Assembly: GCA_000004985.1 (NCBI GenBank)
Contig: GG738923.1
Length of the DNA: 64,000 bases
DNA from: Naegleria gruberi
Lineage: Eukaryota
Strand: one strand, 5' to 3'
Position numbers and translations under genes: made by a program
Notes under the pieces: generated by a model
Told to the model about the DNA's origin: nothing
The model's database searches: none
What the model saw: only the letters and a program-made list of their open reading frames with translations
Part shown: positions 1 through 64,000 of the stretch, in pieces
Layout of the letters: every line of letters begins with the position of its first letter
Numbering within the stretch: position 1 is the stretch's first letter

Positions 1-1209
1 GTTTATTGGTGCAAGAGGCTCACGTCAAGACAATTTTGATTTGCTTGTGTTTTCTTGTAGTTGCATTGGTAAGTAGATACAGTGATGATTCTTTTCATGA
101 ATGGAATGTAAATGTCTAAATGGAAAACTTGATCTAAATTAATTGACAATTCATTACAATTACATCTCCACTTTATCAAATATATCCAGAAAATTCAAAA
201 AATCATCTTCCAAAGAAATAAGCAATTCGAGCCAGAGGATTTCACAGAGGTCAGGACAACAATTGAACAAGATGATCTTGTCAAGGGTTCTTCTCACAAT
301 TTTAGACAAGTACTAACCAATGCTGATAGAGAAGGTAGCTATGACAATAACAGATTTTACAGTGGACAGAATCGATTCCAACAACATGGACATGAACCTT
401 ACAACCGCCTTAAACCATCCCTTTTCCAAAATAATGCCTTCGAATACAACCACCAACCAACTCCAACTGTTAACAAGTTACATTCGGTTGCAGGTTTGAA
501 GAGGGAAGTTCATAATGACCTGCATAATAGAGAGGACATTTACGTACCTAAAACCTCAAATTGGAATTGGTTGGGTTCTGTGTTTTCGAACATGAAATGG
601 TTCAGCAAAAAACAAGAGCCTGACATTCTGGAGAGAAGACATGTTAAACTTCAAGTTCCTGACAGACAAAAAGTGCTCTTTGACAAGCCAGTTAACAATG
701 TCAGAGTGAATTTTGTAGAAGAAAGAGAAGAAAGAGAAGAAAAAGCCAAGCTGTCCTCTTCCTCAACAATGAATTCATACACCCCTCTTTATCCCTCCCT
801 ATCTACAAACATTCCTCCTTCCGTGAAACCAGAGGAATCACCAAGAGCAGGTATTTCACCTTATTTGTTAAATCACTCTTTGCCTTTAACACAGTCCAAT
901 ACAACAAGGAATTCAATGAAGCCACAACAGGAGAGCGAAAAGCCTCCCACATTCCAAACAAAGGAGAATTTCAAAGTCCCAATGGAACCTGAGGAGGAAC
1001 CAAATAGATATTTTGAAACAAGACAACAATTCCATGTTGCTAAAAGAGTTCAACAAGTCCCACAACCTGAATCTCAATCTGCCTTCAAACCAAGAGCAGG
1101 AGCTTTAGTTTCAAAACAAAGACCTCCCATTGTACACACTGTTGTTGAGGAAGAAGAGTTCATACCAACTGCTTCTACATTTGATGGGGATGATGATGAA
1201 GAAGAATAA
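1..1209 (+). CDS. 3' part of a gene running off the window start: unknown acidic protein with a glutamate-rich, DDDEEE-ending C-terminus. Likely intron at about 69..190 (gtaagt...ccag).
   Basis: An open frame continues from position 1 once a GT..AG intron is removed. The ORF-track 496..1209 protein has no recognisable domain. Stop is TAA at 1207-1209. Confidence 0.35.
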
Positions 1210-2016
1210 ATGGCCCCTTAATAATTGACAACATACATTTTAAGGCCTAAAGATGTTGAAATTAATACACAGTAAGACCAAATTAATTGTTACAACCACA
1301 ACAAACCGGACACGAGTATTACAAAATTTGCAACTACAGTACTCATCACTATTTGGAACAAGACCACGTTGAGGTGAGTCCATTTAAAGTGCCGTACACG
1401 AATTCTCTCTGTAAATGCTTCACATTAGAAGGGCATTAACATGTAGGGAGTTAAATAACCATGTTAGTCACTCAACTACAGTGAATCATGCTGTGAGGAG
1501 CAACTTAATGTTCCTTCACAACAACAATCACAACACAAGCCCACCAACACTTCGCGCTTTCAACACACTGTGTTCTCAACTTCTAGACAACACAAACATC
1601 ATTGCATGACCAAGAAGAAGTGAACCCAAACAACCTTACAACCTTAACAACAACACAACCGTTAAAAAAAGAAACAACAACAATACAAGTTCAACAAGAA
1701 CAGCAACAACAGAAAGACAGTAACAATTAGAGCTGACATTATCTTAATTCTCCTACAAAATAGTGTGTTGTGTCGTTTTATTTGCCCTCCATTTCTCAGT
1801 AGTAGTATTGTTGTTGCATATCTAACATCTTCATCATCTTCTAATATATATATACGGTGAAAATATCTGCACAACAGAAGAAAAACAAACTCCTCTAAGA
1901 CTCTATATATAACTAAATATATTACCTAGCTTAAAAGCAGTAATAATTTCACACTACACACAACAAATACTTAAATTATTAATCTCCATTACATAACAAT
2001 ATAAAAACAAAACAAA

Positions 2017-4545
2017 ATGGGAACGAATAGAGTTGTGCCTAATAATCATCATCATAATGAAGAACCAGCACTTCAATCTAAAATGTCTTCAAAACCAAAT
2101 CAACAACAACAAGAAACAGAGAGTTTTGATATAAAGAAGAGAGATGATTTGGATTCAGTGGATGGATCCATCAGTGAACCCTTAGTAGCAAAAAAGCGAA
2201 ATCCAATATTGGGTTGCTTACTTTCAATCCGTTTGTTCTTAATTCTGGTCATTACAGGTCTGATTCTGTTAACTGTCTTTTCAATTTGGATAACTGCTTT
2301 TGAAATGAATCAAGTTGCTTCAATTGATAACTCGAAAACTACAATGAAAATCATGTATGAAAAAGTGTCGAATTTCCTCATGTCTCAATTATTGCCTGCA
2401 AAGAGTATGGCAGATACAGTTGCTCAAGATTATCACATGTTTACGATAACACCTGGTTTCTTAGCAATGAAGAATTATCTATTCACGAAAATGATTAACT
2501 TTCCAATAACAGGTGCCAATTTATGTTTTGGAGAAAATAATATGAGTGTCATTCATGCTTACAATTTGAATCAGTTTCCAACTGAGCAGTTATTCTTTGC
2601 TTGGCAAGATACAGCTGCAAACAGATTTTGCATGTACAGCGTTAATCACACAGATGCAAACATAATGACCATTGCAAGGAATATTACCTATGTGGTCGCT
2701 AAAACAGATTGGTATATGGCTTCTGTGGAAATGCTCAAAACTAATCCAAATGGTGGTTATGGTCCCGTCTATAAAGTGTTGAATGGTGGATTGGCCATGT
2801 ATTGGAGTTCGCCCGTATATGATAGAGAATTACTGAAAGCAAATATCAAGCAAAGAGTTGGTATTGTAAAGATCAACTTGAATTTGCTCAAGATTTCACA
2901 GTACCTTCTTTCAACCAAGTTGCTTAATACTGGTTTCCTGGTGGTTACTGAACTGGGTCCTGATGCCTACGTCATGGGTGCTTCTTTCTCAATTAAAAAT
3001 CTGGATTCTGAGAGAATTCCAGTTAGAAATGTTCAAGAAAGAGGTATTGGAAGCTTGATGAAAGCATTCTTGGATATGAAAGTAGAAGAAGGAAATGTTG
3101 TTACAGTTGACAAGTATTTGGTTTCTTCGTATCAATTCTCATATGCAAATATTGTTTGGCAAATTACAATGTTTGTAGAAGAAACAGAAGTTAAGGCAAG
3201 TGCCATTCTTAGTAGTTACGTTATTCTTGGTGTTACATTATTCTTTGCCATTTTTGGTGTTGTTTTAAGTATCGTTATTGGTACAGTCGTTACAAAACCA
3301 TTTAAGAATCTTGAAAGTGATTTCCAGAAAATTGAAATCATGGACCTTATGAGCATTGAGCAGCATAGATCATTATTTACTGAAGTTAGCAATATTTATG
3401 GAAGTTTAACAGAAACTGTTGGTCAATTGAAAGAATTTAGAGCGTTCCTTCCAGAATCAGTTTTGAACCAATTCGAATATTTGAAGAATGATAACAATAA
3501 TCTTGCAAATAAGGATTCTTCTAAGAATGCTGGGAATCCAAACGAATTGAGTAATGGATTCAGTTTTAGAGAAGGAGATGCAAAGCCATCGTTTACAACC
3601 ATGTCTGAAAATGGACATAACGGAAGTGGCCACTCAAAGTTTTCTGAACACAGAGGAAAGGCAAATTCAAGCATGTTCAAATTAGGACTTTCTTACAAGG
3701 ATTTGTGTATTGTTTATGTGAAAATTCCAGGATTAGATGATAGGCACTATTCAAATTATCATGAATTGTCTCATGTTGTTTGTAGATTGATTTCAGGAGT
3801 ATCGTCTATTTGTAAATCCATGAAAGCAGATTTAGAAATCAAGTCCCATGATGAATTTATGATTAAGATTGATAGATTTAGTTCTTCTTGTGCTGATATT
3901 GCCCTCAAGATTAGTACTGCTTTAACCTCAAATAATGAAACTTTCAAGAGGGATGGTCAACCTTCTATTAAGGTTCATATTGGTGTTGCTTCTGGTAACA
4001 TGTTGAGTGGTAATGTTGGTAACAAGACACTTAGATACAGTGCCCATATTGGTTCAGTTATAGATAGAGCCATTCATTTGTGTAATTTGAATGCATTTAT
4101 TGGAACCAGTGTTCTTATTGATGAAGAAACTCATTATTTGTGTGGTGCTCAATTTGTTGACAGACCTGTTGACAGATATGCCAACCCAAAGAATGGAGAA
4201 AAGAATGTAGAGAATGTTTATGAATTATTGAGAAATAGTAGTGTTGAAAACGATGAATGGATGTATGAATTGCAGCAAAAGAAGGAGAATGAAAAGTTCA
4301 GCCATTACAATGAACACTTTAAAAAGATTTTCTCTAGTACTTGTGTTGGAGATGATGTAACTCAAGCAGTTGCCTATTTTGCAGAGATGAGAAACCACAA
4401 TCCAAGAGACCTGGTACTGCCAAAGTTGGAAAGATTTATAAGAACAGCTATGGAAGACTCTGATGAATTTGACTTTTCTGGATATCACTCAAGAACTTCA
4501 ACAGAATTATTCCACTATATGAATCAAAATAAACTAAAGTATTAA
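2017..4545 (+). CDS. acgA: Membrane adenylyl cyclase of the germination/osmosensor ACG type: TM, extracellular CHASE-like domain, second TM, then a class III cyclase catalytic domain.
   Basis: Single 842-aa ORF. Hydrophobic segments sit near aa 70-95 and 405-430. The C-terminal part carries class III nucleotidyl-cyclase motifs (KDLCIVYVKIPGLDD, HIGVASGNMLSGNVGNKTLRYSAHIGSVIDRAIHLCNL). The topology and length match Dictyostelium ACG, which is about 858 aa. Confidence 0.65.
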   Translation: MGTNRVVPNNHHHNEEPALQSKMSSKPNQQQQETESFDIKKRDDLDSVDGSISEPLVAKKRNPILGCLLSIRLFLILVITGLILLTVFSIWITAFEMNQVASIDNSKTTMKIMYEKVSNFLMSQLLPAKSMADTVAQDYHMFTITPGFLAMKNYLFTKMINFPITGANLCFGENNMSVIHAYNLNQFPTEQLFFAWQDTAANRFCMYSVNHTDANIMTIARNITYVVAKTDWYMASVEMLKTNPNGGYGPVYKVLNGGLAMYWSSPVYDRELLKANIKQRVGIVKINLNLLKISQYLLSTKLLNTGFLVVTELGPDAYVMGASFSIKNLDSERIPVRNVQERGIGSLMKAFLDMKVEEGNVVTVDKYLVSSYQFSYANIVWQITMFVEETEVKASAILSSYVILGVTLFFAIFGVVLSIVIGTVVTKPFKNLESDFQKIEIMDLMSIEQHRSLFTEVSNIYGSLTETVGQLKEFRAFLPESVLNQFEYLKNDNNNLANKDSSKNAGNPNELSNGFSFREGDAKPSFTTMSENGHNGSGHSKFSEHRGKANSSMFKLGLSYKDLCIVYVKIPGLDDRHYSNYHELSHVVCRLISGVSSICKSMKADLEIKSHDEFMIKIDRFSSSCADIALKISTALTSNNETFKRDGQPSIKVHIGVASGNMLSGNVGNKTLRYSAHIGSVIDRAIHLCNLNAFIGTSVLIDEETHYLCGAQFVDRPVDRYANPKNGEKNVENVYELLRNSSVENDEWMYELQQKKENEKFSHYNEHFKKIFSSTCVGDDVTQAVAYFAEMRNHNPRDLVLPKLERFIRTAMEDSDEFDFSGYHSRTSTELFHYMNQNKLKY

Positions 4546-4719
4546 AACAATTTACTTCTTTTTCTTGGTTCCTTTCTTTGTCTTGGTAGTCTTTTTGGCA
4601 GTTTTAGGTTTCATTGACTTGTTGAATATTGGTATTTCAACTGGTGTGTATGGGGTAGCTGCAACAGTATCAAATGATGAGCTGCTTAACTTGTTGGAAA
4701 CAAAAAGAAACTTAACAAC

Positions 4720-5565
4720 TTACTGTTTCAAAAAGTTTGTTCTAAATCTGTTAAAATTTCTGTTAGCTATGGAGCTTCTAGGATGTGAGGGTCCTAACTT
4801 TTCATTTAGAATTGAAATTCCCTTATTATACATATCATGAGCTGCAGGAAAATCTCCCACACATTGAAGACAGGCTGCAACGTTTATCATTGAAACTGCT
4901 GTATCAACACCTTCACCCAAATAGGTCTGTCTAATTTCCAGAGATTTTGTATAGTATTTTTGAGCTAGTAAGAACTGTCCTACATGATAGAACACACTTC
5001 CAATGCAACTTAATGGAATTGATGAATCACTGTCATTCATTGCTTGAGCAAACTTTTTGGCTTCCATAAATTCTGAAAGAGCCAACTCATCATTACCCAA
5101 ACTTTGATAAACTAATCCAATTGCACATCTGAAAAATACCAATTCTCTTGGTGTTAGATAATCCTTTTGTCCATTCTCAATCATTTCTTCCTCAACTTCT
5201 TTTTCCATTTCCTTTTTTCTTTCTAACTGTTCGTGCAAATCCCAATTTTTAGTCGACTCAAGAAAGTCATCCATTCTGGAATCCAAAATTTCCTTCTTCC
5301 TTTTTGCATACATGTATTCCAACCAAATATTTTGAGCTCTAATATATACATCGATGGCTTGTTGATATAAACTTGAATTATGATAATTCAAAGCAACTTC
5401 AATTAATTTTGTAACATCCTCGTTCGGACAGTAAGGTGCTAACAAAACCTCCCTAATCAAACACGGAATATCCTGCTCCTGTGGTTCATACCTCTGTCTA
5501 TATGAATAGGAATGGAGAGATGATCTTAATCCTCCTGCAGAAGTGGGTGATGTGGTTTGCATCAT
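4720..5565 (-). CDS. TPR-like repeat protein. It may have further 5' exons.
   Basis: 281-aa ORF with degenerate repeated helix-turn-helix (A/G-Y-L) motifs typical of TPR, e.g. ALSEFMEAKKFAQAMND, AQKYYTKSLEIRQ, AAHDMYNKGISIL. Confidence 0.4.
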   Translation of the reverse strand: MMQTTSPTSAGGLRSSLHSYSYRQRYEPQEQDIPCLIREVLLAPYCPNEDVTKLIEVALNYHNSSLYQQAIDVYIRAQNIWLEYMYAKRKKEILDSRMDDFLESTKNWDLHEQLERKKEMEKEVEEEMIENGQKDYLTPRELVFFRCAIGLVYQSLGNDELALSEFMEAKKFAQAMNDSDSSIPLSCIGSVFYHVGQFLLAQKYYTKSLEIRQTYLGEGVDTAVSMINVAACLQCVGDFPAAHDMYNKGISILNEKLGPSHPRSSIANRNFNRFRTNFLKQ

Positions 5566-5625
5566 TTTTTTTAAAAATGAAAAGCAACGATTTTATTGTA
5601 GTTGAGAGCGCGCCAAAATCTGTTG

Positions 5626-8600
5626 TTACCATTCTTCTTCGGTCATTTCAATGCCAGTACTATCTTCTGCTTCTTTGTGTTGGGAATCAGATGGTTGTGG
5701 TTCATTGTTTGTCTGGTGATTGGTTTCGTCTTCTTCATCAGTTGGTACATCATCTTCAGGGTCTGCAGCTAGATTGTTATTAATGACCTCCTGTTTGAGA
5801 TTATGGGATATCAGTGGTAGGGATGGTGGTTGTTCTTCTACAGGTTCATCATCGTCATCATCTATAATCTCTGGATCTTCTTGAGTGTTCGATGGAGGTG
5901 GTTTATATTGAGGTCGTTTAGGTCTATTGTTCGAAACAACTGTATCGTCTGTGATGTCGATCGATGATGATGCTCCATTACTGCTACGATGGTGAGCTAC
6001 CTGTGGAGGGAATGGTTGTCTGTGGTAGTGTTGAGGTTGAGGATGGTAATGACCATTTGGAGAAATATTTTCATGCTGTTGTAAAAAGGTATGATTAGGT
6101 TGGAAAGAAAAGCCAGGTTGTTGATGTGGATGTGGGTGTGGAATTTGATTGTGTTGTGAGTGATAAGGTAAGGGTTGATTGTGTTGTGGATGAGGCATTT
6201 GTACATTATTAGGTTGTTGATGATTGTGGAATACCTGTTGTTGAGGGTGATTTATAATGTAAGCCTCAGGAACTCCCAATAAATGGGGTGGTATTGGGAA
6301 AATTGGTTGAGCTGAAGCTGAAGAGGAAGGTGCATGTCTTTTCTTTAACTTGGGATTCCTGGCAGGTGAACTCAAATCCACAACTTGTTGTTGCTGGTCT
6401 TGTAGTTTCTGCTCGTGTCTCTTCACATAATTGGTAATAGTGTGATTTTGTTGAATGAAAGCATCCTCTTCATAATTGAATGTTTCATTAATGTCGTCAC
6501 TTTCAATATTGTACAACATATCGTGCCAAGTGATTCCATCAATTTCCGAATAAGCTTCCAATTGTTTTACATGGTTTCCTAGTTCCTCATAAATTTCACC
6601 TTTTGGATGCAACTCAGCCAATAATTTCTTAGTCTCAGATGATTGCTTGTCTCTTAAAGTCAAAACTTCCAATAATTCCTGATCTGAAGTGAAGTATCTG
6701 TACTGATTCTCTTTTGTGAGTGTATTCTTAATTAACCCGTCTTTGATAACTTGTCTTCTATAAACTACTTCTTCCAAGGTTCCTACTGTAATAAGTCTGT
6801 ATGTAACAACGTTTTTGGTTTGGCCAACTCTATAAGCTCTATCTACAGCTTGTTGATCTACAGCAGGATTCCAATGTGGATCTATCAATATGACTCTATC
6901 AGCTGCAGTCAAAGTCAAACCAACACCTCCACTACCAGTTGTCAGCAAAAAGCAAGAATACATATTGTTTTTTTGAAACAAGTCTACTCTGGCTTGTCTT
7001 TCTTTTGCTGCTACACCTCCATCAATTCTCAAGGTTTTCAACTTTAAGTGTTCTGTAATTATTCTCTCTACAATGTCCAACATTGTTTTGTATTGGGAGA
7101 ATATCAAGGTTCTGTGCCCTGTCTTCTTGTGTTCCTTCAATAGTTTAACAATTATTTGAAGCTTTGAGCTTTCTTCAATTAATTCCTTGCAGGTCATTCC
7201 AGATGTATCTAAATAATCTTTGTCATCTCCTTCTGATATAAAATTCTCAAAGGCTTCATCTTCATTAACATCCTTATTTAAAATTTGTGCTGACCCATTA
7301 TTAAGTCTTGGATGATTGCACAACATTTTCAATGTACTTAGAGCAGAGAAGATACATGATCTGTTTGATTTCTTTCCTAAAATTTGTTTAACAATTTCGG
7401 ATTTGAGATATTGGGTATAAACACGGTCCTGTGTCTTGCTGAGGTAACACCACAATACAAGTTCATTCTTTTGGGATATTTTAGCTTTACCAGTGCTCTG
7501 CTTTTTAAGAATTGTTCCTAATCCTACATTGTGATCACTTTCTAAAACCTGATTTTTGTGTCTTCTCAAGATGTATGGCTGAATTAAAGATCTCATTTGT
7601 TGGGAGAGTTTGTTTCCTAGTACCTTTTCAGTATTTGAGGCATCCCTTTTACGAGATTTTACAATTGACCTCTCAAAATTTGTTTTAAATTCTTTCTTGT
7701 CTCCTAAAATATTGTCTCCATAAAAAACATAATCATAAATAGACCACATTTCCATAAGCTTGATAAATATGAATGATAAATATACAATGTTATAATATTA
7801 ATATGAATGTAAATATAAATTGTTAAATATTAATAAAAATAAAGGATAAATACCTTATTCATAATAGGAGTTCCAGTTAGACAAAACTTGGCTCTAGAAC
7901 CAATCTTTCTCAAATTTTTAGAAATTCCAGTTTGGTCATTTTTGATTTGATGCGCTTCGTCAACAATTGTGATATCAAATTCTTGCTTTGCACATAGTGA
8001 AGCAAGAGTAACCGTATATGTGACCAGAGTTCTGAATGTGGTAATTATGGCAGCTGACTTTTGTTGTTTAGCACATCCATGAAAATCTCTTGCCATACTG
8101 TTGTACTGTTCTTTGGATGATAAATTATGGAATACAAAGGTTTTGATATTTGGTGCCCATTTATCTAGCTCGCTAGCCCAAGTTTGAAGCACTGATAATG
8201 GAGCAATAATTAAATAACGTCTTGTTTTGCTTTGAGCCAAACCTCCTAGAAAGGCTGAAACTTGAACAGTTTTGCCCAATCCCATTTCACTTAAAGTTGA
8301 AATTAAATATATTAGAGACCCTTAATAATACTTACTCTGCTAATATTCCACCTCTGTACTTGTCGGCATTGAATCTTGTATTGAGCCACTTGATTCCTTC
8401 TTTTTGGAATGAATATAGTTTCGTGTAAACATCTCTGTCTAGAATGAGACCTCCATCCAAGTAATAGTCGTCGTCTGCGTCCTTTTTCCAACCATTTCCA
8501 ACATCTATAAGCTCAGCCATGTTTGTAGTTTTTTGGGCTCGCTTCTTCATTCTTTCTTTGAATTCTCTTTCTTTTTTAGAAAAACTTTCTGAAGTGAGAA

Positions 8601-9472
8601 GTGTACCTATTTCATCATCACTAAACGAGATTTCATCCCAATCATCATCACATCACCTTGAGAATATGGTACTTCTTCTTCATCCTCAGTTTCTTCCTGA
8701 CTTACTTCTTCATATTCTTCCTCTCCCTCTTTATCACTTTCTTCCTCTTCTTCGTCCTCATCCTCATGAACAATAAAGTCTTCCAATTCTCTTTCCGAAA
8801 GTTTCTTCTCTCGAGTTTTCCTTAAAATTCTCGAAACTTTTTCAGGAGAAACTACTCTATCCTCTTCAGAGTCAGAATCTGTATCCTGTCGTGACGTTCT
8901 CTTTTTTTTAAAATTCAGATATGTTTGAACTGTGTATTTTGTTTCACTGTCCGCTTTACTACTACTAGCTTTAGCAGGCTTTGATTTACTACTACTAGGA
9001 CTAGATTTAACATTATTCTACTCGATGCATGGTGGCCTCTATAATTAAGAATATGTTGTACAGAAGAATCAACATCATCGTCTTCCTCATCAGATGATAT
9101 TAATATGGCAGAATTATTTGAAGGAGGACTTTTCTCCTCATCACTACTATCCGATATCACAGAGATATGACTAACCTTCGAAGCAGAATGTCCAGCCTCT
9201 TTCATCTTCCGAAAACTATCAATACTCTTATGTATAGTCGATCTATTATCCTGCTTTACCTTCTTAAAATTTGTTTGTTTTTCCGAACCTGATGATGGTG
9301 ATTCCTCGTCATTGGAAGAAACCACAGAATTTTTTCTCTTCTTACTATTTATTTCTGGATCGAGGCTAGGTGGTGATGAAATGATCTTTTTAGCCTTTGA
9401 AAATGTATTTTCCTCCTCTTCATCCTCCGAAAGATCGAATACGACTTGATACGAATTAGGTCGTTGTGGCAT
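5626..9472 (-). CDS. SNF2-family DNA-dependent ATPase (ERCC6/Rad54-like). It has an acidic, serine-rich N-terminus and a Q/H/P-rich C-terminal tail. It is multi-exon, with introns at about 7756..7829 and 8286..8331 and probably others near 8600-9050.
   Basis: Motif I is GGILADEMGLGKT, split across the ORFs 8332..8550 and 7830..8285. The DEAH box is IVDEAHQIKN. The helicase C-terminal motifs (LLTTGSGGVGLTLTAADRVILIDPHWNPAVDQQAVDRAYRVGQ) lie in ORF 5626..7755. ORF 8915..9472 is in the same orientation and supplies an acidic N-terminus. Confidence 0.7.
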
Positions 9473-9782
9473 TTTTTTTTAAATTTTCTTTTTGGCGCTG
9501 GAATTTAAAATGTTGCTAACCTACAAATGTTGTAAAAGAAACGTGAATTATTGTTAAATGTCATAAAAAACTTTATTCTCACAGGATGATTTTTGACTTT
9601 TCAACAAATTCAATACTTATTGTAAACAATAAAGTATGGAAATGCCGGTTGCAATTTTTGAAACTTGCAACTCACAACTTTATTTCTCATTGAGTTTCCA
9701 GGAATTTTGCAACCAATCTAAACATAGCAAGACAGCTTAAAAATTCTCCACCAGCTAGTCTTGCTATGAATACTTTAAAAAA

Positions 9783-11694
9783 ATGTTGCAACATTTGCCT
9801 TCTGATATCTTTCTCTTTCACTTGATTCCGTACATGTCGGGAGTGAAGGCTTGGATATCTATGTGTAATTCGTGTTCAACAATCCGATCAAAATTTAAAC
9901 AATCTTCATTGACTTTGGAATGTGAAGGAAGGGATTGTTTTCAAAATAGTAAATTTATGAGAGATTCTGTATCGGAAACTGATTGGGGAATGCAATTGCA
10001 TGAAGGCTTTGTTGCCATGTTGGAATCTGGTTTATTTTGTAAAGTTCTCTTGAATTTTAGGTGGACTAAGCTTTCAGAAGCTATGGCAAAATTACTAACG
10101 AAAGAATCTAAATGTTTGGATTTAATTTCACAATTGGAAGTTTTTGATTGTGTTGGGCGGGCAGAATCATTAATTTTGAACGCAAATTGGAAACAACTTT
10201 CAGTATTAACATTTTCGCATAAGAGCACGATTCCAGCAAAGAAACAAGAAAACCAATTGGTAGATTTTACAAAAATTGTAAATTTGGAAGTATTTGAAAT
10301 GGGAGAGAATATTAGATTTGAATTTCCAAGGAACAAAGAGCATTATTTCCAATTTGAAAGAATTGAAACTTGCAAGACATGATACTTCATTTTATGAGGA
10401 AATACTCAAAAAGTGTGATTTCTCTAATTTGGAATGTTTGGAAATTAGAAATTGCCACTTGGGAAAATTCAATTTTTCAGATATTCAATCATTTAAATTG
10501 AAATCTTTAAATCTATCAAATTCTACATTTCATAACTTAAATGAATTATTCCAACTTAAGCAATTAATTAATTTGGAAAGTTTAAGTATTATAACAGATA
10601 ATGGTAACATTTTAAAGACATTATTCGAATCTTCTATATTTCACAAAACTCTTTCTAAATTAGAAATAGAAAGACGACATACCGGCTACCATCCATGGAA
10701 TGGTGATTTGATTTGGGAATGGTTTTTGAATGGAAATTTGAAAAACATCAAACACTTAGCAATCCCTTGGATGGACATGAATGCTAATCATCTAGAAGCA
10801 TACAAAAAATCCAATATACAATTAGAAGGATTGGTTATATGTCAACTAAGTGGTGTTAATCAGAAACAAATGAAAGTGTTCAAAAATTTAACGCATTTAA
10901 AGATTAAATATCAAACAGATTACACTTTAGTTAGTGAACTGAAAAAGTTGAAATACCTATCATGTAATTGTTATGGTACTGTAATACTAAACTTACCTGA
11001 TCTTGAAAGATTAGAAATGAATTATGTTGATCGTATCTCATTGGAAACTAATAATTTGAAACACTTTAGTTGTTATTCTAGTTCTATTTACGGAATTGTT
11101 AACTCAATAATTGGATCACAAATGAAATTGGAATCATTTAATCTTTCATGCAGATATTCTAATGATAGTCAAGACCAAGTTGACGATGCTTTGTATAATA
11201 TTGCCACACACCCTAATTTCAAAACTTTGAAAGAACTTTATTTAGATTATGAATTAAGTGATGAGAATTTAGAAGATTTAGCATATAGTCAATTGAGTTT
11301 AAATAGCTTGACACTAAATTCACGATTTTTAACATGTAATTCTGCATATGAATTATGTGATGGAAGTATTGAAGCCAAAATGATCCAAATACGATTTACC
11401 CATAATTTTGTTCAAGATCCATTATTATATAGTGGCAGTTTAAATGGATTAATTCAACTATTAACTGATTTGGAAAATACGGAATGTAATGCTGATATTA
11501 TTGAGGAAGATGATTCTTGGTTTTATTATACTGGGCCAGTAACTCGATTCTTAACTTATGATGACTATTCTGATGTTTTCGGAAGAGATATTGTTTCAGA
11601 ATATAACTTTGATGATTCCCACAAAAATAAGTTTAAATCTGACAAGATTAGAGTTATCAGTAGAATTAAGTTTAATATGAAAATTTATTTGTAA
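9783..11694 (+). CDS. F-box-like plus leucine-rich-repeat protein. It is interrupted by an apparent +1 frame change near 10300-10380, so it is either a pseudogene or contains an assembly indel.
   Basis: ORF 9783..10382 has an F-box-like N-terminus (LPSDIFLFHLIPYM). ORF 10294..11694 overlaps it by 89 nt in another frame and is LRR-rich (LKELKL, LESLSI, LTHLKI). Both frames look coding across the overlap, and the overlap leaves no room for a GT..AG intron. Confidence 0.45.
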
Positions 11695-11709
11695 TGAGTT
11701 GTCCACTTG

Positions 11710-12697
11710 TTAATAAGCCACAACTGCAAGCAACAAATTGAAAAGAAAAGAACCACAAGTAATACACAAACAAGCAAGTGATGCACCAACAGTATATACA
11801 AATTGAGCAATCAAGAACGGAGAAATCATATCATAAATTACAGGATATTGAACATAACATTGAGATTCAAAATTGTAAAATGCCATAAAAACCAACAAGA
11901 TGGTAATTGCAATGCCATTCAAAGTTTTGATAGATCCACAACAAACTCTAAAGAAAGAATGAGTGCACAATGTATACTTATTCAAGTTGATACTACAGCA
12001 GAAACATGCAGAGATTGAATTACCACGAGTTTGTTCGTAATGCATTTCGTATGATTTCTCTCTGTAATTATTTGGAGTTGGTTCACTGTATTGAACTTGT
12101 GGTTGAGTGGTTGATTGCATTTCAATGCCTTGTGCTGTGGAAACTGAAATTGCTTGTTGAGTTTGAGGATTCATTCTATCAACACTTGAACTCATATAGA
12201 CTGGATCTTGAGCTGGTTGATTTTCGAATATTGTTGGAGATTCATTAATCCAGTTTTCTCTCAAAACTGCATAACCACCATCCTCAGTTCCTGGTGAATA
12301 ATTACCACTATTGAGAACTCGATTAGTTCTAGAGAAAGTATCAGAAAGTACATCAAGGAAACCTGAACACATAGCTACAAATCCAAGAATTACTCCAAGA
12401 AATTCCAAACATGTGACAGCTAACATCATATTTACAAGTGTTCTCCCTAAACATGCAGTAGAATCTGCCAATGGATTTGGACTAATCATGTTTGGTCTGT
12501 TGGTAGCAGTATCACTTGATGAAACGATGAATAGGAAGAGTGACCAAATAGCAAATGCTATGGAAAAGCAAATTCCAAGAGCATGAATACATGCAGTCAA
12601 TCTGAAATAAAGTTTATATTTGTCAAGATGAAAACTATTCGAAAGTGTAAATAGTACTTACAGCCAAGTCCTTCTTGCATCAGTATGTCTTGACATT
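11710..12697 (-). CDS. Four-TM membrane protein with a cysteine-rich loop (CFCC...CCG). It has two exons: a short first exon (MSRHTDARRTWL, about 12662..12697) and an intron at about 12604..12661.
   Basis: An ATG at 12697 (minus) is followed by a gtaagt..ttcag intron that joins in frame to ORF 11710..12600. There are four hydrophobic helices and a roughly 110-aa loop holding clustered Cys. Confidence 0.45.
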
Positions 12698-12862
12698 TTT
12701 TCAAAGTTATTAGAATAAAAGTAGGATCGCTTATAACAGAAAAGATTTGAATTATTTGGAGTTTGTTTCATGTCTTTCCATAAAAAGTTTACTATTTTGG
12801 GCGACTTCTAAAAATGATTCATTTTCAACATTGCTTTTTTGAAAGAATTAATCTGTTTTATT

Positions 12863-13758
12863 GTTTTAGTAGTTGAGTTTTCCAATTGTTTTAATATCTA
12901 CATGGACACTTTCATCAGTGTCAATTCCAATTTCTTCCGTTAGATCTGCTAACTTCATCTCTGCTTTGTCTGCAAAACCGAGTAGCATAGTCATGGCCAA
13001 CTCTTTTCTCTTTCTCCATTCTTTCAGATACTTTTCAAGACCTGCAACAGCATCCTTCTTTTCTTGTGGAGATACTAATTTGATTGAACCATTCTCTAAT
13101 CTTTCTAATTTCTCACGCCTTCCCAAAAGATCTTTTCTTTCCTTTTCAATCATACCCTTCAATTCTTCTGTTGTTGGTGCCTTGTTCAACTTGTTGAGTT
13201 CGGCAGTAAGCTCTTGGTTAGAAATCTTGTATGATGATAACTCCTTTTGAATATCTCTGATTTCAATATCTATTTGTTTGAGTTCCTCCTTTGACAAGAC
13301 TTCGAGATCAGCCTGATTTCTGAACCACATCTTTTGCTTTCCATTTGCTTTCATCACCAACTCTCCTTCACCCTCCAATTTATCCAAACACTTGGTCACC
13401 ATAGCCTTTTTAATTTGACCTCCCATATTATCAATTACTTGTTGAAGACTGTAAGGTCTAAACATCATCATTAGAAATACATTATCGGAATATGAAAAAC
13501 TTACCTATTCTGATTCTTTAAATATTCATGGATCATTGACTTGGCTTCTGATTCATTCTTGATGGTTGGTTTGGCTCCCTTCTTTGCTGCTCCTTTTGTT
13601 GCAGTCTTCTTTGCAGGAGCCTTCTTGGTTGTTTCCTTCTTCTTTGTCTTTTTAGGCTTCTTTTCAGTCTCCTCTTCCTCTTGAGTTTCTTCCTTACTAC
13701 TTGTTTCGTCAGCAGACTCTTCCTCTGCTTCAGCTGCTCTCTTTCTCTTACCTGCCAT
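12863..13758 (-). CDS. hop2: HOP2/TBPIP (PSMC3IP) homologous-pairing protein homologue carrying an N-terminal lysine-rich, histone-H1-like extension. Two exons, with an intron at about 13463..13506.
   Basis: Exon 1 (ORF 13501..13758) ends ...IHEYLKNQN-R. Across a gtaagt..tttag intron it continues PYSLQQVIDNMGG... (ORF 12866..13471). The junction and the downstream coiled-coil/KEWRKRK region align with mammalian TBPIP (LRYLQEQNRPYSSQDVFGNL...CKEWRKRKR). Confidence 0.7.
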
Positions 13759-13858
13759 TTGTCAAGTGTTTTGTTGTTTTTTTTGATTGTGTTTAAAACA
13801 CAGTGCTTCTATTAATAAGGTGAAAAAAGGCTTTGTGGAATACATTGTAAAGTCAAGC

Positions 13859-16176
13859 CTAAAAATCATCATCGCCAATTAACTCTTCTCTGTGTTTTGC
13901 CAATACCATTTCTGTTTGACGGAGTTTTTCTTGAGAATTGACAAGATTTTCTGTCAACTCTTGAATTTGAGCATCTTTCTTTGAGATGACTTGTTTGATA
14001 TTCTCCATCAAACCTTCCATCTCTGAATTCTTTTGTTCGGTCAACTCTTCAAGTTCAATCTTGTGATCTTCCTCGGCCTTCTTGAATGATTCTTCCAATT
14101 CTGCCTTTTCTTCAACAATATCATCTCTTTCCTTTGAGATTTGTTTAATCTTGGATTCCAAATCCTCACGAACACTCTTCATCGTGATAGACAAATCTTC
14201 CTCCTTCTTTGACATTTTCTTCTTTAATGTACTGAGATTGGATTCATCATCTTCAATTCTTTGCTCTAGTTCCTTGATTGTGTTATCCTTTTCCTTGAGT
14301 TTAGTCTCCAGTTGATTACTATTCTTGGCACTATTCATATACTTTTCTTTCCAATCATTGGATTCAGACTTGATTCTTGAAATTTCATTATCAGAGTCAT
14401 TTCTTGTCTTTTCAAGTCTCTTTTCATAATCTTTGATAATTTGTTGTTTGTTTTGATAGAACTCATCCTGTAACTTGGAAATAATCATTTCAACTTGGTC
14501 TTCCATTTGCTTGTTCATCTTCTCATATTGAGATTTTTGCTTTTCTCTTAATTCTTGTTGGCACTTTTGAGCATAATTATTTTGCCACTGCTCCTTTTCC
14601 AATTCCCATTTTGTTTTGAGTGTTGTTACATCCTCTGATTGTCTCTTTTCATAGTCCTTGTGTATCTTCTCAATTTCGAGTCTATGTTTTTCCTCGAGTT
14701 CTTTTTCTCTTGCTTTGACTTTTTCCAGATTGTCTTGATAGATTCTACGTTCTTCCATGAGAAGTTTTTCGGCCCTGTCTCTTTCATTCTTGATTTGAAT
14801 ATTATATCTTGATTCCAAATCATCCAATTCCTTTTGTCTTCTTTGTTTCTGAAGTTCAACTTCTGAAACGCTTTCATTCTTTGCTCTATCAAGAGAATAT
14901 TCAAATTCACGTTTAAACTTTTCTCTAAGCTCCTCCATTTTTGAGTCAGCTTGTTTCAATAGCTCAGCTTTTTGTCTTCTCATTTCATTTTGATAAAAAT
15001 CTTCAAGCTTTGCTTTTTCTTGCTTGTGTCCTAATAACATTTTCTGAATTTCTGGTTCCATATCCTTGATCATCGTTTCCTTAACTTTCTTTTCTTTATC
15101 AGCCATCCAGTTAGTTCTCCTAACCTTTTCAGCAGCTTCCCAATTTTCCTTAGATCGTTTCAGATCATTTTCATATCTTTCAGACAACATTTTAATCTTT
15201 AGTTCATACTTCTCATCAATTACCTTTGCCTCCTTTCCCAGTTCAGTACATTTGTTATTCAGAGTTTCCTTCTCCTTTAATAGTTTTTCAATTAATTTGA
15301 TTTGTTTGGCGAATGTTGTTTCAAATTCCTTTTGTTGTTGTTCCAAAATTTGCTTTTCGTGTTCCTTACTATTTCAAGATCAGGCTATTCTAAAAAAATA
15401 AATAATTGGAATACTTACAATTTCTTCTCCACACTATTGTAGGCATCCTTTAGCTTTGTTATTTTTTCTTCCAACAGTCCAATCTTTCTATCCTTTTCCT
15501 TAATTGTGGCCTTGAGTGTATTCATCTTATTCTTTACCCCATCGTAGAGTGAAGCTGCCGCAGCTGGTTATGTCAATAAGATAAAAATCCTGAAAGAAAA
15601 CATACCAGTTGGATTTGCTTTTTCATTTTCAATTCCTGAAATTGTTGATTCCTCATCGAAAGAACTATCTAAACTATATGGTCTCTGATTGGAAGCTGAT
15701 GAATTAATGGAAATGTATGAGTGAGAAGGAGATGGTGGAACAATGGAGAGAGGATTTGATGTTGTTGAATAACTCTTAACTTCGGGAATTACTGCTGGCT
15801 TATCGGCCTCTTCCAAGTATTTGAGAAAGTTATTTAATTTGTCATTCTTTTGTCCTCCACTAACGCTGTTATTACTACTCGTTGCTGATGTTGTAGAGGT
15901 TGTTGATGTGGTTCTTCTCGTTGATGAAGACGGCCTTCTTATTGTAGATTGAGACAAGGTCGATTTCACCTCATCGGTTTTCTTTGTAGACATTCTCTCC
16001 AGTGTTTTAAGTGTCTTCATAGAGAGTCCTGTTGATGCTGACAGATCCGAAGAAGAAGAAGGAGGAGACCTGTTCTTTCTACGTGATGATTCAAAATTAT
16101 CAGTTTCTTGTCCTATCATTTTTTTCTGTTTAAATTTTGGCGGTAAAAAGAATTGAGGGATGATGTTCCCAGACAA
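13859..16176 (-). CDS. Long coiled-coil protein with a Ser/Thr-rich N-terminus. At least three exons, with introns at about 15361..15414 and 15558..15597.
   Basis: ORF 15568..16176 supplies an S/T-rich N-terminus ending at a gtatgt intron. A middle exon AAASLYDGVKNKMNTLKATIKEKDRKIGLLEEKITKLKDAYNSVEKKL joins ORF 13859..15346, which is an E/K/Q-rich heptad-repeat sequence of about 495 aa. Confidence 0.5.
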
Positions 16177-16219
16177 AATTGTAACAAGAATTGATTTTTA
16201 ATTGTTTTTTGATGAATAA

Positions 16220-17290
16220 TTATTGATCGAATCGTTGAGTGTATGGTGTTTCAATACCAATCTTTTTAAGGGCATCAATTGGTAAGGCAAAGGTTGGATC
16301 AATAGTCTTTAAACCATACTTGTCTCCATAACCTAATAAACTCAAACCACCAATTCCAAAGAAGGTGTGGAATACATCAACCATATTATTTGGTCTATCA
16401 CTGATACCTCCCTTTTCAGTGTCTTGACAATTGCAAATGTAGTCATGTAATTTTTCAGCATTAATCCAATGAACACGATCCATAATTCCCAAAGCACTTA
16501 AAACCCACCACGAGTAACAGACATCTGAAAGTTTTTCTGGTCTACCATTGAGACCTCCATTTTCGCATTGTCTTTCACACAACCACCATGAAAGAGTATC
16601 ATGATCAAATCTATCCAATGCTTTGGCAATTGACAAGGCACCAACACAAGTAAAAATTTGTCCAGCATGTGATTCAGCTCCAGGACAAACACCAAATCCT
16701 CCATCAAAGTTTTGGCATGAAAGTACATAATCTACAGTTTTTTCTACATTGATATATTTCTTATTATTGATCTTGTCACCTCTATAATTTGAACAAGTTT
16801 CAAGAAGACCCAATAATGCTAAACAATTGAGTGCACAATAACTAAATCTTGTGTCAATTTCTCCCCATTTATCTCCTGAAAAACTACCATCTTCCTTTTG
16901 TAAAGATCCAATAAATTCACCAATTTTTTCAATTTGTTCAAGAGTTAAAAACTCTTCAATATTACTTGTCAAGAGAACCAATAATTGAACAGCTGATAAT
17001 GTATACAAAATATGAGCATCATGATTAGGAGCTCCAGCAAACCCACCAACATCAGCATGATAACTATCTCTAATAAATTGCAAAATATGTTCTCTATTCA
17101 TTTTCGATGATTCACTCATCAAATCCATACCTGTTAATCCCCAATACATTCCCGACATTCTCAAATGTTCCGTAACACAATACTCGAAGGTTGTTTGTTC
17201 CTTCTCCTCTAAATGTTGAATATAATCAATGTGTGCATGTTTGGCAAATTCTTGTACTGAAGATGATGGTGATGTTTGTTGTTGACTCAT
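16220..17290 (-). CDS. Rab geranylgeranyltransferase (GGTase-II) beta subunit.
   Basis: Intronless 356-aa ORF with prenyltransferase alpha-alpha toroid repeats (GGFGVCPGAESHAGQIFTCVGAL, GGLNGRPEKLSDVCYSWWVLS). Its N-terminus matches RabGGT beta (HIDYIQHLEEKE...HLRMSGMYWGLT). Confidence 0.85.
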   Translation of the reverse strand: MSQQQTSPSSSVQEFAKHAHIDYIQHLEEKEQTTFEYCVTEHLRMSGMYWGLTGMDLMSESSKMNREHILQFIRDSYHADVGGFAGAPNHDAHILYTLSAVQLLVLLTSNIEEFLTLEQIEKIGEFIGSLQKEDGSFSGDKWGEIDTRFSYCALNCLALLGLLETCSNYRGDKINNKKYINVEKTVDYVLSCQNFDGGFGVCPGAESHAGQIFTCVGALSIAKALDRFDHDTLSWWLCERQCENGGLNGRPEKLSDVCYSWWVLSALGIMDRVHWINAEKLHDYICNCQDTEKGGISDRPNNMVDVFHTFFGIGGLSLLGYGDKYGLKTIDPTFALPIDALKKIGIETPYTQRFDQ

Positions 17291-17481
17291 TTTTTGTTCT
17301 TATGATTTCATCAAAACCAAAATCTTGCTTATTGGTGGCAATTACCTCATCATCATACTTTACAATTTATTATTTATTAAATTATTAATGGTAAAACATG
17401 ATGAGAGAGAACTTTTAACTAGTAGTGTGCGGAACAAAAGTTCATGAACTATTGATAATAATCATAGAAGAAAAAAACAAA

Positions 17482-18442
17482 ATGTCGAGTCAGCCTAAAA
17501 GATTGAAATCTGTTGGATTAACAGGTATGTGTTATTATTGCTGATGTATTTATCATCTTCATCAACAACGTTATATTACGTAATAAAACAACACAGGAGG
17601 TATTTGCTCTGGAAAGAGTACTGTCGTATCCTATCTGGGCGAACTCATCAAGGAATATGAACAATTACACTCACAATCACCATCAGAGCACCACAAGATA
17701 TTCTTCCATGTTATTCCTACTGATGAATTGGGTTGGAAAGCCTATAGTGTTGGCACTGAATGTTATAAACAGGTTGTTGAGGTTTTTACTCCTCTAGTGA
17801 AGCAAATTGTAGGAGAGGAGGCTTCTCTTCTGGATGAACAACAACAAATTAATAGAAGAATGTTAGGTAATTATATTATATAATCTATTCTCACCTCTGT
17901 ATACATGATCAAAATAATTATTTTAATAATTTAATAATTATTAATTTAATATTGGATTATTGAATAATGATTAATAACAACAAATAGGGAGGGTAGTATT
18001 TGGAAATTCGGAATTGATGAAGAAACTCACAGATATTGTATGGCCAGAAGTTAAACGATTAATCAATGTGGAAATCTCCAAGGCTGAACAAGAAGCCATC
18101 AATGAGAAGGTTGTCTGCCTAATTGAATCAGCAGTTCTAGTCGATGCTGAATGGCAACAAGGAATTGATAAAGTTTGGGTCATTGATGTGAGTAATACAG
18201 AGGAGAGAATTCAAAGACTCTGCAGTAGAAATCAATTGACCATTGAGGAAGCAAAACAAAGAATCAATTCACAAGCAATTGCATCTGTTGTGCTTGAAAA
18301 ATTAGCTCACTATAATGATAATGTCATTCCACATAATCCAATTGAAGTGACCTACTTGGATACTCATAATTTAACATTGGATCAGGTGAAGGAAAAGACT
18401 AGAGAAATGTTTTATTCACAAATTGTTGGAGATTGGAAATAG
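17482..18442 (+). CDS. Dephospho-CoA kinase (CoaE). Three exons: join(17482..17524,17597..17866,17988..18442).
   Basis: Exon 1 MSSQPKRLKSVGLT plus exon 2 GGICSGKSTVVSYLG gives a P-loop exactly as in DPCK (GLTGGIGSGKST). GT..AG boundaries are gtatgt/acag and gtaatt/aatag. Exon 3 is ORF 18014..18442. Confidence 0.75.
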
Positions 18443-18554
18443 TTTAATTAGACGGTAGCTACCAAATCCAATAACATGAAATATCAAAAGGATTCGGTAG
18501 CCATACCTATTAGACAGATGACTTGATCAACACTTTTCCAGTTTCGAATAAAAA

Positions 18555-20993
18555 GTGAAAAAAATGTCATACTTTTCCTCTCGTTCCAATGTATTGAGTG
18601 GAAGTGAAGATCTTTCTCTCTTGAGTTCCCGTCAAGTCCCTTCAAAAGAAGAATCCGATTCTGACCATTTAGTTGATTTGAAACATTCTCTCAAGGATTT
18701 ATCTTCTTTTGCATTATACGAAAGGATTGAACAACAACATTTAAAGCATTCTGATTTGTTTAAATTATATTGTCAGAGTATTGCTCCAAATTCGATACCT
18801 CCTTTAACTGTTTCTAACACTAGTAATTCATCATCATCAACAACACCATTACTTGTTCACTCTCGTTCCGAGAATAGTTTACTTTCGAATTCTTCATCCA
18901 ACAATGTATACAAATCACTATTAGAAATGGTAAACTCCAATGATATTCTCTTTTCCATTGTTATTTGGATTGCCACTCAAATCCCACTCAGTCAAAGATA
19001 TTCGAAAAGTTTAAAAAAGAATTTTGACAAAGTTTTCACATGCAAGACTTTTATTTCTCTCTTAACTTCACAACTTCACAAACAACAAATGCTCTACTTT
19101 CCAAGTATAAACTATGCTGGAATTAAGAGTCATATGGATATTGTTGAGAAAATCAATTCACTCTACAAGATATTTAATCCATCGAATCAACTGCAGCAAC
19201 AATCAGTACTTTCGTATAATGATGAATCATTCTCTTTTAAACAAGCTTGGTCAAAGGTTCAGGCTGAAACTTTTGGTCAATTTCTATTAGAAATTGGAAT
19301 TATTCAAAATATTAAGCCAGAGAAGAAGAGAAAATTTGCAGAGAGGTCTCACTATTACATGTTTAGTATAGAAACCATCTTGTACTATGCTGAATTGTTT
19401 TTTGAAGATAAGGTTTCAAGTCAACAACAACAAAATGTTCTCAATCAATTCAGAAATCCAAGTTTTAATGATAGTGGCTTTACTGCATTTTCACAAAATG
19501 TAAATTCTCCATTCTTGTCCAATATTTCAGCTGCCTCAATGCATTTGGTTTCAATTGGACAAAATTTACAAAAGAGTTCCTTATTGAATTTGATTGTTTC
19601 TCAGGAGAGAGAATTTGAAATGATTCAGGGTCATATTAAGAAAACTCATGAAGAAATTGCTCAAGAGTCTAATTCTAGTGGCTCATCATTGGATGTTACT
19701 TCTCCGAGAAGTGGAGAATCACCATCACAACTCAGTGATGCCACAAGTAGTGCATTCTCATTGGTATTTAGACAGGACCATCAACGATCCAAATCGAGAG
19801 ATTTTGCCAGAACTGCACCAAAAGTTAATCACCACAGAATGAGCACCAATTTAAGTTTAAATACTGATCAGATTTGGAATCAACCAAAAGATTTGGAACT
19901 CAAAGAGGTCATTAGAGGAAAGAATCAACACTTATTCGAAACTCCAACCTTGTCACCTCGTTCTAGATTTTACGAAGAAAATGGAATCAAGGCCAAGATT
20001 CAATCCGTTCAACAAGCTCTCAATAATCCAACTATCAATGAGGAATTCACACAATATTGCACCAAGGATCATTCAGAGGAAAATATTCTTTTCTGGAAGG
20101 AAATTCAATCCTATAAAAGGATCCAATCTCCAAGTGAAAGAAAGCTAAAATTCAAAGAATTGGTTTCTCAATTTGTGTCAAGCAATTCTCCACATTCTAC
20201 TCCAGTCAATTTAGAATCAAAGATTGTAACAAGCTTTTTAACACTTGCTGAGGAAAATGAGGAAAATATTTCATTCTTTTCCACTGAAGTTTTCAATGAA
20301 TTGGAATGGTTGGTCGTCAATAATTTGAAAGACACCTTTACAAGATTCAACGATGAAAGAAATAAGGAAATAGATTCTCAAATTGATGAATTACAACAAA
20401 ATCTCAGACTTGAAGCAATCAAGAAGGAGCAACACTCAAAGAGTTTCCTCTCCCAAGTAGCCAGTGCCATTGGTCGTAAGAAGACAAACAGTACATCAAC
20501 AAATAATGCACACAACAATCTCATAATACCACCTCCAAAGCTACAAGTTGCAGTTGAGGAAAACAAGAAGGAAATGGAAAGAGTACCAGCGCATGAGTAT
20601 TGCACTCTTGAGGCTGTTCTTTGCAGTCCCAATGCCAGAAAACAATTTAGAATATTCTGTAAGAAGGAGCATGCTGAGGAGTACATTTTGTTCTTGGATT
20701 CCGTTGATGAGTACAAGACATTTACAGGAAAACTCGACAGATGCAAGAAGGCACACGAAATTTTCAATATATTTATTGAGCTACCAACTTCTGGATCATT
20801 CCTACATGAAGAGGATGTTCGTACTCTCGACTGTACAAAAGATGAAAGAGAAACCATACGTAAAAAGTTAGATAGTGGTGAATTGGAAATGTTTGATGCT
20901 GTAGTAATCAGTATTCAAAATCAAATGTTGGATGTTTACAATCGTTTTGCAACAGCTCAAATGGAATGGAAAGCAAAGAAAATGCTAATGTAA
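18555..20993 (+). CDS. Protein with two RGS (regulator of G-protein signalling) domains.
   Basis: 812-aa ORF. RGS-box signatures occur twice: FTQYCTKDHSEENILFWKEIQSYKR, and FRIFCKKEHAEEYILFLDSVDEYK...FNIFIELPTSGS. Confidence 0.7.
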   Translation: MKKMSYFSSRSNVLSGSEDLSLLSSRQVPSKEESDSDHLVDLKHSLKDLSSFALYERIEQQHLKHSDLFKLYCQSIAPNSIPPLTVSNTSNSSSSTTPLLVHSRSENSLLSNSSSNNVYKSLLEMVNSNDILFSIVIWIATQIPLSQRYSKSLKKNFDKVFTCKTFISLLTSQLHKQQMLYFPSINYAGIKSHMDIVEKINSLYKIFNPSNQLQQQSVLSYNDESFSFKQAWSKVQAETFGQFLLEIGIIQNIKPEKKRKFAERSHYYMFSIETILYYAELFFEDKVSSQQQQNVLNQFRNPSFNDSGFTAFSQNVNSPFLSNISAASMHLVSIGQNLQKSSLLNLIVSQEREFEMIQGHIKKTHEEIAQESNSSGSSLDVTSPRSGESPSQLSDATSSAFSLVFRQDHQRSKSRDFARTAPKVNHHRMSTNLSLNTDQIWNQPKDLELKEVIRGKNQHLFETPTLSPRSRFYEENGIKAKIQSVQQALNNPTINEEFTQYCTKDHSEENILFWKEIQSYKRIQSPSERKLKFKELVSQFVSSNSPHSTPVNLESKIVTSFLTLAEENEENISFFSTEVFNELEWLVVNNLKDTFTRFNDERNKEIDSQIDELQQNLRLEAIKKEQHSKSFLSQVASAIGRKKTNSTSTNNAHNNLIIPPPKLQVAVEENKKEMERVPAHEYCTLEAVLCSPNARKQFRIFCKKEHAEEYILFLDSVDEYKTFTGKLDRCKKAHEIFNIFIELPTSGSFLHEEDVRTLDCTKDERETIRKKLDSGELEMFDAVVISIQNQMLDVYNRFATAQMEWKAKKMLM

Positions 20994-21149
20994 AATGTTC
21001 AATATTTTCATCAATCAATGTAAAATAAATAATTTCTTTAAATCCAAGTCCATACAATATTTACATGTTTTATAGCCAACAAGTTCGAAATCATTTGTTA
21101 GAAATTTTGGTTCCAAAGACACATTGTAATGAGATAAGGAAATAGTAAA

Positions 21150-22766
21150 TTAATTTGAATGCAATCTTTCCAAACTTGGAATATTTCTTCTGATGATGTA
21201 CTTAATGGTCATGTCTTCTTCCTCTTCCTCTTCTTCATCTTGAATCCATTCTTTACCAAGAGATGTATCACTAAAAACGAGGTCTGGGTTTTCAGTCAAA
21301 TCCAAAACTCTTAACTTTTTTAGTTGACTTTCCTTTGAAGCAAGCAAAATAGAAAACTCGTTAGCGATATTACAATGGCGCAACCATAAATGCTCCAAAT
21401 TGGACAAGAATGGGCTTTTGATAAGTGTACCCAATCCAATATCACCCATTTGGTGGGAAAACAGCTTTAGGATTTTGAGATTTTTCATATTGGAACAATT
21501 AAAATACTGATAGCTCATAGATTGGTCTCGGCCCGCCAACTCTAGCTCTGTAAGATTGTTCAATCTATTGGTAATGTATTTTGTAGACTCTATTGAGAGA
21601 TTATCAACTCCATATAACAGCAAAGATGATAATTTGGTAAATGAGGATGTAATTAGATCTATAGAGTGATCTGTAAGTTTTTCGTTATATGAAATATCCA
21701 GCCTTTTCAATGTCTTTCCAAATTCTCCTCCACATAAAATCTGTATTTCTAGATCAGTTAGTCCACTATCAGGCATTGCTAAAGTCTCTAGTTTACTCAA
21801 TTGGTGCAACTGATCTATATTGATAACTGTTGCTCCCTCAAACTCTAATATTTTCAAATTAGAAAACTTGGGATGCTTGAAATAATTTCCACTCATATCA
21901 ACATAACAAGAATGTGTAATTAATTCCACAATGTTAGAAATATGTTGACAATTTGCCAATTCTTCCATTATTGATACGTCACAAACGTCAGAAATATACA
22001 GCTTGGATAAATTTTTCATATTTTCGTTTTGGAGAAGTTGTTTAAAACTACCTTCCTCAATATTACAATGTTTCATCTGAAGACAAGTTAAACTTTCCAT
22101 TCTAGAAATAGCCTTGCAAGGATCTCTAATACCATTCAATTTGATTGTTTTCATATTTTTTCTCAAAATTTCATTATTAGCTATCGGATAAAGGTTTTCA
22201 ATACTTGAATTGAATTCCAAGTTCAATTCAATCAAATTGCACATGAATTTCTCATCAATTAGTCCACAAAATTCACAAATATTTTCATCTGATAAATGAT
22301 TGGAACTCAAATCAAGACTGGTCAAGTTGGGAAATAAGGAAATGTCTGTATTGGACTCTTTCAGTTCCCTGAAAACCTCAATTCCATCTCCTAAACAGCA
22401 TCTAGAGAATGTTAAACATTTCAATCTATCCTTCAATACTTGACTTTCAAAAATTGATTCTAAATACTCTTTACCTTCATCATTACTTGCAGTAATTTCA
22501 ACAAATTCCAACGAATAATCCAAGAGTTCAGAAGCATGCCACCAATCCACAGAAATTAAACGAGCCACCGATAATACAAACTGACTATCCAAATATTCGC
22601 AAATATTAAAACATAAATCCTTGGAAAATACAGATATTAGCCTTCCGAGTGATTTTCTTTTCTTATTTGATGATGATCCGTTAATATTGCCATCATGATC
22701 AGAATCACTATTATCATCATCATCGGAATGGGTGTGAGCATCAATCTGTTCTACTTGTCTTTTCAT
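21150..22766 (-). CDS. Leucine-rich-repeat protein (F-box/LRR-like) with an acidic Asp/Ser N-terminus.
   Basis: 538-aa ORF with many LxxLxLxxN/C repeats (LTSLDLSSNHLSDENICEF, LRVLDLTENPDLVFSD). Confidence 0.55.
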   Translation of the reverse strand: MKRQVEQIDAHTHSDDDDNSDSDHDGNINGSSSNKKRKSLGRLISVFSKDLCFNICEYLDSQFVLSVARLISVDWWHASELLDYSLEFVEITASNDEGKEYLESIFESQVLKDRLKCLTFSRCCLGDGIEVFRELKESNTDISLFPNLTSLDLSSNHLSDENICEFCGLIDEKFMCNLIELNLEFNSSIENLYPIANNEILRKNMKTIKLNGIRDPCKAISRMESLTCLQMKHCNIEEGSFKQLLQNENMKNLSKLYISDVCDVSIMEELANCQHISNIVELITHSCYVDMSGNYFKHPKFSNLKILEFEGATVINIDQLHQLSKLETLAMPDSGLTDLEIQILCGGEFGKTLKRLDISYNEKLTDHSIDLITSSFTKLSSLLLYGVDNLSIESTKYITNRLNNLTELELAGRDQSMSYQYFNCSNMKNLKILKLFSHQMGDIGLGTLIKSPFLSNLEHLWLRHCNIANEFSILLASKESQLKKLRVLDLTENPDLVFSDTSLGKEWIQDEEEEEEEDMTIKYIIRRNIPSLERLHSN

Positions 22767-22862
22767 TTTTTTTTGTAATCAACAAAGTTATTTTTACTCA
22801 TATTAAATTATTAATTTATTAAATATTTATTCCATTTGAAATAAAAGAAAGTTTTAAATGTG

Positions 22863-24048
22863 TATTATTTTAAATATTTGAAATATCTGGTAGAGCACTC
22901 CATGCACTACTTTCAATTCCACATTCATCAGCACCTCTCAACATCCAAAACATTCCATTCTTTTAAAAGATATTGATATTATCTAATTGACATGGAAATA
23001 GATGAAAAACTTACATTTCCCCAATCCGTTCCAAACTCAAATACACAAATCCCTTTAAAGTGTTAATTATTTAACATGATGAAATATTGTAAACTTACAA
23101 TATGGAGTTTGGTCTTCAGCAACTCCCCAACCAATTATTTTAGTGGATGAAAAAGATCCAATATCTTGATCCAAATGTTGATAAACTCCACTCTTGTAAT
23201 TATATAAATCACTTGTGTCAAAGTTTCATTCACACTTTTTGTAAACTCAAATGTACTTACAAATACATCTTGAATCCTGCAGTAATTGAACCATATTTCA
23301 TAATGTCCCTTTGCATGTCTGTGATAATATCCAATGAACCAACACTTCCCTTCTTTATCTTGTATCTTTTCAATGGAGATCCATCTTTACATTGGGTTGA
23401 ACAAGAATCAAACACTTCACCACCTCCACTGCTATATGGAATACATTCCTCAGTAGTTGTTCCATTTCCTTCCAAATAGCTAAAAATATTAGATTCTACT
23501 GCACCTTGACAACCTTGTCTGTCTCTGTCACATTCCAACATGTATTGAGATGAGAGGAGTTTCTTGAATTTTCCACCAGTTGCAATGCAAAATCTATCAG
23601 AAATGGAATCAACAATTGTGAATGTGCCAACTGCGCTGCAACTCATAATATTGTTGGCTGGGAATACACACCCAGGCCATTTCTCTCTCACATCAAATGT
23701 TAATGGAATATCATCATTGTTTTCTTGATGATACACATGTCTCTTTCCAATTCTGGAGGTAAATGATGAAGGAGAATTTGCTAATGAATCATCAATTTGA
23801 GGAAGATTCTTCACAAAATCCTTCCACTCTTGTGTTTCAAACTTTTCATATCGTGTGGCTTTCCATTTTGAATTCGGATTGGAATTAATCTTATCGATTT
23901 TATCCTGGCTCATTTGGAAACCATTTGTTAAGATTACAAAATTTGTGGACATGATGATCATGGTAGAGAGTAAGACCACTACAAGGAAGGCAATGGATGA
24001 TGAAGACCTTCTTGCAGTTAATTGATTGCCTGTTACTAGATGTTTCAT
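22863..24048 (-). CDS. Cathepsin B-like papain-family (C1) homologue that is predicted to be catalytically inactive. Signal-anchor N-terminus. About four exons on the minus strand: 23257..24048, about 23094..23206, about 23008..23046 and about 22863..22952.
   Basis: It aligns with cathepsin B (REKWPGC...SISDRFCI...CDRDRQGCQG...). The terminal exons encode SDLYNYKSGVYQ, IIGWGV and NGMFWMLRGADECGIESSAWSALP, which match cathepsin B YKSGVYQH, ILGWGVE and [24 protein letters not shown]. In place of the CGSCWAF catalytic-Cys motif it reads SCSAVGTF. The Cys, His and Asn positions are V, S/T and E. Confidence 0.6.
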
Positions 24049-24233
24049 TTTTTTTAGGAATTTTAAATCAGGAGCTTGGTTGTCCGGAGTTTATTTGAAG
24101 ACCTCCGTGGAAAATAAATCAAAGGTTACTAAAAAATTTTAGAAATTTCCTTATATTCCTCAATGATAGAAATTTCTATTAATTGTGAATGAATGTATAG
24201 CCAACTTGTTCAACCTTAAAAGAATTCCATGTT

Positions 24234-24758
24234 TTACAATTCATCGTGTTTTGTTGATTTACATTCACAAGCTTCTTGAATACTTTTTGTATAGGCATCA
24301 CATCCAAAAGCATTCACTCCCCAACTGAACATTGTTGCTGTTGTAGAACATTCATCCTTTTCCTTCTTTTTCTTTGTTTTGCAGTGACCATTTAAACATT
24401 CGGTAAATTCCGAATCACATTGCTCCTTACTCTTAGAACAATCAGTGTAACAAATATCATGTTCATTACAACAATTAGTAAATCCAATCTTGTCTGAAAT
24501 GTGGTTAAATTCACCCGAAGGTCCACATCCATTAAAAATAGCCTTATAACCTGCTTTTTTAATTAATGATTGTCCCTTTGGACAAGTCATTCCACAGACT
24601 TCATTCTCTCCACCTCCGAATAAATCCTCCAAATTAATTTGTTGCATATTTGAATTTTTAGCTGAGACATTCTCAATGACAAAATACGACACAATCACGA
24701 TGATGATGGTAATCATCAGAACAACAAGGAAGCTTTTGCCTACCACATGTTGATTCAT
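24234..24758 (-). CDS. Group XII-like secretory phospholipase A2 with a signal anchor and a C-terminal HDEL.
   Basis: The CCNEHDICY motif matches the GXII sPLA2 active-site region (CC-HD-CY), upstream of GCGPSG. The N-terminal hydrophobic segment is LVVLMITIIIVIVSYFVI. The start is taken at the internal Met (MNQHVV...). The protein ends KHDEL. Confidence 0.55.
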   Translation of the reverse strand: MNQHVVGKSFLVVLMITIIIVIVSYFVIENVSAKNSNMQQINLEDLFGGGENEVCGMTCPKGQSLIKKAGYKAIFNGCGPSGEFNHISDKIGFTNCCNEHDICYTDCSKSKEQCDSEFTECLNGHCKTKKKKEKDECSTTATMFSWGVNAFGCDAYTKSIQEACECKSTKHDEL

Positions 24759-24970
24759 TTTTTTTAATTCCGGAATAAAAAACGTGTTTTTTGTACTGCC
24801 TTTTCGATATCTTTCAAATTTCACAAAGATTTTCATTTTCTAAGGTCTTGATAATCAAGGGAGTAATTATTAAAAATCATGCTATCGAGCAAGTCTCAAG
24901 TACGCACGCAGATTGTAATCTCTTTAAATTTGTTACTCGTCATGACTTGAATGTGCCCACAATCAAAAAA

Positions 24971-26041
24971 ATGTCCACAACCACACAAGCACTCATTTTC
25001 ACTAATTATCCTGAAGGAATGATCAAGGAGACAGATTTTGAATATACCGATCAAGTTCCGTTCAATTTTGATCAATCACTTGATCAAGATCAAATTATGG
25101 TCCAATTATTGCACATTTCTGTTGATCCATATTTGAGAGGAAGAATGAGAAAGAATGCAATGGCAAAACATTATGCTGCAACCTTTCAAACTGGTAAGCC
25201 TATCAGTAGTGGATGTGTTGCCAAGGTTTTAAAATCCAATCATTCAGTTTTTAAAGAAGGAGATGTTCTTGTTGGTCATTTCGAATGGCAATTACATCAA
25301 ATTGTAAAGATTGACCAAGATCAAGTGAAAAATTATCAAAAAGTTGACCCAAATATTGGTAAAATTCCACTTTCATATTATTTGGGAGCTCTTGGTATGC
25401 CTGGAATGACATCTTACTTTGGATTCTTGGATATTTGTCAACCAAAAGAAGGAGATGTTGTGGTTGTTTCTGCTGCATCAGGAGCTGTTGGAAGTTTGGT
25501 AGGTCAAATTGCCAAAATTCATGGATGTAAAGTTATTGGTATTACTGGACAACCTGCAGAAAATCAACAAGAATTGAAAGATTTAGGATTTGATGTCATT
25601 CTCAATTACAAAGATTACAACAATGATCCAATAGCTCTCAAAGATGCAATTGAAAAAGCAGCAGAACCAAAAACTGGAATTGATTGTTATTTTGATAATG
25701 TTGGAGGTTTCGTTTTGGATGCAGCAACTCTTGCCATGAATAGATATGGCAGAATCTCATGTTGTGGATCAATTAGTGATTATAATATTGAAGATAGAAT
25801 GAGTAATCTTGGACCAAGATTGAACTATCTCTACATTACCAGAGAATTATCTGTTAAGGGATTTATCGTCTCTTCCTTTTACAATCGATTGGATGAAGGT
25901 GTCAAGAAAATGACTCAATGGGTTAATGAGGGAAAACTCAAGGTTTTGGAATCAAAAGTACAAGGTTTGGAAAATGTACCAAAGGCCCTCATTAAACTCT
26001 TTACTGGTGATAAGTTTGGAAAGATGATTATCGATTTGTAA
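24971..26041 (+). CDS. NADP-dependent medium-chain reductase of the PTGR1/LTB4-12-hydroxydehydrogenase/zeta-crystallin family.
   Basis: The MDR fold with the nucleotide-binding motif AASGAVGSLVGQIAKIHGCKVIGITG. The start is at MSTTTQALIF. Confidence 0.75.
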   Translation: MSTTTQALIFTNYPEGMIKETDFEYTDQVPFNFDQSLDQDQIMVQLLHISVDPYLRGRMRKNAMAKHYAATFQTGKPISSGCVAKVLKSNHSVFKEGDVLVGHFEWQLHQIVKIDQDQVKNYQKVDPNIGKIPLSYYLGALGMPGMTSYFGFLDICQPKEGDVVVVSAASGAVGSLVGQIAKIHGCKVIGITGQPAENQQELKDLGFDVILNYKDYNNDPIALKDAIEKAAEPKTGIDCYFDNVGGFVLDAATLAMNRYGRISCCGSISDYNIEDRMSNLGPRLNYLYITRELSVKGFIVSSFYNRLDEGVKKMTQWVNEGKLKVLESKVQGLENVPKALIKLFTGDKFGKMIIDL

Positions 26042-26089
26042 ATTAAAAAATTGGTTTAAAATTTAATTGTTTTTTAAAAAGTAAAAAAA

Positions 26090-27605
26090 ATGTCTGCAAA
26101 CATCCTTAAATTACCCGAGATTGTGGCTTCCATCTTTTCATTTTGTATTAGACCAGCTGTTTTATTTCGATACAATCTGGTCTGCAGTGCTTGGAATCAA
26201 GTGGTTGAAGAGGGCGATTTCTTCAAGGAACATTCAAAGGAATGGAAGCCATTGATTACCAGAATTGATAAGGCTTTTATGTGGACTGAATATTATACCT
26301 TGTATGATCCGATTGTTTATGATCATTATTTGGAATTTAAAAGACGATTAAGAATATTATCGAGTGATGATGAACAACACTGTTCAGTTAGAGCTTGCTT
26401 CCGACCATGAAAGGTTCACTTTCCGATTAATGTCACTATCTAAGGATAATTTTGTGATTGAAACTGAATGTGATGATGATAAGAATATTGTTAGTAATGG
26501 AAGAACATTAACAATTCATGCCATTAGATCATCTTATTATGATCACATGGTGGAGACTGATATTGAGGAAGTGAAAGAGATAAATCTTCAGAGTTTGACT
26601 TCATTTAAGGATTCACACTTTCCAAATGTCCCTATTGATGGGTTTTATTCAATTTTGATGAGTTTGGTTAATGGGGAATACAGTTCTAATGTTAATGATT
26701 ATTTGATAGATTATGGAATTGATGGGTTTTTTAGAAATATAGAAAAATCAAAGGAGAAGGTAATGAAATTATACAAGGACCATCATTTTGACGATTCTTT
26801 ACTGCTTCGAACTTTGAAATGTAAAAATATTGAACTCACTGAAAATCTTATGAAAAAAGGCCACATACTAACTTTGGAACAAATGCAAAACATTACAAAA
26901 AATATCAAGAATGTTGATTCATTTACTGTCTTATTCACATGCAAATATTTGAAATTCAACAATATTGATTTTAATAGATTTCTCCCAGATGTTGAATCGA
27001 TTCTAGATAGCACTCCCGAGGTTTGTGAAATATTCATAGAAGAAAAGATTGTCGAATGCCCAGATGTCTTGATTGATATTGTTAATGAAACCACTCATGT
27101 AAACTATCCTGCTCTCCAATATTTGAAGCAAGTCAAACCAAGTCTGATTTGTCCACTAGATACTCGTTCAATTAAGAAGAAAGGTCAACCAAAGATACTA
27201 ATTCTCTTTGAGAATCCAGCACACGAAAAAGAACAAAAATACCTCTACTCATCCATGACACGAATAACTTGTAAAATATTCCCTCAAAGTTTGGATAGAG
27301 AGAAGGTACTAAATAATCTTACTGAGAAATGTAGCAATATGGATGTAATTCTATTTAGGCCAAAAACTTTCTCTGAGGATAAATTGAAAGAAACCTTGGA
27401 ACTAATTCAAAAGGCCACCATCAATACCAAACCAATTATTGGAATAGTTTGTTTCTATTCAAATCTATCAGAAAACAAACAAGCACTCAGGGAAGTGTTT
27501 AGAGCGGTGAGAGATGTCTATTTGATAATAGAAATCTATCCATGTCCACCTTTTTCTCAATTTACAGAAATATTTTACTGTAATCAAAATCTATGCAACA
27601 TGTAA
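26090..27605 (+). CDS. F-box-like N-terminus protein of unknown function. Its reading frame shifts by one nucleotide at about 26364-26410.
   Basis: ORF 26090..26410 has an F-box-like start (LKLPEIVASIFSFCIRP...). It overlaps ORF 26364..27605 by only 47 nt in another frame, which is too short for an intron. Confidence 0.35.
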
Positions 27606-28783
27606 ATACAATTTTCCAGGTTATTGTTTGAAATCCGAATAATGATGAGATAGTTTCATTTAGCAATAATCCCCCAATCCATCACTCCTATTTTTTCATC
27701 ATGAAAATTACTCATTCTCTTCATCGGAATGAAAAATCAGATATGAACCTTGTGTTGTTGTGTTACTTGGAGAAGTAACTATGCACTTTGAACATAGCTC
27801 ATTCATTATTGTAACAATTCATCTCTCTTATTGCTTTTGTTTTCAATTACAAATCAACTAAATATGAACCGTTGGACAATGAGAAATTTGTAAGCTACAA
27901 GATACCAGTATGTAAAGTGGAGCATCAAGTTTGCCTATTATTTCTTTTGAGGTTGCTTTGGGTACGGTTTTCCTGTTTCGCTCTAAATAGTAACCTTGAT
28001 TAAATTGATAAACCTCTTCCTCGTTCAGATTATGTTCACTTTGTTTGGAAAGGTTTTTTGATAACTTGTCACCATGAATTGATTCCATACCGAAGAGCCA
28101 ATTCTTGAAGATATTTACAAATTGTAAAGTTATTGAATAGTAGACCGGAAAGTTTGGTTTAGAGAAATATTGAGGCAAACAAATGAATTGAGCACATGAA
28201 ATTTTGACCATCCATGTAAAAGGGAACTTTTAATTTATTTATCACATTTTTCTCCGAATTGTCTTTCGTTCACAACTTATTCGAAACGAAACTATTTGCC
28301 CAGAAACAAACTGCAACTAATCAACATGAACCTAATATCTTTATCAGTGATTGTTAAAAAGATTTGTTCTTTGTTCATTATCAACCCTTTCATGATGCAA
28401 TTCATTATTGATATCAGGTTCCATCAACACAGATATTCTTCACTCAATTAACCATCAATGGATGACGTTCAGAATTTGGTTAGTGTTGTGTATGACAACT
28501 GTTTCATCACCCAACTTCTTTTTGACGCTGGTTGATGGTGGACTTTTGACAGCCAATTTTTTGATGGCACGTTCCCAAACGAGATGCGCGTCAACCTCAT
28601 GAAAAACATTTTAAAAAAAATTGCTTCAACTTGTGTGTGTTTGTAGAGCGCGCCGTTTTAACGACATTTCAACTTCTCTCGAACCGCAAAACAAACTTTT
28701 TACTTTACGAGCGCAACGTTCATTGATCAAAACAACAAGAATAACAACAACTAAATAGAATAGAACAATATATATAGAATACA

Positions 28784-30020
28784 ATGGCTTCTATTCAAGA
28801 ACAAATTAACAAGGCTCGTCAAGAAGCCCAATCTTTGCAAGATCAAATCAAGAAGAGTATGGAAGGTGGTAATGATGCTAAACGTAAGTATATACTTTGT
28901 ATTCGAAATGGTCAATTAACCAATCTATAACCAATATTATTTTGTTGTTGTTTTACAATGTTTTTTCACCGTTATCTAAACAAATAATTTTTACACTTGT
29001 AACAACAATAATAACCAACTAATAATAACAATTTAAATTTGATCAAAACTAGTCAACAAACTTGATGTTCCAGCTGTTGGCCCATATAAATTCAAAGTTA
29101 GAAATACTCTTCGTGGACATTTGGGTAAAGTTTACAGCTGTGCTTGGAGTCCAGTTCCAGATAGCAAATTGTTGGTTTCTGCCTCTCAAGATGGTAAACT
29201 TATTATATGGAACGCATTGACAACATTCAAACAACATGCTATTACTCTCCGTACTAACTGGGTTATGACTTGTTCATACTCAAATTCTGGTCAATATGTT
29301 GCTTCTGGTGGTTTGGACAATATTGTTTCCATCTTTAACATTAACCAATTGACTGATGCTTCTGATAGTACTCAACCAACAACACCTCACCGTGAATTGA
29401 GTCAACACACTGGTTATATCAGTGCTTGTAAATTCATTTCAAATGATAAGCAAATCTTGTCAAGTTCTGGTGATATGACTTGTATTTGTTGGGATATTGA
29501 AATGGGTCGTCCAATCAAGACTTTCCAATCACACACTGGTGACTGTATGTCTGTCTCTGTTTCTCCTGATGAATCTCAATTCGTTTCTGGTGGTTGTGAT
29601 GCCTATGCCAAGTTGTGGGATATTAGATCGGGGAAGTGTGTTGCTACCTTTGGTGGTCACGACTCTGATGTCAACTGTGTTCAATTCTTCCCTAATGGTT
29701 TGTCATTTGCCACTGCTTCTGATGATAACACTTGTAGACTCTTTGATATTCGTGCCAGCAGAGAATTGATGGATTATAAGGATGATTCCATCAGAGAAGG
29801 TGCTACTTCCATTTCATTCAGTAAGTCTGGACGTTTGATGTATGCTGCCTACGATGAAAAATCTGTTGTTGTGTGGGATACTTTGAAGGGAAAGATTGTT
29901 CAAAATTTGACAAGCGAACAAAATGGTCCAGAAGGAAGAGTTGCCTGTCTCGCTGTTAGTCCTGATGGTAATGCTTTAGCTACTGCCTCTTGGGACTTTA
30001 ACTTGCAAGTTTGGGCTTAA
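28784..30020 (+). CDS. gpbA: Heterotrimeric G-protein beta subunit (WD40). Two exons: join(28784..28883,29053..30020).
   Basis: Exon 1 MASIQEQINKARQEAQSLQDQIKKSMEGGNDAK ends at a gtaagt intron. Exon 2 begins LNKLDVPAVGPYKFKVRNTLRGHLGKVYSCAWS... and is colinear with Dictyostelium G-beta through the C-terminal SWDFNLQVWA. Confidence 0.85.
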
Positions 30021-30255
30021 ATTATTGTAGTTTTTACACAATAATTCTCTCTTATTCTCTCATTCTCCTCCTGCCACCCAATGTTTGTTCGCACAACCAC
30101 AAACATCATCACCATCAACTCATTCACATCATCATCATGTACACTTTCTAAGTTTGTAAACTTACACACACAATAAATCTAAAATTATTTAAAAAACCTT
30201 CCTTACAACAATAGTACTACAACAACTAATTTTCAATTGTTTGCTTTACTAAATC

Positions 30256-33200
30256 TCAGTAAATTGGAATAACTGGAATGTAATTAGTATTGGCATTACT
30301 AATAAATGATGTTATATCACCACCAAATCCGTTATCAGCATGATATTTCATTCTCAATTGAAATGCTCTTGCATTCAAGTTGGAATTGAGTGGTTGAGCT
30401 GGGAGGGAAATTAACGTACCAGCCACCGAAAGAGTTTTTGAACTTCCTGTTGCATCATACGAAAAGTAATCAAGTGAATAGGTAATAGTGAACGGACTCA
30501 AAAACTGTGGAAGTGCAAACTCTGCAACTTGTTGAAAATAATCTTTGGAAGTTATTTGTATTGAAATATTGGTTCCAACATTCAGATTAAAGTAAATGTA
30601 ATAATTATTGTGGTATCTAGTACTGACTGAGAATGGAACCTTGAAATAAATCCAACCATTGGTTTGATTTTGCATTTCAATGGTTTGGAAAGATATGGTT
30701 GGAGGTATAAAGTTCTCATTCACAAAGTACATATCCAATTCCATTGGCACACCATCTTCTGTCAATGATCTGACAGTTTTCAAGATTTTAATGGATGAAG
30801 GAATGCTTCCAGGAATCACTTTTAAAACTCTATTGTTATTCGAATTGTCCAATTGTAAATAATTAGAATAAGAACCAATTGCCTGATTATTATTCAAATA
30901 ATCGAATGCAGTTAAAGCTCCAGCTCCAGAAACTGCCAACCAATTTGGTGGCTTTAGCATGTAGAGAGAATAGGATGTGGCAGCTGCAAATGCAAACCAA
31001 TGACCTACACCACTTGAATAACCCCAACTTATTCCAGACGAGTCGGTCCATCCAGAGTAAGCAATTCCATTAAAAGCTCCCATATAATTAGATGCAGTAT
31101 AGACATATTTTCCCACACTTACAAATGCATGAACTCTTACTGAACGACTTCTTCTCAGATAGATATTCGCTGGAATGCTAATTACTGTGCTATTTGCAGC
31201 AGCAGACATTATGGAATCCATATCTGAATCACACTTTGTGTCTGGAACTATAGTATCTGTGCATTTCCATGAAATACTACTCAATGGATCTGCGAAGGAA
31301 GATTGAGGAAAATTGAGAGTAAGTTTGTATGGGAAATCAGGAGAACTGGATGTGAAAGTGGTAACAGTGGTTGCTGTGAAGGATATTTTGGTCAGGACAG
31401 GAATGAAAATCAATCGATGACTTCTCGAAATCAGCAGTTGGTTGGTTGTCATGTTGTAAACTCTCAAATTGATTGTGTAATTTCCATAACCTGATACGGT
31501 ACTCTTGACAATTGCCAGTTCGTAATTAGTATTTTCAGTACAATTGTAATCAAATATTGTGGTTGTTGGTTTGACATTTGCAGAATTCAAAACTTCCCAA
31601 GCAACTTTCACAGTTGGATGGTTGACTTCAATACCATTAATGGTAATTTGTTTCTTGATAATGAATGACTGAGTTAGCGTTGTTACTAAATCAGTGGTAT
31701 AGTAGAATGGGTTTGTGTTCAATAAAATCTTTGCTGAAATTATAGGAACTGAGTTTTGACTTGAGCTACTTGTTGAACTATCTAATAATTTTGTTATATT
31801 CAAAAATGCTGATTCGCTCCAAACATTGAATCTGTTTTTCAGTTTCAACTGAATCACATGACTACCGACTGGTAAATTAGTCAATTTAATGGATTTTGCA
31901 TTCGTTCCACTCTTTGCATGAATAGATTGATTCAGATTTGAAATTTCTTGAATGGAATTCAATGAGCTAGTAAATAAATACCATTCGAAATATAAATTCT
32001 CGTCATACAACTTTTCATTTCTTGAATTGATCGCGTTCAGTGCAATGCTTGATTCGTACGTAATTGTTGAATTGAGAGTTGAAATGAAAGGCAGTGGTGG
32101 AATAATCTCTTGTGGATCTGATTGGATTCTTATCAATTGATTGGAAGAGGGATCTTCAAAATGGAGTATTTTGAATTGTAAATCATCTCCTGGAACTAGT
32201 TGTGAATCTGAAGGAAGTTGAACAACCATTTCTCCTTCTAAATATTCTAAAGATGAAATTGTAAAATTACAATAAACTGGAAGTTGACCAATTCTTGGAG
32301 AGTTAAAGAAAGTGTTGCAAATTGGATTCATTGTGGTTTCAATTTTGAAAAGTGTAGCAATTGGAGCTATTATTGTAAACTTTACAAAATATCCAAATTT
32401 ATCGAATGAAAATTTTGAATTCTTGACATGAGTTTTACACTCCATTCCATAATATCCATCTAGACATTCATTACAAGTACCATTCGTCCAATACCCATGA
32501 TCCAAATCATGATAACAATCACATAAACCATCTCTGGAACATTCTCCATTTCCATTACAAGTACTATTCGAAACACAATTCACTTGACACGATGGACCAA
32601 AGTAATTCTCTTTACATTCATCACAATAACTTCCTACATAAACATCACTGGAACATGAACAAGATGAATTATCTGGAGAGCAAATTCCCAAATTATTACA
32701 TGTCATTTCATTTGAACATGATAATTGACTTTTACAATTATCTCCTGAATGGAATGGATCACAAACTGAACAGTCATCTCCAAACCAATATCCATTTTGA
32801 GCAGATGAATAACATTCACACATGTCCAGATCCATACATTGTCCATGTCCAGAACAAACCAATGAATCATTTTGTTTCAATCCAAAACAAGTTGACATTT
32901 CGCATGCATCTCCATAGAATCCTAATTGACATTCACATCCTGATTGAGAACAATTTCCCCTTCCTAAGCATACTCTTGAATAATCAGTTGAATTGTAAAG
33001 TGTCATGTTCTTTCCTAAACATTTGACTTGTTCACATTCCTGTCCATCGTATGGATGTGGACACAAGCATTGATTCATCGACACGCATTGTCCAACTCCT
33101 CCACATACATATTCATGATCCATTTCCAAACCATAACATGAAATCTTTTCACAATCTGATCCAGAATATCCCAATTCACATGAACATGTATTCGTTCCAA

Positions 33201-34076
33201 TACATTTTCCATTTCCAGAGCAAATTTGATTTGAAACGCTCTCATCAGTTGCATTCAAACCATTACAAAACAGATCAATCCTAGTATTTGTAATAATATT
33301 CGAATTGGATCCTTCCTTTTCACACTCGTCTCCATAAAAACCTAATTGACAAGTACAAATTCCATTATTGCCACACGAGCCTCTTCCTGAACAAGCTCTA
33401 GTATCTGTGGAGTTGTAACTGCCACAATATTTCTTCGAACAATCCACACTATAATATCCATCATCACAATTACACACGTCCATGTCGATGCATGCTCCGT
33501 GTCCAGAACAGGCATCACTCTTGGAAGCCTTTTTTCCATAGCAAAATAATGAACTAGTCTTGAACTGGCAACTGAATCCACCATAGCCATCTTCACACTT
33601 TACAAAATGTTAACTATTAACGAAACATTTCAAATAATTACCTTACATAAATTTGGAGAAATACATGTTCCTCTTCCAGAACAAACTGTTGCACTATTTG
33701 AAGTGATTTGGAAACATCTCGGCACTGAACAATCAATTCCCAAATATCCCTTATTACACGAGCAGAATCCTGTTGATCTACATTTGCCATGTCCACTACA
33801 AACCAATGGATCATCTGGGGAATAGCCAAAACACTTGGCAATTTCACATTGTGTTCCAGTGGCCAATTCATTACATTGACATGTATCCACTGATGTACAT
33901 GTACCATTCCCTGAGCAAACAGTGGCGGAGGAAGCTGAAACTCCAAAACATGTTATTGCACTTCCCTCCACTGCATCTCCACTCCTTAGCGTAGACAGTA
34001 TTATGGCTATCAGAACCGAAGTTAAAATTAACAAGTGTCTTCTTGTGTTGCAGATGTGAATATTTGTTCGTGTCAT
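30256..34076 (-). CDS. Large secreted or membrane protein (about 1200 aa) with a signal peptide, about 15 tandem EGF-like (tenascin-type) repeats, and a roughly 700-aa Cys-poor C-terminal domain. One intron at about 33603..33657.
   Basis: ORF 33630..34076 opens with a signal peptide plus EGF repeats (CFGVSASSATVCSGNGTCTSVDTCQC). It ends at a gtaatt..taaag intron and joins in frame to ORF 30256..33483, which starts CEDGYGGFSCQ. The motifs CxCxxGYxGxxC recur throughout. Confidence 0.6.
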
Positions 34077-34493
34077 GGTGGCTTTAATTAAGGGAAGTTT
34101 AATTAATTTGTTTTTTTTCTTGATTTTACGTTTGGATTAAGGAAGCATTTGAACAGTCATCATATTACATGGTCTAAGTAAGGGCGGTGTTTCCAAAATT
34201 TTGGATGCAGGAATCAGGTTGTAGGGTGATTCTTAGATGCAGATTGCTTTTCTAAATTAGTTCCTCCCTAATTTGTTGTGGGTAGTGCCTATTCTGTAAT
34301 ACAGAGAGTTTTACAATTGAGATGGAATGGAAATGTCGTATAAGTTGAGAAGTGGTTCATCTATGGAATATAATCAGTCCTCCTCCTCCTTGCAGAATTT
34401 CAACAACACACAGTATCATTTGTGGGATATCTAAATCAGCAATGGTTCAATACTAGCATGTGCATACTGTCTTTGTCACATCCAACATGTTTA

Positions 34494-36052
34494 TTAAAGG
34501 TCTGAAAGTTGTTCAACAGCTTCCTTGATTGGTTTTGGGAAATACTTGAGTGTGAATGTCATTTCTGTACTTTCGGTAATGTTAATTCTGTGACATTTTC
34601 CAACGAGTTTCAAAAGACATTTGCAAAAGTTTTGAATGATTTCCATTTCATCATCAACCTTTTCCAAGTCAATTCCTAAAATATTCTCAATCAGTTGAGG
34701 AATAGTGGAATCTTCTTCTTGACCATCTATTTCAAGGGAAATGGTATCCCTTTCCTCTTCTGTAAAGGCATAAAGCATTTCATGTTTCAATGAAATTTCA
34801 GTTAATTTCCCATTTGCCAATTCAAATACAGCAGTTGCAAAAAATCTTTCCTCCTGAATGTATTCTGTAAAACCAATATAATAAGCTTCATGAATCGTGT
34901 AATACTTGAGCTTTGATTTAAGTTGTTGGAACATGGTTTCATCAATGTTGATATTGAAATCACGATTAAGCCAAGATTCCTCGAAGAGGAACAAGTTATG
35001 AGCCTTTCTTGCAGATTGTTTCAGAATTTCACTTCTGATCATGTCGAAATATTCCATTTTCTGTGAGAAACTCAAATCAGAATGGACAATCGGATTGAGA
35101 ATCATCTCTAAACATTTCAATCCTTCTTGTACTTCAATACTCTCGGCTGATTTGTTGAAAGCATCATCGTCTTTAGATTTCAATTCCTTAATCATACTCT
35201 TCATGACATTTGAATTCGTATCAACCATTGGTTCCATGCAACAATATTCTTTAGCACCAGCACATGTCATTAAAAAAGTGAGAAATGCTTTCCAATCCCA
35301 TTCACTTGGAATTTCTAATTCTTTCATAACATTGTTAATTGCTTAATGTCAATTTTACCACTGCCCATTGGTTCATCTTCCCAAGTATAGTAATAATTCA
35401 AATACCAAATAAGATTCTTCTCTTGAAAATTTGAATCTCTCACTTTCAAATCATAACTTCTCTCCAAATTATCCACTCTAGTATTTGGTCCATAAACATA
35501 ATGTTGAGTAAAGATCATAAACTCTTTTGATTTCTTTAAAATTTTCAATTCTGATCTTCCTCCCTGAGTTTGTGAAAAAACTCCACCCACATATGAATTG
35601 AACGAAACAATTCCACTCTTAAATAAATTGGAATAAGTCTTATTCATGCAGAGTACGTTAAAATTGGTATCATTTTCTAATAGATATTGAAAATAGGATA
35701 TTCTATCATCAAGGACCATGCAATTTCTAATTTCTGCATTAACTTTCAGCAGACAACCTTGCAAAAAATCACAAGATTCATCCTTTACTTTTGCATTCAT
35801 TTTGGATAATCTATTCAAAAAGAATAATTCATTATCATTGGATTCAATAGATTCGGAAGAAATTCGTAATTCCTTGTTGATTGATTGGTTGACCAATCGG
35901 AATGTTAAAACTTCTCTGAAGGTGAGAAAGGAGTAGACATTTAACAACACAGCACTATTGAACCATGAGGAGTGATCGTGTGTTGTTGATTTTGCTTTTT
36001 TAGATTCGGATTGGGAAGATTCGTCTGTTTGCTTTCGTTTCATTTTTTTCAA
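34494..36052 (-). CDS. Unknown protein, or two abutting ORFs with an ATGA stop/start overlap at 35324-35327. Probably one gene carrying a 1-nt frame disruption.
   Basis: ORF 35324..36052 (F-box-like N-terminus, NSAVLLNVYSFLTFREVLTFRLVN) ends ...LTML with a TGA that overlaps the ATG of ORF 34494..35327. There is no canonical intron at the junction. Confidence 0.3.
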
Positions 36053-36632
36053 GTATTTTCTGGCAGATTCAGAATCAAGTTACAACTTGTTCAAGGCTTT
36101 GATAATCTTGAAAAGTAAATCCATTGGTGATTGAATAACCCCTGCAAAAATATTCGGAAATATTAATTGTTAAATTTCCGAACCTTTAGATTAACCTCAT
36201 GTGAGCAAGCTGTGTTGGATTTGATGATTATTCAATACAGCTTGAAAAATTACAATGCATTCTTTACTTTCCACTGATTTTCTAATTGTAAAGTAAACAT
36301 GATGGAAAATAATAAGCAAAAGGTAATGAAAGTTGGAACCTTGGTGCAATACTACGTTAGTATTCGAAAATTTTCAACGATTTTCAAAAGTTGTTGGTTC
36401 CTACGATTTGTAAATGAAATACGCATTTGCCGTAATAAGTCTAATTGTGATAAGAAATAGAACTTTATCTATTTACTCAATTTCATAACTGTTCGAATGA
36501 TTCAAATATTATTTGAGTGAGTTTCAAATTACCAAATCTCACACTAATTCAATTACTAGGTAGAATCCCATGTTACAATAAATCCCTGCTAGAGAATGAA
36601 TCAATTCTAATCATTTCTTTTGAACAATTAAT

Positions 36633-37496
36633 TTAGGCAACTTTCTTTGCATCATAATCTGGAGATTTTGTACCGTTCTTGACATATAATTCCTCACGAA
36701 CAATGAATCTTTCAGGTTTGAAGAATGCAGCAATGTAAGGCAATACCAAACAAGGAACTGAAATCAAACACCAATAGGAAGGTGTTTCATGGAATTTACC
36801 AATTGTCAAGGTGACAGCCAAAGCAGCTAACCAACCACCAACTACAGCGCTTCCCATAATCCAACTCTTTCCAAAGAAATCATTATCTTTCACAGAATAT
36901 CTGAAGAAATGAGGGAATGCAGCAACCAACAACCAAGTATACCATGAAATGCCATGTCCCCACAATGGATGATAAGGAAACATCCAATACAAGTGATTAG
37001 GTCCTTGCATGGAACACAACTTGGTATTAACATTTTGGATTTCAATTCCCAAAATATTACCAGGAACACCTTCTGGTCCATCATTAGCAATTCCAGTACC
37101 AAATCCACCAACTTGGAAATAACCCATTACCAAACTGATAGTGGCAATAATCAATGTAGCAAATGAACAACCCAAGGCATATCTGAAAGTACTTCTTCCC
37201 TTGGCTGTATTTTTAAGACACCAATAATTGTGTGCAATTGGTTGAGTCCAAATTAGAAAGTGAGCAACAATCGACAACGTAAAATTCGACGTGGTGCCAC
37301 AAGTACCTTCAAGACCGTAATAATATTGCAAAAATTGTAAAAACTCCATCGATGTATATGAAAGATACATCAATACTTGGGAGATACTTCTTGCTCTCCA
37401 TTCCTTTCGAATAGCAAGTGTTCTTCTAATTTGATCCAAAGTCATCAATCCTCCAAGGAGGGAAAAGAACAATGAAGCTCTGAGTGACCAACACAT
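36633..37496 (-). CDS. Multi-pass membrane protein (at least six predicted TM helices) of unassigned family.
   Basis: 287-aa ORF with repeated hydrophobic stretches about 20 aa long and aromatic-rich loops. No motif I can confidently assign. Confidence 0.4.
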   Translation of the reverse strand: MCWSLRASLFFSLLGGLMTLDQIRRTLAIRKEWRARSISQVLMYLSYTSMEFLQFLQYYYGLEGTCGTTSNFTLSIVAHFLIWTQPIAHNYWCLKNTAKGRSTFRYALGCSFATLIIATISLVMGYFQVGGFGTGIANDGPEGVPGNILGIEIQNVNTKLCSMQGPNHLYWMFPYHPLWGHGISWYTWLLVAAFPHFFRYSVKDNDFFGKSWIMGSAVVGGWLAALAVTLTIGKFHETPSYWCLISVPCLVLPYIAAFFKPERFIVREELYVKNGTKSPDYDAKKVA

Positions 37497-37735
37497 GTGT
37501 TAAGCTGTTTTGTTTTTTTAAATTGGAAAATTTGTTTTTCAGCGATTCTAGCGTGCAAATTCACGCGCAAGCTAATTGAAAGGCCCAACTTGTGTTACAC
37601 ATCAGAATATTTTTTGAATCTTTTGTTTACAATCAAGTTTTTAATGAGCGCTGTAAAAGTGATGTTAGCTAGAAATGGAAAGATAAATAATTTGGTAAGC
37701 CACAGCCATACAACAATGATTTTGGACTGACAACA

Positions 37736-38569
37736 TTAATAATTATAGGGTGAGAAAGAAAAAACGGCACCTTTGCAAAGTTTAAAGGATGGATCTTCTC
37801 TTGATATTACAAATGGATTTTGAGATGATTTTGAAATTCTTGGAATCCATGAGACATGAACACCAAATGCTCTGGAGCATCCATTGGAATATTTTGTAAT
37901 CTCTAATGCTGAGTTAAAGTTGGATTTCTTGTAATAAATCAATCCTTGGCAGTTGTTACTGGTACAATAGGAAAAGCCATCATTTGAAATTTTGATTAAT
38001 ACTTCATGAGAGGAAATGAGTGGGAGAGTAATACTTGGTGAACAAAACAGGAAATAAACAAGTGAGATTCCAATTGATTTCAATTCTGCTATGTAACTGT
38101 GAATATAATCGTCCAATTTGGCTAGTCCAATAAGTGTTAAAGAAATGAAATAGTTCACTTTCAATTGGGAACATGTCATTAATGAATCTTCTTGGTTATC
38201 GTTCTGTGTAACGACCCATTGTAAATTATCCAAATAATAAAATTGTTTTAAAAAGGAAATTGCAGATGTTGAATTTCTCAAATATAAATCCATTCGAAAC
38301 TTGTTCCAATCCTTCTTCTCCACAAGTGCAAGATCATTTAATTGTACATATCCTTTACGTAATTCATTTGATGTTATATGTTCGATCCGATCGGGTCTTG
38401 GAGCATTCCTAAACCTTTCCGATAATACACGTTTTTGTAATCTTGTAATTGTTTTTTTCCAAGTTTTGTTCACTCTCTTGAATTTCCACTGATAGAAGTA
38501 TGGAATGAATCCAAGAATGATATCTAATAAATCATCATAAATGTAAAACTCTAGTTGATCTTGTTGCAT
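37736..38569 (-). CDS. Unknown protein with an F-box-like N-terminus.
   Basis: 277-aa ORF. Its N-terminus (LLDIILGFIPYFYQWKFKRVNKTWKK) is F-box-like. Confidence 0.3.
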   Translation of the reverse strand: MQQDQLEFYIYDDLLDIILGFIPYFYQWKFKRVNKTWKKTITRLQKRVLSERFRNAPRPDRIEHITSNELRKGYVQLNDLALVEKKDWNKFRMDLYLRNSTSAISFLKQFYYLDNLQWVVTQNDNQEDSLMTCSQLKVNYFISLTLIGLAKLDDYIHSYIAELKSIGISLVYFLFCSPSITLPLISSHEVLIKISNDGFSYCTSNNCQGLIYYKKSNFNSALEITKYSNGCSRAFGVHVSWIPRISKSSQNPFVISREDPSFKLCKGAVFSFSPYNY

Positions 38570-38759
38570 TTTTTTTAAAATCTAAAAAGGGAATTTCAAA
38601 ATGTAAATTCTGAAATGTTTTTGAAAATCCATCATTTAAAATTCGCTCTCAAAAAGTTGTCATAAAATTACAACACTCAAGTCTTGTCTTCTTGGTTGGG
38701 CCACAATTTCACATAATATATTATATATTTCACATAAACAATTTTCAGTGCTGTAAAGA

Positions 38760-39986
38760 CTACTGAACAGTACATTTCTTCTCCTTGTGGTTCTTGTTTG
38801 TTTCAATTTTTTGTGGGTTTTCCAAAATGTGCAAATGAGTATGTGTCAATAATCCAAGTCTCTTATCGAAATCAATTGTTCCTTCGCCTGTTTTTGCACT
38901 TGTTTCAATAAACGAGACAGCTCCTATTGCTTTTGTAAATTCAATTCCTTCCTCTTTTGAAATTGGTTCATCAACAGTAGTAGAATAAAACAAACTATTC
39001 CAGTAGAGTGAATCTTTGAGATCGTTCTTTGTGGAAACAACAACAAATGTAGCGGTAGGAGCACCAAGAGTGCATTCCCACATCAAATGCTCAACTAAAT
39101 ATTTCAAACTTGAAAAATCATTGATGGCATAGTTCATTGTAAAAAGATTTGTCTGAGGATAAGAAAGTGGTCGCAATCTATCATAATCTTCTCCACCTGC
39201 TGTGTCCCAATATGCAACAGAAAAATCTGCTTGAGTTTCAATACCATCTACTATGCACTGTACATGCTCCGTTTTTACAAAACTGTCAAATACAGTTGGT
39301 GTGTAATCTTGAGGAAAGGAATGATACCCAACCCTATTCAAGAGACAAGTTTTTCCAACAAATGTAGCACCCATAGAAACCCATTTGAGATAATGATAAC
39401 CGGTTATTGGTTGACTTTTTGGTTCTAATCTCAGTGGTTCTTGGAGAGGTGTTTGAATGGATGACTCTTCAATAAATATTTGTTGAGCAATTCTCTTTCT
39501 TATAATACTTTCACATTTAGTATTTTTAAAAGTACCATTCTCTAGGGCTATTTTTGAAATATTATCACTAATTGATCTAATATATGATATTCTCTTTTGT
39601 CTCTTTTCTTGGAAAACTTTCCAATTATTTTCATCAATTCTCTTCCAAATTTCCTTGATGAATCGAAATCGGTAATTTCCTTCTGTTTCTTTCCATCCAA
39701 TTTTCGTACACAAAACATTGTTAATTAATTCCATCTTGTTATTGATTAAATCTTTCCAAAACCAATCACTCCACGAATAAATCATCAAACATTTTCCGAA
39801 ATTAATTGTATTGATCAAAGTTTGATTATAAAATTCGTTTTGAATTTCCTCAGATTGTGGACGATAGAATAAACTGGCCAAACCATTTAATTCTACCCGA
39901 GAGAGAAACTCCAAAATATAGAGCATTACATTTTGATCGAGTTTGTTAATAGATGAAAAGAGTTCCTTCTCTGTTGATCGTTTCAT
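38760..39986 (-). CDS. F-box-like N-terminal domain fused to a divergent Rho-family small GTPase domain.
   Basis: N-terminus: MLYILEFLSRVELNGLASLFYR. The C-terminal half is a Rho/Rac-like G domain: KWVSMGATFVGKTCLL (G1), TPTVFDSF (switch I), YWDTAGGEDYDRLRPLSYPQT (G3, with Gly in place of the catalytic Gln), VVSTKNDL (G4), ETSAKT (G5). Confidence 0.6.
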   Translation of the reverse strand: MKRSTEKELFSSINKLDQNVMLYILEFLSRVELNGLASLFYRPQSEEIQNEFYNQTLINTINFGKCLMIYSWSDWFWKDLINNKMELINNVLCTKIGWKETEGNYRFRFIKEIWKRIDENNWKVFQEKRQKRISYIRSISDNISKIALENGTFKNTKCESIIRKRIAQQIFIEESSIQTPLQEPLRLEPKSQPITGYHYLKWVSMGATFVGKTCLLNRVGYHSFPQDYTPTVFDSFVKTEHVQCIVDGIETQADFSVAYWDTAGGEDYDRLRPLSYPQTNLFTMNYAINDFSSLKYLVEHLMWECTLGAPTATFVVVSTKNDLKDSLYWNSLFYSTTVDEPISKEEGIEFTKAIGAVSFIETSAKTGEGTIDFDKRLGLLTHTHLHILENPQKIETNKNHKEKKCTVQ

Positions 39987-40003
39987 TTTTTTGATGAGTT
40001 TAT

Positions 40004-41254
40004 TTAGTAAACAGGGCCACCAAAGCTATTAGAAATGATGGAAAGGCACTTTCGAAGACCAGGTGGAATAGTTGCAGATCCCTTTCTACAACTTTCCACC
40101 TTGATATGCATCTTGTCTACTTTGAATAATAGTGGTACCTCGACTCCATTTTTCATTCCTATTGTTGTAATGCACTGAGAGAGGAAGTTGTGTTCGTCAT
40201 TTGAAACAATTTTCATAGCATCAATAATCTCAGCATAAGAGTCAGACTTCCATTTTAGATTGGTGATTTCATCCATTTTGTAAACAGTTCCGAATGAGAC
40301 ACCTTCCTCACTTGATTTCTTTCTCCACATACTATGAGGGGATGGCCTGAAATGAGATTTGAGAAGTTCCATAACCTTAGAAGGATTGCTTAATTTGATG
40401 AGTGCTCCATTCTGTTGCTCAGGAATCAAGTCTCTAATTGTTATTTCATCAGGAATATTTGAATCAATATCTCTAACATCTAGAAATGAACCATGATCCA
40501 ACAAAGGAACCTCTCTTTTTGTGACAGGAATGGTGTAATTTTCGTACTTGTTTGATAATTGCTTAGAGCAGAATGGCCAAGTTATAAAAGCCTTCTTCAA
40601 TTCTTCATGATGTATGCAATGAGATCTTCTGTGTTTACAAGTATAGCCTACATCTCCCTTGACTTGATTTTCAGGAGTGAATTCTACAATCTTTAAATCA
40701 AACTTGATATCTCCATTGACATTCTTTAGTATTCTCGCAAATTTCTGCCATTCAAGACCTTCTAGCCTTTTCTTCTCATAATCTCCAAAGTTTTTAGCCA
40801 ATTTTACACTATTCTTGCAATTTATCTTGACTTTGATTCCATTAATCAATGTAACTTCAGGGGTTATCATTGTCTTGTTGATGTTTGGCTTTGTTGATTT
40901 GGCTACCTTCTCCTTTAAGGTTTCAGCCATAGATAGAACAGGCTTGATTCGATGATGATATTGATCAGTAGCCTCCCTTTGACTTGAATGATCCTTAGCC
41001 TTTAAAGTAGTCTTACTATTCTCAATGTTTGATTTTGTTATGGTGGTTCTTTGAGCCATTTTTTTTAGGTTGTTTTTTGAATTGTGACTTCCATCAGAAA
41101 TTTCAAAACTTTGATCGACAAAATGTTTTGCTTTTAGGACGGTTGAGAGTGATATTGAAGAAACGTGATTGGATGCCCTGAATAGCAGAGACATGTTCAA
41201 AACGTATCGGAGACCAAGATGAAGGTTAACCTTGTGAATTCCCAACCCTTGCAT
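40004..41254 (-). CDS. Unknown protein (416-aa ORF).
   Basis: Long ORF with no recognisable motif. The N-terminal portion is serine-rich and may belong to an upstream exon structure. Confidence 0.3.
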   Translation of the reverse strand: MQGLGIHKVNLHLGLRYVLNMSLLFRASNHVSSISLSTVLKAKHFVDQSFEISDGSHNSKNNLKKMAQRTTITKSNIENSKTTLKAKDHSSQREATDQYHHRIKPVLSMAETLKEKVAKSTKPNINKTMITPEVTLINGIKVKINCKNSVKLAKNFGDYEKKRLEGLEWQKFARILKNVNGDIKFDLKIVEFTPENQVKGDVGYTCKHRRSHCIHHEELKKAFITWPFCSKQLSNKYENYTIPVTKREVPLLDHGSFLDVRDIDSNIPDEITIRDLIPEQQNGALIKLSNPSKVMELLKSHFRPSPHSMWRKKSSEEGVSFGTVYKMDEITNLKWKSDSYAEIIDAMKIVSNDEHNFLSQCITTIGMKNGVEVPLLFKVDKMHIKVESCRKGSATIPPGLRKCLSIISNSFGGPVY

Positions 41255-42295
41255 GGGTTGTTGAATACAATATGTTATCCTGAGTTCTCAACCTCTAAAA
41301 ACCTCTCTGATTGTGAGACTATACAAGCTATTATTCTATACAACAATCACTGGTGATGTTGATATTAAATATTTTGATGATGGTGAAAACAACTATTTCA
41401 ATGATGAAGGCAAGCCTTTGGATTTTCGCGCCATTTTTTAAATTTGTTAATTTTAAAAAAGTCTTAAAAACAAGAAACAACACTCATTTTCATATCATCA
41501 TGAAATATTAATAATTTAATGATCGGATTATTGTTGGTATTATTTGTATGTACAAGAGGAGGATTAATGGATAGATTACATGGATTTAAAAATTTGCAAA
41601 ATATAATACATTGCAAAGGCAACTCGAACATAATTTGGTGATTGGAGCATGGCTTTGGCCAATGGAAGATTATACTTGTTACAACTCTTAGGGTCTAATT
41701 GCCCCAGCTGATAGCAGTAATCACTCAGGAACTGTATTGTATCTGCACGGTATTTGTGAAAGTCATTCACATTGGTCCAGTTGCTCTGAACTGTTTCTTT
41801 CCATTCCTTGTAGGAGATCGAATCAATAGTATAGAACAATTGGCCAAACTTGCATGGCTCATCGAAGAAGGAAGCATCAAAGAATAGACTCATGTTAGCT
41901 TTTAAGTAGGAGGTGTTGTGCTGTTTTTTTGTATCGCCTTTCTAGCAGAGGAGCAAATATTTTTGAATTATTTTTGCACGTTTGGAACGCACAAACAAAA
42001 TTGTTTTGGAGATTTTTGAGTTTGTGTAATTATTGTTGCTTGTAATGTATTGGATTCCAAACTCTAACAATCTATCTGCAAGTTACAATGGAAACTTGTT
42101 TGATTTGCTTCAAAACAATTGTGAATTAATTTTGTGAACTTGTGCCATTTCCATATATTTTAGAATCTAAACTTTGGGAAGATGAGATAAATGTTATCCA
42201 TGATTGATTAAAAATTTTATGAGCAAATCCAATATTTAGAATAATATACAATTTATAGTTTTCACACAGTTAGAAAAATTTTGAGATTTGTAAAA

Positions 42296-43380
42296 TTACA
42301 ATCCTAAAAGTTGTTTCTTCTTGAGTTGGAATTCTCTTTCAGTGATAATTCCCTTGTCTCTTAAATTACCAAGCTTTTCCAATTCATCCAAATTTGATCC
42401 AGAACTTGATTTGCTTGATGTTGAAGTTGATGGTTTGATTTTAACAACTTCATTCGAGATGGAACGACCAGTGTCGTGCTTGATTGAACCACCAGTTTGT
42501 TGAGAGAAGACTCTTGAATCTCCAGTATTATTGACCTTAACAACTTCATGTGAAATGGAACGACCAGTGTCGTGTTTGACAGATCCTCCTGTTTGTTGTG
42601 AGAAAACTCTTGAATCACCAGTGTTATTCACTTTAACAACCTCCTTTGAGATTGATCTTCCAGTATCATGCTTAACAGATCCACCAGTTTGTTGTGAGAC
42701 AGCTCTAGAATCTCCAGTACTCTTGACCTTAACAACTTCATTAGAAATTGATCTTCCAGTATCATGTTTAACTGAAGCAGCTCCAAATTGTTGACCAACT
42801 TCAGCATTTGCTTGTCTCAATTGTCTTTCAGTAAATTCAATTTCCTTCTTATCAGAAATCTTCAATCCCAAAGTAGGTAAATTATATCCAACTCTCTTCT
42901 GAACAACTGATCCAAAACTATATAAGGCCATAATTACGAGTGGAATGTTTTTTCCCTCATATAAATCAACACTCATAAATGTGTTATGAGTATCTAAACC
43001 TAATTCTGCAGCTGCCTTCAAGAAATAACCAATATTCTCCATACACATGAATGGCATCTTACCAGAGTTGATGGTTTTCACAATTCCTGGTTTAATCTTG
43101 TTGGCAAGTTTACATAATAAAACGCCATCTTTGAGTGATTCTTGAAAGTCGTTGGAGGAGAATTTGGTGCCAGTGACTGCTTCGATCCATTGTCTGACTT
43201 CTTTTTCTTTCTGTGGATCGTGTTTTCCTGCTTGTTTTTTGGCCTTTCGTATAGTTTTAGTTTTTTAGGTTGGAAAGAGAAAGAAACTTACTAATTCCTT
43301 GTCTAAACCGTAGACTGGTAAACCATTCTTATCATGAACGGTTGCTTGGCTTTTGTTGGTGTAGTGAGACATTTGGTGTA
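42296..43380 (-). CDS. Calponin-homology (CH) domain protein with four tandem 32-aa repeats and a SHOCT-like C-terminal motif. It has one or two introns at its 5' end (about 43082..43300).
   Basis: The CH domain reads ...KIKPGIVKTINSGKMPFMCMENIGYFLKAAAELGLD...NIPLVIMALYSFGS (compare calponin/transgelin LENIGNFIKA). Upstream in-frame exon sequence (KAKKQAGKHDPQKEKEVRQWIEAVTG...) lies on the minus strand at 43100-43260. The repeats are VKHDTGRSISNEVVKVxxTGDSRxxSQQTGGS, four copies. The C-terminus is LDELEKLGNLRDKGIITEREFQLKKKQLL. Confidence 0.55.
42437..42790. repeat. Four tandem copies of a 96-bp coding repeat inside the CH-domain gene.
   Basis: The unit ttaacaacttcat..gaacgaccagtgtcgtg..ccagtttgttg..gaatctccagt recurs with period 96 at about 90% identity. 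Confidence 0.8.
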
Positions 43381-43634
43381 TTTTTTTTGTTGATTTTTGA
43401 CGTTGAAGTATGACAGGACTTTTACTTGATGACAAGTTAATCGGATTTTTCACACTACGGTTTTTGATTTGAGCAAAATCTTCACCCATCTTTATCAAAA
43501 AACTGTTCACAAGATCTGTAAGTGAAAAAATTATCAATTTACTTTTTAGTAAATTGATAAAAATTGATAATTGAACATATTCATCATCTGAAAACTTAAT
43601 TCTATGAGAAGATGAATTTCTATTTTACAAGAAA

Positions 43635-44297
43635 ATGCAACGAGTATTCATTCCCTTCATTGTTGGTTTGTTCTGTTTATTTGTAACTATTCGAAAGGTT
43701 TCTGGAAACAATTCAAACTTTGAGAATTATTCGAAAGTTGAAGATGTAAAACTTCCATTGAATTGTAGTACTAGCATGTCAGTTGTGTTTCCAACTGAAT
43801 TGTTATTGCAATCTTTCTTACATGAAAAACATTCGAATAGCAACTTTACTTCTCTTTGGATAAATTTCATGATCGCCTCGAAAAGGGAAGGAATCGAATT
43901 GGCAGAATTTGGATTAAACTCTCAAAATTCGAATCAAGAATTTCTCTCCTTAATGCAAGAAATGAAAAATAACGCAACCGAAACCAAAACTAAACTAGAA
44001 GAATTACTTTTCACTCTAAATTTACCTACAATGAATGAAATGCAAGCACTAGTCTATGGAAACGATTGTTCTCTAAGGGCAGTTCCATTAGATTCCATTC
44101 GAGGTCCATGCGATTTACTCTTCATTTCAATTCATCGTATGTCCATGACCAAAACCATGAATCTTATGGTTATGGCATTGAACGGAGTTGACCAAAGAGT
44201 TGTTTCGATTGCTTACAATGAATTGATTACTTCTTCAAAAACAATTGGTAAACTTTTGCAGTTATCCAAAAGTTTACAATGTTATCAAACTTTGTAA
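43635..44297 (+). CDS. Secreted 4-Cys protein, paralogue A of a tandem pair. Novel family.
   Basis: Signal peptide MQRVFIPFIVGLFCLFVTI. Shares a conserved core with the next gene: KLPLNCSTSMSVVFP, NDCSLRA, RGPCD, IAYNEL. Confidence 0.5.
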   Translation: MQRVFIPFIVGLFCLFVTIRKVSGNNSNFENYSKVEDVKLPLNCSTSMSVVFPTELLLQSFLHEKHSNSNFTSLWINFMIASKREGIELAEFGLNSQNSNQEFLSLMQEMKNNATETKTKLEELLFTLNLPTMNEMQALVYGNDCSLRAVPLDSIRGPCDLLFISIHRMSMTKTMNLMVMALNGVDQRVVSIAYNELITSSKTIGKLLQLSKSLQCYQTL

Positions 44298-44457
44298 GAA
44301 GTATTGTAAGGAGAAACAAGGAGTTTCGAATATAAAGTTCCAATTGTAACTCTTTTTTAACATTATTTATGGTATTTTCTATTTTGAAACTTGGTGTTTT
44401 TGCACATTGTTCATTTTGAGTATGTTTTGAAATCCAAATAAATTCTCAAACTTTGAC

Positions 44458-45147
44458 TTGCTATTCGAAACACACAAGAAAATGAAAATAATTCTCATTG
44501 CAACCTGTCTCCTTCTTGGAGCCATCCTTGTTTCCTGCCAGCAACAACAACAACAAGGTACTGATCAAACAAGCTCAACCTCTTCCAATCAATCCAACGA
44601 TATCAAACTTCCATTGAATTGCAGCACCAGCATGTCAGTAGTCTTTCCAGCAGAAATAATTCTACAAGCCTATCTTGAAAGTGACACTGCCAATGTTACA
44701 GCTCTTTGGCTCAATATCATGCTAGCTTCCCAAAAACAAGGTGCCTCACTCACTCAATCAGCCATTTCCAAATATTCCTCCAATTCTCAATTAGTTTCAC
44801 TTTTACAAGAATTGAATGCAAACATGACTCAAATGGAACAACAACTTTCTGGATTATTCTCATCTTTGCAATTGCAACAATTACCTGACATTCAAAATCT
44901 TACCTATGGTGATGATTGTTCATTGAGAGCTGCTACAGTTGATAATTTGAGAGGTCCATGTGATTTTATATTTGTCTTGATTCATAGAATGGCAATGGCA
45001 AAGGTTGTTAACTTGTTGGCCATTTCTGAAGGTGATATTAATCAACAAGTTGGTGATATTGCTTACAATGAATTGGTCAATTCATCCAATACTATTGAAA
45101 AATTATTGCAAATTGCAAAGGCATCCAATTGCTATGCCCAACAATAA
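44458..45147 (+). CDS. Secreted 4-Cys protein, paralogue B of the tandem pair.
   Basis: Signal peptide MKIILIATCLLLGAILVSC. About 40-45% identical to 43635..44297, with the four Cys conserved. Confidence 0.5.
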   Translation: MLFETHKKMKIILIATCLLLGAILVSCQQQQQQGTDQTSSTSSNQSNDIKLPLNCSTSMSVVFPAEIILQAYLESDTANVTALWLNIMLASQKQGASLTQSAISKYSSNSQLVSLLQELNANMTQMEQQLSGLFSSLQLQQLPDIQNLTYGDDCSLRAATVDNLRGPCDFIFVLIHRMAMAKVVNLLAISEGDINQQVGDIAYNELVNSSNTIEKLLQIAKASNCYAQQ

Positions 45148-45254
45148 ACAGCATCTGATTGTTCAATTCACCATTTTTCATACCTGCCCAATATCTCATT
45201 TTACAGTAATGATCCTGCGCTTGTTCCAAATAAAATACTCCAACCCTTTTATAT

Positions 45255-46928
45255 TTGTTCACACTACGGATTCCTTGGTCCGCATTTGCATTCTTTCCGT
45301 ACTTTATTTTTTTTCCAAGTGAATCTTCACTTCAATTGCAGCATGTCCATACCTTACGCATTACCTTACGCCATTTATTAGAATGTCAATTTAATCTTCT
45401 TAAATACCAACACAACATTCTCACTCCTTATTCCTCTAATTTCGAAATTCAAGTCAAAAAAATCCAATCAACTGCAGACGACCTCAAGTTTACAAGCAAT
45501 AACAACAACTTTCAATTTATTCGCACAATATTACATAGCATGAAAAATTTCAAACAATCCCGCGCTTCTTTTTCTTCCTTGATTGCTTCAACAACATCAA
45601 ACACAACACGCACCAATGTTGTTAGTTCTGCTGCTGCTGTTGGTAGCAAGAGAAATATCTTGACTATTCAAAATAGGCTTCCGATTCTTTTAAACAATAA
45701 GAAAAATCAAACATCCACAACATTATCATCAGTATTGATAAACAATATTATCAATAACAGCAATAACAAGTATTACTACAACTACTCGACAACAACACAC
45801 TTTCCAAGAGGAGCTTCCACTCGTTTGCAAACAACATCTTCCGAAGATTCTTGCCATCATACAATTATAACTACAATCATGTCTTCTTCTGCAGATCAAC
45901 AACATCATCACGAACATAATGGCCAATGCTGTGGTGGAAATCATCAACAAGCACAACACTTGACTGTTAACGATGTATCACCTAACACTCTTTCTGGTGA
46001 TGAATCAGAATTCAATTCGGGATCCTCTCATAACACAAAGAAGAAAGTCTCTGGTATTAGTATTAAGAAGAAATCATCTACTTCATCATTGGGTGAAGCA
46101 GGTTGTTCCCATCAAATTGATTATAGTCAACTTAGTGCTGCTAATAATCAAAATCCAAATCTTTCTCGTCCAGAACCATCTGATCCTAATGTTTCTTACA
46201 CCATTGAAGGTTTATTACAAAAGAAACCAGCTGGTATTAATGTACCTATTCAATTCGAAGAAGAATTCACTGAAGAAGAACTTGTTGCTCAACAAAGTTA
46301 TGAAAAGTTGTTGAATAACAATAAGGAATTTGTTTCAGACAAGTTGGGTTCTGATCCTGACTTTTTCAATAGAATCAAGGATGTTCAAAAACCAGATTAC
46401 ATGTTAATTGGTTGCAGTGACAGTCGTGTACCTCCTGATCAATTGACCAAGACCCAACCAGGTCAAATTTTCATTCACAGAAATGTTGCCAACTTGGTTG
46501 TCAATACTGATGTTAATGCCATGTCAGTTTTACAATATGCTGTTGAAGTTTTGCAAGTTAAACACGTCATTGTTATGGGTCACACTCGTTGTGGTGGTGT
46601 TATGGCTGCTTTGACAAACAAGCATTTGGGTTTAATTGACCACTGGTTGAGAAATATTAAGGATGTTTATCGTCTCCACAAGGCAGAAGTTGATGCCATT
46701 GAGGATAAGGATAAAAAGATCCACCGTATGATTGAACTCAATATTATTGAACAAACTCTCAATCTCTGTAAGACTAGTGTTGTACAAAATGCTTGGGCCA
46801 AGGGAAGAACATTACACGTCCATGGTTGGTTGTGTGATATTGAAACTGGTCTCATTAAGGACTTGGAAATTGAAGAAAAGCGTTGGAAGGAAATTGAAAG
46901 CATTTACAAATACGATTTTGAACTCTAA
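45255..46928 (+). CDS. Beta-class carbonic anhydrase. The catalytic domain is C-terminal and follows a long low-complexity (N/S/T/H/Q-rich) N-terminal region. The true start is uncertain.
   Basis: Beta-CA motifs: CSDSRVPPDQ and HTRCGGV. The catalytic domain spans roughly 46200..46928. The upstream 300 aa are in frame and low-complexity, and an internal Met start is possible. Confidence 0.6.
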   Translation: MFTLRIPWSAFAFFPYFIFFPSESSLQLQHVHTLRITLRHLLECQFNLLKYQHNILTPYSSNFEIQVKKIQSTADDLKFTSNNNNFQFIRTILHSMKNFKQSRASFSSLIASTTSNTTRTNVVSSAAAVGSKRNILTIQNRLPILLNNKKNQTSTTLSSVLINNIINNSNNKYYYNYSTTTHFPRGASTRLQTTSSEDSCHHTIITTIMSSSADQQHHHEHNGQCCGGNHQQAQHLTVNDVSPNTLSGDESEFNSGSSHNTKKKVSGISIKKKSSTSSLGEAGCSHQIDYSQLSAANNQNPNLSRPEPSDPNVSYTIEGLLQKKPAGINVPIQFEEEFTEEELVAQQSYEKLLNNNKEFVSDKLGSDPDFFNRIKDVQKPDYMLIGCSDSRVPPDQLTKTQPGQIFIHRNVANLVVNTDVNAMSVLQYAVEVLQVKHVIVMGHTRCGGVMAALTNKHLGLIDHWLRNIKDVYRLHKAEVDAIEDKDKKIHRMIELNIIEQTLNLCKTSVVQNAWAKGRTLHVHGWLCDIETGLIKDLEIEEKRWKEIESIYKYDFEL

Positions 46929-47119
46929 GTTATTAAAACCCTGTACATATACCACCACCATTATATAAATTATTAAATTTTGCTATTAATTGTATTGTGA
47001 AATGTTTTTTATTGACATTATTATTGACATTTCTATGAAAATTAAAGAATTGAGGAGAAGATAATGACAATTCCTAAACAAGATTTTATTGGAATATTTA
47101 AAGTTCAATGACAGTTGTC

Positions 47120-48028
47120 TTACTTCAAAAAGAGTTGACTATTCTTTTCAACATATTGTTCAAAGGTCAATAAACCAGGGAATAATTCTCTTGCTTCTTT
47201 AACAGCTTGTTGCTCATTATCTTGATAATAGCCACATTCATTAAAGTACATGAACATATTCTTTGCTTCAGAACCCATTCTTTGACCAACAGTTTCGGCA
47301 TCCATTGCAACGTATTGAGTTGGGACATTTAATACTGTAGTGCAAATATCAGCCATTTCCTTAAGGGATACATAATCACCAGCAGTAAGGAGCTTTCTTC
47401 CATTGTAATTTTCTGGATGCTTGAATACTTCAGAAACAACAATTCCCAAATCATCAACTCCAAATACTGGAAGTTTTCTGTCAGTATTCACACCAGCAAA
47501 GATCATGGCACTAGCTCTGTCTTCATTCAATCTGAACATCATTCCAGGAAGATTGTCAGCGAAAAATGGTGGGTAAACAAAAGTCTTGAATGGAATGTTG
47601 GTCTTTCTTGCTTCTTGCTCAACCTTATTCTTGTTAGTGAAATGAGGAACTGAAATTTTACCACCAGATGCCTTAGTGACATCATCCAATGAACTGAAAA
47701 CAAAATGTTGAACATTATTCTTAACAGCTGCTTCAACCAAATTCAATCCTTCGGTCAATTCCTTTTCATGATCAACTGAACCAAATCTTCCTGGAGTTGT
47801 TACACCAAAAACACCATAAGCACCTTTGAATGCCTCTGCAAGAGCTTCCTTATTACTCATATTGCATGAAACAATTTCAACACCTTGTTCGGCAAGTTCT
47901 TTGGCTCTGGCTGAGTTGGAATCTCTGGTAATTCCTCTCAATTTCCAATTGCCTTGCTTTTGAAGATGCTTAATGACACTTCCTCCTTGTTTTCCAGTAG
48001 CTCCAATGACAACAATTAATTTACTCAT
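47120..48028 (-). CDS. NmrA-like NAD(P)-binding protein (atypical SDR).
   Basis: The N-terminal Rossmann motif is MSKLIVVIGATGKQGGSV. Its length and profile are typical of the NmrA/HSCARG family. Confidence 0.65.
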   Translation of the reverse strand: MSKLIVVIGATGKQGGSVIKHLQKQGNWKLRGITRDSNSARAKELAEQGVEIVSCNMSNKEALAEAFKGAYGVFGVTTPGRFGSVDHEKELTEGLNLVEAAVKNNVQHFVFSSLDDVTKASGGKISVPHFTNKNKVEQEARKTNIPFKTFVYPPFFADNLPGMMFRLNEDRASAMIFAGVNTDRKLPVFGVDDLGIVVSEVFKHPENYNGRKLLTAGDYVSLKEMADICTTVLNVPTQYVAMDAETVGQRMGSEAKNMFMYFNECGYYQDNEQQAVKEARELFPGLLTFEQYVEKNSQLFLK

Positions 48029-48394
48029 ATTGTATACAAATATTTGATTTGTTTTTTTTGTTTTTGTTAATGTTGTTCAATAAGGTGATTGGCTTTTGAA
48101 AGAATTCATTTCTCCCGCTTGTTTTTCTTTCCGTATTTCTTCCACCTTGAGGTTTATTTCTTCCGCTGATACAAATCTTGTCGGAGGAAATGCATAGTGA
48201 AGTAAATGGAGTAACAACAAGTCCATTGGGAAGAACCCCTTCTATATCCTTCCCAAAATGAAATCATTTTTATGGATAGGTCAACTGTGCATATCTTTCA
48301 ATGGTATTGAAATGCAATATCCAACAAATGAAATTTGAAAATCAAAAATATTGAAAGTTGAATTGATAAGGGTAAGAAAAGTTAGTGAAACAGT

Positions 48395-48877
48395 TTATTT
48401 CTTAACTGACTTTTTGGTGTAAACTGGCTTTCTAACCTTATTTTGTGTCTTGTTTTGTTTTCTCTTCAAAGACAAGTCTTTTAACTTTCTTCTGAGATCA
48501 CTGTGCTCTCTATCAGGTGCACAAGCAGCACTCTTGTCTCTGTTATAACATTTACACTTGTTATTACCAACACATCTTCCTCTTCCATAACAGACATTCT
48601 TATCGGTGGATTTCTTTCCGTAACAAGTGAAAACTTCTTCCTTCTTTGGCTTCTTTAAACCAGTAGCTCTACATCTTTTTGGTTCGCTCAATTCTGGGGC
48701 AAAACATTCACACTTGTTATTGCCAACACATTTTCCTCTACGAGAACAGACACCCTTATCAGTGGATTTCAAACCGAAACATGTGAAAACTGGTTCCTCA
48801 GCACTAACAACATTGCAAGCAATGACACCGAGAATGGCTACAAGAACGACAATAAGCAAGCTCTTTCCAAAGAACAT
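48395..48877 (-). CDS. Small basic secreted protein made of two EGF-like/cysteine-knot repeats.
   Basis: Signal peptide, followed by an internal duplication: EPVFTCFGLKSTDKGVCSRRGKCVGNNKCECF and EEVFTCYGKKSTDKNVCYGRGRCVGNNKCKCY. It has a lysine-rich C-terminus. Confidence 0.5.
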   Translation of the reverse strand: MFFGKSLLIVVLVAILGVIACNVVSAEEPVFTCFGLKSTDKGVCSRRGKCVGNNKCECFAPELSEPKRCRATGLKKPKKEEVFTCYGKKSTDKNVCYGRGRCVGNNKCKCYNRDKSAACAPDREHSDLRRKLKDLSLKRKQNKTQNKVRKPVYTKKSVKK

Positions 48878-49812
48878 TTTGAAGAAGTTGTTTTGTTTTT
48901 TTAAAATGATGATGAGAGATGCAACTCTGTCTCCCTCATGAATTTAAAGCTTTTTCAATGTGAGTCATTCACATGACCATTTAAGAGCTTACTGTTTTCA
49001 CATCCATAGAGATATTGAAGGTGGTAAAGAGTAATGAGGGCGACCAGCTGATTTGCATATGAACTGTTGGGTCTACTGGAAGGGTAGAAACAATTTTTAA
49101 CAGAAGCTGTAATATGTTCATGGACAAAAATGATTTTCAGTACGGGGTCGTATCAATACAGAACATAATACTGCTAAATGGTTTACAGTTTTCCCATTTT
49201 GGGGATTCCCGCCCTCTATCTCTGTTAGAAACTTTCACAATCAGTGACCTTATCATTGATTTGGAATGTGTTAGGATGGCAAACATTAAGCAAAATCTCT
49301 TTTCAACACACATGTAACGCCATGATGAAGCTGCATTACATGATGATTCAGAAATTACGCAATTTAAGAAAAAAATCTAATGATGAGGAAGAAGACATAT
49401 AATGTTGGATGTGCATATGATGTTGGTGAGGATACATATGGAAATGAATATTGAAAGTGATAGAACTATCAAGATATTTGAATGATGATTCATGTATTTT
49501 CGAATCGTGAAATATTCCAGTACTTTGATGAGATGTTGCACTAACGAACCAAAGGTAATCAAGTTTAGTAATCAAAATTTTCAATTTGGAAAATTGCATC
49601 TGATGAATTCCTAAAAATAACTTGTTTAAAAAACTTGGAGTATTCAGGAAATAGAATAATTTTCAAAATCTTTTGGAATTTGGTTGGAAGATTTTCTTAG
49701 ATTGCCTTTTTGGTGTTAAAGATTGGAAACAAAGATATCAAACCCATTCAAATTGAGTAGAAAATTGTTTGATCACGAATGGAATTGGAAATTGAAAGGT
49801 ATTTCACAGATG

Positions 49813-49870
49813 GGGTGGCCTTACCACGATGAATACACCTCAACCAGTCCAACTTAAAATCAACAACGAA
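49813..49870 (+). pseudogene. Truncated, degenerate copy of the 5' half of the 5S rRNA.
   Basis: gatggggtggccttaccacgatgaatacacctcaaccagtccaacttaaaatcaac against the intact copy gatggctacggccatatcacgatgaatgcacctcatcccgtccgatttgagaagttaag. Confidence 0.5.
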
Positions 49871-50275
49871 GGATATTGTACATAATACTGAAGCACCACA
49901 AATTAGGTTACCAAGTTGAAAAAGATGTAAATTAACTTCAATTCAGTAAATAATTCAAAGATGAAGTTTCAATTTCGAATTGATAAGAAAATGAGAAACC
50001 AAAATTTGCACCAAGCTATTGAACATGTCTAATGTTCAATAAATATGAGGTTGATCAACCTTATCAATTTCTTCAACAAAACCTTACTGAACCAACAAGA
50101 TTCTGTCTTCGTTGCCTTCACTGTTCATACAGTCAAAGACTGTAGCGGGATTGTCGCCATATTCCTGGCAGGCTTCCCGTCCAAAATACTAATTGAAATC
50201 AGTGTCATTAATATTTAACAACAAATTACAACCTGTAACTTTTAAGTTATTATACTAAGAATTTAGATTACAGAT

Positions 50276-50394
50276 GGCTACGGCCATATCACGATGAATG
50301 CACCTCATCCCGTCCGATTTGAGAAGTTAAGCATCGTCGAGCCACATCAGTACTGAGGTTGGAGACAACTTGGGAACCTGTGGTGCTGTAGTCT
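50276..50394 (+). rRNA. rrn5: 5S ribosomal RNA.
   Basis: GGCTACGGCCATATCACGATGAATGCACC...GGGAACCTGTGGTGCTGTAGTC has the eukaryotic 5S consensus blocks: GCCATAC-like, GTTAAGC, AGTACT, GGGA.CC.GGTGCTGTAG. The 5' and 3' ends pair, and a T5 Pol III terminator follows. Confidence 0.85.
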
Positions 50395-50447
50395 TTTTGT
50401 CTTAAATACTCTCTGGTTTATGTATTGAACAACTGGCAAAAGGAACT

Positions 50448-50520
50448 CTCCCCCTGGTGGGCTCGAACCACCGACCTGCAGATTAACAGTCTGACGCTCT
50501 ACCGACTGAGCTAAGGGGGA
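50448..50520 (-). tRNA. tRNA-Asn (GTT).
   Basis: The reverse complement TCCCCCTTAGCTCAGTCGGTAGAGCGTCAGACTGTTAATCTGCAGGTCGGTGGTTCGAGCCCACCAGGGGGAG folds as a cloverleaf with anticodon loop cuGUUaa. Confidence 0.85.
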
Positions 50521-50617
50521 TCACATCAATTAATTGCACAAATTTTCTATTAAAATCGGTTGCAACCTGCATTGCCACAAATGGTTTTATTCTTTGGTGA
50601 AAAATTCAATCAAAAAA

Positions 50618-51541
50618 ATGACTGCTCTCAGAAAATTCATTCGCTCCTATCCCTACACTCAAGAACAAAAAGCTTCACTCATCAATTACTTTTCCAATTT
50701 TCTAAAGGAAGGAAGAGTCTCCATGATGAAGGATGTTCTTGATAAGAGAACAAGATTTATCATTCCGGTTCTTGAAGATGTTCAATCATCACAAAATGTT
50801 TCTGCCATCATTAGAACTGTTGAATGTTTCGGAATGAATGATTTACATATTATTTCAAATCCAGACTCGATGAGTGATAAAAAAGGAATTTCTAAAGGAG
50901 TTGCAAAAGGAGCAACAGATTGGATCAATATTAAGCAATATCAAAATTCGGATGAATGTTTTAAAGAATTAAAAGAAAAGCATAATTGTAGAATTATTGT
51001 TACTTCACCATATTCGATACCACAATTAGTTCTTGGACAGAAGAGAAATTCATGGAGAGAGGATCAACATCCATCTGTTTATAATAATTTGAGAGATGAA
51101 ATTACGGAAAGACATGTTAGAGTTCCTCACTATATTGGAATTGAAAATGTTCCTATTGATTTATTGAATTCAGACAATGATTATGATAAGCCAATTGCTG
51201 TTGTTTTTGGAAATGAATCACATGGAATTTCCAATTCAGCAATTGACCATGCAGATGCTTCTCTTACCATTCCTCTGTATGGTTTTACTGAAAGTTTCAA
51301 TGTTCATGTGAGCACAGCCCTCACCACCTATTATCTCAATGAAAAGTTTAGAAATTATCTCAAGAATAGTGAAACTAAATCATTAGCTGAAAAGTACATG
51401 CTCTCTCCAGAGGAAAAGAATAATACACTTGTTGAATGGATGAGAGAGTGTGTTTCACTGGGTGATGAAGTTGAATTGTCGTTTATGAGAAATAATGGAA
51501 TTTCAATTCCAACTCATTTCTCTTCGGCTCATCAATCCTAA
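50618..51541 (+). CDS. SpoU/TrmH-family (SPOUT) RNA 2'-O-methyltransferase.
   Basis: SPOUT motifs: IPVLEDVQSSQNVSAIIRTVECFG, VVFGNESHGIS, and LTIPLYGFTESFNVHVSTAL (motif 3). The start is at MTALRKF. Confidence 0.7.
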   Translation: MTALRKFIRSYPYTQEQKASLINYFSNFLKEGRVSMMKDVLDKRTRFIIPVLEDVQSSQNVSAIIRTVECFGMNDLHIISNPDSMSDKKGISKGVAKGATDWINIKQYQNSDECFKELKEKHNCRIIVTSPYSIPQLVLGQKRNSWREDQHPSVYNNLRDEITERHVRVPHYIGIENVPIDLLNSDNDYDKPIAVVFGNESHGISNSAIDHADASLTIPLYGFTESFNVHVSTALTTYYLNEKFRNYLKNSETKSLAEKYMLSPEEKNNTLVEWMRECVSLGDEVELSFMRNNGISIPTHFSSAHQS

Positions 51542-51969
51542 GTTTTAATATTCATTTAAAATATTAAATACATTCCATTGTTTGAATATTCCTTTCGTCT
51601 TAATATGAAGCCATGACAACAATTTAAGTAGTGGCTGTTTCCTATTGAATGCAATCACTTGGACTTTCCAATAACGTCATATTGAAAAAAGAGATCAATT
51701 CATCTCTTAAAAACCATCTACAGTTCATTGAGGTGGTTGTTAATTGACGGTTGGACAATAATAAACCTCAATAACAGTCGATTAAAATCAATATCATCAA
51801 ATTTTTGAAAGGTAATGACAAAACCTCCTTAATCATGAGTCCTTCAATACCAAAGTACTTATTACTGTAATTTCTATCATCAATTTCAAAAAAAAGCAAC
51901 AACTTCGTAAACGTTCTTGTTTGTCCTTGCATTTCTAAATAAAATCTTTGTAATAGTAAAATTTGCGGA

Positions 51970-54152
51970 ATGAGAAGGGAAGAATACAAACTTCATTCAA
52001 ATAACTTTACAAATACTTTATTGGATACTTTGAAAGATGTTATTCCATCATCCTCATCGACCAATAAGAGTTCGGATTTGAGAAGACTCAACGATGTATG
52101 GGCATCCAAATTGAGGTCAACAAGAATTGTAGAAGCAAGTATTTTCAAACAGTAAGTTGAATTTCAAATTGAAAATACAATAATCTCTATTTTAGCTTGC
52201 ATTCTGAATTGGCCAGTCTACCATTTGTGAGTCCTCTCACTCAGCAACATACCAACAAATGTAAAAGTTTCCTCTCTGAAACTCAAACCTCATTCACTAA
52301 TGAAACTTTTTACTTGGGCAGATTATTAGAATTTAGAAAATTGCCACATTTGAAAGATCTTAGAGAAGCAAGTGGTAGAAAGCTATCAACTCCAACAAAA
52401 CCAAGCTCTGACGATTCAGGTCAAGATATGTTCGAAACATTGATTCAATCCTTTGAGGCAGCCGAGCTCTATTCAAAACAAGCAAAAGTAATGACCAATG
52501 ATCAATTGGAAAAGCAAATCAGATATTTCACCTCTCTCATTTCAAAATATGTCAAGACACCAGAAGAGAAGGACAAGCTCAATAATTTAATTCATTCACC
52601 TTCAACAAATGACGTTCAATCTCCAAAAGATACCAGAAATGTGTTCAATGATGTAAATAGAGTACCAGTGTCGAGTAGTTGCCCTTCTCTTGGACCTAAT
52701 AATCGAGTTCACCTAAGTTTAATTCCCCAACTGTCCGAATTATCAATCAATACAATGAGTCCAACAAAATCCAAACAAGTATTTGAGCCTTACTTCCACT
52801 CTAAAGAATTGAAATTATCAGTTGCTGGTGAAAATAGTAAGAATGTATTGGAATTCAAGACTCATTTGAGGAGAGTTATATACCAGTGCTTTAGTGATTT
52901 GGCCTCATCCTATGGAAAGGAGAAGGAAAATGTTGATGATGTGAGATCTTTGGGAGTTCTCTTTGATAGAAATAGAGTCTATCTATTTGAATTCATTCTC
53001 ACAAGAAAATTCATCTCCAACACTAATTCCAACTCTAATAACTCTCAATCGTTACCAACCATTCTAATTGATGCTGTTGGAGTGAATTATACCAATGGTG
53101 GACAAGGAATGGCCCTCATCTTTACCACTCTCTTGCAATATCTTCGTGAGGGATGGAAAATGTTTAAGGAAACATCAGATCCTCTCCATCTGCTTCATCT
53201 CTCCCTCCTAAAGTTTGTCTATCAACAAGCAAAGAGGGAAATTACAACATCAAGCAGTAGCAATTTGAGTAATAATAGTATGATTGCCACTTCCTTACAC
53301 TCTAAATCCACTTCAGATTTGAGTAGTGTGATTGTCAGTTCGGAACCACAGGTTTTGTCTCCATCCTACTCTCCAACAACATTGAATACATCTATAGGAA
53401 GTTTGTTATTCTCTGCTATCAATACAAGTAGTAGTAGCAGCAACAATAGCACCATCAGTCCAGTGAGAAGTAATGCCTTTACATCTGATACTGACATTTC
53501 CTCACCACCTTCACCATTAATGACTGGCCGAATCAATCAAACCACACTCAGTGATAATGCCTTCCTCACTTGTTCTCATGTAAATTCCAATTCTCTCGAT
53601 TTGAGTAATATTTCCTCTCCTCCACCATCCGTTCCACAACATTATGATTTGGGAGTGGCACAAAACTTTGGCTCTCCAACCAATTGTAAATCATCAGCAC
53701 TCTCTGCCGAGCAACAAAGAGCCATCAATTCTATTGCCATTGTTTCGAGAACAGCCTCTACCAAGACTAGTATGCTCCAAGGTCAGAGCAATAGTACTGG
53801 TAATTTGTTCTCCTCACCACCAAATCATCATGTAAATAATAATAATGGTAATTTACCATCACCAAAGAGAATGTTATTTTCAGTTGGTGGTAATCTCTCC
53901 TCTGGCTCTGCATCAACTTCCAGTCTTCCAATTCATTCTAGTGGTGGTGGTAATGCTTCAACAAAGGGAATGAGGCTTCTCCAACGTTCAAAGGCCATTC
54001 TCTCCGATGCTACCAATTTTAATTATTTTGATAAGTTCAAGAATGTTGTATCTCCAGGAGGAACGAATAAGGAGCAAACATCCAGTGGTAGTAACAATGT
54101 GGGAGGTGGTATTAGAGGATTGATGAAGGGAAGAAAACCTCTCATTGAATAA
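51970..54152 (+). CDS. Unknown Ser-rich protein. Two exons, with an intron at about 52153..52196.
   Basis: ORF 51970..52155 ends at a gtaagt..ttttag intron and joins ORF 52197..54152. There are no recognisable domains. Long S/N-rich tracts. Confidence 0.4.
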
Positions 54153-54406
54153 ATTCTCTTTCAATAGAAAATAAATTCCAACAATTTACTATCTAGATGT
54201 ACTTTGAAGATGATCGTGTATATTATCATGATGTTGTTGAATATAACTTGTTGGTGTCTTTGAATATTGTTTTTATTGTACATCTCTAGAAGAATTCTTT
54301 CATCAGCTGGTTTGTTGCTCAAAAATATTCCATTGTAATGTGTACCAGCTACCCACTCAACCCAAATTAATATTGTTTTTCGAAAAAAAAAGTCATAACA
54401 ATCAAT

Positions 54407-54739
54407 ATGGTATGTCATCTCATTTTTTACTAGCAGCCTTTTAACCTGTAACCTTCTATTATCAACAACTCTCACCAACAATTTTCAACACTTGACTAAT
54501 GATTGTGATAACACTACTTTTGCTAACTACAATAGGACGGTGAAAATCAACCAACCTTGGTCAAGGTCGTTAAATGCCTCGGTAGAACTGGTTCTCGTGG
54601 TGGTATTACCCAAGTCAGAGTCGACTTCATCAACACTGACAAGCCAAGATCCATTATCAGAAACGTTAAGGGTCCAGTCAAAGAAGGTGACATCCTCGCT
54701 TTGCTCGAAACTGAAAGAGAAGCCAGAAGATTGAGATAA
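54407..54739 (+). CDS. rps28: 40S ribosomal protein S28e. The first exon is the ATG alone: join(54407..54409,54536..54739).
   Basis: The ATG is immediately followed by gtatgt. After acceptor ..caatag the frame reads [67 protein letters not shown], which is colinear with eS28 ([25 protein letters not shown]...[10 protein letters not shown]). Confidence 0.8.
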
Positions 54740-54874
54740 ATCTTTTCCCTAAATAAAATCTTTAAATTTCATAAAACATTTTTCCTATTGTCTATGTAAT
54801 ATTACGTGAGTAAAATTAGTGATAATTGATTAAACTTTTATTAATAGGCAACAAATACATTCGATAAAAGATAG

Positions 54875-55933
54875 GTGGTTTCGCTCCTCCAAATTTGTTC
54901 CCGAAAAATGTCCCAACTATTAATTAGCAAAGCTACATACGTTTGTAGAGCCAAACTAAACCAGCCTCAAGAACGTTCTGTTATTGAGCTGCAAACCTTT
55001 CCACATTTTCTCTTTAGCTTTGAAAACAATTTTTCTTCTCTAAAAACCATTAGGGTGAAACATTCCTTCACTATGAATAGAAGAGAGTTTGCTGAAAAAT
55101 TACGACCCTTACTGGTGTTCTGTGAGTTTTCTGAATTTGAAGAGACATACTATGATGAGGCTTTCAATAATTTAATGAGAAACAACTGTTGGATAAAGAA
55201 GGTAAAGAGAGAAAATGAGAGTTTTTACTCCATCAAATGCACTGAGGTAAATCCTCCACCATCTGACAATTCGAATGAGCCACATACAATAATTTATCCA
55301 GAGGTAATACTTTCCAGTAATCAAGAGGGAGGCGATAATTGGTCAAATGATGAACTAGTGCTTTATGGCATGTTGCAAATTTATTGTAACTTACCAGAGC
55401 AAGAAAGATATGAGCTAAAAATCCATCGAACAAAATTCAAATTCAAAAACAACCCCAATATTATGCTCAACTTGGATAGAGTAACATTCAAAGATGGAAA
55501 TGGGTGTGTTATTTATTCCATATATGGTGATACACCTTGTAGATTTTTCGAAAAAGGTATCTCAAGTGCAATTATTAGCCAAAAGAAACAATTCTCTTTT
55601 GGGGATGATATGAAACCTTGTCGAAGCAAAATCATCCAATACCTCTATGGAACTGAAAGTTTAAGGCCAGTTTATTCTCATTTACAAGAAAAAGGATATG
55701 TACTATCTTTGGACTATGTAACAATTTCATTATTCGAATACGAGGCACAAAGAATAAGACACAAGTGGGAAGAGTTCAATAAGAAATTCCCAAACGAAAA
55801 AAAGTCAGAGGAATTTATTAAATTTATGGAAGCAGCAGCTTTGGTTGGAAGAGCATCCATCACATATGAAGATGACGATGGAAATGAGAATCCTTACTAT
55901 TCAGATGATGAAGAGGAAGAAGAAAATTGTTGA
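54875..55933 (+). CDS. Unknown protein with an acidic C-terminus.
   Basis: 352-aa ORF, no recognised motif, ends DDEEEEENC. Confidence 0.35.
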   Translation: MVSLLQICSRKMSQLLISKATYVCRAKLNQPQERSVIELQTFPHFLFSFENNFSSLKTIRVKHSFTMNRREFAEKLRPLLVFCEFSEFEETYYDEAFNNLMRNNCWIKKVKRENESFYSIKCTEVNPPPSDNSNEPHTIIYPEVILSSNQEGGDNWSNDELVLYGMLQIYCNLPEQERYELKIHRTKFKFKNNPNIMLNLDRVTFKDGNGCVIYSIYGDTPCRFFEKGISSAIISQKKQFSFGDDMKPCRSKIIQYLYGTESLRPVYSHLQEKGYVLSLDYVTISLFEYEAQRIRHKWEEFNKKFPNEKKSEEFIKFMEAAALVGRASITYEDDDGNENPYYSDDEEEEENC

Positions 55934-56184
55934 GAAAAAACTCTGTAAATTTTGCACATTTAATCATCAACATGTACATACACATGCAAATTAGATATAA
56001 CCTTTAACATCAATTTAAACAAATTACTTGAGACTGGCTCTTTAACGATTGAAGATGATCACTCTGAGAGCTATGTTTTTCATCAAATATTACTAATAAA
56101 TTGACTCATTTGGATCTGATCTGTCCTTATTAACCCTCCGTTAGATTTATATACGTGAAATATTTATTTTCAAAATGAGTGTAA

Positions 56185-56258
56185 GCCGTCATAGCTCAGT
56201 TGGATAGAGCACAGGACTTCTAATCCTGGGGTCGTGGGTTCGAGCCCCATTGTCGGTA
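56185..56258 (+). tRNA. tRNA-Arg (TCT).
   Basis: GCCGTCATAGCTCAGTTGGATAGAGCACAGGACTTCTAATCCTGGGGTCGTGGGTTCGAGCCCCATTGTCGGTA has anticodon loop cuUCUaa, a TTCGAGC T-loop, and one U-U mismatch in the acceptor stem. A T-run lies downstream. Confidence 0.8.
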
Positions 56259-56346
56259 AATCTGTTTATTTTGTTTCACATTTGAAATTAATACTGGTGC
56301 GCTTGTTGCATTTAATAAATTTTATTAATTTTTCAATCATTTAACG

Positions 56347-57696
56347 TCAGTCAGGTCTGATAAATCCTAAAGCGAACTCTGATCTATTAGATATTGGATA
56401 AGCGACACAATGCCCTTCCTGAATAATTTGTTTAAAATTTTGCATTGTTTCTGCCCTAAAGACATGCTTTTTACATTTTGTACAAAATCTCTTTTCATCA
56501 GCATAGTCAATTCGTTCCAATTCAGAATATTTCATAGGGCACTCGAAAATCCATTCACAATTTTCTATAAATGATTCTTGTTTTTTTACAGAAAAGGATG
56601 GTTTAGGAATTTTAAATTTTTCATCTGTTTTTGGATCTATTGTTCTCAAAATTTCTCTCACAAGTGGTAAACTTGTTGGTGAATGAATTTGTAAATGTTG
56701 AATTCTTCGTTTCATAACAATCATCCAATTTTTCACATTCAAACTCTGTTGAAATCGTGGGAAATAGAACAACACCATTGGTTTCCAAATTGTATTTTGA
56801 ATCAAATCAACATGATACTCGTCTGGATTCTTTTTGAAATGTTCCTCATCGAGAAATGATCGATACATGCCTTTGAAGGTCATTGACAAGTAGAACAACT
56901 CCTTGAGTGTTAGATAGGAAGCAACTATGGCAGTAACTTCAATTATTGTCTCTCCATTTCTAAATAAAATTCCAATATCTTTGTAAACATTTGGCGTATT
57001 TTCAATAATTGATATTACAATATTATTATCTTCAGTCAATTCAGCTGAATCTGCAAATCCACATTTAAAACTTCTCAAATGTTGGTAATCTGAAATAATT
57101 TCTCCATTTAATACATTTGCCAATTTCTCCAAATCTTGTCTGCTAATTCCTTCTTGGTAAATTATCCCAAATTTATCAAATAATTTTGAAACTAGTTGTT
57201 CATTTTCAAATAGAGAAATAACCATCTTACATCCCATCTCATTAATGATTTTTCCTATTGTAATATTATTTCTTCTTTGTTCTCTAATAGCAGCATCTAT
57301 TGCTGTATAATCCGATCCATAAATCTCCAATGAGGTTAAGGTTGGGAATTTAAAGTCAATTAATGCAACTGACACTTTTTCAATTCGTTTTCGTTTCGTA
57401 TTTGAAGACTTGTTTCTATTAACAATTTCAATTTGATTACAAAAAGTTGTTTTGAAAGAACTGGTTGCATAGAAAAACTTCAATTCATAACTTGGAACAC
57501 TAGTTTCTAATAGATGAATATTGACATTCCCATTTGATGATGTTATTTCAATGGATTGAATTTCTTCTTTAAAGTTGAACAACTCAATCAATTTTCTCTT
57601 CAATTCTTGAAACTTGTCAGGATCTACGCTGATAACACCTGGTGGTTGATCTTTTTCCATTTTTTTTAAATCTATTTCGGAAGAATTACCGATCAA
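56347..57696 (-). CDS. Unknown protein. Its start is probably at the internal Met.
   Basis: 449-aa ORF. It overlaps the upstream gene's stop by 11 nt unless an internal Met is used. Confidence 0.35.
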   Translation of the reverse strand: MIGNSSEIDLKKMEKDQPPGVISVDPDKFQELKRKLIELFNFKEEIQSIEITSSNGNVNIHLLETSVPSYELKFFYATSSFKTTFCNQIEIVNRNKSSNTKRKRIEKVSVALIDFKFPTLTSLEIYGSDYTAIDAAIREQRRNNITIGKIINEMGCKMVISLFENEQLVSKLFDKFGIIYQEGISRQDLEKLANVLNGEIISDYQHLRSFKCGFADSAELTEDNNIVISIIENTPNVYKDIGILFRNGETIIEVTAIVASYLTLKELFYLSMTFKGMYRSFLDEEHFKKNPDEYHVDLIQNTIWKPMVLFYFPRFQQSLNVKNWMIVMKRRIQHLQIHSPTSLPLVREILRTIDPKTDEKFKIPKPSFSVKKQESFIENCEWIFECPMKYSELERIDYADEKRFCTKCKKHVFRAETMQNFKQIIQEGHCVAYPISNRSEFALGFIRPD

Positions 57697-59155
57697 ATAC
57701 TTGTTTTTTCTTTTTTGAAAATGAGAGAGTTTGTTGGCCTCTATCTAATCTTTTTAAATTGGAGTTGTTTTCTTTCCTTTTGTGCACCATTTTTGGAAAA
57801 TCAACCAAGTTTACCAATTGGTCATTCATTTTCCACTTATTAATATATTTCTCAATCTTTTCATTCTCATAGTCAAGTTTAAAAACTAAGGATCTAATGG
57901 TGTTTGATAATTGTGAAGACGCAATGTGGTCTATTGCACGGAGTGAGAACATTTCACTTTTAAAAGAAAGCTGTTCAAGTTTTTTCAAATAAGTGCAATT
58001 ACTAAGATATTCAATAGATAGATCAGTTACACTAGTTGACGATATATTTAAATAAGTGAGAGGGGATTCTCTTTCCAAATTTTCAACAAATCCTTTTGTA
58101 CTCTGGTCATCCAACATTGTTTCACTTACTTCTATTGATAAATATGTTAAATTTTTCAAATATTTTGCAATGGATTGAAGAGCATTCTTTGGAGAGTTAA
58201 TAAACAACTGAAGATGTGTCAAATTTGTTGAGAGACGACCTGAAAACATTTCATTCAAATCATCGAGAGTAAAATTAATCCCATGTAAACCTTTTTGTAT
58301 AGATATACTGGTCAAGCTTGTCAAATGTATACTTGTTCCTAACAATTTCATAGAATTCAAATCACTTGATGAAATATGATTCAATTTGATTTTTTCCACG
58401 TTTGACATATTCTCTGTATCAATATCTTTCAAATTTACCTTTCCATATCTTATTGATATTTCCTTCAGTTCTTTCATTTGCGTTATCAGCTTGAAACATT
58501 CTGGTGTGGTGTTTGCTACAGACATTTGTTGTAAATGTTTCATATTTTCATAAATTATTTGCATTTGTTCATAGTCTATTGTATTGAATACAGAAAACAC
58601 CTTCAATTTCCCCAATAATGGATTGCTAGCTACCTTTCCAATTCCACTCTTTGTAATATCAGACCAAATTGTCAATTTCTCCAGATTTCCAATATAAGGA
58701 CAAGCACTAATTGCCAAAGCAACATTATAATCGCACCCAACAACTTGATATCCTAAAAGAAACAAACTCAATTCGGTCAATTGCTCCAACTCTTTACATT
58801 TGAATAATTGACACAATTCATTAGAATAGTTCATTTGTGATTTTCTAGATTCAATTTTTAAAACTTTCAAGCTTTTCATCTCTGATAAATTCTCACAAAA
58901 TTCCACCACACATGATTCATCTTCAACGAGAAAAGAAAGTGATTGAATATTTTTCAATATGAATGATGATGATCGGAATAAAGAAACAAGAATTGAATCT
59001 CTGATTTGGATCATGTCATACAATTTACATTTAATCACCTCGGATCGCCATAGCTTGGACACCATTGAACAATTGATAATTATTTGTTTCCATGGGAGAA
59101 ATTGCATTATTTGAAAGCAAACATCTGCTGGAATGAACACCTCTTGTTGTGTCAT
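57686..59155 (-). CDS. F-box-like plus leucine-rich-repeat protein.
   Basis: The N-terminus IPADVCFQIMQFLPWKQIIINCSMVSKLWR is F-box-like. Multiple LRRs follow (LTHLQL, LTSLTSISI, LKELKEISI). Confidence 0.5.
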   Translation of the reverse strand: MTQQEVFIPADVCFQIMQFLPWKQIIINCSMVSKLWRSEVIKCKLYDMIQIRDSILVSLFRSSSFILKNIQSLSFLVEDESCVVEFCENLSEMKSLKVLKIESRKSQMNYSNELCQLFKCKELEQLTELSLFLLGYQVVGCDYNVALAISACPYIGNLEKLTIWSDITKSGIGKVASNPLLGKLKVFSVFNTIDYEQMQIIYENMKHLQQMSVANTTPECFKLITQMKELKEISIRYGKVNLKDIDTENMSNVEKIKLNHISSSDLNSMKLLGTSIHLTSLTSISIQKGLHGINFTLDDLNEMFSGRLSTNLTHLQLFINSPKNALQSIAKYLKNLTYLSIEVSETMLDDQSTKGFVENLERESPLTYLNISSTSVTDLSIEYLSNCTYLKKLEQLSFKSEMFSLRAIDHIASSQLSNTIRSLVFKLDYENEKIEKYINKWKMNDQLVNLVDFPKMVHKRKENNSNLKRLDRGQQTLSFSKKKKQVFDR

Positions 59156-59253
59156 TTTTTAAAGATAATTTTCTCAGTTTACAAAGGAATGATCTGATAT
59201 TTCAGACTTTAAAGAAAATTAAAAAGAGAACATCAGTACTTGTAAGCTAAAAT

Positions 59254-59344
59254 TGATGAGTGTGGGATTTGAACCCACGCCCTTGCGGAACACGGTATTA
59301 ATCATACCTTAACGTGTCGTCTTAGACCACTCGACCAACTCACC
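59254..59344 (-). tRNA. tRNA-Leu (AAG) with a roughly 12-nt intron 3' of the anticodon.
   Basis: The reverse complement is GGTGAGTTGGTCGAGTGGTCTAAGACGACACGTTAAGG[tatgattaata]CCGTGTTCCGCAAGGGCGTGGGTTCAAATCCCACACTCATCA. It has a long variable arm (CGCAAGGGCG), a seven-pair acceptor stem with one G-U, and a canonical intron position 37/38. Confidence 0.65.
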
Positions 59345-59427
59345 ATCTGAAAATTAATACACTGTTCTGATTTTAGGAAACATCTGAGTTATTGGCGATA
59401 AATACAAATTCGAACAATAAAAAGATT

Positions 59428-59501
59428 TACCGACAATGGGGCTCGAACCCACGACCCCAGGATTAGAAGTCCTGTGCTCTATCCAACTGAGCTATGACGG
59501 C
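59428..59501 (-). tRNA. tRNA-Arg (TCT), the second, inverted copy.
   Basis: Exact reverse complement of the 56185..56258 gene. Flank similarity extends about 20 nt on each side. Confidence 0.8.
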
Positions 59502-59874
59502 TTACGTTCGTGGTGAAAAATAAATGTTTCTTTTTGATATTGTACATAGGAAGTTTCTAAGAATTCCTTAATATTATGAACTCTCAATGACCATCTCTCA
59601 GGAAAGATGAGTACGTGAATTTTCAACAGCAGTAACATGAAGCATCATATGAGTAGCTTCAAATTACGACAAAGCAATTATTATCCCGGAGTATCTTGTC
59701 TCCGTAACAATCATCATTAACATTGTGGACCATTGGTTCTGGATGATATTTGAAATAACCATCTTGTGGAGAAAAGATAATGAAAGGTACAAAAAAGGAA
59801 TGAATTCGGAAGGATAGCTACAATTCATTCTCTCCAACAATTTTGTGAATCATTGTTTTGAACTTTAATAAAAA

Positions 59875-60453
59875 ATGGCGCAAGATCAACAACCAACACT
59901 TCAAAATCAAAAAACTCCAACAGCACAGCAACACAAGCAATACATTATTACCAAAATATTAGTAGCATTTGTGGCCTTGCTTCATGTTTTCTTTCTAATT
60001 TTGGAAATGTTTTTATGGACTACACCTTTTGGACGTCAAATATCTGGTTTTCCAGAGGCATTTGCACAAATGACACAGGTATTAGCTGCCAATCAAGGTC
60101 TATATAATGGATTTTTGGCCATGGGATTGATTTGGTCAATTTTTTCAAAACAGTTTTACTTTGAATTGCAATTGTTTTTCCTCGGATGTATTGTGATTGC
60201 TGGAATATTTGGAGCTGCAACTGGAAGTATTGCAATTTTAGGAATTCAAGCTGCACCTGCACTTGTTGTGTTGCATGTGGTGTTATTGGAGAGATTTCTG
60301 TTGCCTTTCCTTAAGAAAAGATGGGCATTGAGAAGGGAACAAAGAATGGCTAAGATTGGAGATGAGAATTCAAATATGAGTCTTTTAAGTTCAACAGATA
60401 CACAAGGAGTTGAATATCAGCAATATAATGTTCAACAGGAAGCCATTATTTAA
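59875..60453 (+). CDS. Small 4-TM membrane protein (DUF1304-like).
   Basis: 192-aa ORF with four hydrophobic helices (ILVAFVALLHVFFLILEMFLW, LYNGFLAMGLIWSIF, FFLGCIVIAGIFGAATGSIAILGI, ALVVLHVVLL). Confidence 0.45.
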   Translation: MAQDQQPTLQNQKTPTAQQHKQYIITKILVAFVALLHVFFLILEMFLWTTPFGRQISGFPEAFAQMTQVLAANQGLYNGFLAMGLIWSIFSKQFYFELQLFFLGCIVIAGIFGAATGSIAILGIQAAPALVVLHVVLLERFLLPFLKKRWALRREQRMAKIGDENSNMSLLSSTDTQGVEYQQYNVQQEAII

Positions 60454-60668
60454 TAAAAATTGTAATGTAAATCAATATTGAATATTCAAAATTAGAAACA
60501 AGGATACCAAACTCTGTAATTGCCCAAACTGGAAATTGAAAGAAATTTCACATTGGCACTTGGGTTATTAATTTTTTAAGATCTGCCATTTGATATCAGG
60601 GATTGAACTTGTAAATACCCTCCTAGTAGGAATTACAATAGGAAACTATTCCATGCTTTTACAAAAAA

Positions 60669-61703
60669 ATGAAACAACTTAATGAGGACGAATTATTGTT
60701 AATTTTTTCATATTTAAATTTTTCAGAGGTTTTAAATGTTTCGTTAATGAAAAATCGGAAAGTGTACAATTTGATTGGATCTTGTCGCGCGTGGAGGGAA
60801 ATGTATTTAGATTGTATATCTATTATTCAGGAATTTAAAAAGTTTGATGAAAGATGTTGTTGTTCCGAGGAGGCTGGAAAACTTGCTCTTTCCTCTGATT
60901 TTAGAAAATTATATTTTGAACAGATGAGAGAATATTATTTACGTTCGGATATGAATGAACAAGCACTTGTGGAGAGAATTGAAGAATTGGAATCGAACAG
61001 GAAATCTTCATCAACAACTGTTTTTAGAGAATATCATGAATTATTGAAAGATTATCCAAATATCAAAAGTAATGACTTGTATGTTAAATTTATGGTGGTT
61101 GGAAGTAGTTGTGGAAAGACTTCTTTTTTGTATCATTTGAGTTTGGGACTGCATCCTCCTTATTCGAATGTTGCTTCTAATTTGCAATACTTACCAAGTA
61201 TTCATGATGGATATTCCACAAATTTGATATTTGGATCTTCTTTTTGTAATATTGGATTTTGGGATACATCGGGAAAATCAGAATATAAAACACTTAGACC
61301 ATTGAGCTATCCAGGGACAGATGTGTGTTTTCTTTGCTTTGACTGCATGAGCTATGATTCATTGGATTTAGCGATTAATACATTTTTGGAGGAATTAACA
61401 AGTCATATGAAACAAGAAGGGAAAACTTTTCCTATTGCTTTGCTTTCAACAAAGCATGATTTGCAGCAAGATAGAAAGGAAGTATTGAAATTACTAATTT
61501 CAAAACAACAAAAACCAATTAATAGTCAACTTGGAGAAAGAATAGCAAAAGCAATCGGATGTGTAACCTATTTGGAATCCATTCTTCTTCCATCTAAAGA
61601 TTACTTTAAGATAATTTTCAATATTTCAAGAATTGAGAAACTTCCAGTAACAACAGAAAAGCAATCCTTGCTACAGAAACTAGGTAGATTTTTCAAAAAG
61701 TAA
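60669..61703 (+). CDS. F-box-like N-terminal domain fused to a divergent Rho-family GTPase. Paralogue of 38760..39986.
   Basis: N-terminus LLLIFSYLNFSEVLNVSLMKNRKVYNLIGSCRAWREMY. G domain: FMVVGSSCGKTSFLY (G1), FWDTSGKSEYKTLRPLSYPGTD (G3, with Lys at the catalytic Gln position), LLSTKHDL (G4). Confidence 0.6.
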   Translation: MKQLNEDELLLIFSYLNFSEVLNVSLMKNRKVYNLIGSCRAWREMYLDCISIIQEFKKFDERCCCSEEAGKLALSSDFRKLYFEQMREYYLRSDMNEQALVERIEELESNRKSSSTTVFREYHELLKDYPNIKSNDLYVKFMVVGSSCGKTSFLYHLSLGLHPPYSNVASNLQYLPSIHDGYSTNLIFGSSFCNIGFWDTSGKSEYKTLRPLSYPGTDVCFLCFDCMSYDSLDLAINTFLEELTSHMKQEGKTFPIALLSTKHDLQQDRKEVLKLLISKQQKPINSQLGERIAKAIGCVTYLESILLPSKDYFKIIFNISRIEKLPVTTEKQSLLQKLGRFFKK

Positions 61704-61723
61704 CATTATTAATTATTATTGGT

Positions 61724-63973
61724 TTACAATTCAATAGTTGAAAGAACAGTTCCTGGAGAAATCAACTCTTTACAATCCTCTTCTCTATCTTCAAAAAGTA
61801 AATCGGTTGGAGAGTTGACCATAGGGGAGTCCATATTTGGAGATCCAATGCTCTCTGTTTTGAAAATAGTAGCAACATTAGAAATTGGTTTCTCTCCCAA
61901 GGCAGTAATAGTCCATTCATGATTATAGATTGGATCATTGCATTTGTGTTTTTGGAGAAGCTTTTTGAAATTCTTACGTTTTCCACACAAGAATAAAATA
62001 TCACTCGCTTCAACTTTTCCAGTTCCGACAGGATTAGTGTAGACATATCTGTATAGTTTGTCATATCTGTATCTACTGACACCCAATAGAATGAGATCTT
62101 TTTCAAAGCAAGCATCAACAAGCTCTGAAACTGGTAAATTAACAAAAACTGTTGGAACGGGAACTTCAAAGATTATAGATTGAGATTCTGTAGCTGAAAA
62201 CTCATCAGCAAGCATTTGGTCCACCAAATCAACAACTCTTCTATTATGGAAGGATTGTGCCAACAGCTTACTAAGGAAGGAAGAACTTGGGAAAATCTTT
62301 CCAGAAATATAAAAATCAGAAAACAAACAGAATTGATCAAAATCATCGATATCATAATCTAATACTTGCTTTTCTCTTAACAATCTCACCTTTTGATAAG
62401 TTGGAATACCTTCGTGTTGGAAAAACTTCAAATTGGATCTGTTTACCAATTCGAGAAGGTACTTCTTTCGAGGATCAATTACAGCCATACCCAAAGCCAA
62501 TTTGATTGCTTCAGAATCGATTGTGTACTCATTTTCGAAAGAACCAACTTCATCCTCATCACCATCATTTCCTGTATTCATCAACGAGGCATCTTGGGTA
62601 AAGTACATGACAGTTTGGGCAGATGAGAAACCAGCTCTTCTCAAATCATGAGATTTGATTGGATTACCAGAAATAAAATAGACATCTTTGAAATATTTCA
62701 ATCTTTCGTAGAGAGAGTTGAAATACTTGTCAACAAGGTGGGTCATGAATACTATTGGAGTGTTTCTATTTCTTCTCTGAATTGATCTAACCAATGAACA
62801 AATAATTAATGGTTGTTGGAATTCTCCTAGAACAAGGATATGATCTTTCAATTCAAATGGAACTTTGAAACTTGAAATGAGGAATTGTTGTTTAGTTCTT
62901 GGAGTTCTTGTCATGCTATAGCTAGCAATAATGGAATTGTAGAATTCATCTTCCTTTTCTTTCCTTTCTTGCTCTGATTGTATTTCTCTTATTTGTCTCA
63001 GCTGACTTCTCATTTCTGCAAAGCAAGGTTCAGTAGCGATGAGTTTGAGTAAAATTTCCAAGTGAAGATTATTCATTTCTTCCTGTTGTTCAGTTTCAAT
63101 TTCATCACTCAACAGATAGATGTCAGCATTATGACCTCCAACAGAGTATGTCAATCCATATCTGTTTGATTTTCTATTATCTTTCTTTTTCTTATTGTCC
63201 ACTTCATTTTCTTGTTTTTCTGTAATCTTTAATATTTCGATTTGACCTTTGGTGAGCTCTTCGTGTGACTGTTCTCCAGCATTCTTCAAGTATTCTTCGA
63301 ATCTAGATTCAAAGTACTCGATTTCAATAGCATCTTCCTTTGTTTTTTCTACACCATAGTCCATTCTTGAACTTTTCCTGGAAATGTATTGATCCTTGTC
63401 TCCTGTTTGAGTGAATGTTTGAACCTGTTCAGCATGCTCAATGCTCTTAGCAATACAGAAGCATTTATCACCATCCTTGATGAGGTATCGAGATGGATTG
63501 AGGAATATTCTTCCCTGCTTATCTTCTAAAGCATAGGCAGCAATTTCGCATTTCTTGAGCAAGGTTCTAGCAGCATCAACGAATAAACTTCCAACAAATG
63601 CCTTACTGAACTTTACACGATAAATTTCACAATTCAAACCCTCTGAATATTCCACAATCCACTTGATATCATTTTCAATTGATGTAGTATTCTTTCCGGA
63701 TTGCATGTCAAACTTGTGGTGGTCTCCTGTGAGTAATCCCTTAGGAATCTTGTCCATTTCAATATCAACATCAGCACCACTCAACAAGTTGAACAAAAAA
63801 GAACACAAGCCACCAGAGCTTGAAGAGCCTGAAAGAAGCTTTGTACAGAAAGACTCATTACAAATCACAACCTTGGCACCTGCCTTAATGGCGTAATGTT
63901 TGGATTCAATCAAGTTGATTTGGGCATAGACCTTCAAATTTTGATTAAAGTTTTTAAGAGCAATAGTGGTCAT
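61724..63973 (-). CDS. C-terminal cytoplasmic RCK/gating-ring region of a Slo/BK-type K+ channel. Partial: the 5' exons with the TM/pore lie beyond the window end.
   Basis: Tandem RCK-like segments (ILVLGEFQQPLIICSLVRSI..., VVICNESFCTKLL...). The C-terminal block RYVYTNPVGTGKVEASDILFLCG parallels BK [23 protein letters not shown]. The ORF stays open to the window edge. Confidence 0.5.
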   Translation of the reverse strand: MTTIALKNFNQNLKVYAQINLIESKHYAIKAGAKVVICNESFCTKLLSGSSSSGGLCSFLFNLLSGADVDIEMDKIPKGLLTGDHHKFDMQSGKNTTSIENDIKWIVEYSEGLNCEIYRVKFSKAFVGSLFVDAARTLLKKCEIAAYALEDKQGRIFLNPSRYLIKDGDKCFCIAKSIEHAEQVQTFTQTGDKDQYISRKSSRMDYGVEKTKEDAIEIEYFESRFEEYLKNAGEQSHEELTKGQIEILKITEKQENEVDNKKKKDNRKSNRYGLTYSVGGHNADIYLLSDEIETEQQEEMNNLHLEILLKLIATEPCFAEMRSQLRQIREIQSEQERKEKEDEFYNSIIASYSMTRTPRTKQQFLISSFKVPFELKDHILVLGEFQQPLIICSLVRSIQRRNRNTPIVFMTHLVDKYFNSLYERLKYFKDVYFISGNPIKSHDLRRAGFSSAQTVMYFTQDASLMNTGNDGDEDEVGSFENEYTIDSEAIKLALGMAVIDPRKKYLLELVNRSNLKFFQHEGIPTYQKVRLLREKQVLDYDIDDFDQFCLFSDFYISGKIFPSSSFLSKLLAQSFHNRRVVDLVDQMLADEFSATESQSIIFEVPVPTVFVNLPVSELVDACFEKDLILLGVSRYRYDKLYRYVYTNPVGTGKVEASDILFLCGKRKNFKKLLQKHKCNDPIYNHEWTITALGEKPISNVATIFKTESIGSPNMDSPMVNSPTDLLFEDREEDCKELISPGTVLSTIEL

Positions 63974-64000
63974 AATTACAGAAGTGTCTTCCTTTCTTGC

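Follow-up and report, generated by a model that had tools for sequence, protein, structure and literature searches.

Two atypical Rac-like genes of Naegleria gruberi with putative F-box-like N-termini

In Naegleria gruberi and N. fowleri, F-box domains are found fused to GTPases of the Rho, Rab, Ran and G-alpha types, and "GTPase-dependent ubiquitination" has already been proposed for these fusions (Herman et al. 2021, BMC Biol 19:142; PMC8296547, Supplementary Material 4, Table S8). RhoBTB and Rab40 join cullin ligases (PMC4931677, PMC13236570). Rnd and RhoH proteins are made GTPase-deficient by changes at G12 and in switch II (PMC13236570).

The window analyzed here is a 64,000-nucleotide stretch of the N. 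gruberi genome (contig GG738923.1), with a GC content of about 34% and long intronless ORFs. A first, sequence-only reading had singled out two of its genes as F-box-Rho fusions of a kind not previously described, and had framed them as Dictyostelium genes. Both ORFs exist: 38760..39986 on the minus strand is intronless and encodes 408 aa (protein 1), and 60669..61703 on the plus strand encodes 344 aa (protein 2). The organism and the novelty had to be corrected, since the sequences match N. gruberi accessions exactly and F-box-Rho fusions are published (PMC8296547); the class of N-extended Racs with an F-box or degenerate F-box head is already catalogued in N. gruberi and N. fowleri. The value of our analysis is mostly corrective and concerns the organism, the accessions of both loci, the prior record of the F-box-Rho architecture and the start of XP_002669712.1. 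We favor, with somewhat more confidence than doubt, the reading that each gene is, in its own right, a divergent member of a lineage-specific Naegleria expansion of N-extended Racs.

Protein 1 is XP_002669751.1, in the gene model that Herman et al. (PMC8296547) revised by hand; their Table S8 holds its exact sequence under the annotation 'Rac'. XP_002669712.1, listed there as plain 'Rac', corresponds to residues 45-344 of protein 2 with 100% identity. Fourteen N. gruberi Rac rows of the table bear an F-box flag, and the cell for an additional domain is blank for both accessions as well as for XP_002676342.1 and ACER01000104.1. The deposited model of protein 2 begins at Met45 (60801) and spans only the matching residues; residues 1-44, which contain the F-box-like part, fall upstream of its start. 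The 344-aa version was also called independently on metagenome contig L001, and its ATG context (AAAAAAATGAAAC) is identical to that of protein 1. The deposited model is probably short by 44 N-terminal residues. An exact-sequence look-up with protein 1 and P0121 matched no contigs, and the exact proteins of both genes were absent from the protein collection searched.

Rho-type G domains and their catalytic positions

The Rho/Rac character previously assigned to both G domains was borne out. The G domain of protein 1 occupies residues 201-369 (38880..39386, minus strand) and the divergent, Rho-like domain of protein 2 residues 140-304 (61086..61580, plus strand). Against Pfam Ras (PF00071; cut-off 21.6 bits) they score 87.4 bits (E=1e-24) and 63.2 bits (E=2.9e-17), respectively, far over the threshold. 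Protein 1 matched solved RhoA in a phmmer search (E=4e-27), its full model gave Foldseek TM-scores of 0.82-0.85 to RhoA/Rac1 with only Rho GTPases recovered, and its top database and PDB matches were all Rho/Rac/Cdc42. The few matches of protein 2 show Rho/Rac-type motifs (DTAGQEDYDRLRPLSYP) and CaaX ends. When aligned with Rac1 and RhoA, both proteins contain a Rho insert between G4 and G5 (DSLYWNSLFYSTTVDE in protein 1, QQDRKEVLKLLISKQQK in protein 2), and AF2 places a helix at residues 321-333 of protein 1, in the region of this insert.

The substitutions reported at the P-loop and in switch II also stood. In protein 1, the P-loop GATFVGKT (39348..39371, minus strand) has the canonical length with Thr in place of Gly12 and Phe in place of Ala13, and switch II (DTAGGEDY within WDTAGGEDY; 39183..39206, minus strand) carries Gly265 at the Gln61 position, encoded by GGA at 39192..39194. 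The P-loop of protein 2 (GSSCGKT, or GxxxGKT; 61101..61121, plus strand) is one residue shorter than GxxxxGKT, and its switch II (DTSGKSEY within WDTSGKSEY; 61263..61286, plus strand) has Lys203 at the equivalent position. Misalignment of switch II does not account for the Gln61 assignments, on which the alignment with human Rac1/RhoA, a 21-sequence alignment and the phmmer match to RhoA agree. The canonical Gly12 and Gln61 of classical switchable Rho proteins are absent from both, and as judged from sequence both are atypical Rho-family proteins that lack the catalytic Gln. Among 19 sampled N-extended Naegleria Rac-likes, Gln61 is lost in 12. Loss of this residue as a hallmark of F-box fusion was rejected, as DTAGQ is kept in the other 7.

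The two proteins differ in what else has been retained. In sequence alignment, protein 1 keeps the full set of motifs for binding nucleotide and Mg (GxxxxGKT, Thr35, DxxG, TKxD and SAK), together with a C-terminal CaaX box, CTVQ (38763..38774, minus strand), a predicted prenylation signal with basic residues upstream. Because Gly12 and Gln61 are lost and the nucleotide-binding motifs are kept, protein 1 is probably GTPase-deficient and GTP-locked, and would not be switched by GAPs. Protein 2 retains DxxG and TKxD, has Ser in place of Thr35, and has lost the G5 SAK motif. At its C-terminus (SLLQKLGRFFKK, followed by the stop codon; 61665..61703, plus strand), SLLQ aligns with the family CaaX box; TCC stands in place of TGC (Cys), by which the CaaX box looks to have been lost, and AAA at the position of the family stop looks to have added a 7-residue extension. 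Protein 2 may be unable to bind nucleotide. The proposal that both proteins are constitutively GTP-bound is plausible for protein 1, which has a Rnd/RhoH-type signature, but is unwarranted for protein 2, given its short P-loop, the change at Thr35, the loss of G5 and the lack of a CaaX box.

Relation of the two genes and the subfamily of protein 1

Although the two genes had been presented as paralogues, and both do encode N-extended Naegleria Racs, they are not close. In BLASTP, the G domains aligned over 181 aa with 28% identity, and no similarity was detected between the N-termini; the family alignment puts the two proteins at 20% identity to each other, and at 35% and 37% identity to human Rac1. 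Recent tandem or segmental duplication was considered and rejected: the genes lie about 21 kb apart on opposite strands, the 20-28% identity is confined to the G domain, and each is nearer to human Rac1.

Protein 1 belongs to a small subfamily comprising three N. gruberi genes (XP_002669751.1, XP_002676342.1 and ACER01000104.1), two N. lovaniensis genes and two environmental fragments; an exhaustive HMMER search with its N-terminal module found only 4 Naegleria or environmental representatives. Members of the subfamily are marked by a conserved N-terminal module, helical and about 190 aa long, and by a CaaX box, which reads CSVQ, CSKQ or CDVQ besides CTVQ. What is new is that these two features are kept while the catalytic motifs, and even those that bind nucleotide, are left to drift. 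The Gln61 equivalent is G, N, K or R, or the motif is lost; switch II has decayed in relatives to DISSKES, DTCEREE or SYFGSDEF, and G4 to LKKE. Since the nucleotide motifs decay in this way, GTP binding does not appear to be a conserved requirement of the subfamily, and the notion of a GTP-locked switch is weakened to that extent.

These patterns bear on the earlier idea that both proteins are constitutively GTP-bound Rhos in which self-turnover replaces control by a GTPase cycle: the F-box of each protein would direct its own SCF-dependent degradation and so set its abundance. F-box proteins are normally substrate receptors, with self-turnover being secondary, and this counts against the idea, as do the doubtful GTP binding of protein 2, with its short P-loop and missing G5, and the complete loss of DxxG and NKxD in relatives of protein 1. 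The F-box itself, moreover, is putative in both proteins. The intact nucleotide-binding motifs of protein 1, combined with its lost Gly12 and Gln61, would suit such a mode of control, and Rnd and RhoH are indeed governed by expression level and a short half-life (PMC13236570). On balance we consider self-turnover in place of a GTPase cycle rather unlikely.

A further view is that both genes are decaying birth-and-death products of a hugely expanded family, without function or in transition to pseudogenes. Naegleria GTPase expansions do show a birth-and-death dynamic with pseudogenes, and several Rac rows of Table S8 carry a pseudogene mark (PMC8296547). The eroded catalytic motifs and the apparent loss of the CaaX box from protein 2 would be expected of such genes, and each accession appears only once in Table S8, on the N. 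gruberi sheet, which would fit there being no listed one-to-one N. fowleri orthologue. Both ORFs are intact, however, and the module of protein 1 is conserved from N. gruberi to N. lovaniensis with an intact CaaX box. Comparison of protein 2 with a related strain revealed 4 synonymous differences and 1 non-synonymous difference (dN/dS ~0.06, P=0.0065); by this measure the gene is still under purifying selection, and its candidacy as a pseudogene was set aside as unlikely. We regard decay as quite improbable for the pair.

The N-terminal extensions

The F-box-like segment of protein 1 spans residues 12-58 (39813..39953, minus strand), with the core LDQNVMLYILEFL at 39903..39941 (minus strand), and that of protein 2 spans residues 3-42 (60675..60794, plus strand), with the core LNEDELLLIFSYL. 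The helices that had suggested an F-box, LYILEFL and LLIFSYL, are present near the N-termini, but neither N-terminus exceeds the Pfam gathering thresholds (PF00646 / PF12937; 20.5 bits for F-box and 24.3 bits for F-box-like). Protein 1 gave no F-box match at E<=1, and protein 2 gave sub-threshold matches to F-box-like (E=0.026, 14.7 bits) and F-box (E=0.36, 11.3 bits). The other members of protein 1's subfamily fall short of these thresholds too, with either no match or 12.3 bits.

Profile-profile comparison is suggestive of homology to the F-box for both N-termini. As a reference we used an F-box profile (A7) that was checked in the PDB, where it recovered FBXW7 (1.6e-11) as well as SKP2, FBXL5, Cdc4 and beta-TrCP. 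With hhalign, the protein 1 subfamily profile matched A7 at 79% probability (P=1.5e-5), and the reference combined with two Rac members at 87%; subfamily scores were 29.7-32.3 as compared with a peak of 15.9 in 150 column shuffles, and the similarity covers all three helices. Protein 2 matched F-box profiles at 57-86% probability, and both proteins fall below the 95% that is usually asked for. The 'LP' Pro, invariant in A7, is replaced by Asp (protein 1) or Asn (protein 2), and the near-invariant Trp that follows helix 3 gives way to Tyr in protein 1 and is kept in protein 2. AF2 modeled protein 1 helices at 18-25, 30-37 and 46-53 with pLDDT<55 in both runs: the full-length model (pTM 0.72 overall) has pLDDT<50 at residues 1-78, and the model of residues 1-200, built from a 6-sequence alignment, has a mean pLDDT of 50. 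The F-box call is weak for both proteins.

When the N-terminal profile was run against the PDB and against 1.84 billion representatives, no canonical F-box protein was among the matches, and the PDB search returned only ribosomal S27a and L34 at chance level (E ~0.08-1.2). A word-seeded search with the N-terminal alignment had no matches at E<=10 and missed even the in-query paralogue P0001, a result that reflects a limitation of the tool and is not evidence.

Relatives provide a broader context. The N-extended Racs in our alignment share the head L-[NPD]-x-[DE]-x(3)-I-x-S-F-L, and the heads of protein 2 (QLNEDELLLIFSYL), XP_002673500 (SLNEDEFGVIFSFL) and the F-box-flagged XP_002671699 (DLNDDVFHIILSFL) can be aligned; the N-terminus of protein 2 is closely similar to those of N. 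gruberi Rac paralogues such as XP_002673500. XP_002671699, a related N-extended Rac, passes Pfam F-box at 22.1 bits, and Kelch-F-box-Rho proteins of N. gruberi, Willaertia and metagenomes give strong F-box matches (best E=1.9e-13). In all three Kelch-F-box-Rho proteins for which switch II was aligned, the Gln61 position holds Pro or Gly. The extensions of these Naegleria Rac-likes would start with an F-box, in intact or degenerate form, and the number of F-box-Racs published for Naegleria is probably too low, since Pfam and SMART miss degenerate F-boxes.

The conserved portion of the protein 1 extension reaches far beyond the F-box-like segment, into a subfamily-specific helical linker at residues 59-195 (39402..39812, minus strand). 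G64, W72, D74, W77, N89, R106 and F109 are conserved in the subfamily, as invariant columns of alignments A4/A6, and AF2 predicts helices at 105-182 with pLDDT 67-92. These more confident helices, in a model that would be compatible with packing of the linker on the G domain, are consistent with an N-terminus that is no working F-box and at most descended from one: a lineage-specific helical extension that regulates or localizes the Rho-like domain intramolecularly and has no role in SCF. The blank Pfam F-box result for protein 1 and its whole subfamily, the missing LP proline and the fact that neither gene was F-box-flagged by Herman et al. (PMC8296547) point the same way. Such an extension would not readily explain why similarity to a validated F-box profile lies far above that of shuffled columns across all three helices, or why XP_002671699 and the Kelch-F-box-Rho proteins are recognized by Pfam. 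We treat an extension without SCF function as a possible account, though one we tend to doubt.

Comparison with cullin-linked and GTPase-deficient proteins

If, as we prefer, both genes belong to the N-extended Rac expansion as distinct and divergent members, protein 1 would most likely be a prenylated, membrane-bound, GTPase-deficient Rho that GAPs do not switch, and protein 2 probably a more degenerate, non-prenylated relative serving as a pseudoGTPase scaffold. The N-terminal F-box-like helices could dock on Skp1-Cul1, and the protein could then serve CRL1 as a substrate receptor, with effector-like partners offered up for ubiquitination by the Rho domain; alternatively, the protein itself might be turned over. 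Coupling of either protein to SCF/Skp1 is something we purely infer. Naegleria at present lacks genetic tools (Herman et al., PMC8296547). Were Skp1 binding true, these proteins would be to Cul1 what RhoBTB is to Cul3 and Rab40 to Cul5. We offer only tentatively the wider proposal that Naegleria has evolved a third, independent 'GTPase-in-a-cullin-ligase', in which membrane-anchored, hydrolysis-dead Rho domains with degenerate F-boxes serve as Skp1-Cul1 receptors for Rho effectors or regulators, and in which the protein 1 subfamily is a pseudoGTPase branch missed by standard domain searches.

In its G domain, protein 1 resembles Rnd1-3 and RhoH, in which the Gly12 and Gln61 equivalents are substituted and the other nucleotide motifs and the CaaX box are intact. 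Those proteins are animal-specific and have no N-terminal extension, and the residues substituted in protein 1 are different ones that are not conserved within its own subfamily. Rab40 is metazoan. It is similarly a small GTPase with its own cullin-adaptor motif (PMC13236570), but belongs to the Rab family and uses a C-terminal SOCS box and Cul5. RhoBTB shares with the Naegleria proteins a Rho domain that has non-canonical catalytic residues and is fused to a cullin adaptor (PMC4931677; PMC13236570). Its adaptor is a tandem BTB that engages Cul3, whereas here the module is N-terminal and F-box-like and points to Cul1/Skp1; the proteins are not orthologous, and separate RhoBTB genes are present in N. 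gruberi (Table S8). A Pfam search of both proteins found no BTB domain, and both end soon after the G domain.

Euglenozoa are grouped with Heterolobosea in Discoba. TbFRP, a FYVE-F-box-Ras-like GTPase of Euglenozoa (PMC3593210), also has an F-box N-terminal to a Ras-superfamily G domain, but carries a FYVE domain and a G domain that is Ras-like and not of the Rho type, and no homology was detected between its extension and those of Naegleria. The closest counterparts are the Naegleria F-box-GTPase fusions themselves, including F-box-Racs and Kelch-F-box-Racs (PMC8296547). Both genes, along with XP_002676342.1 and ACER01000104.1, differ from the recognized F-box-Racs in being unflagged and in failing Pfam F-box, and the loss of Gly12 and Gln61 and the shortening of the P-loop are not discussed in that study. 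Their plan is otherwise the same: an N-terminal extension headed by L-x-x-[DE]-x(3)-I-x-S-F-L is joined through a linker of about 100-150 aa to a Rho domain, which a CaaX box usually follows. The organism and the gene family are the same, and both genes are rows of Table S8.

The two genes and their N. gruberi origin

Protein 1 is encoded by an uninterrupted ORF of 408 codons on the minus strand of the window (38760..39986), and protein 2 by one of 344 codons on the plus strand (60669..61703). Herman et al. (2021, BMC Biol 19:142; PMC8296547) list the exact protein 1 sequence as a manually corrected model, XP_002669751.1, on the 'N.gruberi' sheet of their Table S8, and N. gruberi XP_002669712.1 is 100% identical to protein 2 across residues 45-344. 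The window is therefore from N. gruberi. The sequence-only reading had placed these genes in a dictyostelid, a framing that the window's G+C content (~34%) and long, intronless ORFs do not fit. It had also presented them as two paralogues. By BLASTP, their G domains share 28% identity over 181 residues and their N-termini lack similarity; identity between the two is 20% in the family alignment, against 35-37% for either of them with human Rac1. Judged from these comparisons, they do not form a pair. In a search of 5.8 billion proteins, the only full-length relative of protein 1 was XP_002676342.1, an N. gruberi 'rho family small GTPase' (49% identity, 97% coverage).

The deposited XP_002669712.1 model starts at Met45 (60801) and has 300 residues. 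Contig L001 (ENA ERZ929261), 2084 bp of metagenome sequence derived from a Naegleria strain closely related to this one, has the protein 2 gene after the same DUF1304 gene and is collinear with 59616..61749, with 34 substitutions. Its intergenic indels cluster at 60521-60653 and extend to 16 bp before the ATG at 60669. Within the 1,035-bp ORF, 4 of 5 differences are synonymous, one of them at codon 33 in the F-box-like extension; this single strain comparison of 5 differences gives a dN/dS of ~0.06 (P=0.0065 for ≥4/5 synonymous under neutrality). The context of ATG 60669, AAAAAAATGAAAC, is identical to that of the curated protein 1 start, and other N. gruberi Rac paralogues have N-termini to which the extra 44 residues (60669..60800) align. 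Together, the strain comparison, start context and family alignment favour the 344-residue protein; given the shared context and alignable residues, the public model is probably truncated at its N-terminus.

Several other ORFs were seen in the window. Beyond protein 2, a long ORF (61724..63973, minus strand) matches Pfam BK_channel_a and Slo-like_RCK and covers the C-terminal RCK part of a BK/Slo-like K+ channel; no pore region was seen in it, and that region may be located upstream, past the window end. Two tandem plus-strand ORFs of ~220 residues (43635..44297 and 44482..45147), apparently a local duplication, have hydrophobic N-termini, which may be signal peptides, and both contain KLPLNCSTSMSVVFP. 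On the minus strand, a Cys-rich protein of 1075 residues (30256..33483), EGF-like on visual inspection, may belong to a lineage-specific family with two small Cys-rich ORFs (33630..34076 and 48395..48877), which have hydrophobic N-termini and share 'TCFG..S....VCS..G.C'.

G domains with eroded hydrolysis machinery

Both proteins clear the Pfam Ras (PF00071) threshold by a wide margin (87.4 bits, E=1e-24 for protein 1; 63.2 bits, E=2.9e-17 for protein 2). Solved structures of RhoA, Rac1 and Cdc42 align with the protein 1 G domain end to end (best E=4e-27), and superposing the AlphaFold model of protein 1 on RhoA/Rac1 gave target TM-scores of 0.82-0.85. The claimed replacement of Gln61, by Gly265 in protein 1 (WDTAGGEDY) and Lys203 in protein 2 (WDTSGKSEY), is borne out by three independent alignments (MAFFT with human Rac1 and RhoA, HMMER to RhoA chains, and a 21-sequence family alignment) and is not a product of misalignment. 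The P-loops are also as described. In protein 1, GATFVGKT retains GxxxxGKT length, with Thr replacing Gly12 and Phe occupying position 13. Protein 1 preserves Thr35, DxxG, TKxD, SAK and the Rho insert, and its C-terminus is a CaaX box, CTVQ. In protein 2, GSSCGKT is one residue shorter, Ser occupies the Thr35 position and SILL replaces the G5 SAK, while TKHD and DxxG are kept. The protein 2 C-terminus, ...EKQSLLQKLGRFFKK, has no CaaX box and aligns with ...KKC-a-a-Q of its relatives; the DNA reads TCC, where TGC would encode Cys, and AAA at the relatives' stop position. We infer that protein 2 has lost a prenylation signal.

Both are atypical members of the Rho family whose hydrolysis machinery is eroded and whose N-terminal extension is conserved, and protein 1 has a CaaX box. 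Substitutions of Gly12 and Gln61 abolish intrinsic and GAP-stimulated hydrolysis, and changes of this type make Rnd and RhoH constitutively active (reviewed in PMC13236570). For protein 1, it is therefore reasonable to suppose that GTP is bound and cannot be hydrolysed, as the sequence-only reading proposed for both proteins; for protein 2, nucleotide binding itself is doubtful.

F-box-like N-terminal heads

The proposed F-box heads hold weakly, failing Pfam thresholds in both proteins and showing suggestive profile-profile similarity. Protein 1 had no Pfam F-box match at E≤1, and no member of its subfamily did better. Protein 2 was sub-threshold (F-box-like E=0.026, 14.7 bits against a cut-off of 24.3; F-box E=0.36). 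Our F-box reference profile, A7, combined Naegleria GTPase F-boxes that Herman et al. flag, two Kelch-F-box-Rho proteins carrying precomputed Pfam F-box matches, and one window ORF passing Pfam F-box. It left out the short-linker family of N-extended Racs (Naegleria Rac-like proteins with an extension ahead of the Rho domain) and took in one long F-box-flagged Rac, XP_002682912. Against PDB, A7 matched 47 sequences at E≤0.01, 45 with recognisable F-box protein names, including FBXW7 (1.6e-11), SKP2, FBXL5, KDM2A/B, Cdc4 and beta-TrCP; the other two were named ankyrin-repeat protein B and ECT2-like.

In hhalign, the protein 1 subfamily N-terminus matched A7 over residues 12-58 with 79% probability (P=1.5e-5). 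Adding two N-extended Racs to the reference gave a score of 32.3 (87% probability), against a mean of 9.7 (SD 1.8, maximum 15.9) for 150 column-shuffled queries. Protein 2 alone reached 57% against A7 and up to 86% in another hhalign comparison. Counting against an F-box, neither protein has the invariant Pro of 'LP' (Asp in protein 1, Asn in protein 2), and protein 1 has Tyr in place of the Trp that follows helix 3. AlphaFold was uninformative on this point: residues 1-78 of protein 1 had pLDDT <50 in the full-length run, and an N-terminal run (mean pLDDT 50) placed helices at 18-25, 30-37 and 46-53, positions fitting an F-box. Both heads probably descend from F-boxes; that both still bind Skp1 is at best an even bet.

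Protein 1 is part of a small, distinct subfamily. When 1.84 billion representatives were searched exhaustively by HMMER with its N-terminal 200 residues, only four sequences matched: N. lovaniensis XP_044543528 and XP_044552815, plus a pair of environmental fragments. A third N. gruberi member, ACER01000104.1, comes from Table S8. The subfamily has a conserved helical N-terminal module of ~190 residues, with G64, W72, D74, W77, N89, R106 and F109 invariant, and every complete member examined, leaving ACER01000104.1 outside the count, ends in CaaX (CTVQ, CSVQ, CSKQ, CDVQ). Unlike this module, the G motifs drift: switch II varies among DTAGG, DTVGN, DISSK, DTCER and SYFGS, G4 among TKND, LKKE and LKKD, and some P-loops are one residue shorter. 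Since a long conserved linker follows the F-box-like segment and the Pfam test failed, the chief rival reading, in which the extension has stopped acting as an F-box and instead controls the G domain in cis, stays credible.

A Naegleria class of N-extended Racs and its possible role

The suggestion that no F-box-Rho fusion family had been described is superseded. Table S8 (PMC8296547) flags F-boxes in 14 N. gruberi Rac rows, some with Kelch or BTB, and a FYVE-F-box-GTPase, TbFRP, was reported from Euglenozoa in 2013 (PMC3593210). Many more Rac rows carry the same kind of head unflagged. Aligned rows begin alike, with L-[NPD]-x-[DE]-x(3)-I-x-S-F-L, followed by a 100-150-residue linker, a Rho domain and usually CaaX; protein 2 QLNEDELLLIFSYL closely resembles SLNEDEFGVIFSFL (XP_002673500) and RLNTDELGVVFSFL (ACER01000821), and one family member, XP_002671699, passes the Pfam F-box threshold (22.1 bits). 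Both proteins are unflagged members of this published class, with a sub-threshold F-box plausible in each. Gln61 is kept in 7 of 19 N-extended Naegleria Rac-likes and lost in 12; on this alignment its loss is frequent, yet no defining feature of the architecture. The same architecture with a Kelch propeller, strong Pfam F-box matches and CaaX occurs in Willaertia magna (P0058, KAL9648570.1) and in metagenomic proteins (P0060/P0130, JGI; P0089, Logan), all with Pro or Gly at Gln61 (DTAGPEDY, DTNGGEDY). Because P0058 belongs to W. magna, the architecture with catalytic Gln loss reaches past Naegleria.

At least five other window ORFs open with F-box-like heads: 57686..59155 (minus), which passes Pfam F-box (21.4 bits); 37736..38569 (minus; E=0.0022), directly downstream of protein 1; 35324..36043 (minus); 9783..10382 (plus); and 21150..22766 (minus), which also has LRRs. 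The N. gruberi genome has very many F-box heads, so one on a GTPase is less surprising.

In the most likely mechanism, protein 1 would be prenylated, reside at membranes and remain GTP-bound. Its F-box-like head would draw in Skp1-Cul1; the Rho domain might then offer its binding partners for ubiquitination, or protein 1 itself might be short-lived. Protein 2 would be a soluble pseudoGTPase variant. The proposed coupling of protein 1 to Skp1-Cul1 would parallel RhoBTB, which works with Cul3, and Rab40, which works with Cul5 (PMC4931677; PMC13236570).

Follow-up and report, generated by a model that had tools for sequence, protein, structure and literature searches.

[quoted passage not shown]

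42296..43372 (-): whole gene, ATG to stop; the 342-aa product is EFC37010.1 / XP_002669754.1 / UniProt D2W1Q9 of N. gruberi NEG-M.
43292..43372 (-): exon 1, codons 1-27 (MSHYTNKSQATVHDKNGLPVYGLDKEL); the spliced product is the exact database entry.
43244..43291 (-): phase-0 spliceosomal intron of 48 nt, GTAAGT...AG, with an in-frame TAA inside.
42296..43243 (-): exon 2, codons 28-342 and the TAA stop (42296..42298).
42899..43213 (-): calponin-type (type 3) CH domain, aa 38-142; AlphaFold2 pLDDT about 90.
42725..42799 (-): repeat core 1, aa 176-200 (VGQQFGAASVKHDTGRSISNEVVKV), in the place that the first CLIK repeat takes in calponin-like proteins of chytrids.
42629..42703 (-): repeat core 2, aa 208-232 (AVSQQTGGSVKHDTGRSISKEVVKV).
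42533..42607 (-): repeat core 3, aa 240-264 (VFSQQTGGSVKHDTGRSISHEVVKV).
42437..42511 (-): repeat core 4, aa 272-296 (VFSQQTGGSIKHDTGRSISNEVVKI).
42441..42766 (-): DNA tandem array with a 96-bp period (Tandem Repeats Finder, TRF: 3.4 copies, 81% matches, score 393).
42772..42677, 42676..42581, 42580..42485 and a partial unit from 42484 (-): units in the register of the initial annotation.
42389..42436 (-): Ser/Thr-rich linker, aa 297-312, varying in length and sequence across the family.
42305..42388 (-): SHOCT domain, aa 313-340, a predicted helix-turn-helix; the protein ends (...LLGL) two residues further on.

The intron at 43291..43244 must be spliced out, as it contains an in-frame TAA; a 114-nt intron occupies the same position in the gene of a sister Naegleria species (L003). 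An exact-sequence look-up returned the record name 'calponin homology domain-containing protein' for D2W1Q9. The gene lies on a 326,815-bp NEG-M scaffold together with four intronless window neighbours, all of which are exact database entries. Neighbouring genes in the window encode a β-carbonic anhydrase, an NmrA-like protein, a Ras/Roc GTPase, an F-box protein and orphans, and give no functional context. A homologue search with the ORF downstream of the gene (40004..41254) returned 0 homologues and was uninformative about a duplicated neighbourhood. Searches of the literature by accession, by Naegleria with calponin and by Naegleria with transgelin found no mention of D2W1Q9 or its orthologues, and no experiments on any of them were found in the searchable literature. 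The gene is already annotated, yet unstudied.

The calponin/transgelin-type CH domain reported in the initial annotation was confirmed by a Pfam scan (PF00307, E = 1.8e-22). A search of the PDB by sequence put it closest to the solved CH domains from calponin 1 (1WYP, E = 1.8e-24), calponin 2, calponin alpha and transgelin-2. Members of the calponin / transgelin (SM22) / yeast Scp1 / fission-yeast Stg1 family have a single type 3 CH domain followed by CLIK repeats. D2W1Q9 has the single N-terminal type 3 CH domain of this family and the N-terminal motif YGLD..EL...K.D...E..VR.WIE that accompanies it, followed by the conserved F[ST]E.QL linker and, in the same place, by short tandem repeats predicted to be disordered. 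Its BLASTP alignment with a chytrid 'Muscle-specific protein 20' (P0047; 46% identity, E = 3e-54) is collinear, extending from the CH domain across the F[ST]E.QL linker to the PF00402 (CLIK) repeat of P0047, which is aligned with the first unit of D2W1Q9, and on to the second unit. Unlike calponins and transgelins, however, D2W1Q9 has repeats with a 32-aa period and the motif SQQTGGS-VKHDTGRSIS-xEVVKV, which do not match PF00402, and it ends in a SHOCT domain, a feature confined among the relatives retrieved to Heterolobosea-type sequences. Judged by these sequence comparisons, the gene codes for a Heterolobosea-specific member of the calponin/transgelin family.

The combination of CH domain, repeats and SHOCT had been described as an unfamiliar architecture. 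It is genuine, and the searchable literature does not discuss it, but it is not unique to this protein, being found throughout the Heterolobosea in proteins to which databases already assign the CH and SHOCT Pfam domains. More than 40 proteins from Naegleria, Willaertia, Acrasis and Pharyngomonas consist of a CH domain, zero to four units, a Ser/Thr linker and SHOCT. FDP41_001788 of N. fowleri, ABK040_010671 of Willaertia magna and EP00761_P011977 of Pharyngomonas kirbyi all have the arrangement of D2W1Q9 and end in ...ILGL, as do 'myophilin' and AKO1_008036 of Acrasis kona; the three A. kona paralogues have two to four units. Relatives outside the Heterolobosea (in chytrids, Anaeramoeba and dinoflagellates) have a CH domain, in some cases followed by canonical CLIK repeats, and lack SHOCT. 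On sequence evidence, then, the order CH, repeats, SHOCT is conserved across the Heterolobosea. If Pharyngomonas is indeed the earliest-diverging heterolobosean lineage, this architecture is older than the heterolobosean radiation.

Recognition of the C-terminus as SHOCT was also borne out. PF09851 matches aa 313-340 of 342 over its full length (1-28/28) with 34.1 bits, above the gathering score of 27 (E = 2.1e-08), and a SHOCT profile built from the family finds near-identical tails on proteins of prokaryote type. The tail is short and C-terminal, with two predicted amphipathic helices, in keeping with the description of the domain. AlphaFold2, run on the family alignment, predicts a confident helical hairpin (helices 310-323 and 329-339, pLDDT 83-87). 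Apart from the CH core, no part of the protein is better conserved in the family alignment than SHOCT (mean column identity 77%), and L318, L321, G325, F332, K335, K336 and the terminal LGL are near-invariant. Searches of the PDB with the tail sequence and with the profile detected no solved homologue.

SHOCT is among the most widespread domains of no known function. The family SHOCT profile matched 25,959 representative clusters at E ≤ 0.001 among 1.84 billion representatives, and an earlier SHOCT profile search gave 855 SHOCT proteins, short ones only; architectures were taken from the representative search and from Pfam scans. The closest single-copy matches are prokaryote-type DUF4429/bPH, zinc ribbon and Band 7 proteins, with tails of the form ...LEKLA.LRDKGIITEEEFQAKKKQILGL; short examples with 60 to 80% identity come from a cyanobacterium and a Thermoplasmata archaeon. 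The SHOCT of D2W1Q9 thus resembles PF09851 members in its C-terminal position, its two-helix prediction, its closeness to the consensus and its identity to prokaryotic examples, and differs from them in being fused to a eukaryotic cytoskeletal module. Since a near-identical tail is carried by unrelated proteins in bacteria, archaea and Naegleria, its activity is probably self-contained. The study that defined SHOCT reported 14 SHOCT proteins in N. gruberi, one of them with eight copies (Eberhardt et al. 2013, PMC3581485). In the same study, a bacterial SHOCT fused to domains 3 and 4 of CD4 (CD4d3+4) did not oligomerise as judged by size exclusion. The word 'calponin' is absent from the main text of that paper, and its supplement holds no table of CH or Naegleria architectures in text form. 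A comparative-genomic study of 2024 has since given SHOCT and SHOCT-like domains a predicted role as anchors that hold diverse soluble domains at the inner leaflet of the membrane (PMC11237479).

Four repeats of 32 aa had been proposed between the CH domain and SHOCT. The 96-bp period was recovered by TRF and there are indeed four units, but in the register originally chosen the fourth is a half unit (16 of 32 aa). Moving the register by 9 to 10 residues yields four complete 25-aa cores with 7-aa spacers between them. The units and linker are predicted to be disordered, with pLDDT < 50 over aa 180-307 (AlphaFold2, family alignment).

A likeness of the 32-aa repeat to the CLIK repeat of calponins, suggested at the outset as a comparison to make, was not borne out statistically. 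At E ≤ 10, PF00402 matched neither D2W1Q9 nor any of 12 SHOCT-bearing relatives, and scans of P0043 and P0218, which look more CLIK-like, gave no match; it did match the CH-only relatives P0047, P0054, P0058 and P0060. Profile-profile alignment of the unit with CLIK (hhalign) scored 4.11 against 3.15 ± 1.6 for shuffles, and 54 of 200 column shuffles reached 4.11. When an HMM built from 97 heterolobosean units was run against proteins with CH and CLIK, the matches were fragments only (IGLQMG / FDNSRNIVK). There are, however, intermediates among the SHOCT-bearing relatives: P0043, which has GGATQAGMRDTSREVVKV, and P0218, which has G.ANQSGMR.GAREVIK in three copies, both show weak partial CLIK matches. 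Descent of the units from CLIK repeats is therefore no more than plausible, given these sequences and the collinear alignment with P0047, and the units are not filed under PF00402. As the PF00402 and profile-profile tests failed, the units are candidates for actin binding by virtue of their position and of the intermediate sequences.

In calponin, transgelin/Scp1 and UNC-87 the CLIK repeats are F-actin-binding elements, and binding or bundling strengthens as their number rises. UNC-87 of Caenorhabditis elegans and multi-CLIK calponins carry several short actin-binding tandem repeats whose copy number sets the strength of binding or bundling, and provide an analogy for the four units of D2W1Q9; UNC-87, unlike D2W1Q9, has canonical CLIK repeats and neither a CH domain nor SHOCT. 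By this analogy, F-actin would be bound laterally by the region after the CH domain and the tandem units, and avidity would rise with the number of units. The SHOCT hairpin would act as an autonomous module adding a second valency, most likely by self-association, which would turn a side-binder into a bundler or cross-linker of filaments in the amoeboid cortex. We give this model as a whole, in which an F-actin side-binder with a self-associating SHOCT bundles or cross-links filaments, about an even chance. In its favour, as the best explanation, count the constraint on SHOCT, which is kept where units are lost (P0044 has none, P0043 and P0045 one each), and the near-identical tails on unrelated prokaryote-type proteins and on a CRP-type protein with two LIM domains (P0286, described below). 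It is weakened by the negative homotypic SHOCT test (PMC3581485) and by the lack of a PF00402 match in the units.

Alternatively, the amphipathic two-helix tail may dock on the plasma membrane at its inner leaflet; D2W1Q9 would then tether cortical F-actin to the membrane instead of bundling it. This is unlikely in our judgement, though several observations point to it: the inner-leaflet anchoring put forward for SHOCT-like domains (PMC11237479), the negative oligomerisation test (PMC3581485), the basic and hydrophobic character of helix 2 (FQLKKKQLLGL) and the membrane association of prokaryotic partners such as Band 7. However, such anchoring has only been predicted, the first helix (LDELEKL) is acidic, and the conserved charges E316, E331, K335 and K336 would suit a specific protein interface better than a surface that inserts into lipid.

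The tail may also find its partner among other SHOCT proteins. The best matches to the family SHOCT profile (P0201-P0206) consist of six to nine SHOCT units and no other Pfam domain, and the gene for P0201 lies in a eukaryotic genome with eukaryotic genes alongside. SHOCT tags on actin-binding proteins, both calponin-like and LIM/CRP-like, could dock on such multivalent poly-SHOCT scaffolds in Heterolobosea, of which the eight-SHOCT protein reported for N. gruberi (PMC3581485) might be one. A second candidate client is an environmental protein (P0286) with a CRP-type pair of LIM domains and SHOCT. Like D2W1Q9, it has a nearly identical C-terminal SHOCT (LEKLAALRDKGILTKEEFEAKKKQILGI) after a Ser/Gly-rich linker; it has LIM domains in place of CH and units. 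CRP-type LIM proteins are actin-associated. We nevertheless consider docking of this kind quite improbable, for the summed scores of P0201-P0206 are inflated by SHOCT copy number, P0286 comes from an environmental contig and may not be heterolobosean, and the sole homotypic SHOCT test was negative (PMC3581485).

Taken further, Heterolobosea may have grafted a prokaryote-type SHOCT onto at least two classes of F-actin-binding protein (calponin-like and CRP-type LIM) and, together with poly-SHOCT proteins, assembled a lineage-specific system by which the actin cortex is cross-linked or anchored through SHOCT. We consider this unlikely. If true, bundling or cortical targeting would become the first workable functional assay for a domain found in tens of thousands of prokaryotic clusters. 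To our knowledge, SHOCT is absent from the usual model organisms. D2W1Q9 couples it, in a strongly constrained arrangement, to a cytoskeletal module that is well understood, and does so in an amoeba whose crawling depends wholly on actin; this gives an experimental handle on SHOCT. The D2W1Q9 type is a conserved, Heterolobosea-wide variant of the calponin family, annotated in databases and unstudied; for Naegleria biology, including that of the pathogen N. fowleri, the family is a candidate actin regulator conserved in the lineage.

The tandem units of D2W1Q9 are much older than they look. The array had been put at about 90% identical in DNA and read as a recent expansion or as concerted evolution. 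Compared pairwise, the three full units have nucleotide identities of 83, 81 and 77%, in line with the TRF figure. Units R2 and R3 are identical at 31 of 32 residues and share only 12 of 32 third codon positions; their pS is 0.82 (saturated) and their pN 0.04 (Nei-Gojobori). For R1-R2 and R1-R3, pS is 0.47 and 0.51. Overall, pN between units is 0.04 to 0.09 against a pS of 0.47 to 0.82, and the proteins are 84 to 97% identical. As a yardstick, the non-repeat part of the gene has 82% protein identity and a pS of 0.78 with the sister species L003, so that synonymous divergence between R2 and R3 is about as high as that between species, contrary to the recent origin proposed. Near-identical synonymous sites, the mark of a recently expanded or homogenised minisatellite, are absent from all three pairs. 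With pS half to fully saturated and the protein so well conserved, the units are ancient duplicates maintained by purifying selection. The array is a clean case of a repeat that is 'perfect' at the protein level and old in its DNA, and a warning against taking identity between proteins as a sign that an array expanded recently.

At the same TRF threshold, the orthologues of N. fowleri and L003 have no DNA tandem repeat, so the DNA-level periodicity is limited to the N. gruberi lineage. The units of N. gruberi all share the KHDTGRSIS and QQTGGS motifs, whereas the three units of the N. fowleri and Willaertia orthologues differ among themselves by position.

The number of units varies. The best database match to D2W1Q9 is a second NEG-M protein, EFC36106.1 / D2W495 (NAEGRDRAFT_76225), encoded on a 44,269-bp scaffold. 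It has the architecture of D2W1Q9 and is identical to it except in having three units, and so 310 aa instead of 342. Its record name, 'AM1a', presumably comes from the amoeboid-motility gene set of the N. gruberi genome paper. A splicing artefact was ruled out as the source of this twin: the 342-aa coding sequence could be turned into the 310-aa one by 37 different 96-nt excisions, and GT..AG ends occur in none of them; the twin is therefore a genuine three-unit sequence. The segment that it lacks is bounded by the 5' segments of R1 and R2, which share a 20-nt identical run and are identical at 27 of 30 positions, a pattern that would fit unequal exchange. The twin may be the other allele or a very recent paralogue; Naegleria has been described as a heterozygous diploid (PMC9928731).

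Across the family, a unit HMM counted one unit in 2 proteins, two in 18, three in 16 and four in 5; the L003 orthologue has two only. The four-unit form recurs in metagenome contig ERR1078381, which is 99.08% identical to window 42247..44421 and, with two synonymous differences in a 253-aa ORF, encodes the same four units. Because this independent contig codes for an identical four-unit ORF, the array is not an assembly artefact.

It could still be argued that the 96-bp array is an unstable coding minisatellite, recently expanded or homogenised, with copy-number polymorphism as its main interest. The one-unit difference between twins in a single assembly, which splicing does not explain, would agree with this, as would the restriction of the DNA periodicity to the N. 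gruberi lineage and the 20-nt identical runs at the 5' ends of both R1/R2 and R3/R4, which could allow unequal exchange. Against it stand the 77 to 83% identity of the units, their between-species level of synonymous divergence, and the second strain (99.1% identical) with the same four units. With 5 of its 32 residues unlike those of R2 and R3, the extra unit R1 is not a fresh copy. We consider such a minisatellite very unlikely. Of the copy-number polymorphism anticipated in the initial annotation, this much stands: copy number does differ, between the 342- and 310-aa twins and, over a range of zero to four units, among relatives, but the difference does not arise from a homogeneous, unstable array. 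Instead, it reflects occasional unequal exchange in an old array whose unit number drifts between zero and four.

The suggestion that the SHOCT match is a chance charged helix, made conceivable by its mere 28 residues of simple composition, or that the gene is a bacterial contaminant or mis-assembled, is effectively refuted by a score above the Pfam gathering cut-off, by the tail's conservation in 40 or more orthologues and 60 to 80% identity to prokaryotic SHOCT proteins, by the independent ERR1078381 assembly and, ruling out contamination, by a conserved spliceosomal intron and a place among eukaryotic genes on the 326,815-bp N. gruberi scaffold.

The sister-species orthologue of the main gene and two other SHOCT-bearing proteins lie at the following loci:

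L003 1679..2647 (JGI metagenome 3300002220), orthologue of the main gene
L005 420..1142 (Logan SRR34294544), P0286, a CRP-type protein with two LIM domains and a C-terminal SHOCT
L006 2001..5193 (GCA_026419775.2, contig JAOPGA020000797.1), P0201, a eukaryotic protein of 1049 aa

The L003 orthologue was called as an unspliced protein of 322 aa, since the reading frame stays open through its 114-nt intron; the spliced protein has 284 aa and only two units.

The SHOCT is also joined to LIM domains. P0286 has the same C-terminal SHOCT tail as the CH family, and another LIM plus SHOCT protein was found among the 78 proteins scanned. The proteins scoring highest against the SHOCT profile of the CH family were poly-SHOCT proteins, P0201 and P0202 among them; their summed scores are inflated by copy number. 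In P0201, Pro/Thr/Gln-rich linkers separate approximately nine SHOCT units, and the protein also has a repeated domain of unknown function ('FLNNIPAS...') that is shared with P0202 and P0260.

In the window, the main gene has the following neighbours:

38760..39986 (-), Ras/Roc-type GTPase, extended by 200 aa at its N-terminus
40004..41254 (-), ATG-to-stop ORF of 416 aa, directly downstream of the main gene
43635..44297 (+), intronless ORF of 220 aa, first member of an orphan pair
44458..45147 (+), intronless ORF of 229 aa, second member of the pair
45540..46928 (+), beta-class carbonic anhydrase of 462 aa, Pro_CA at aa 287-438
47120..48028 (-), NmrA-like gene (EFC37011.1)

The 416-aa ORF gave no Pfam match, and a comparison with 5.8 billion proteins, the N. 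gruberi proteome included, yielded no homologue at E ≤ 1e-10; either this is an orphan gene missing from the annotation or the ORF is no gene at all. The 220- and 229-aa ORFs are adjacent paralogues (48% identical) that have the motif KLPLNCSTSMSVVFP in common and belong to no Pfam family; they encode tandem orphan proteins, both with hydrophobic N-termini, which are possibly secreted.

The carbonic anhydrase, which has a long N-terminal extension, and the GTPase have no functional link to the CH-SHOCT finding. A paralogue of EFC37011.1 with 90% identity, EFC37084.1, lies on another scaffold (209,908 bp); parts of the main gene's neighbourhood are therefore duplicated elsewhere in the assembly.

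Follow-up and report, generated by a model that had tools for sequence, protein, structure and literature searches.

A dispersed chromosomal 5S rRNA gene of Naegleria gruberi with a convergent tRNA-Asn gene and an apparent upstream 5S relic

The 64-kb stretch of DNA analyzed here (the window) carries a real but ordinary chromosomal 5S rRNA gene of Naegleria gruberi (Table 1). The best overall explanation of the locus, to which we assign a probability of about 85%, is a dispersed Pol III 5S gene that lies next to a convergent tRNA-Asn gene and is preceded by what appears to be the dead relic of another 5S copy. At the curated thresholds of Rfam, the window contains five RNA genes, namely, this one 5S gene and four tRNA genes.

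Table 1. Coordinates of the features discussed in the text.
Feature	Position	Strand	Basis or remark
NmrA-like ORF	47120..48028	-	100% identical, full length, to XP_002669755.1, "predicted protein [Naegleria gruberi]"
EGF-like gene	48395..48877	-	left flank of the gene-poor interval
Apparent relic of 5S gene	49806..49856	+	6 nt of 5′ flank (ACAGAT) plus 5S nt 1-45; 40/51 identical
Possible inverted 5S 3′-end piece (nt 91-120)	49884..49918	-	repeats I4, I7; 27 nt from the relic
TATA-like TATTATA, putative promoter element	50248..50254	+	-28..-22 of the 5S gene; from sequence
Full-length nuclear 5S rRNA gene	50276..50394	+	Rfam RF00001
Box A-like AGTTAAGC	nt 51-58 of the 5S gene	+	by eye
Box C-like GAGGTTGGAGACAACTTG	nt 80-97 of the 5S gene	+	by eye
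T5 run, Pol III terminator of the 5S gene	50394..50398	+	sequence
T4 run, Pol III terminator of tRNA-Asn	50438..50441	-	6 nt past the tRNA 3′ end
tRNA-Asn(GTT) gene, convergent with 5S	50448..50520	-	Rfam RF00005, 67.9 bits; ARAGORN
tRNA-Asn A box TAGCTCAGTCGG, B box GGTTCGAGCCC	within 50448..50520	-	read off the Rfam alignment
SpoU ORF	50618..51541	+	100% identical to XP_002669708.1, "spoU protein [Naegleria gruberi]"
tRNA-Arg(TCT)	56185..56258	+	Rfam, ARAGORN
Intron-containing tRNA	59254..59344 (Rfam; ~59253..59345)	-	left unnamed by ARAGORN
tRNA-Arg(TCT)	59428..59501	-	Rfam, ARAGORN; identical to the (+) copy

The initial annotation had placed a 5S gene with a T5 terminator at this position and had proposed a search with RF00001 as a check. 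The search bore out this assignment: the gene scored 105.4 bits where the gathering score is 38 (E ~4e-22; 4.4e-22), and the alignment covered the model completely from position 1 to position 120, with zero pairs flagged as non-canonical. Furthermore, when the gene sequence was folded alone, it produced the canonical Y-shaped three-helix junction, in which helix I closes the 5′ and 3′ ends and helices II/III and IV/V form the two arms. The MFE fold was the same as the centroid, with an energy of −41.5 kcal/mol and a z-score of −2.61 compared with shuffled sequences. The gene also has the anatomy of a Pol III unit, an internal control region together with an oligo-T terminator. The box A-like and box C-like motifs of this region show two mismatches to the consensus quoted in PMC3369914, and the TATTATA motif upstream is, judging from its sequence and position, a putative promoter element.

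The tRNA-Asn gene lies tail to tail with the 5S gene. ARAGORN placed the anticodon GTT at position 34, and the gene combines a score with the cloverleaf model, A and B boxes, and a terminator; the reverse complement of 50437..50447 reads AGTTCCTTTTG, which contains the T4 run. The convergent tRNA-Asn(GTT) had thus been called correctly before, and both Rfam and ARAGORN agree on it, but the spacer between the two genes is 53 nt (50395..50447) and not 54 bp. A scan of the window for bacterial-type promoters and terminators was uninformative for Pol III genes.

How might the two genes be transcribed? The 5S rRNA of the organism is supplied by a few hundred separate chromosomal Pol III genes, of which 50276..50394 is one. 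Transcription would be of Pol III type 1, directed by the internal control region (nt 51–58 and 80–97), probably with the assistance of the TATA-like element at about −25, and would end at the T5 run. The tRNA-Asn would behave as a type-2 gene with A and B boxes, be transcribed toward the 5S gene, and stop at its own T4 run. Because each unit would end at its own T-run while facing the other, the two Pol III units would share the 53-bp spacer as a common terminator region. How the internal 5S promoter is read is uncertain, because no recognizable TFIIIA was found in the N. gruberi genome (PMC3369914).

The other three tRNA genes lie downstream. All five Pol III genes fall within 9.2 kb (50276..59501), and Rfam found none in the other 55 kb of the window, which is a modest, post hoc sign of local clustering. 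The two tRNA-Arg(TCT) genes form a 104-nt inverted repeat (56167..56270 and 59416..59519) that is 94% complementary, flanks included; its arms are 3,145 nt apart, and between them are genes for a protein of 449 aa and for a 489-aa LRR-like protein. The intron-containing tRNA at 59253..59345 (−) is located 83 nt downstream of the second tRNA-Arg gene. By eye, it can be read as a tRNA-Leu(AAG) that has a long variable arm and is interrupted after position 37 by an 11-nt intron.

Dispersed 5S genes are well documented in this organism. Feng et al. (2012, PLoS One 7:e36878; PMC3369914) reported 279 putative 5S genes in N. gruberi, which are not located with the rDNA units and which have an internal control region and an upstream TATA box. 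The gene described here resembles theirs in every respect that we compared: the organism is the same, the length is ~117–119 nt, a TATA-like box, an internal control region and a T-run terminator are present, and linkage to the rDNA is absent. Although the text of that paper speaks of a "tandem" arrangement, its own table consists mostly of dispersed copies; the entries in Table S1 are spread over ~100 scaffolds and are usually tens of kb apart, with occasional neighbors at 0.5–3 kb. The suggestion in the initial annotation that the 5S genes of this lineage are Pol III units dispersed in the genome is therefore right, as the 279 scattered copies attest, and because dispersed chromosomal 5S genes were published for N. 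gruberi in 2012, the finding is not noteworthy in itself.

The locus is very probably in that table. On scaffold_54, Table S1 lists a 99-nt entry with a similarity of 0.67 (R32335, 275852–275950), followed by a 117-nt entry (R33454, 276314–276430). The spacing of this pair is 462 bp, compared with 464 bp for the relic and the gene in the window, and the order is the same. From this spacing, we infer that the 5S gene and its degenerate neighbor were already tabulated as the scaffold_54 pair. The remaining scaffold_54 entries would lie outside the window, in agreement with the single RF00001 match found here. The 2012 paper does not mention a tRNA neighbor and does not analyze degenerate copies.

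The other rRNA genes of Naegleria are kept elsewhere. The 18S, 5.8S and 28S genes reside on a circular extrachromosomal element, the CERE, which is present in thousands of copies (PMC5805870). The element carries only these three, whereas the 5S gene described here sits between ordinary chromosomal protein genes; the CERE thus explains the physical separation of 5S from the other rRNA genes. Judging by this chromosomal 5S gene and the 279 published copies, the location on the CERE (PMC5805870, PMC10586121) is true of 18S, 5.8S and 28S only.

Upstream of the gene lies a second stretch of 5S similarity. When the whole window was searched with the 5S gene and its flanks, one extra significant match was returned, at 49806..49856 (blastn E 3.8e-6; nhmmer E 5.8e-5). 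It is 78% identical to the gene over 5S positions −6 to +45, and its local score of 28 compares with a control maximum of 16; none of 20,000 random genomic segments reached 28. The nhmmer alignment extends weakly to −13, and 9 of the 13 flank positions are identical to the 5′ flank of the 5S gene. The initial annotation had recognized a degenerate 5′ half of a 5S upstream of the gene, which stands, but it gave the extent as 49813..49870 and the distance as about 400 bp; the significant span is the one found here, and the measured spacing between relic and gene is 464 bp.

The similarity of this fragment to 5S exceeds chance at the level of sequence and disappears at the level of structure, where 49806..49918 gained no structure-aware 5S score. 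Searching 48800..50700 with RF00001 at E values up to 10 returned no match besides the full 5S gene, and the relic region folds no better than shuffled sequences on either strand (z = +1.15 and +0.84). The relic also has neither the internal control region (nt ~50–97) nor a T-run terminator. Because internal promoter, terminator, fold and Rfam score are all missing, we interpret 49806..49856 as a dead relic of a 5S gene and not as a gene.

Beyond 5S nt 45, the identity of the collinear alignment falls abruptly from 78% to ~22% (~5/23). The remaining collinear part, nt 46–119 of 5S (74 nt) compared with the sequence from 49857 onward, does not align above the level of random genomic DNA (p = 0.40 for local and 0.41 for semi-global alignment), which indicates that the relic is truncated rather than evenly decayed. 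Further downstream, 49884..49918 matches 5S nt 91–120 on the opposite strand with 26 of 30 positions identical, a 5-nt insertion and a local score of 16. Within the 204-nt neighborhood searched on both strands, this corresponds to p = 0.0015 against shuffles and p = 0.009 against genomic controls. The match is suggestive of a piece that may belong to the same rearranged relic, with the caveat that helix IV/V of 5S is self-complementary. Another 5S-like scrap that had been noticed by eye at ~50140..50195 (GCCATAT...CCCGTCC) was recovered by neither blastn nor nhmmer, and we regard it as a chance resemblance.

Could the upstream copy instead be a 5S pseudogene that is still collinear over its full length and has merely decayed, a view that the published 99-nt entry would suggest? 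A short patch, ACAT-AATACTGA, matches 5S nt 69–81 at 11 of 13 positions and at the exact collinear offset, and MAFFT strings weak matches together over the full length. The abrupt loss of identity after nt 45 and the random-like score of the remainder speak against such a pseudogene, as does the inverted alignment of 49884..49918, which scores 16 compared with 8–9 for any collinear alignment. Even decay over the full length is, on balance, unlikely.

It is much less probable that 49806..49918 belongs to a repeated element derived from 5S or encodes a functional small RNA of 5S type, perhaps corresponding to the published "R32xxx" entries. Table S1 of PMC3369914 does contain ~15 short (80–112 nt), low-similarity 5S-like entries, and two of them, R32334 and R32335, are nearly equal in length and score and are both on scaffold_54. 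Against both readings, a second copy is absent from the window and from the ~148 kb of loci that we fetched, and the segment has no fold better than shuffled sequences on either strand, no internal control region, no T-run and no Rfam score.

The initial annotation had left the choice between an aborted duplication and a retro-copy. A retro-copy, that is, an RNA-mediated copy of 5S rRNA, would have precedents in the 5S retro-pseudogenes and 5S-derived SINEs of other eukaryotes, although such precedents are not specific to this case. The similarity takes in 6–13 nt of sequence that precedes the mature 5′ end, and the 5′ part is kept while the 3′ part is missing; target-primed reverse transcription usually truncates copies at the other end. 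The fragment is followed by only an A4 run, and flanking direct repeats were not found; it thus has none of the marks of a retro-copy or SINE-like element, namely, a retained 3′ end, an A-rich tail and target-site duplications. We consider an RNA-mediated origin very improbable indeed. Because the 5′ flank is shared, the 3′ part is lost, and neither an A-tail nor a target-site duplication is present, duplication at the DNA level is favored, and this part of the earlier proposal fits the evidence.

In the preferred reading, the relic would descend from a second 5S copy that arose by duplication at the DNA level and was then truncated or rearranged, so that the 5′ flank and nt 1–45 are left, possibly followed by an inverted scrap of the 5S 3′ end. 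The shared flank, on the other hand, may not prove that a copy was duplicated locally and may reflect a start-site motif of Pol III genes in general, because AGAT also precedes the 5S gene of a metagenomic contig (L008) and the tRNA-Leu at 59345.

The tetranucleotide AGAT stands directly upstream of the mature 5′ end in the 5S gene (50272..50275), in the relic (49808..49811), in the tRNA-Leu (59346..59349, −) and in the L008 5S gene, and the tRNA-Asn has GAT directly upstream of its mature 5′ end. AGAT may be a shared Pol III start-site element or context in Naegleria.

The interval that contains the relic and leads up to the 5S gene is poor in genes. In agreement with the initial annotation, which saw no convincing ORF in 48900..50270, the longest ORFs there encode 67–83 aa, and none has a Pfam match above the cut-off. 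No Rfam family matched in this interval at E < 0.5; the weaker matches (mir-2363, snR33 and others; E 0.5–8) are far under their gathering scores and represent noise. Except for its similarity to 5S, no part of the interval recurs in the rest of the window or in the fetched loci, which total ~148 kb.

The genes on either side identify the organism. Three of the proteins that the window encodes (NmrA-like, SpoU and EGF-like) each match a N. gruberi protein with 100% identity, and the next best protein matches are from N. fowleri and N. lovaniensis at 59–63%. Because of these three identities, the window is chromosomal DNA of Naegleria gruberi (Heterolobosea, Discoba) and not of a dictyostelid. 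Two further observations concern the protein genes of the window. Outside Naegleria, the nearest relatives of the SpoU/TrmH-type methyltransferase (50618..51541, +) are bacterial, namely, Bacteroidota TrmH proteins (~30–34% identity, ~220–240 aa), which hints that the gene is perhaps bacterial in origin and has acquired a eukaryote-specific extension. Two tandem paralogous ORFs (43635..44297 and 44458..45147, +) encode proteins of 220 and 229 aa with signal-peptide-like N-termini, and they have motifs such as KLPLNCSTSMSVVFP and DCSLRA...LRGPCD in common.

The initial annotation had taken the genome for dictyostelid-like and, on that basis, had considered a dispersed 5S next to a tRNA noteworthy. 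In spite of the GC content of ~34%, the dictyostelid-looking homopolymer N/S/Q tracts of some proteins and the string GGTTGGAGACAAC that the 5S gene presumably shares with D. discoideum 5S, the three protein identities and the dispersed chromosomal 5S genes already documented in N. gruberi leave practically no chance that this is a dictyostelid-like genome whose tRNA-linked chromosomal 5S departs from the rDNA palindrome arrangement of Dictyostelium. In Dictyostelium discoideum (Amoebozoa), the 5S gene is located on the extrachromosomal rDNA palindrome, whereas N. gruberi (Discoba) has dispersed 5S genes on its chromosomes; extrachromosomal elements carry the large rRNA genes in both organisms. 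Since the organism is N. gruberi, the comparison with the palindrome does not apply, and with it the claim to special interest lapses: in N. gruberi, this arrangement is unremarkable.

Is the neighborhood of the 5S gene conserved in other Naegleria species? To the right, the order SpoU, a protein of ~650–740 aa, and ribosomal protein S28e is kept in N. fowleri (L017, L018) and N. lovaniensis (L019); a further contig, L020, matches SpoU and the next gene only and then ends. To the left, SpoU is preceded in N. fowleri and N. lovaniensis, at a distance of ~230 bp, by a DNA ligase gene in divergent orientation, whereas L020 has an uncharacterized 506-aa gene on the same strand ~95 bp upstream. The DNA ligase gene was not found in the 64-kb window, and neither a 5S nor a tRNA gene is present anywhere in the fetched SpoU loci of N. 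fowleri, N. lovaniensis and L020. The NmrA orthologue of N. lovaniensis lies on a different contig from its SpoU locus. The NmrA-orthologue loci of N. lovaniensis and two relatives (L001–L003), which are not syntenic with the interval, contain no 5S gene, and the search for orthologues of the EGF-like gene returned only the N. gruberi protein itself. The 5S/tRNA-Asn interval (48878..50617) coincides with a synteny breakpoint and is specific to the N. gruberi lineage.

Within the species complex, the tRNA-Asn side of the arrangement recurs. A metagenomic strain contig (L021), 97.4% identical to the window, begins inside the tRNA-Asn gene directly upstream of SpoU, short of the 5S gene, so the adjacency of tRNA-Asn and SpoU is shared within the species complex. 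Another contig (L022) matches the NmrA gene only, at 88%.

Do Pol III genes mark the sites of chromosome rearrangement in Naegleria? The idea arises because the 5S/tRNA-Asn interval lies at a synteny break and because the 5′ piece of the relic has behind it an apparent 3′ piece in inverted orientation, the pattern expected if an inversion or a fold-back event had broken a 5S copy. We consider it doubtful that Pol III genes would mark such sites in general, and the accompanying idea of an AGAT start-site element is weaker still.

The pairing of a 5S gene with a tRNA gene also raises the question of whether the two are linked more widely. Metagenome contigs were scanned with a 27-mer from the 5S gene, which yielded 13 contigs of 1–6.8 kb, all with a 5S gene. 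A tRNA gene was found on none of these 13 contigs, among which L008 alone clearly resembles N. gruberi. These data lend no support to a regular 5S–tRNA linkage in this lineage. The L008 5S gene differs by 1 nt from the one described here, and its flank is unrelated save for AGAT at −4..−1 and a TATA-like motif, TTATAG at about −23..−18. Runs of T3–T4 follow all full-length 5S copies in L004–L015.

The other 12 contigs (VFQM/VFQO; L004–L007, L009–L015) come from one or two metagenomes and have a 5S variant of their own (GGGTACGGTCATCTTG...), which has the 27-mer core of loop C/helix III in common with Naegleria. Each copy has a unique flank, and there are no tRNA genes; in L011, the variant occupies a 400-bp gap between long intronless ORFs. 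It looks like the 5S of another protist with dispersed 5S genes.

Mixed Pol III clusters are known elsewhere, such as the tRNA/snRNA/7SL clusters of trypanosomatids and the tRNA-5S dicistronic genes of Yarrowia lipolytica. The likeness to these systems consists in the closeness of 5S to tRNA genes. Unlike in those clusters, the 5S and tRNA-Asn genes of N. gruberi are convergent, each with its own promoter elements and terminator; there would be no co-transcription, and neither gene would rely on the boxes of its neighbor.

The importance of the 5S gene itself is small, as it belongs to a multicopy housekeeping family, and the copy number, dispersal and promoter features of this family in N. 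gruberi were published in 2012. For the family as a whole, some degenerate entries of the published 5S catalogue are relics that have been truncated or rearranged, and these are not to be counted as genes. For the organism, the small point of value is that this Pol III pair lies at a synteny breakpoint between Naegleria species.

Follow-up and report, generated by a model that had tools for sequence, protein, structure and literature searches.

Identical, inverted tRNA-Arg(TCT) genes with shared flanks in Naegleria gruberi: a probable small duplication of one Pol III gene unit

Two identical tRNA-Arg(TCT) genes lie in opposite orientation, 3.1 kb apart, in the 64,000-nucleotide stretch of the Naegleria gruberi genome analyzed here (hereafter, the window). 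The pair probably represents a small, DNA-level inverted duplication of a single Pol III gene unit in the N. gruberi lineage. It is real, yet belongs to an ordinary kind of tRNA gene duplication. The interval between the copies contains two protein genes and a tRNA-Leu gene.

The left copy (residues 56185-56258, plus strand) and the right copy (59428-59501, minus strand) were called by both ARAGORN and Rfam/Infernal, each with a score of 65.2 bits against RF00005. These scores, and that of the tRNA-Leu, exceed the gathering score of 29 for this family. Pairwise comparison shows the two copies to be identical (74/74), and their orientation in the ARAGORN calls is convergent. Both programs thus bear out the initial annotation, which had proposed an identical, inverted tRNA-Arg pair with a tRNA-Leu alongside. 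The acceptor-stem U-U mismatch that it had described is marked in the Rfam/Infernal alignment of both copies as U5-U68, together with a G1-U72 wobble. The mismatch and wobble would weaken the acceptor stem and are common to both copies. The internal promoter consists of an A box, TAGCTCAGTTGG, which was read from the sequence, and a B box, GGTTCGAGCCC. The first TTTT run of the left copy is at +11, and a TTTTT run begins at +5 of the right copy. Both internal boxes and an oligo-T run downstream, as expected of a type 2 Pol III gene, are therefore present in both tRNA-Arg copies, as they are in the tRNA-Leu. Both copies look functional and are presumably expressed.

The two copies are similar not only in the mature tRNA but also in the flank on either side. 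An ungapped inverted repeat of 104 nt with 94% identity pairs 56167-56270 with 59416-59519. When 1-nt indels are allowed, the repeat spans about -29 to +12, perhaps +28, relative to the gene. As delimited by the repeat search, motif counts and an anchored test, the left arm (56157-56270, plus strand) consists of 28 nt of upstream flank, the tRNA-Arg and 12 nt downstream, and the right arm (59416-59530, minus strand) of 29 nt of upstream flank, the tRNA-Arg and 12 nt downstream. The upstream flanks, aligned with one indel, start at -29 and are identical in 22 of 29 columns. The downstream flanks match at 11 of 12 positions, followed by a looser, indel-bearing stretch to about +28 that possibly reaches about 56289 in the left arm and about 59400 in the right arm. 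The upstream motif GAAAYATTTATTTTYCA occurs within the 64 kb only at 56157 and at 59514-59530, and the trailer motif only at the two tRNA-Arg copies. The similarity ends sharply at both sides of both copies, and the pair is the sole inverted repeat of at least 35 nt with more than 75% identity in the window.

Anchored extension from the gene ends gave scores of 14 for the upstream and 13 for the downstream flanks, compared to a mean of 1.2-2.1 (sd 1.6-2.2) for random window pairs, corresponding to P≤0.001 per side, AT-matched sequence included. The flanks of the only three other Pol III genes available as a within-window control for flank constraint (tRNA-Leu, tRNA-Asn and 5S) scored 0-5 against the tRNA-Arg flanks. 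Thus, the in-register similarity on both flanks is above background, which agrees with the earlier claim of an inverted duplication reaching beyond the tRNA and sets it apart from generic AT-rich sequence. Without an anchor, local alignment of the flanks over 300-400 nt was not significant and stayed at background level, which limits the shared unit to about 115-130 bp. A larger duplication was rejected on this basis, and no decayed tRNA-Leu relic was found beside the left copy, even in a permissive Rfam scan at E≤10. Support for a segmental event ends at about 130 bp.

We propose that a local, DNA-level event placed an inverted copy of one tRNA-Arg(UCU) unit, about 115-130 bp long, near the original. 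This unit would comprise the upstream flank of about 29 nt with a TATA-like element (TATTTATTTT), the 74-nt gene and a short trailer with the oligo-T terminator. Both copies would have remained intact, independently transcribed Pol III genes, with the 74-nt body held identical by purifying selection, possibly together with gene conversion, and the flanks drifting to about 76% identity. Since AGA is by far the commonest arginine codon (68% of Arg codons in 11 ORFs of the window), retention of the second copy for dosage is plausible. The upstream similarity reaches -29, past the usual Pol III 5′ leader, which points to DNA-level rather than RNA-mediated copying; a SINE or retroposition origin was rejected because the two copies stay alike for 29 nt ahead of the transcribed tRNA. 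The two unrelated protein genes and the tRNA-Leu would simply be what happens to occupy the 3.1 kb between the copies.

The tRNA-Leu(AAG) gene (59254-59344, minus strand; 47.4 bits in Rfam, and called by ARAGORN with introns allowed) is a class II tRNA with a long variable arm. It is arranged in tandem with the right tRNA-Arg copy, 82-83 nt downstream of it. The initial annotation had correctly placed it next to the right copy, with a spacing of 84 bp that is slightly too large; likewise, its gene, anticodon and intron hold, and the intron is 11 nt rather than about 12. The anticodon is located at 59308-59310. The insertion, UAUGAUUAAUA, occupies 59296-59306 at the canonical 37/38 placement in the ARAGORN prediction with introns allowed, and appears in the alignment to the Rfam model as 11 extra nucleotides in the anticodon loop. 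The resulting 18-nt loop reads UUAAGG+UAUGAUUAAUA+C and is flanked by the stem strands ACACG and CGUGU. The insertion lies directly 3′ of position 37, with U33 and a purine at 37 kept, and is thus a predicted intron of the canonical 37/38 type. Apart from the anticodon, the D arm, A73 and the long variable arm also fit a leucine tRNA. Its internal boxes are TGGTCGAGTGG (A box) and GGTTCAAATCC (B box), and a TTTT run begins at +2.

The two bracketed protein genes lie outside the repeat. The first (56347-57660, minus strand) encodes a 437-residue N. gruberi “predicted protein”, with 100% identity to the deposited entry. It has a Pfam match to Cpn60_TCP1 (35.4 bits), and its residues 74-214 resemble CCT delta (1.3e-6). 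This protein thus includes a stand-alone stretch similar to the group II chaperonin apical domain. The second (57686-59155, minus strand) encodes a 489-residue protein with an N-terminal F-box (21.4 bits, Pfam cutoff 20.5), for which no relative of solved structure was found. The interval had initially been described as containing a gene of no assigned function and an F-box/LRR gene; the two genes and the F-box stand, and the LRR assignment is not confirmed, as no LRR family was detected by Pfam at E≤0.01. The two proteins have no significant similarity to each other and are not paralogues, which led us to reject the interval as a duplicated gene cassette. Homology searches with the bracketed genes returned two matches only, one of which is the query's own N. 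gruberi entry. Both genes are encoded on the minus strand and are flanked on each side by two plus-strand protein genes. The initial annotation had also regarded the interval as a candidate landing site for retroelements, by reference to TRE/DGLT-A targeting in dictyostelids. As the host is Naegleria gruberi (Heterolobosea) and not a dictyostelid, this argument does not apply, and no reverse transcriptase, integrase or transposase domain was detected by Pfam in the bracketed genes. The identity of the host is shown by two proteins of the window, which match N. gruberi predicted proteins on a 326,815-bp contig with 100% identity. The initial annotation had further suggested that the inverted tRNA genes could promote local inversion; such a hotspot would have a precedent in yeast, where tRNA genes of opposite orientation border inversions (Kellis et al. 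2003, as reviewed in PMC7990762).

A specific mechanism for the inverted duplication, and so not an alternative to duplication as such, would be a 3.1-kb micro-inversion through staggered breaks. A single ancestral tRNA-Arg would have been located at one breakpoint, and fill-in and end joining would have left one copy of the unit of about 130 bp at each end of the segment, the two facing in opposite directions. The geometry fits the staggered-break model from Drosophila (PMC1885836): the repeat search and motif counts identified a short, otherwise unique sequence as inverted copies at either end of the segment, the similarity stops abruptly around each copy, and the tRNA-Leu of the right copy has no duplicate at the left. 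Furthermore, tRNA genes (tDNAs) act as barriers to replication forks, are fragile and, in yeasts, coincide with the breakpoints of rearrangements (PMC7990762). Reversing the inversion would also turn six genes, the inner two now minus and the outer four plus, into a co-oriented run, although such a pattern has about a one-in-four chance of arising by accident. The divergence of the flanks, about 24%, indicates an old event whose junctions are no longer readable. The compared loci of N. lovaniensis and Naegleria (Logan SRR29240419) are not syntenic with this one, or the contig ends too early. On balance, we regard the micro-inversion as possible but unlikely. If true, it would be the first staggered-break micro-inversion scar at a Pol III gene described in a heterolobosean, and would link the fragility of tDNAs to changes in gene order, in a genome with an unusually large number of tDNAs (about 924).

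The relatives were probed with the nearest conserved neighbor, a BK-channel gene, which identified one locus in N. lovaniensis (L003) and two in the Naegleria assembly (L002 and L004). The L002 contig stops 0.5 kb beyond the BK-channel gene. L003 and L004 have different downstream genes and seem to match the N. gruberi paralogue. None of the three loci contains a tRNA gene. The sole homologue of the first bracketed gene is the N. lovaniensis protein P0002 at another locus (L001), where the neighbors differ and no tRNA was found within 10 kb on either side. No Naegleria orthologue of the neighboring DUF1304 gene was found, its best match being on a high-GC bacterial contig. The exact 74-nt tRNA-Arg sequence had 0 matches in a metagenome scan, and a viral scan with the tRNA-Arg likewise gave 0 matches. 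Two metagenome matches to a relaxed acceptor-stem pattern were dismissed as chance occurrences inside bacterial coding sequence, and not tRNAs.

Alternatively, each copy could belong independently to a multi-copy Arg(UCU) family, the proximity and inverted orientation of the two being incidental. Members of a tRNA family are usually identical in mature sequence. With about 924 tDNAs in 41 Mb, roughly 20 copies per anticodon are expected in N. gruberi, and random placement alone is roughly estimated to yield about three pairs of the same anticodon, at most 3.3 kb apart, across the genome. The shared flanks would then be conserved by functional constraint on the TATA-like element, leader, trailer and terminator, or would have spread with the tRNA as a unit of about 130 bp, and might thus characterize the family at large and not this pair in particular. 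Indeed, the shared sequence falls on the Pol III control region: from -29 to about +28, it overlaps the region where TFIIIB binding, leader and trailer processing, and termination could impose constraint. AT-rich, TATA-like runs are also found upstream of the tRNA-Leu, tRNA-Asn and 5S genes, at different distances, but these genes have no in-register flank similarity to the tRNA-Arg copies. Moreover, the upstream matches exceed the TATA-like run, with GAAA preceding that run and CA and GTAA following it, and the first six nucleotides of the trailer (AAATCT), a region normally free to vary, are identical in both copies. These additional matches suggest that the shared flanks descend from a common ancestor of these two copies in particular. 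Independent family membership is a live rival but an unlikely one, slightly behind the micro-inversion.

Two further explanations carry little weight. In the first, the locus would be an active recombination switch, in which the 104-nt arms flip the 3.1-kb segment, or the tDNAs would serve as paired insulators of a lineage-specific two-gene cassette. The perfect 74-nt inverted core and the poor conservation of the bracketed genes would be compatible with such roles, and yeasts provide examples both of inversions bounded by oppositely oriented tDNAs and of tDNAs acting as chromatin boundary elements (PMC7990762). However, homologous recombination would find only a short substrate in 74 nt of identity, neither a recombinase nor another specialized feature was found at the locus, and every tDNA pair would qualify equally, such that a switch or insulator function is highly improbable. 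An assembly artefact producing a false inverted copy is the least credible of all, since the diverged flanks are unique at each copy and the interval has two intact ORFs, one of them exactly matching a deposited N. gruberi protein.

By itself, the local inverted duplication matters little: N. gruberi was already known for its many tDNAs and close tDNA pairs, and this locus adds one further example of local duplication. The only wider value of the pair would be as a seed for a genome-wide question, namely whether the expansion to about 900 tDNAs proceeded through units of about 130 bp, and whether such events are coupled to micro-inversions.

Among known systems, the dictyostelid TRE5/TRE3 and DGLT-A elements resemble this locus only in that tRNA genes are present. 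Dictyostelids are amoebozoans, whereas N. gruberi belongs to Discoba, and the bracketed genes contain no retroelement domain; with Naegleria rather than Dictyostelium as the host, the rationale for a retroelement hotspot is removed. The staggered breaks of Drosophila offer a closer parallel. There, inverted duplicates range from 46 bp to 1.9 kb, with a median of 321 bp, and often derive from one breakpoint only (Ranz et al. 2007, PMC1885836). The repeat described here is likewise a short inverted duplicate of otherwise unique sequence at the ends of a segment, falls within the same size range and would derive from one breakpoint. In contrast, the Drosophila inversions are megabase-scale and verified with outgroups, while the would-be micro-inversion here is conjectural, covers 3.1 kb and would have duplicated a Pol III gene. 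In yeasts, inversions flanked by oppositely oriented tDNAs have been described (Kellis et al. 2003; Gordon et al. 2009; review, PMC7990762). The arrangement is similar, with same-type tDNAs in opposite orientation bracketing a short, gene-bearing segment. The yeast inversions were demonstrated by species comparison, whereas an inversion here is a conjecture from one genome.

The closest likeness is to the tDNA pairs surveyed by Bermudez-Santana et al. 2010 (PMC2888827), in which same-type tRNA genes are locally duplicated and close together. According to that survey (supplement 2), N. gruberi has about 924 tDNAs, and its close tDNA pairs are twice as frequent as expected at random. Same-type close pairs are about six-fold enriched (12 observed compared to about 2 expected), which indicates that local tDNA duplication is common in this genome; 4 of these 12 adjacent pairs are anti-parallel. 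The survey was limited to adjacent tDNAs at most 1 kb apart. Unlike those pairs, the tRNA-Arg copies are separated by 3.1 kb that include another tDNA and two protein genes, and they would thus escape its count. The tandem arrangement of the right tRNA-Arg with the tRNA-Leu, on the other hand, corresponds to the common heterogeneous parallel type of that survey, for which 45 pairs were observed in N. gruberi compared to 18.6 expected (PMC2888827, supplement 2).

The window contains four tRNA genes by ARAGORN, all four of them confirmed by Rfam covariance models as a second method. Two are identical tRNA-Arg(TCT) genes (74/74 nt), convergent at 56185–56258 (+) and 59428–59501 (−), each with an Rfam score of 65.2 bits compared to a gathering score of 29. 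Their identity and opposite orientation, reported in the initial annotation, are confirmed, and the acceptor-stem mismatch that it described in both copies is flagged in the Infernal alignment as U5-U68; a G1-U72 wobble is also common to both. As the A box, the B box and a run of at least four T residues within 11 nt are kept in each, both copies are probably active. Since AGA represents 68% of Arg codons in eleven ORFs of the window, retention of the two copies for dosage is plausible. Rfam also identified, in addition to the ARAGORN set, a dispersed 5S rRNA gene (50276–50394, +; 105 bits). It and tRNA-Asn(GTT) (50448–50520, −) are arranged tail to tail with only 53 nt between them, and each gene has an oligo-T run of its own. 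The Arg/Leu/Arg group is 6 kb away, so that five Pol III genes fall within 9.3 kb.

The similarity of the Arg pair reaches past the tRNA, as originally proposed. A repeat finder returned ungapped inverted arms of 104 nt at 94% identity (56167–56270 and 59416–59519), the sole substantial inverted repeat in the window. Once a 1-nt indel is allowed, the upstream match starts at −29 (GAAATATTTA-TTTTCAAAATGAGTGTAA versus GAAACATTTATTTTTCACCACGAACGTAA; 22 of 29 columns identical). The downstream match is AAATCT[G/T]TTTATT, after which a looser similarity with indels continues to about +28. Anchored extension from the tRNA boundary scored 14 on the upstream side and 13 on the downstream side, against means of 1.2–2.1 (sd 1.6–2.2) for random 40-mer pairs from the window, including pairs limited to 25–30% GC. 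The similarity therefore exceeds AT-rich background on each side (P≤0.001). In comparison with the Arg flanks, those of the other three Pol III genes (Leu, Asn and 5S) scored just 0–5, and the flank motifs were found nowhere in the 64 kb outside the two Arg copies. Unanchored local alignment of 300–400 nt flanks gave no similarity above background, and a permissive Rfam scan beside the left copy detected no decayed tRNA-Leu. Thus, the shared unit is small, about 115–130 bp, and does not include the Leu gene.

The pair most likely arose by copying of one tRNA-Arg(UCU) gene unit at the DNA level, in inverted orientation. The tRNA body is identical and the flanks have diverged to about 76% identity, which suggests that the duplication is not recent. 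A possible, although doubtful, mechanism for this duplication is a 3.1-kb micro-inversion via staggered breaks, with which the geometry agrees: each copy is short and sharp-edged, the Leu gene is absent from the duplicated unit, and minus-strand orientation of the two inner genes contrasts with plus-strand orientation of the four genes around them. The main rival, that all Arg(UCU) genes of N. gruberi carry such flanks, through constraint or as a common dispersal unit, is unlikely. RNA-mediated copying is also unlikely, because the similarity extends to 29 nt upstream of the gene. Loci retrieved from N. lovaniensis and a second Naegleria assembly were non-syntenic or on too short a contig, with no tRNAs, and metagenome and viral scans gave no genuine tRNA-Arg copy.

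The third tRNA (59253–59345, −) shares its strand with the right Arg copy and is 83 nt downstream of it, essentially as annotated (84 nt). Its type was not called by ARAGORN without introns; with introns allowed, it is Leu(AAG), with an intron of 11 nt instead of the roughly 12 claimed. The anticodon loop reads UUAAGG-UAUGAUUAAUA-C between stem strands ACACG and CGUGU, in the order U33, anticodon AAG (59308–59310), G37 and intron (59296–59306), so that the insertion falls at the canonical 37/38 position. Assignment to Leu is also supported, apart from the anticodon call, by A73 and the long variable arm. Within its anticodon and intron region (59296–59310, −), this tRNA has A34, which would be expected to undergo deamination to inosine; introns are uncommon in A34 tRNAs of familiar model eukaryotes.

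The two bracketed genes are mutually unrelated, and neither contains a mobile-element domain. The 437-residue ORF at 56347–57660 (−) matches a predicted protein of Naegleria gruberi at 100% identity and contains an isolated region like a group II chaperonin apical domain. The chaperonin match is confined to this domain (residues about 74–241; CCT delta, 1.3e-6), and the Pfam Cpn60_TCP1 match is barely over cutoff. Over its C-terminal third, it is similar to a protein of N. lovaniensis labelled "F-box domain-containing". The product is an N. gruberi orphan, and a stand-alone apical domain is unusual. The second gene (57686–59155, −), annotated as F-box/LRR, has an N-terminal F-box, but no LRR family scored above threshold. 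Beyond the right Arg copy, by 373 nt, lies a DUF1304 membrane-protein gene (59875–60453, +) identical to an N. gruberi protein. Its best non-self matches are all bacterial or metagenomic (46–64% identity), the top one on a high-GC bacterial contig, and the best 120 include no other Naegleria protein; the gene is a candidate for bacterial transfer into N. gruberi. An ORF at 60669–61703 (+) encodes a Ras/Rho-type GTPase domain (residues 140–304; Pfam Ras, 2.9e-17), preceded by an N-terminal stretch of ~50 residues (LLLIFSYLNFSEVLNVSL...) that is F-box-like by eye; Pfam gave no F-box match. Elsewhere, the 42435–42775/43635–45147 region contains a 96-nt tandem repeat within an ORF (three overlapping copies, 79–81% identical) and an adjacent ORF pair ~850 nt apart with segments in common (74–84% identical), suggestive of tandem gene duplication.

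The initial annotation viewed the interval as a candidate hotspot, on the grounds that inverted tRNA repeats can promote local inversion and by reference to dictyostelid TRE/DGLT-A elements. The dictyostelid argument falls because the window comes from the nuclear genome of N. gruberi: two ORFs are identical to proteins of that species, and the GC content of 30–37% fits. In Saccharomyces sibling species, tDNAs in opposite orientation flank every inversion found, and tDNAs are replication-fork barriers and fragile sites (PMC7990762). Of the fixed inversions in Drosophila, 59% have unique breakpoint sequence present as short inverted duplicates, 46 bp to 1.9 kb in size, which staggered breaks explain (PMC1885836). 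A survey of eukaryotic tDNA organisation counted 924 tDNAs in N. gruberi, with 77 adjacent pairs within 1 kb (39 expected), 12 same-type pairs (about 2 expected; 4/12 anti-parallel) and 45 parallel mixed pairs (18.6 expected) (PMC2888827). As these counts exceed expectation, it is commonplace in this genome for tDNAs to be duplicated locally and to form tandem mixed pairs such as Arg-Leu. The Arg pair is an ordinary further case of a familiar kind of feature.

Follow-up and report, generated by a model that had tools for sequence, protein, structure and literature searches.

The sequence at 60669..61703, on the plus strand of the window (the whole 64,000-nucleotide stretch of Naegleria gruberi contig GG738923.1 that we analyzed), is one intron-less gene encoding an F-box, a helical linker and a Rac-like G domain. 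The F-box–linker–Rac architecture has already been reported in the supplement of Herman et al., 2021 (BMC Biol 19:142; PMC8296547), and the gene itself is already annotated. What is new here is a corrected start together with membership of that family, a relic CaaX box with apparent read-through, and the extent to which the G motifs have decayed under apparent constraint.

Gene model and translation start

A sequence-only reading of this DNA had proposed that an F-box and a Rho-family GTPase are fused within one continuous ORF. This is borne out, with the GTPase proving Rac-like and the F-box being recognized through a family profile, and all of the motifs that had been picked out (GSSCGKTS, DTSGKSEY, TKHD and the ending LGRFFKK) lie in the ORF. 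Two features define the gene model:

60669..61703, plus strand: complete single-exon coding sequence, with an ATG start, 344 aa and a TAA stop
60801..60803, plus strand: Met45, where the RefSeq model XP_002669712.1 (beginning MYLDCIS) starts, inside a helix adjacent to the F-box

The first ATG of the ORF is at 60669, in a frame that has been open since an in-frame stop at 60639-60641. The public model, XP_002669712.1 / EFC36968.1 (“small GTPase [Naegleria gruberi]”, 300 aa), is 100% identical to the 344-aa ORF from Met45 onward but covers 60801..61703 only; its first 44 codons are missing, which removes most of the F-box. The exact 344-aa product was not found in the protein collection searched, and an independent gene caller gave the same 344-aa ORF on an environmental contig. 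Translation probably starts at 60669 rather than at Met45, because a conserved motif (LN-D----IFS-L in the family alignments) is located 5’ of Met45, because a family HMM matches the upstream segment and the Pfam and PDB profile results point to an F-box there, and because the ATG at 60669 lies in a context (AAAAAAATG) found at the first ATG of most long ORFs in the window, unlike the context of the Met45 ATG at 60801 (GGGAAATG). A scan with bacterial promoter and terminator models, applied to what is a eukaryotic locus, gave nothing exceeding shuffled controls.

The F-box and the linker

The N-terminal part of the protein comprises:

60669..60821, plus strand: F-box, aa 1-51 (MKQLNEDELLLIFSYLNFSEVLNVSLMKNRKVYNLIGSCRAWREMYLDCIS), from a leave-one-out family HMM and a family profile against PDB
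60822..61076, plus strand: helical linker, aa 52-136, from family alignments and AlphaFold helices at 39-58, 66-74 and 78-113
60888..60935, plus strand: family-conserved [DN][FY][RK] motif (SSDFRKLYFEQMREYY, aa 74-89), from family alignments

Taken alone, the protein stays below the Pfam thresholds. The F-box-like model matches aa 9-45 at E=0.026, with 20.6 bits against a cut-off of 24.3, and the F-box model reaches 16.7 bits against 20.5; overall, the F-box scores of this protein lie at 14.7-20.6 bits against the cut-off of 24.3. The F-box assignment thus depends on the family profile. An HMM built from the F-box segments of 12 N. gruberi relatives, with this protein left out, matched it over HMM positions 1-50 (E=6.5e-9, 30.5 bits), and the next-best of the 342 ORFs in the window reached only 0.0017. 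When a profile of all 13 family segments was run against all PDB sequences, 25 of the 26 matches were F-box proteins, including FBXO3 (1.5e-9), FBXW21 (4e-8), FBXO42, Skp2 (1e-4), KDM2A/B and beta-TrCP. Taken singly, 9 of the 13 family segments match Pfam F-box models at E<=0.1.

The most conserved motif of the family, which lies 5’ of Met45, reads LNEDELLLIFSYL here versus LN-D----I-SFL in relatives. The proline of the canonical LPxE is replaced by Asn, as it is in most family members. In the AlphaFold model this segment forms three short helices (6-14, 18-25 and 30-36; pLDDT 83-87), in a fold that resembles the F-boxes of Skp2, FBXO3 and cyclin F, and the predicted N-terminal helices superpose on the Skp2 F-box at 1.2-1.5 Å over ~40 columns. 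In a Foldseek search with the isolated N-terminal model, most of the 40 matches were F-box chains in SCF complexes (rmsd 1.1-1.9 Å over ~40 columns); the domain is small, and no match had E<0.001, the best being 0.27. By family profile, with the predicted fold as qualitative support, the first 51 residues are a genuine F-box. In the linker, the [DN][FY][RK] motif of this protein reads SSDFRKLYFE.

A Rac-like domain with degenerate nucleotide motifs

The remainder of the protein, up to its C-terminal tail, is a GTPase domain with the following landmarks:

61077..61628, plus strand: Rac-like GTPase domain, aa 137-320, from Pfam Ras, PDB Rac1 and Foldseek matches
61101..61124, plus strand: G1/P-loop GSSCGKTS (VVGSSCGKTS = aa 143-152), Lys16 and Thr17 kept
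61161..61205, plus strand: eight-residue insertion followed by an altered switch I, YLPSIHD for YIPTVFD (T35S, F37H)
61263..61286, plus strand: G3/switch II DTSGKSEY (WDTSGKSEY = aa 198-206), with A59S, Q61K and E62S relative to Rac1
61449..61460, plus strand: G4 TKHD (STKHD = aa 260-264), an intact [NT]KxD
61467..61514, plus strand: Rho insert (QDRKEVLKLLISKQQK), aligning with Rac1 ~122-135 without deletion
61581..61589, plus strand: G5 position, where ILL replaces SAL/SAK and the motif is lost, from alignment with Rac1

The similarity to Rho-family GTPases is not due to chance. Pfam Ras matches aa 140-304 (E=2.9e-17), the best phmmer matches in PDB are Rac1/2/3 (Rac1 at 2.6e-24) followed by Cdc42, and Foldseek with the AlphaFold model retrieves Rac3, Rac1, TC10, Cdc42 and Rho structures at a target TM of 0.8-0.88. 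The top 50 Foldseek matches all belong to the Rho family, with target TM values of 0.77-0.88 except for one Rac1 fusion construct. The Rho insert is helical in the model (helices 264-268 and 270-278), and a four-residue insertion relative to Rac1 precedes beta-5.

The motifs themselves have departed considerably from the Rac pattern. The earlier reading had described a degenerate P-loop, a DTSGKSEY switch II with Ala59 changed, and a retained G4, and we find all three (A59S and Q61K in switch II, an intact TKHD). The P-loop, however, shows more than substitution: it aligns as GS-SCGKT, one residue shorter than GDGAVGKT, with the Gly12 position absent, and BLAST places a gap there likewise. F28H lies just upstream of switch I, and AlphaFold pLDDT falls below 50 at aa 162-174, in the region of the switch I insertion. 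Measured against the canonical set (GxxxxGK[ST], T35, DxxGQ, [NT]KxD and SAK/SAL), only G4 is canonical, while Lys16, Thr17, Asp57, Thr58, Gly60 and TKxD are kept. Since G1, T35, Q61 and G5 are non-canonical, the domain is predicted to be an atypical or pseudo-GTPase member of the Rho family and not a canonical switch.

A relic CaaX box and a C-terminal extension

The protein ends ~25 aa past the G domain, as ...KQSLLQKLGRFFKK* (also quoted as ...SLLQKLGRFFKK), without a CaaX box. The one feature of interest in this tail is:

61665..61700, plus strand: relic CaaX SLLQ (aa 333-336) and 8-aa extension KLGRFFKK, aligned to the CxLQ of relatives

In a family alignment of 12 sequences (A2), a CaaX box stands at the end of all 11 others (KKCxLQ, CxLM, CIIC or CILC), this protein being the sole exception. 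Its EKQSLLQ aligns with the KKKCxLQ of relatives and is then followed by KLGRFFKK. The TCC codon of Ser333, at the cysteine position, is one change from TGC (Cys), and the AAA codon after Gln336 (CAG) is one change from a TAA stop; the environmental strain is identical over both relic and extension. The simplest reading would be that an ancestral CLLQ-stop has lost both its cysteine and its stop. The proposal that the protein lacks a CAAX box and is likely not prenylated is thus supported as far as the box is concerned, and without the cysteine prenylation is not expected.

Family membership and distribution

Herman et al. found that, of the additional domains carried by Naegleria Rab, Rho, Ran and Galpha GTPases, the F-box is the commonest (their Additional file 4), and proposed GTPase-dependent ubiquitination (PMC8296547). 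Their Table S8, which we used as the comparison set for BLAST of N. gruberi Rho-family sequences, supplies revised sequences for many N-terminally extended “Rac” genes of N. gruberi. XP_002669712.1 is entered there simply as “Rac”, without a revised model or an additional domain. That accession occurs once in the table and so is matched with no N. fowleri gene.

With its full N-terminus, the protein aligns collinearly over aa 1-313 with an F-box-flagged N. gruberi Rac on ACER01000078 (E=2.9e-28) and over aa 4-304 with XP_002678060. Leaving the gene itself aside, no relative exceeded 34% identity in an exhaustive HMMER search over 1.84 billion representatives. Of the top matches listed, those aligning from residue 2-4 to ~305-315 are N. 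lovaniensis XP_044551010 and XP_044553212, Willaertia magna KAL9651027, KAL9654563 and KAL9648013, N. fowleri XP_044568862 (with a Kelch propeller in front) and one environmental protein. A further index-based homologue search, using the 12-sequence family alignment, returned 11 proteins only and no additional family member.

In the tree, the protein sits alone on a long, unsupported branch. Judged by these alignments, the F-box–linker–Rac cassette is common to Naegleria and Willaertia, and the gene is a highly divergent, species-specific member of that family, without a close orthologue.

Proposed function

The account that we consider reasonably probable, from the motifs kept and lost, is that this F-box–linker–Rac protein is an SCF-linked, Rac-like partner-binding module, here in a degenerate copy. 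Through its F-box, the protein would attach to Skp1 in an SCF (Cul1-Rbx1) ubiquitin ligase, and its Rac-like domain would be the interaction end, recruiting Rho-effector-like partners for ubiquitination; RhoBTB proteins act in this way with Cul3. In Ras-superfamily chemistry, loss of Gly12 and Gln61 abolishes hydrolysis, and with Gly12 deleted, Gln61 replaced by Lys and G5 gone, GTP hydrolysis would be very unlikely. Some guanine-nucleotide binding may survive, as Lys16, Thr17, Asp57, Gly60 and TKxD are kept, and the Rac-like domain would be a locked or nucleotide-insensitive module. Since the CaaX cysteine is lost and eight codons are read past the former stop, the protein should be soluble, unlike its prenylated relatives.

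By analogy, a more specific version can be put forward, though only tentatively. The Rac-like domain might be a constitutive, nucleotide-independent and membrane-free SCF substrate receptor, a counterpart of RhoBTB–Cul3 that captures Rho effectors or regulators for degradation; it would then represent a natural ‘locked’ variant in a family of prenylated, possibly GTP-regulated members.

A second strain bears on whether so divergent a gene is still in use. The 344-aa ORF is intact on a contig of genomic metagenome DNA (ERZ929261, L001), where it adjoins the same DUF1304 gene, and the contig is 99.45% identical to the window over 60653..61749. The ORF differs by five substitutions, four synonymous and one non-synonymous (T253P), and the sole difference upstream of Met45 is synonymous, at codon 33 within the F-box. 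Given 205 synonymous and 827 non-synonymous sites, this corresponds to P=0.0065 under neutrality and a dN/dS of ~0.06, on five substitutions only. With a 4:1 ratio of synonymous to non-synonymous changes, the gene still looks constrained, which argues against a dead gene. The same ratio and the intact ORF in the second strain count against the alternative, which we judge unlikely, that the gene is on its way out, a redundant duplicate in the >80-member N. gruberi Rho family drifting to a pseudogene. So do the persistence of a 344-codon ORF in an AT-rich genome and the retention of the F-box core, Lys16, Thr17, Asp57, Gly60 and TKxD. What lends that alternative some weight is the isolation of the gene (no relative above 34% identity in the HMMER search, a single entry in Table S8 with no N. 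fowleri orthologue listed, and a long, unsupported branch), together with its accumulated lesions (P-loop deletion, Q61K, G5 loss, the switch I insertion, replacement of the CaaX Cys by Ser, and read-through of the stop). Herman et al. also describe birth-and-death evolution, with pseudogenes, in related F-box GTPase clades (PMC8296547). Relaxed constraint would account equally well for the long branch and for the loss of several motifs.

It is also rather improbable, in our view, that the F-box serves turnover of the GTPase itself, making the protein a short-lived, SCF-dependent, self-ubiquitinated signaling protein that recruits no substrate, as was proposed for TbFRP. F-box proteins are often auto-ubiquitinated within SCF, and the GTPase is the only candidate substrate-binding domain recognizable by Pfam. 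The authors of the TbFRP study tied its F-box to rapid proteolysis of that protein (PMC3593210). Yet a hydrolysis-dead, non-prenylated Rac-like domain would be an unlikely switch worth regulating, and the conserved helical linker suggests a fixed geometry between F-box and G domain, as in substrate receptors.

That the RefSeq model is right, with translation starting at Met45 as in XP_002669712.1, the upstream 44 codons being 5’ UTR and the product a plain atypical Rac with a helical extension and no functional F-box, seems very improbable even though Herman et al. left the model uncorrected and listed no extra domain (PMC8296547), since those 44 codons hold the family’s most conserved motif and fall within the leave-one-out HMM match at aa 1-51, the frame stays open after the stop at 60639-60641 with 60669 as its first ATG, the sequence around 60669 is the usual start context in the window and that around 60801 is not, the only substitution there in the other strain is synonymous, and an independent gene caller gives 344 aa.

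Comparison with known fusions

The protein can be set beside several known fusions. The closest are the Naegleria F-box–Rho proteins of Herman et al. (XP_002671699.1, XP_002678060.1 and the ACER01000078 gene), which have the same order of parts, both family motifs (LN-D----I-SFL and [DN][FY][RK]) and the Rho insert. Set against them, the 344-aa protein has a shortened P-loop, Q61K, no G5, a C-terminal extension and no CaaX cysteine, the last two being peculiar to it among the 12 aligned members. The same F-box–linker–Rac cassette, alignable end to end, also occurs in Kelch–F-box–Rho proteins of Naegleria, Willaertia and environmental samples (for example N. fowleri XP_044568862 and Willaertia P0062 and P0093). 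In those, a Kelch propeller stands at the N-terminus, the P-loop is canonical and a CaaX box is usually present, and the 344-aa protein has no Kelch region.

RhoBTB is an atypical Rho GTPase fused to BTB domains and an adaptor of Cul3 ligases. It resembles the present protein in joining a Rho G domain with catalytic substitutions to a cullin-RING adaptor and in lacking a CaaX box, which would make it a functional analogue. The arrangement differs, with an N-terminal F-box (Skp1/Cul1) here and a C-terminal tandem BTB (Cul3) in RhoBTB, and Pfam found no BTB domain in the 344-aa protein, which is thus no RhoBTB itself. Herman et al. cite RhoBTB in this context, and Naegleria has separate, true RhoBTB genes (PMC8296547).

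In the trypanosome protein TbFRP, from another discobid lineage, an F-box likewise lies upstream of a small, Ras-like GTPase domain, but a FYVE domain is present as well, and the G domain resembles Rab18, not Rho; its authors report no Naegleria orthologue (PMC3593210), so it is an independent fusion.

Apart from its truncated public model the gene is ordinary, because it belongs, as a divergent member, to a fusion family that had been described in Naegleria before. XP_002669712.1 should begin 132 nt upstream and be labeled an F-box–Rac fusion, which lengthens the published Naegleria list by one member not flagged there. This is an incremental gain: the architecture is published, and for an atypical Rho none of this is surprising in its mechanism. 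F-box–GTPase fusions are nevertheless a lineage-specific wiring of small-GTPase folds to the ubiquitin system, and comparing this copy, which lacks Gly12, Gln61, G5 and the prenylation cysteine and still looks selected, with the canonical, prenylated members of the family could reveal whether the family needs GTP cycling and a membrane anchor at all.

The second Rho-like gene and the neighborhood

The window contains a second Rho-like gene and other genes with F-box or F-box-like segments:

38760..39986, minus strand: Rac-like protein of 408 aa with a long N-terminal extension, XP_002669751.1* in Table S8 (corrected model)
57686..59155: F-box gene, passing the Pfam F-box threshold, no LRR in Pfam
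37736..38569: F-box-like N-terminus, just under the Pfam threshold
35324..36052: F-box-like N-terminus, weak match

The sequence-only reading had paired the genes at 38760..39986 and 60669..61703 as paralogues on opposite strands roughly 21 kb apart. Positions and strands are as described, but the two are not a close pair: a pairwise alignment gives 28% identity, confined to the GTPase domain. In BLAST against the 344-aa protein, 24 of the 28 N. gruberi Rho-family sequences with a match outscored the 38760 gene. That gene is most closely related to XP_002676342.1, which lies on another scaffold and is 49% identical to it from end to end. These two form a clade with the ACER01000104 gene at 98% bootstrap. 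As the 38760 gene belongs to a different, well-supported subfamily, the pair is not a local duplication; tandem duplication of the two Rho-like genes was considered and is ruled out by the tree and the BLAST ranks. By these comparisons the two loci are distant members of a family of >80 genes, sharing a scaffold by chance.

There are nonetheless likenesses between the 344-aa protein and this group (38760..39986, XP_002676342.1 and ACER01000104). Both have a Rac-like domain and a long N-terminal extension, which in the 38760 group bears an F-box-like LD-N---YILEFL motif, and catalytic residues are replaced there too (G12T and Q61G in the 38760 gene, on the same scaffold). The similarity is limited to the G domain, however, the clade is separate, and the 38760 gene has kept its switch I and G5 as well as a CaaX box, CTVQ. 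The N-terminus of the 38760 gene contains a large insertion and matched neither Pfam nor the family F-box HMM.

The suggestion of a locally expanding F-box neighborhood found no support in an all-against-all BLAST of the window ORFs, in which the F-box-bearing genes were alike only in a short motif and in the GTPase match. Nor do LRR/F-box genes directly adjoin the 344-aa gene as had been thought. The nearest F-box gene, at 57686..59155, is indeed close by, but it lies one gene away, beyond the DUF1304 gene, and its LRR label was not confirmed, with no LRR in Pfam and no match of its protein to PDB sequences. A giant-virus or prokaryotic origin of the window was considered and rejected, given its N. 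gruberi identity and its eukaryotic genes. The window is otherwise ordinary for N. gruberi, with genes for a SNF2 helicase, Hop2, a prenyltransferase beta subunit, RGS and G-beta proteins, a cathepsin, a carbonic anhydrase and a BK-channel fragment.

P-loop deletions and the Rac-like gene at 38760

Among the Rac relatives, XP_002676342.1 (P0005), a relative of the 38760 gene encoded on another scaffold, has a P-loop that is also one residue short, reading GM-NVGKT as against GATFVGKT in its relative with 49% identity. Single-residue P-loop deletions thus have more than one origin among these F-box-type Rac proteins.

The 38760 gene itself (38760..39986, minus strand), which encodes a 408-aa Rac-like protein, is adjoined by two small genes:

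35324..36052, minus strand: small gene with an F-box-like N-terminus (E=0.0017 with the family HMM, a profile built from F-box segments of N. gruberi F-box–linker–Rac relatives)
37736..38569, minus strand: small gene with an F-box-like N-terminus (Pfam F-box, 18.3 bits, under the 20.5 cut-off)

Beyond that N-terminus, no further domain was recognised in either. The exact 408-aa product of the 38760 gene was absent from the protein collection, and the gene is carried as a corrected model, XP_002669751.1*, by Herman et al. (2021; PMC8296547, Table S8), which indicates that its public model is also unlike the full ORF.

Flanks of the F-box–Rac gene

The F-box–Rac ORF is 99.45% identical between the window and the environmental metagenome contig L001, whereas identity in the DUF1304 gene and intergenic DNA beside it (window 59616..60652 compared with L001 44..987) is only ~95%, with indels that include a ~106-bp gap at 60522..60652. 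This abrupt shift in divergence may mark the edge of a haplotype or a recombination breakpoint, or else the metagenome assembly may be chimeric at this point.

The downstream neighbour is convergent, with only 20 nt from stop to stop:

61724..63973, minus strand: C-terminal region of a BK/Slo-type potassium channel (BK_channel_a, Slo-like RCK)

Since the start of this ORF as listed, 63973, lies near the end of the window, the channel gene probably runs on outside it.

Other genes in the window

43635..44297 and 44458..45147, both plus strand: tandem ORF pair
42296..43081, minus strand: calponin-homology and SHOCT ORF
16220..17290, minus strand: beta-type subunit of a protein prenyltransferase (Prenyltrans in Pfam, 2e-92)

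Only two clear sets of local paralogues were seen in the window, the EGF-repeat ORFs and the tandem pair, whose members share 41% identity across 226 aa (E=1e-63) and in which no Pfam domain was found. In the calponin-homology/SHOCT ORF, only part of a calponin-homology domain is present, a 'GGSVKHDTGRSIS-EVVKV' unit occurs as four tandem copies, and SHOCT (Pfam, 1.5e-8) is the C-terminal domain; this mixture is unusual among eukaryotic proteins. Enzymes of the prenyltransferase family modify CaaX-type C-termini, and a C-terminus of this type has been lost from the F-box–Rac gene; the presence of the prenyltransferase subunit and that gene on one scaffold is a coincidence.
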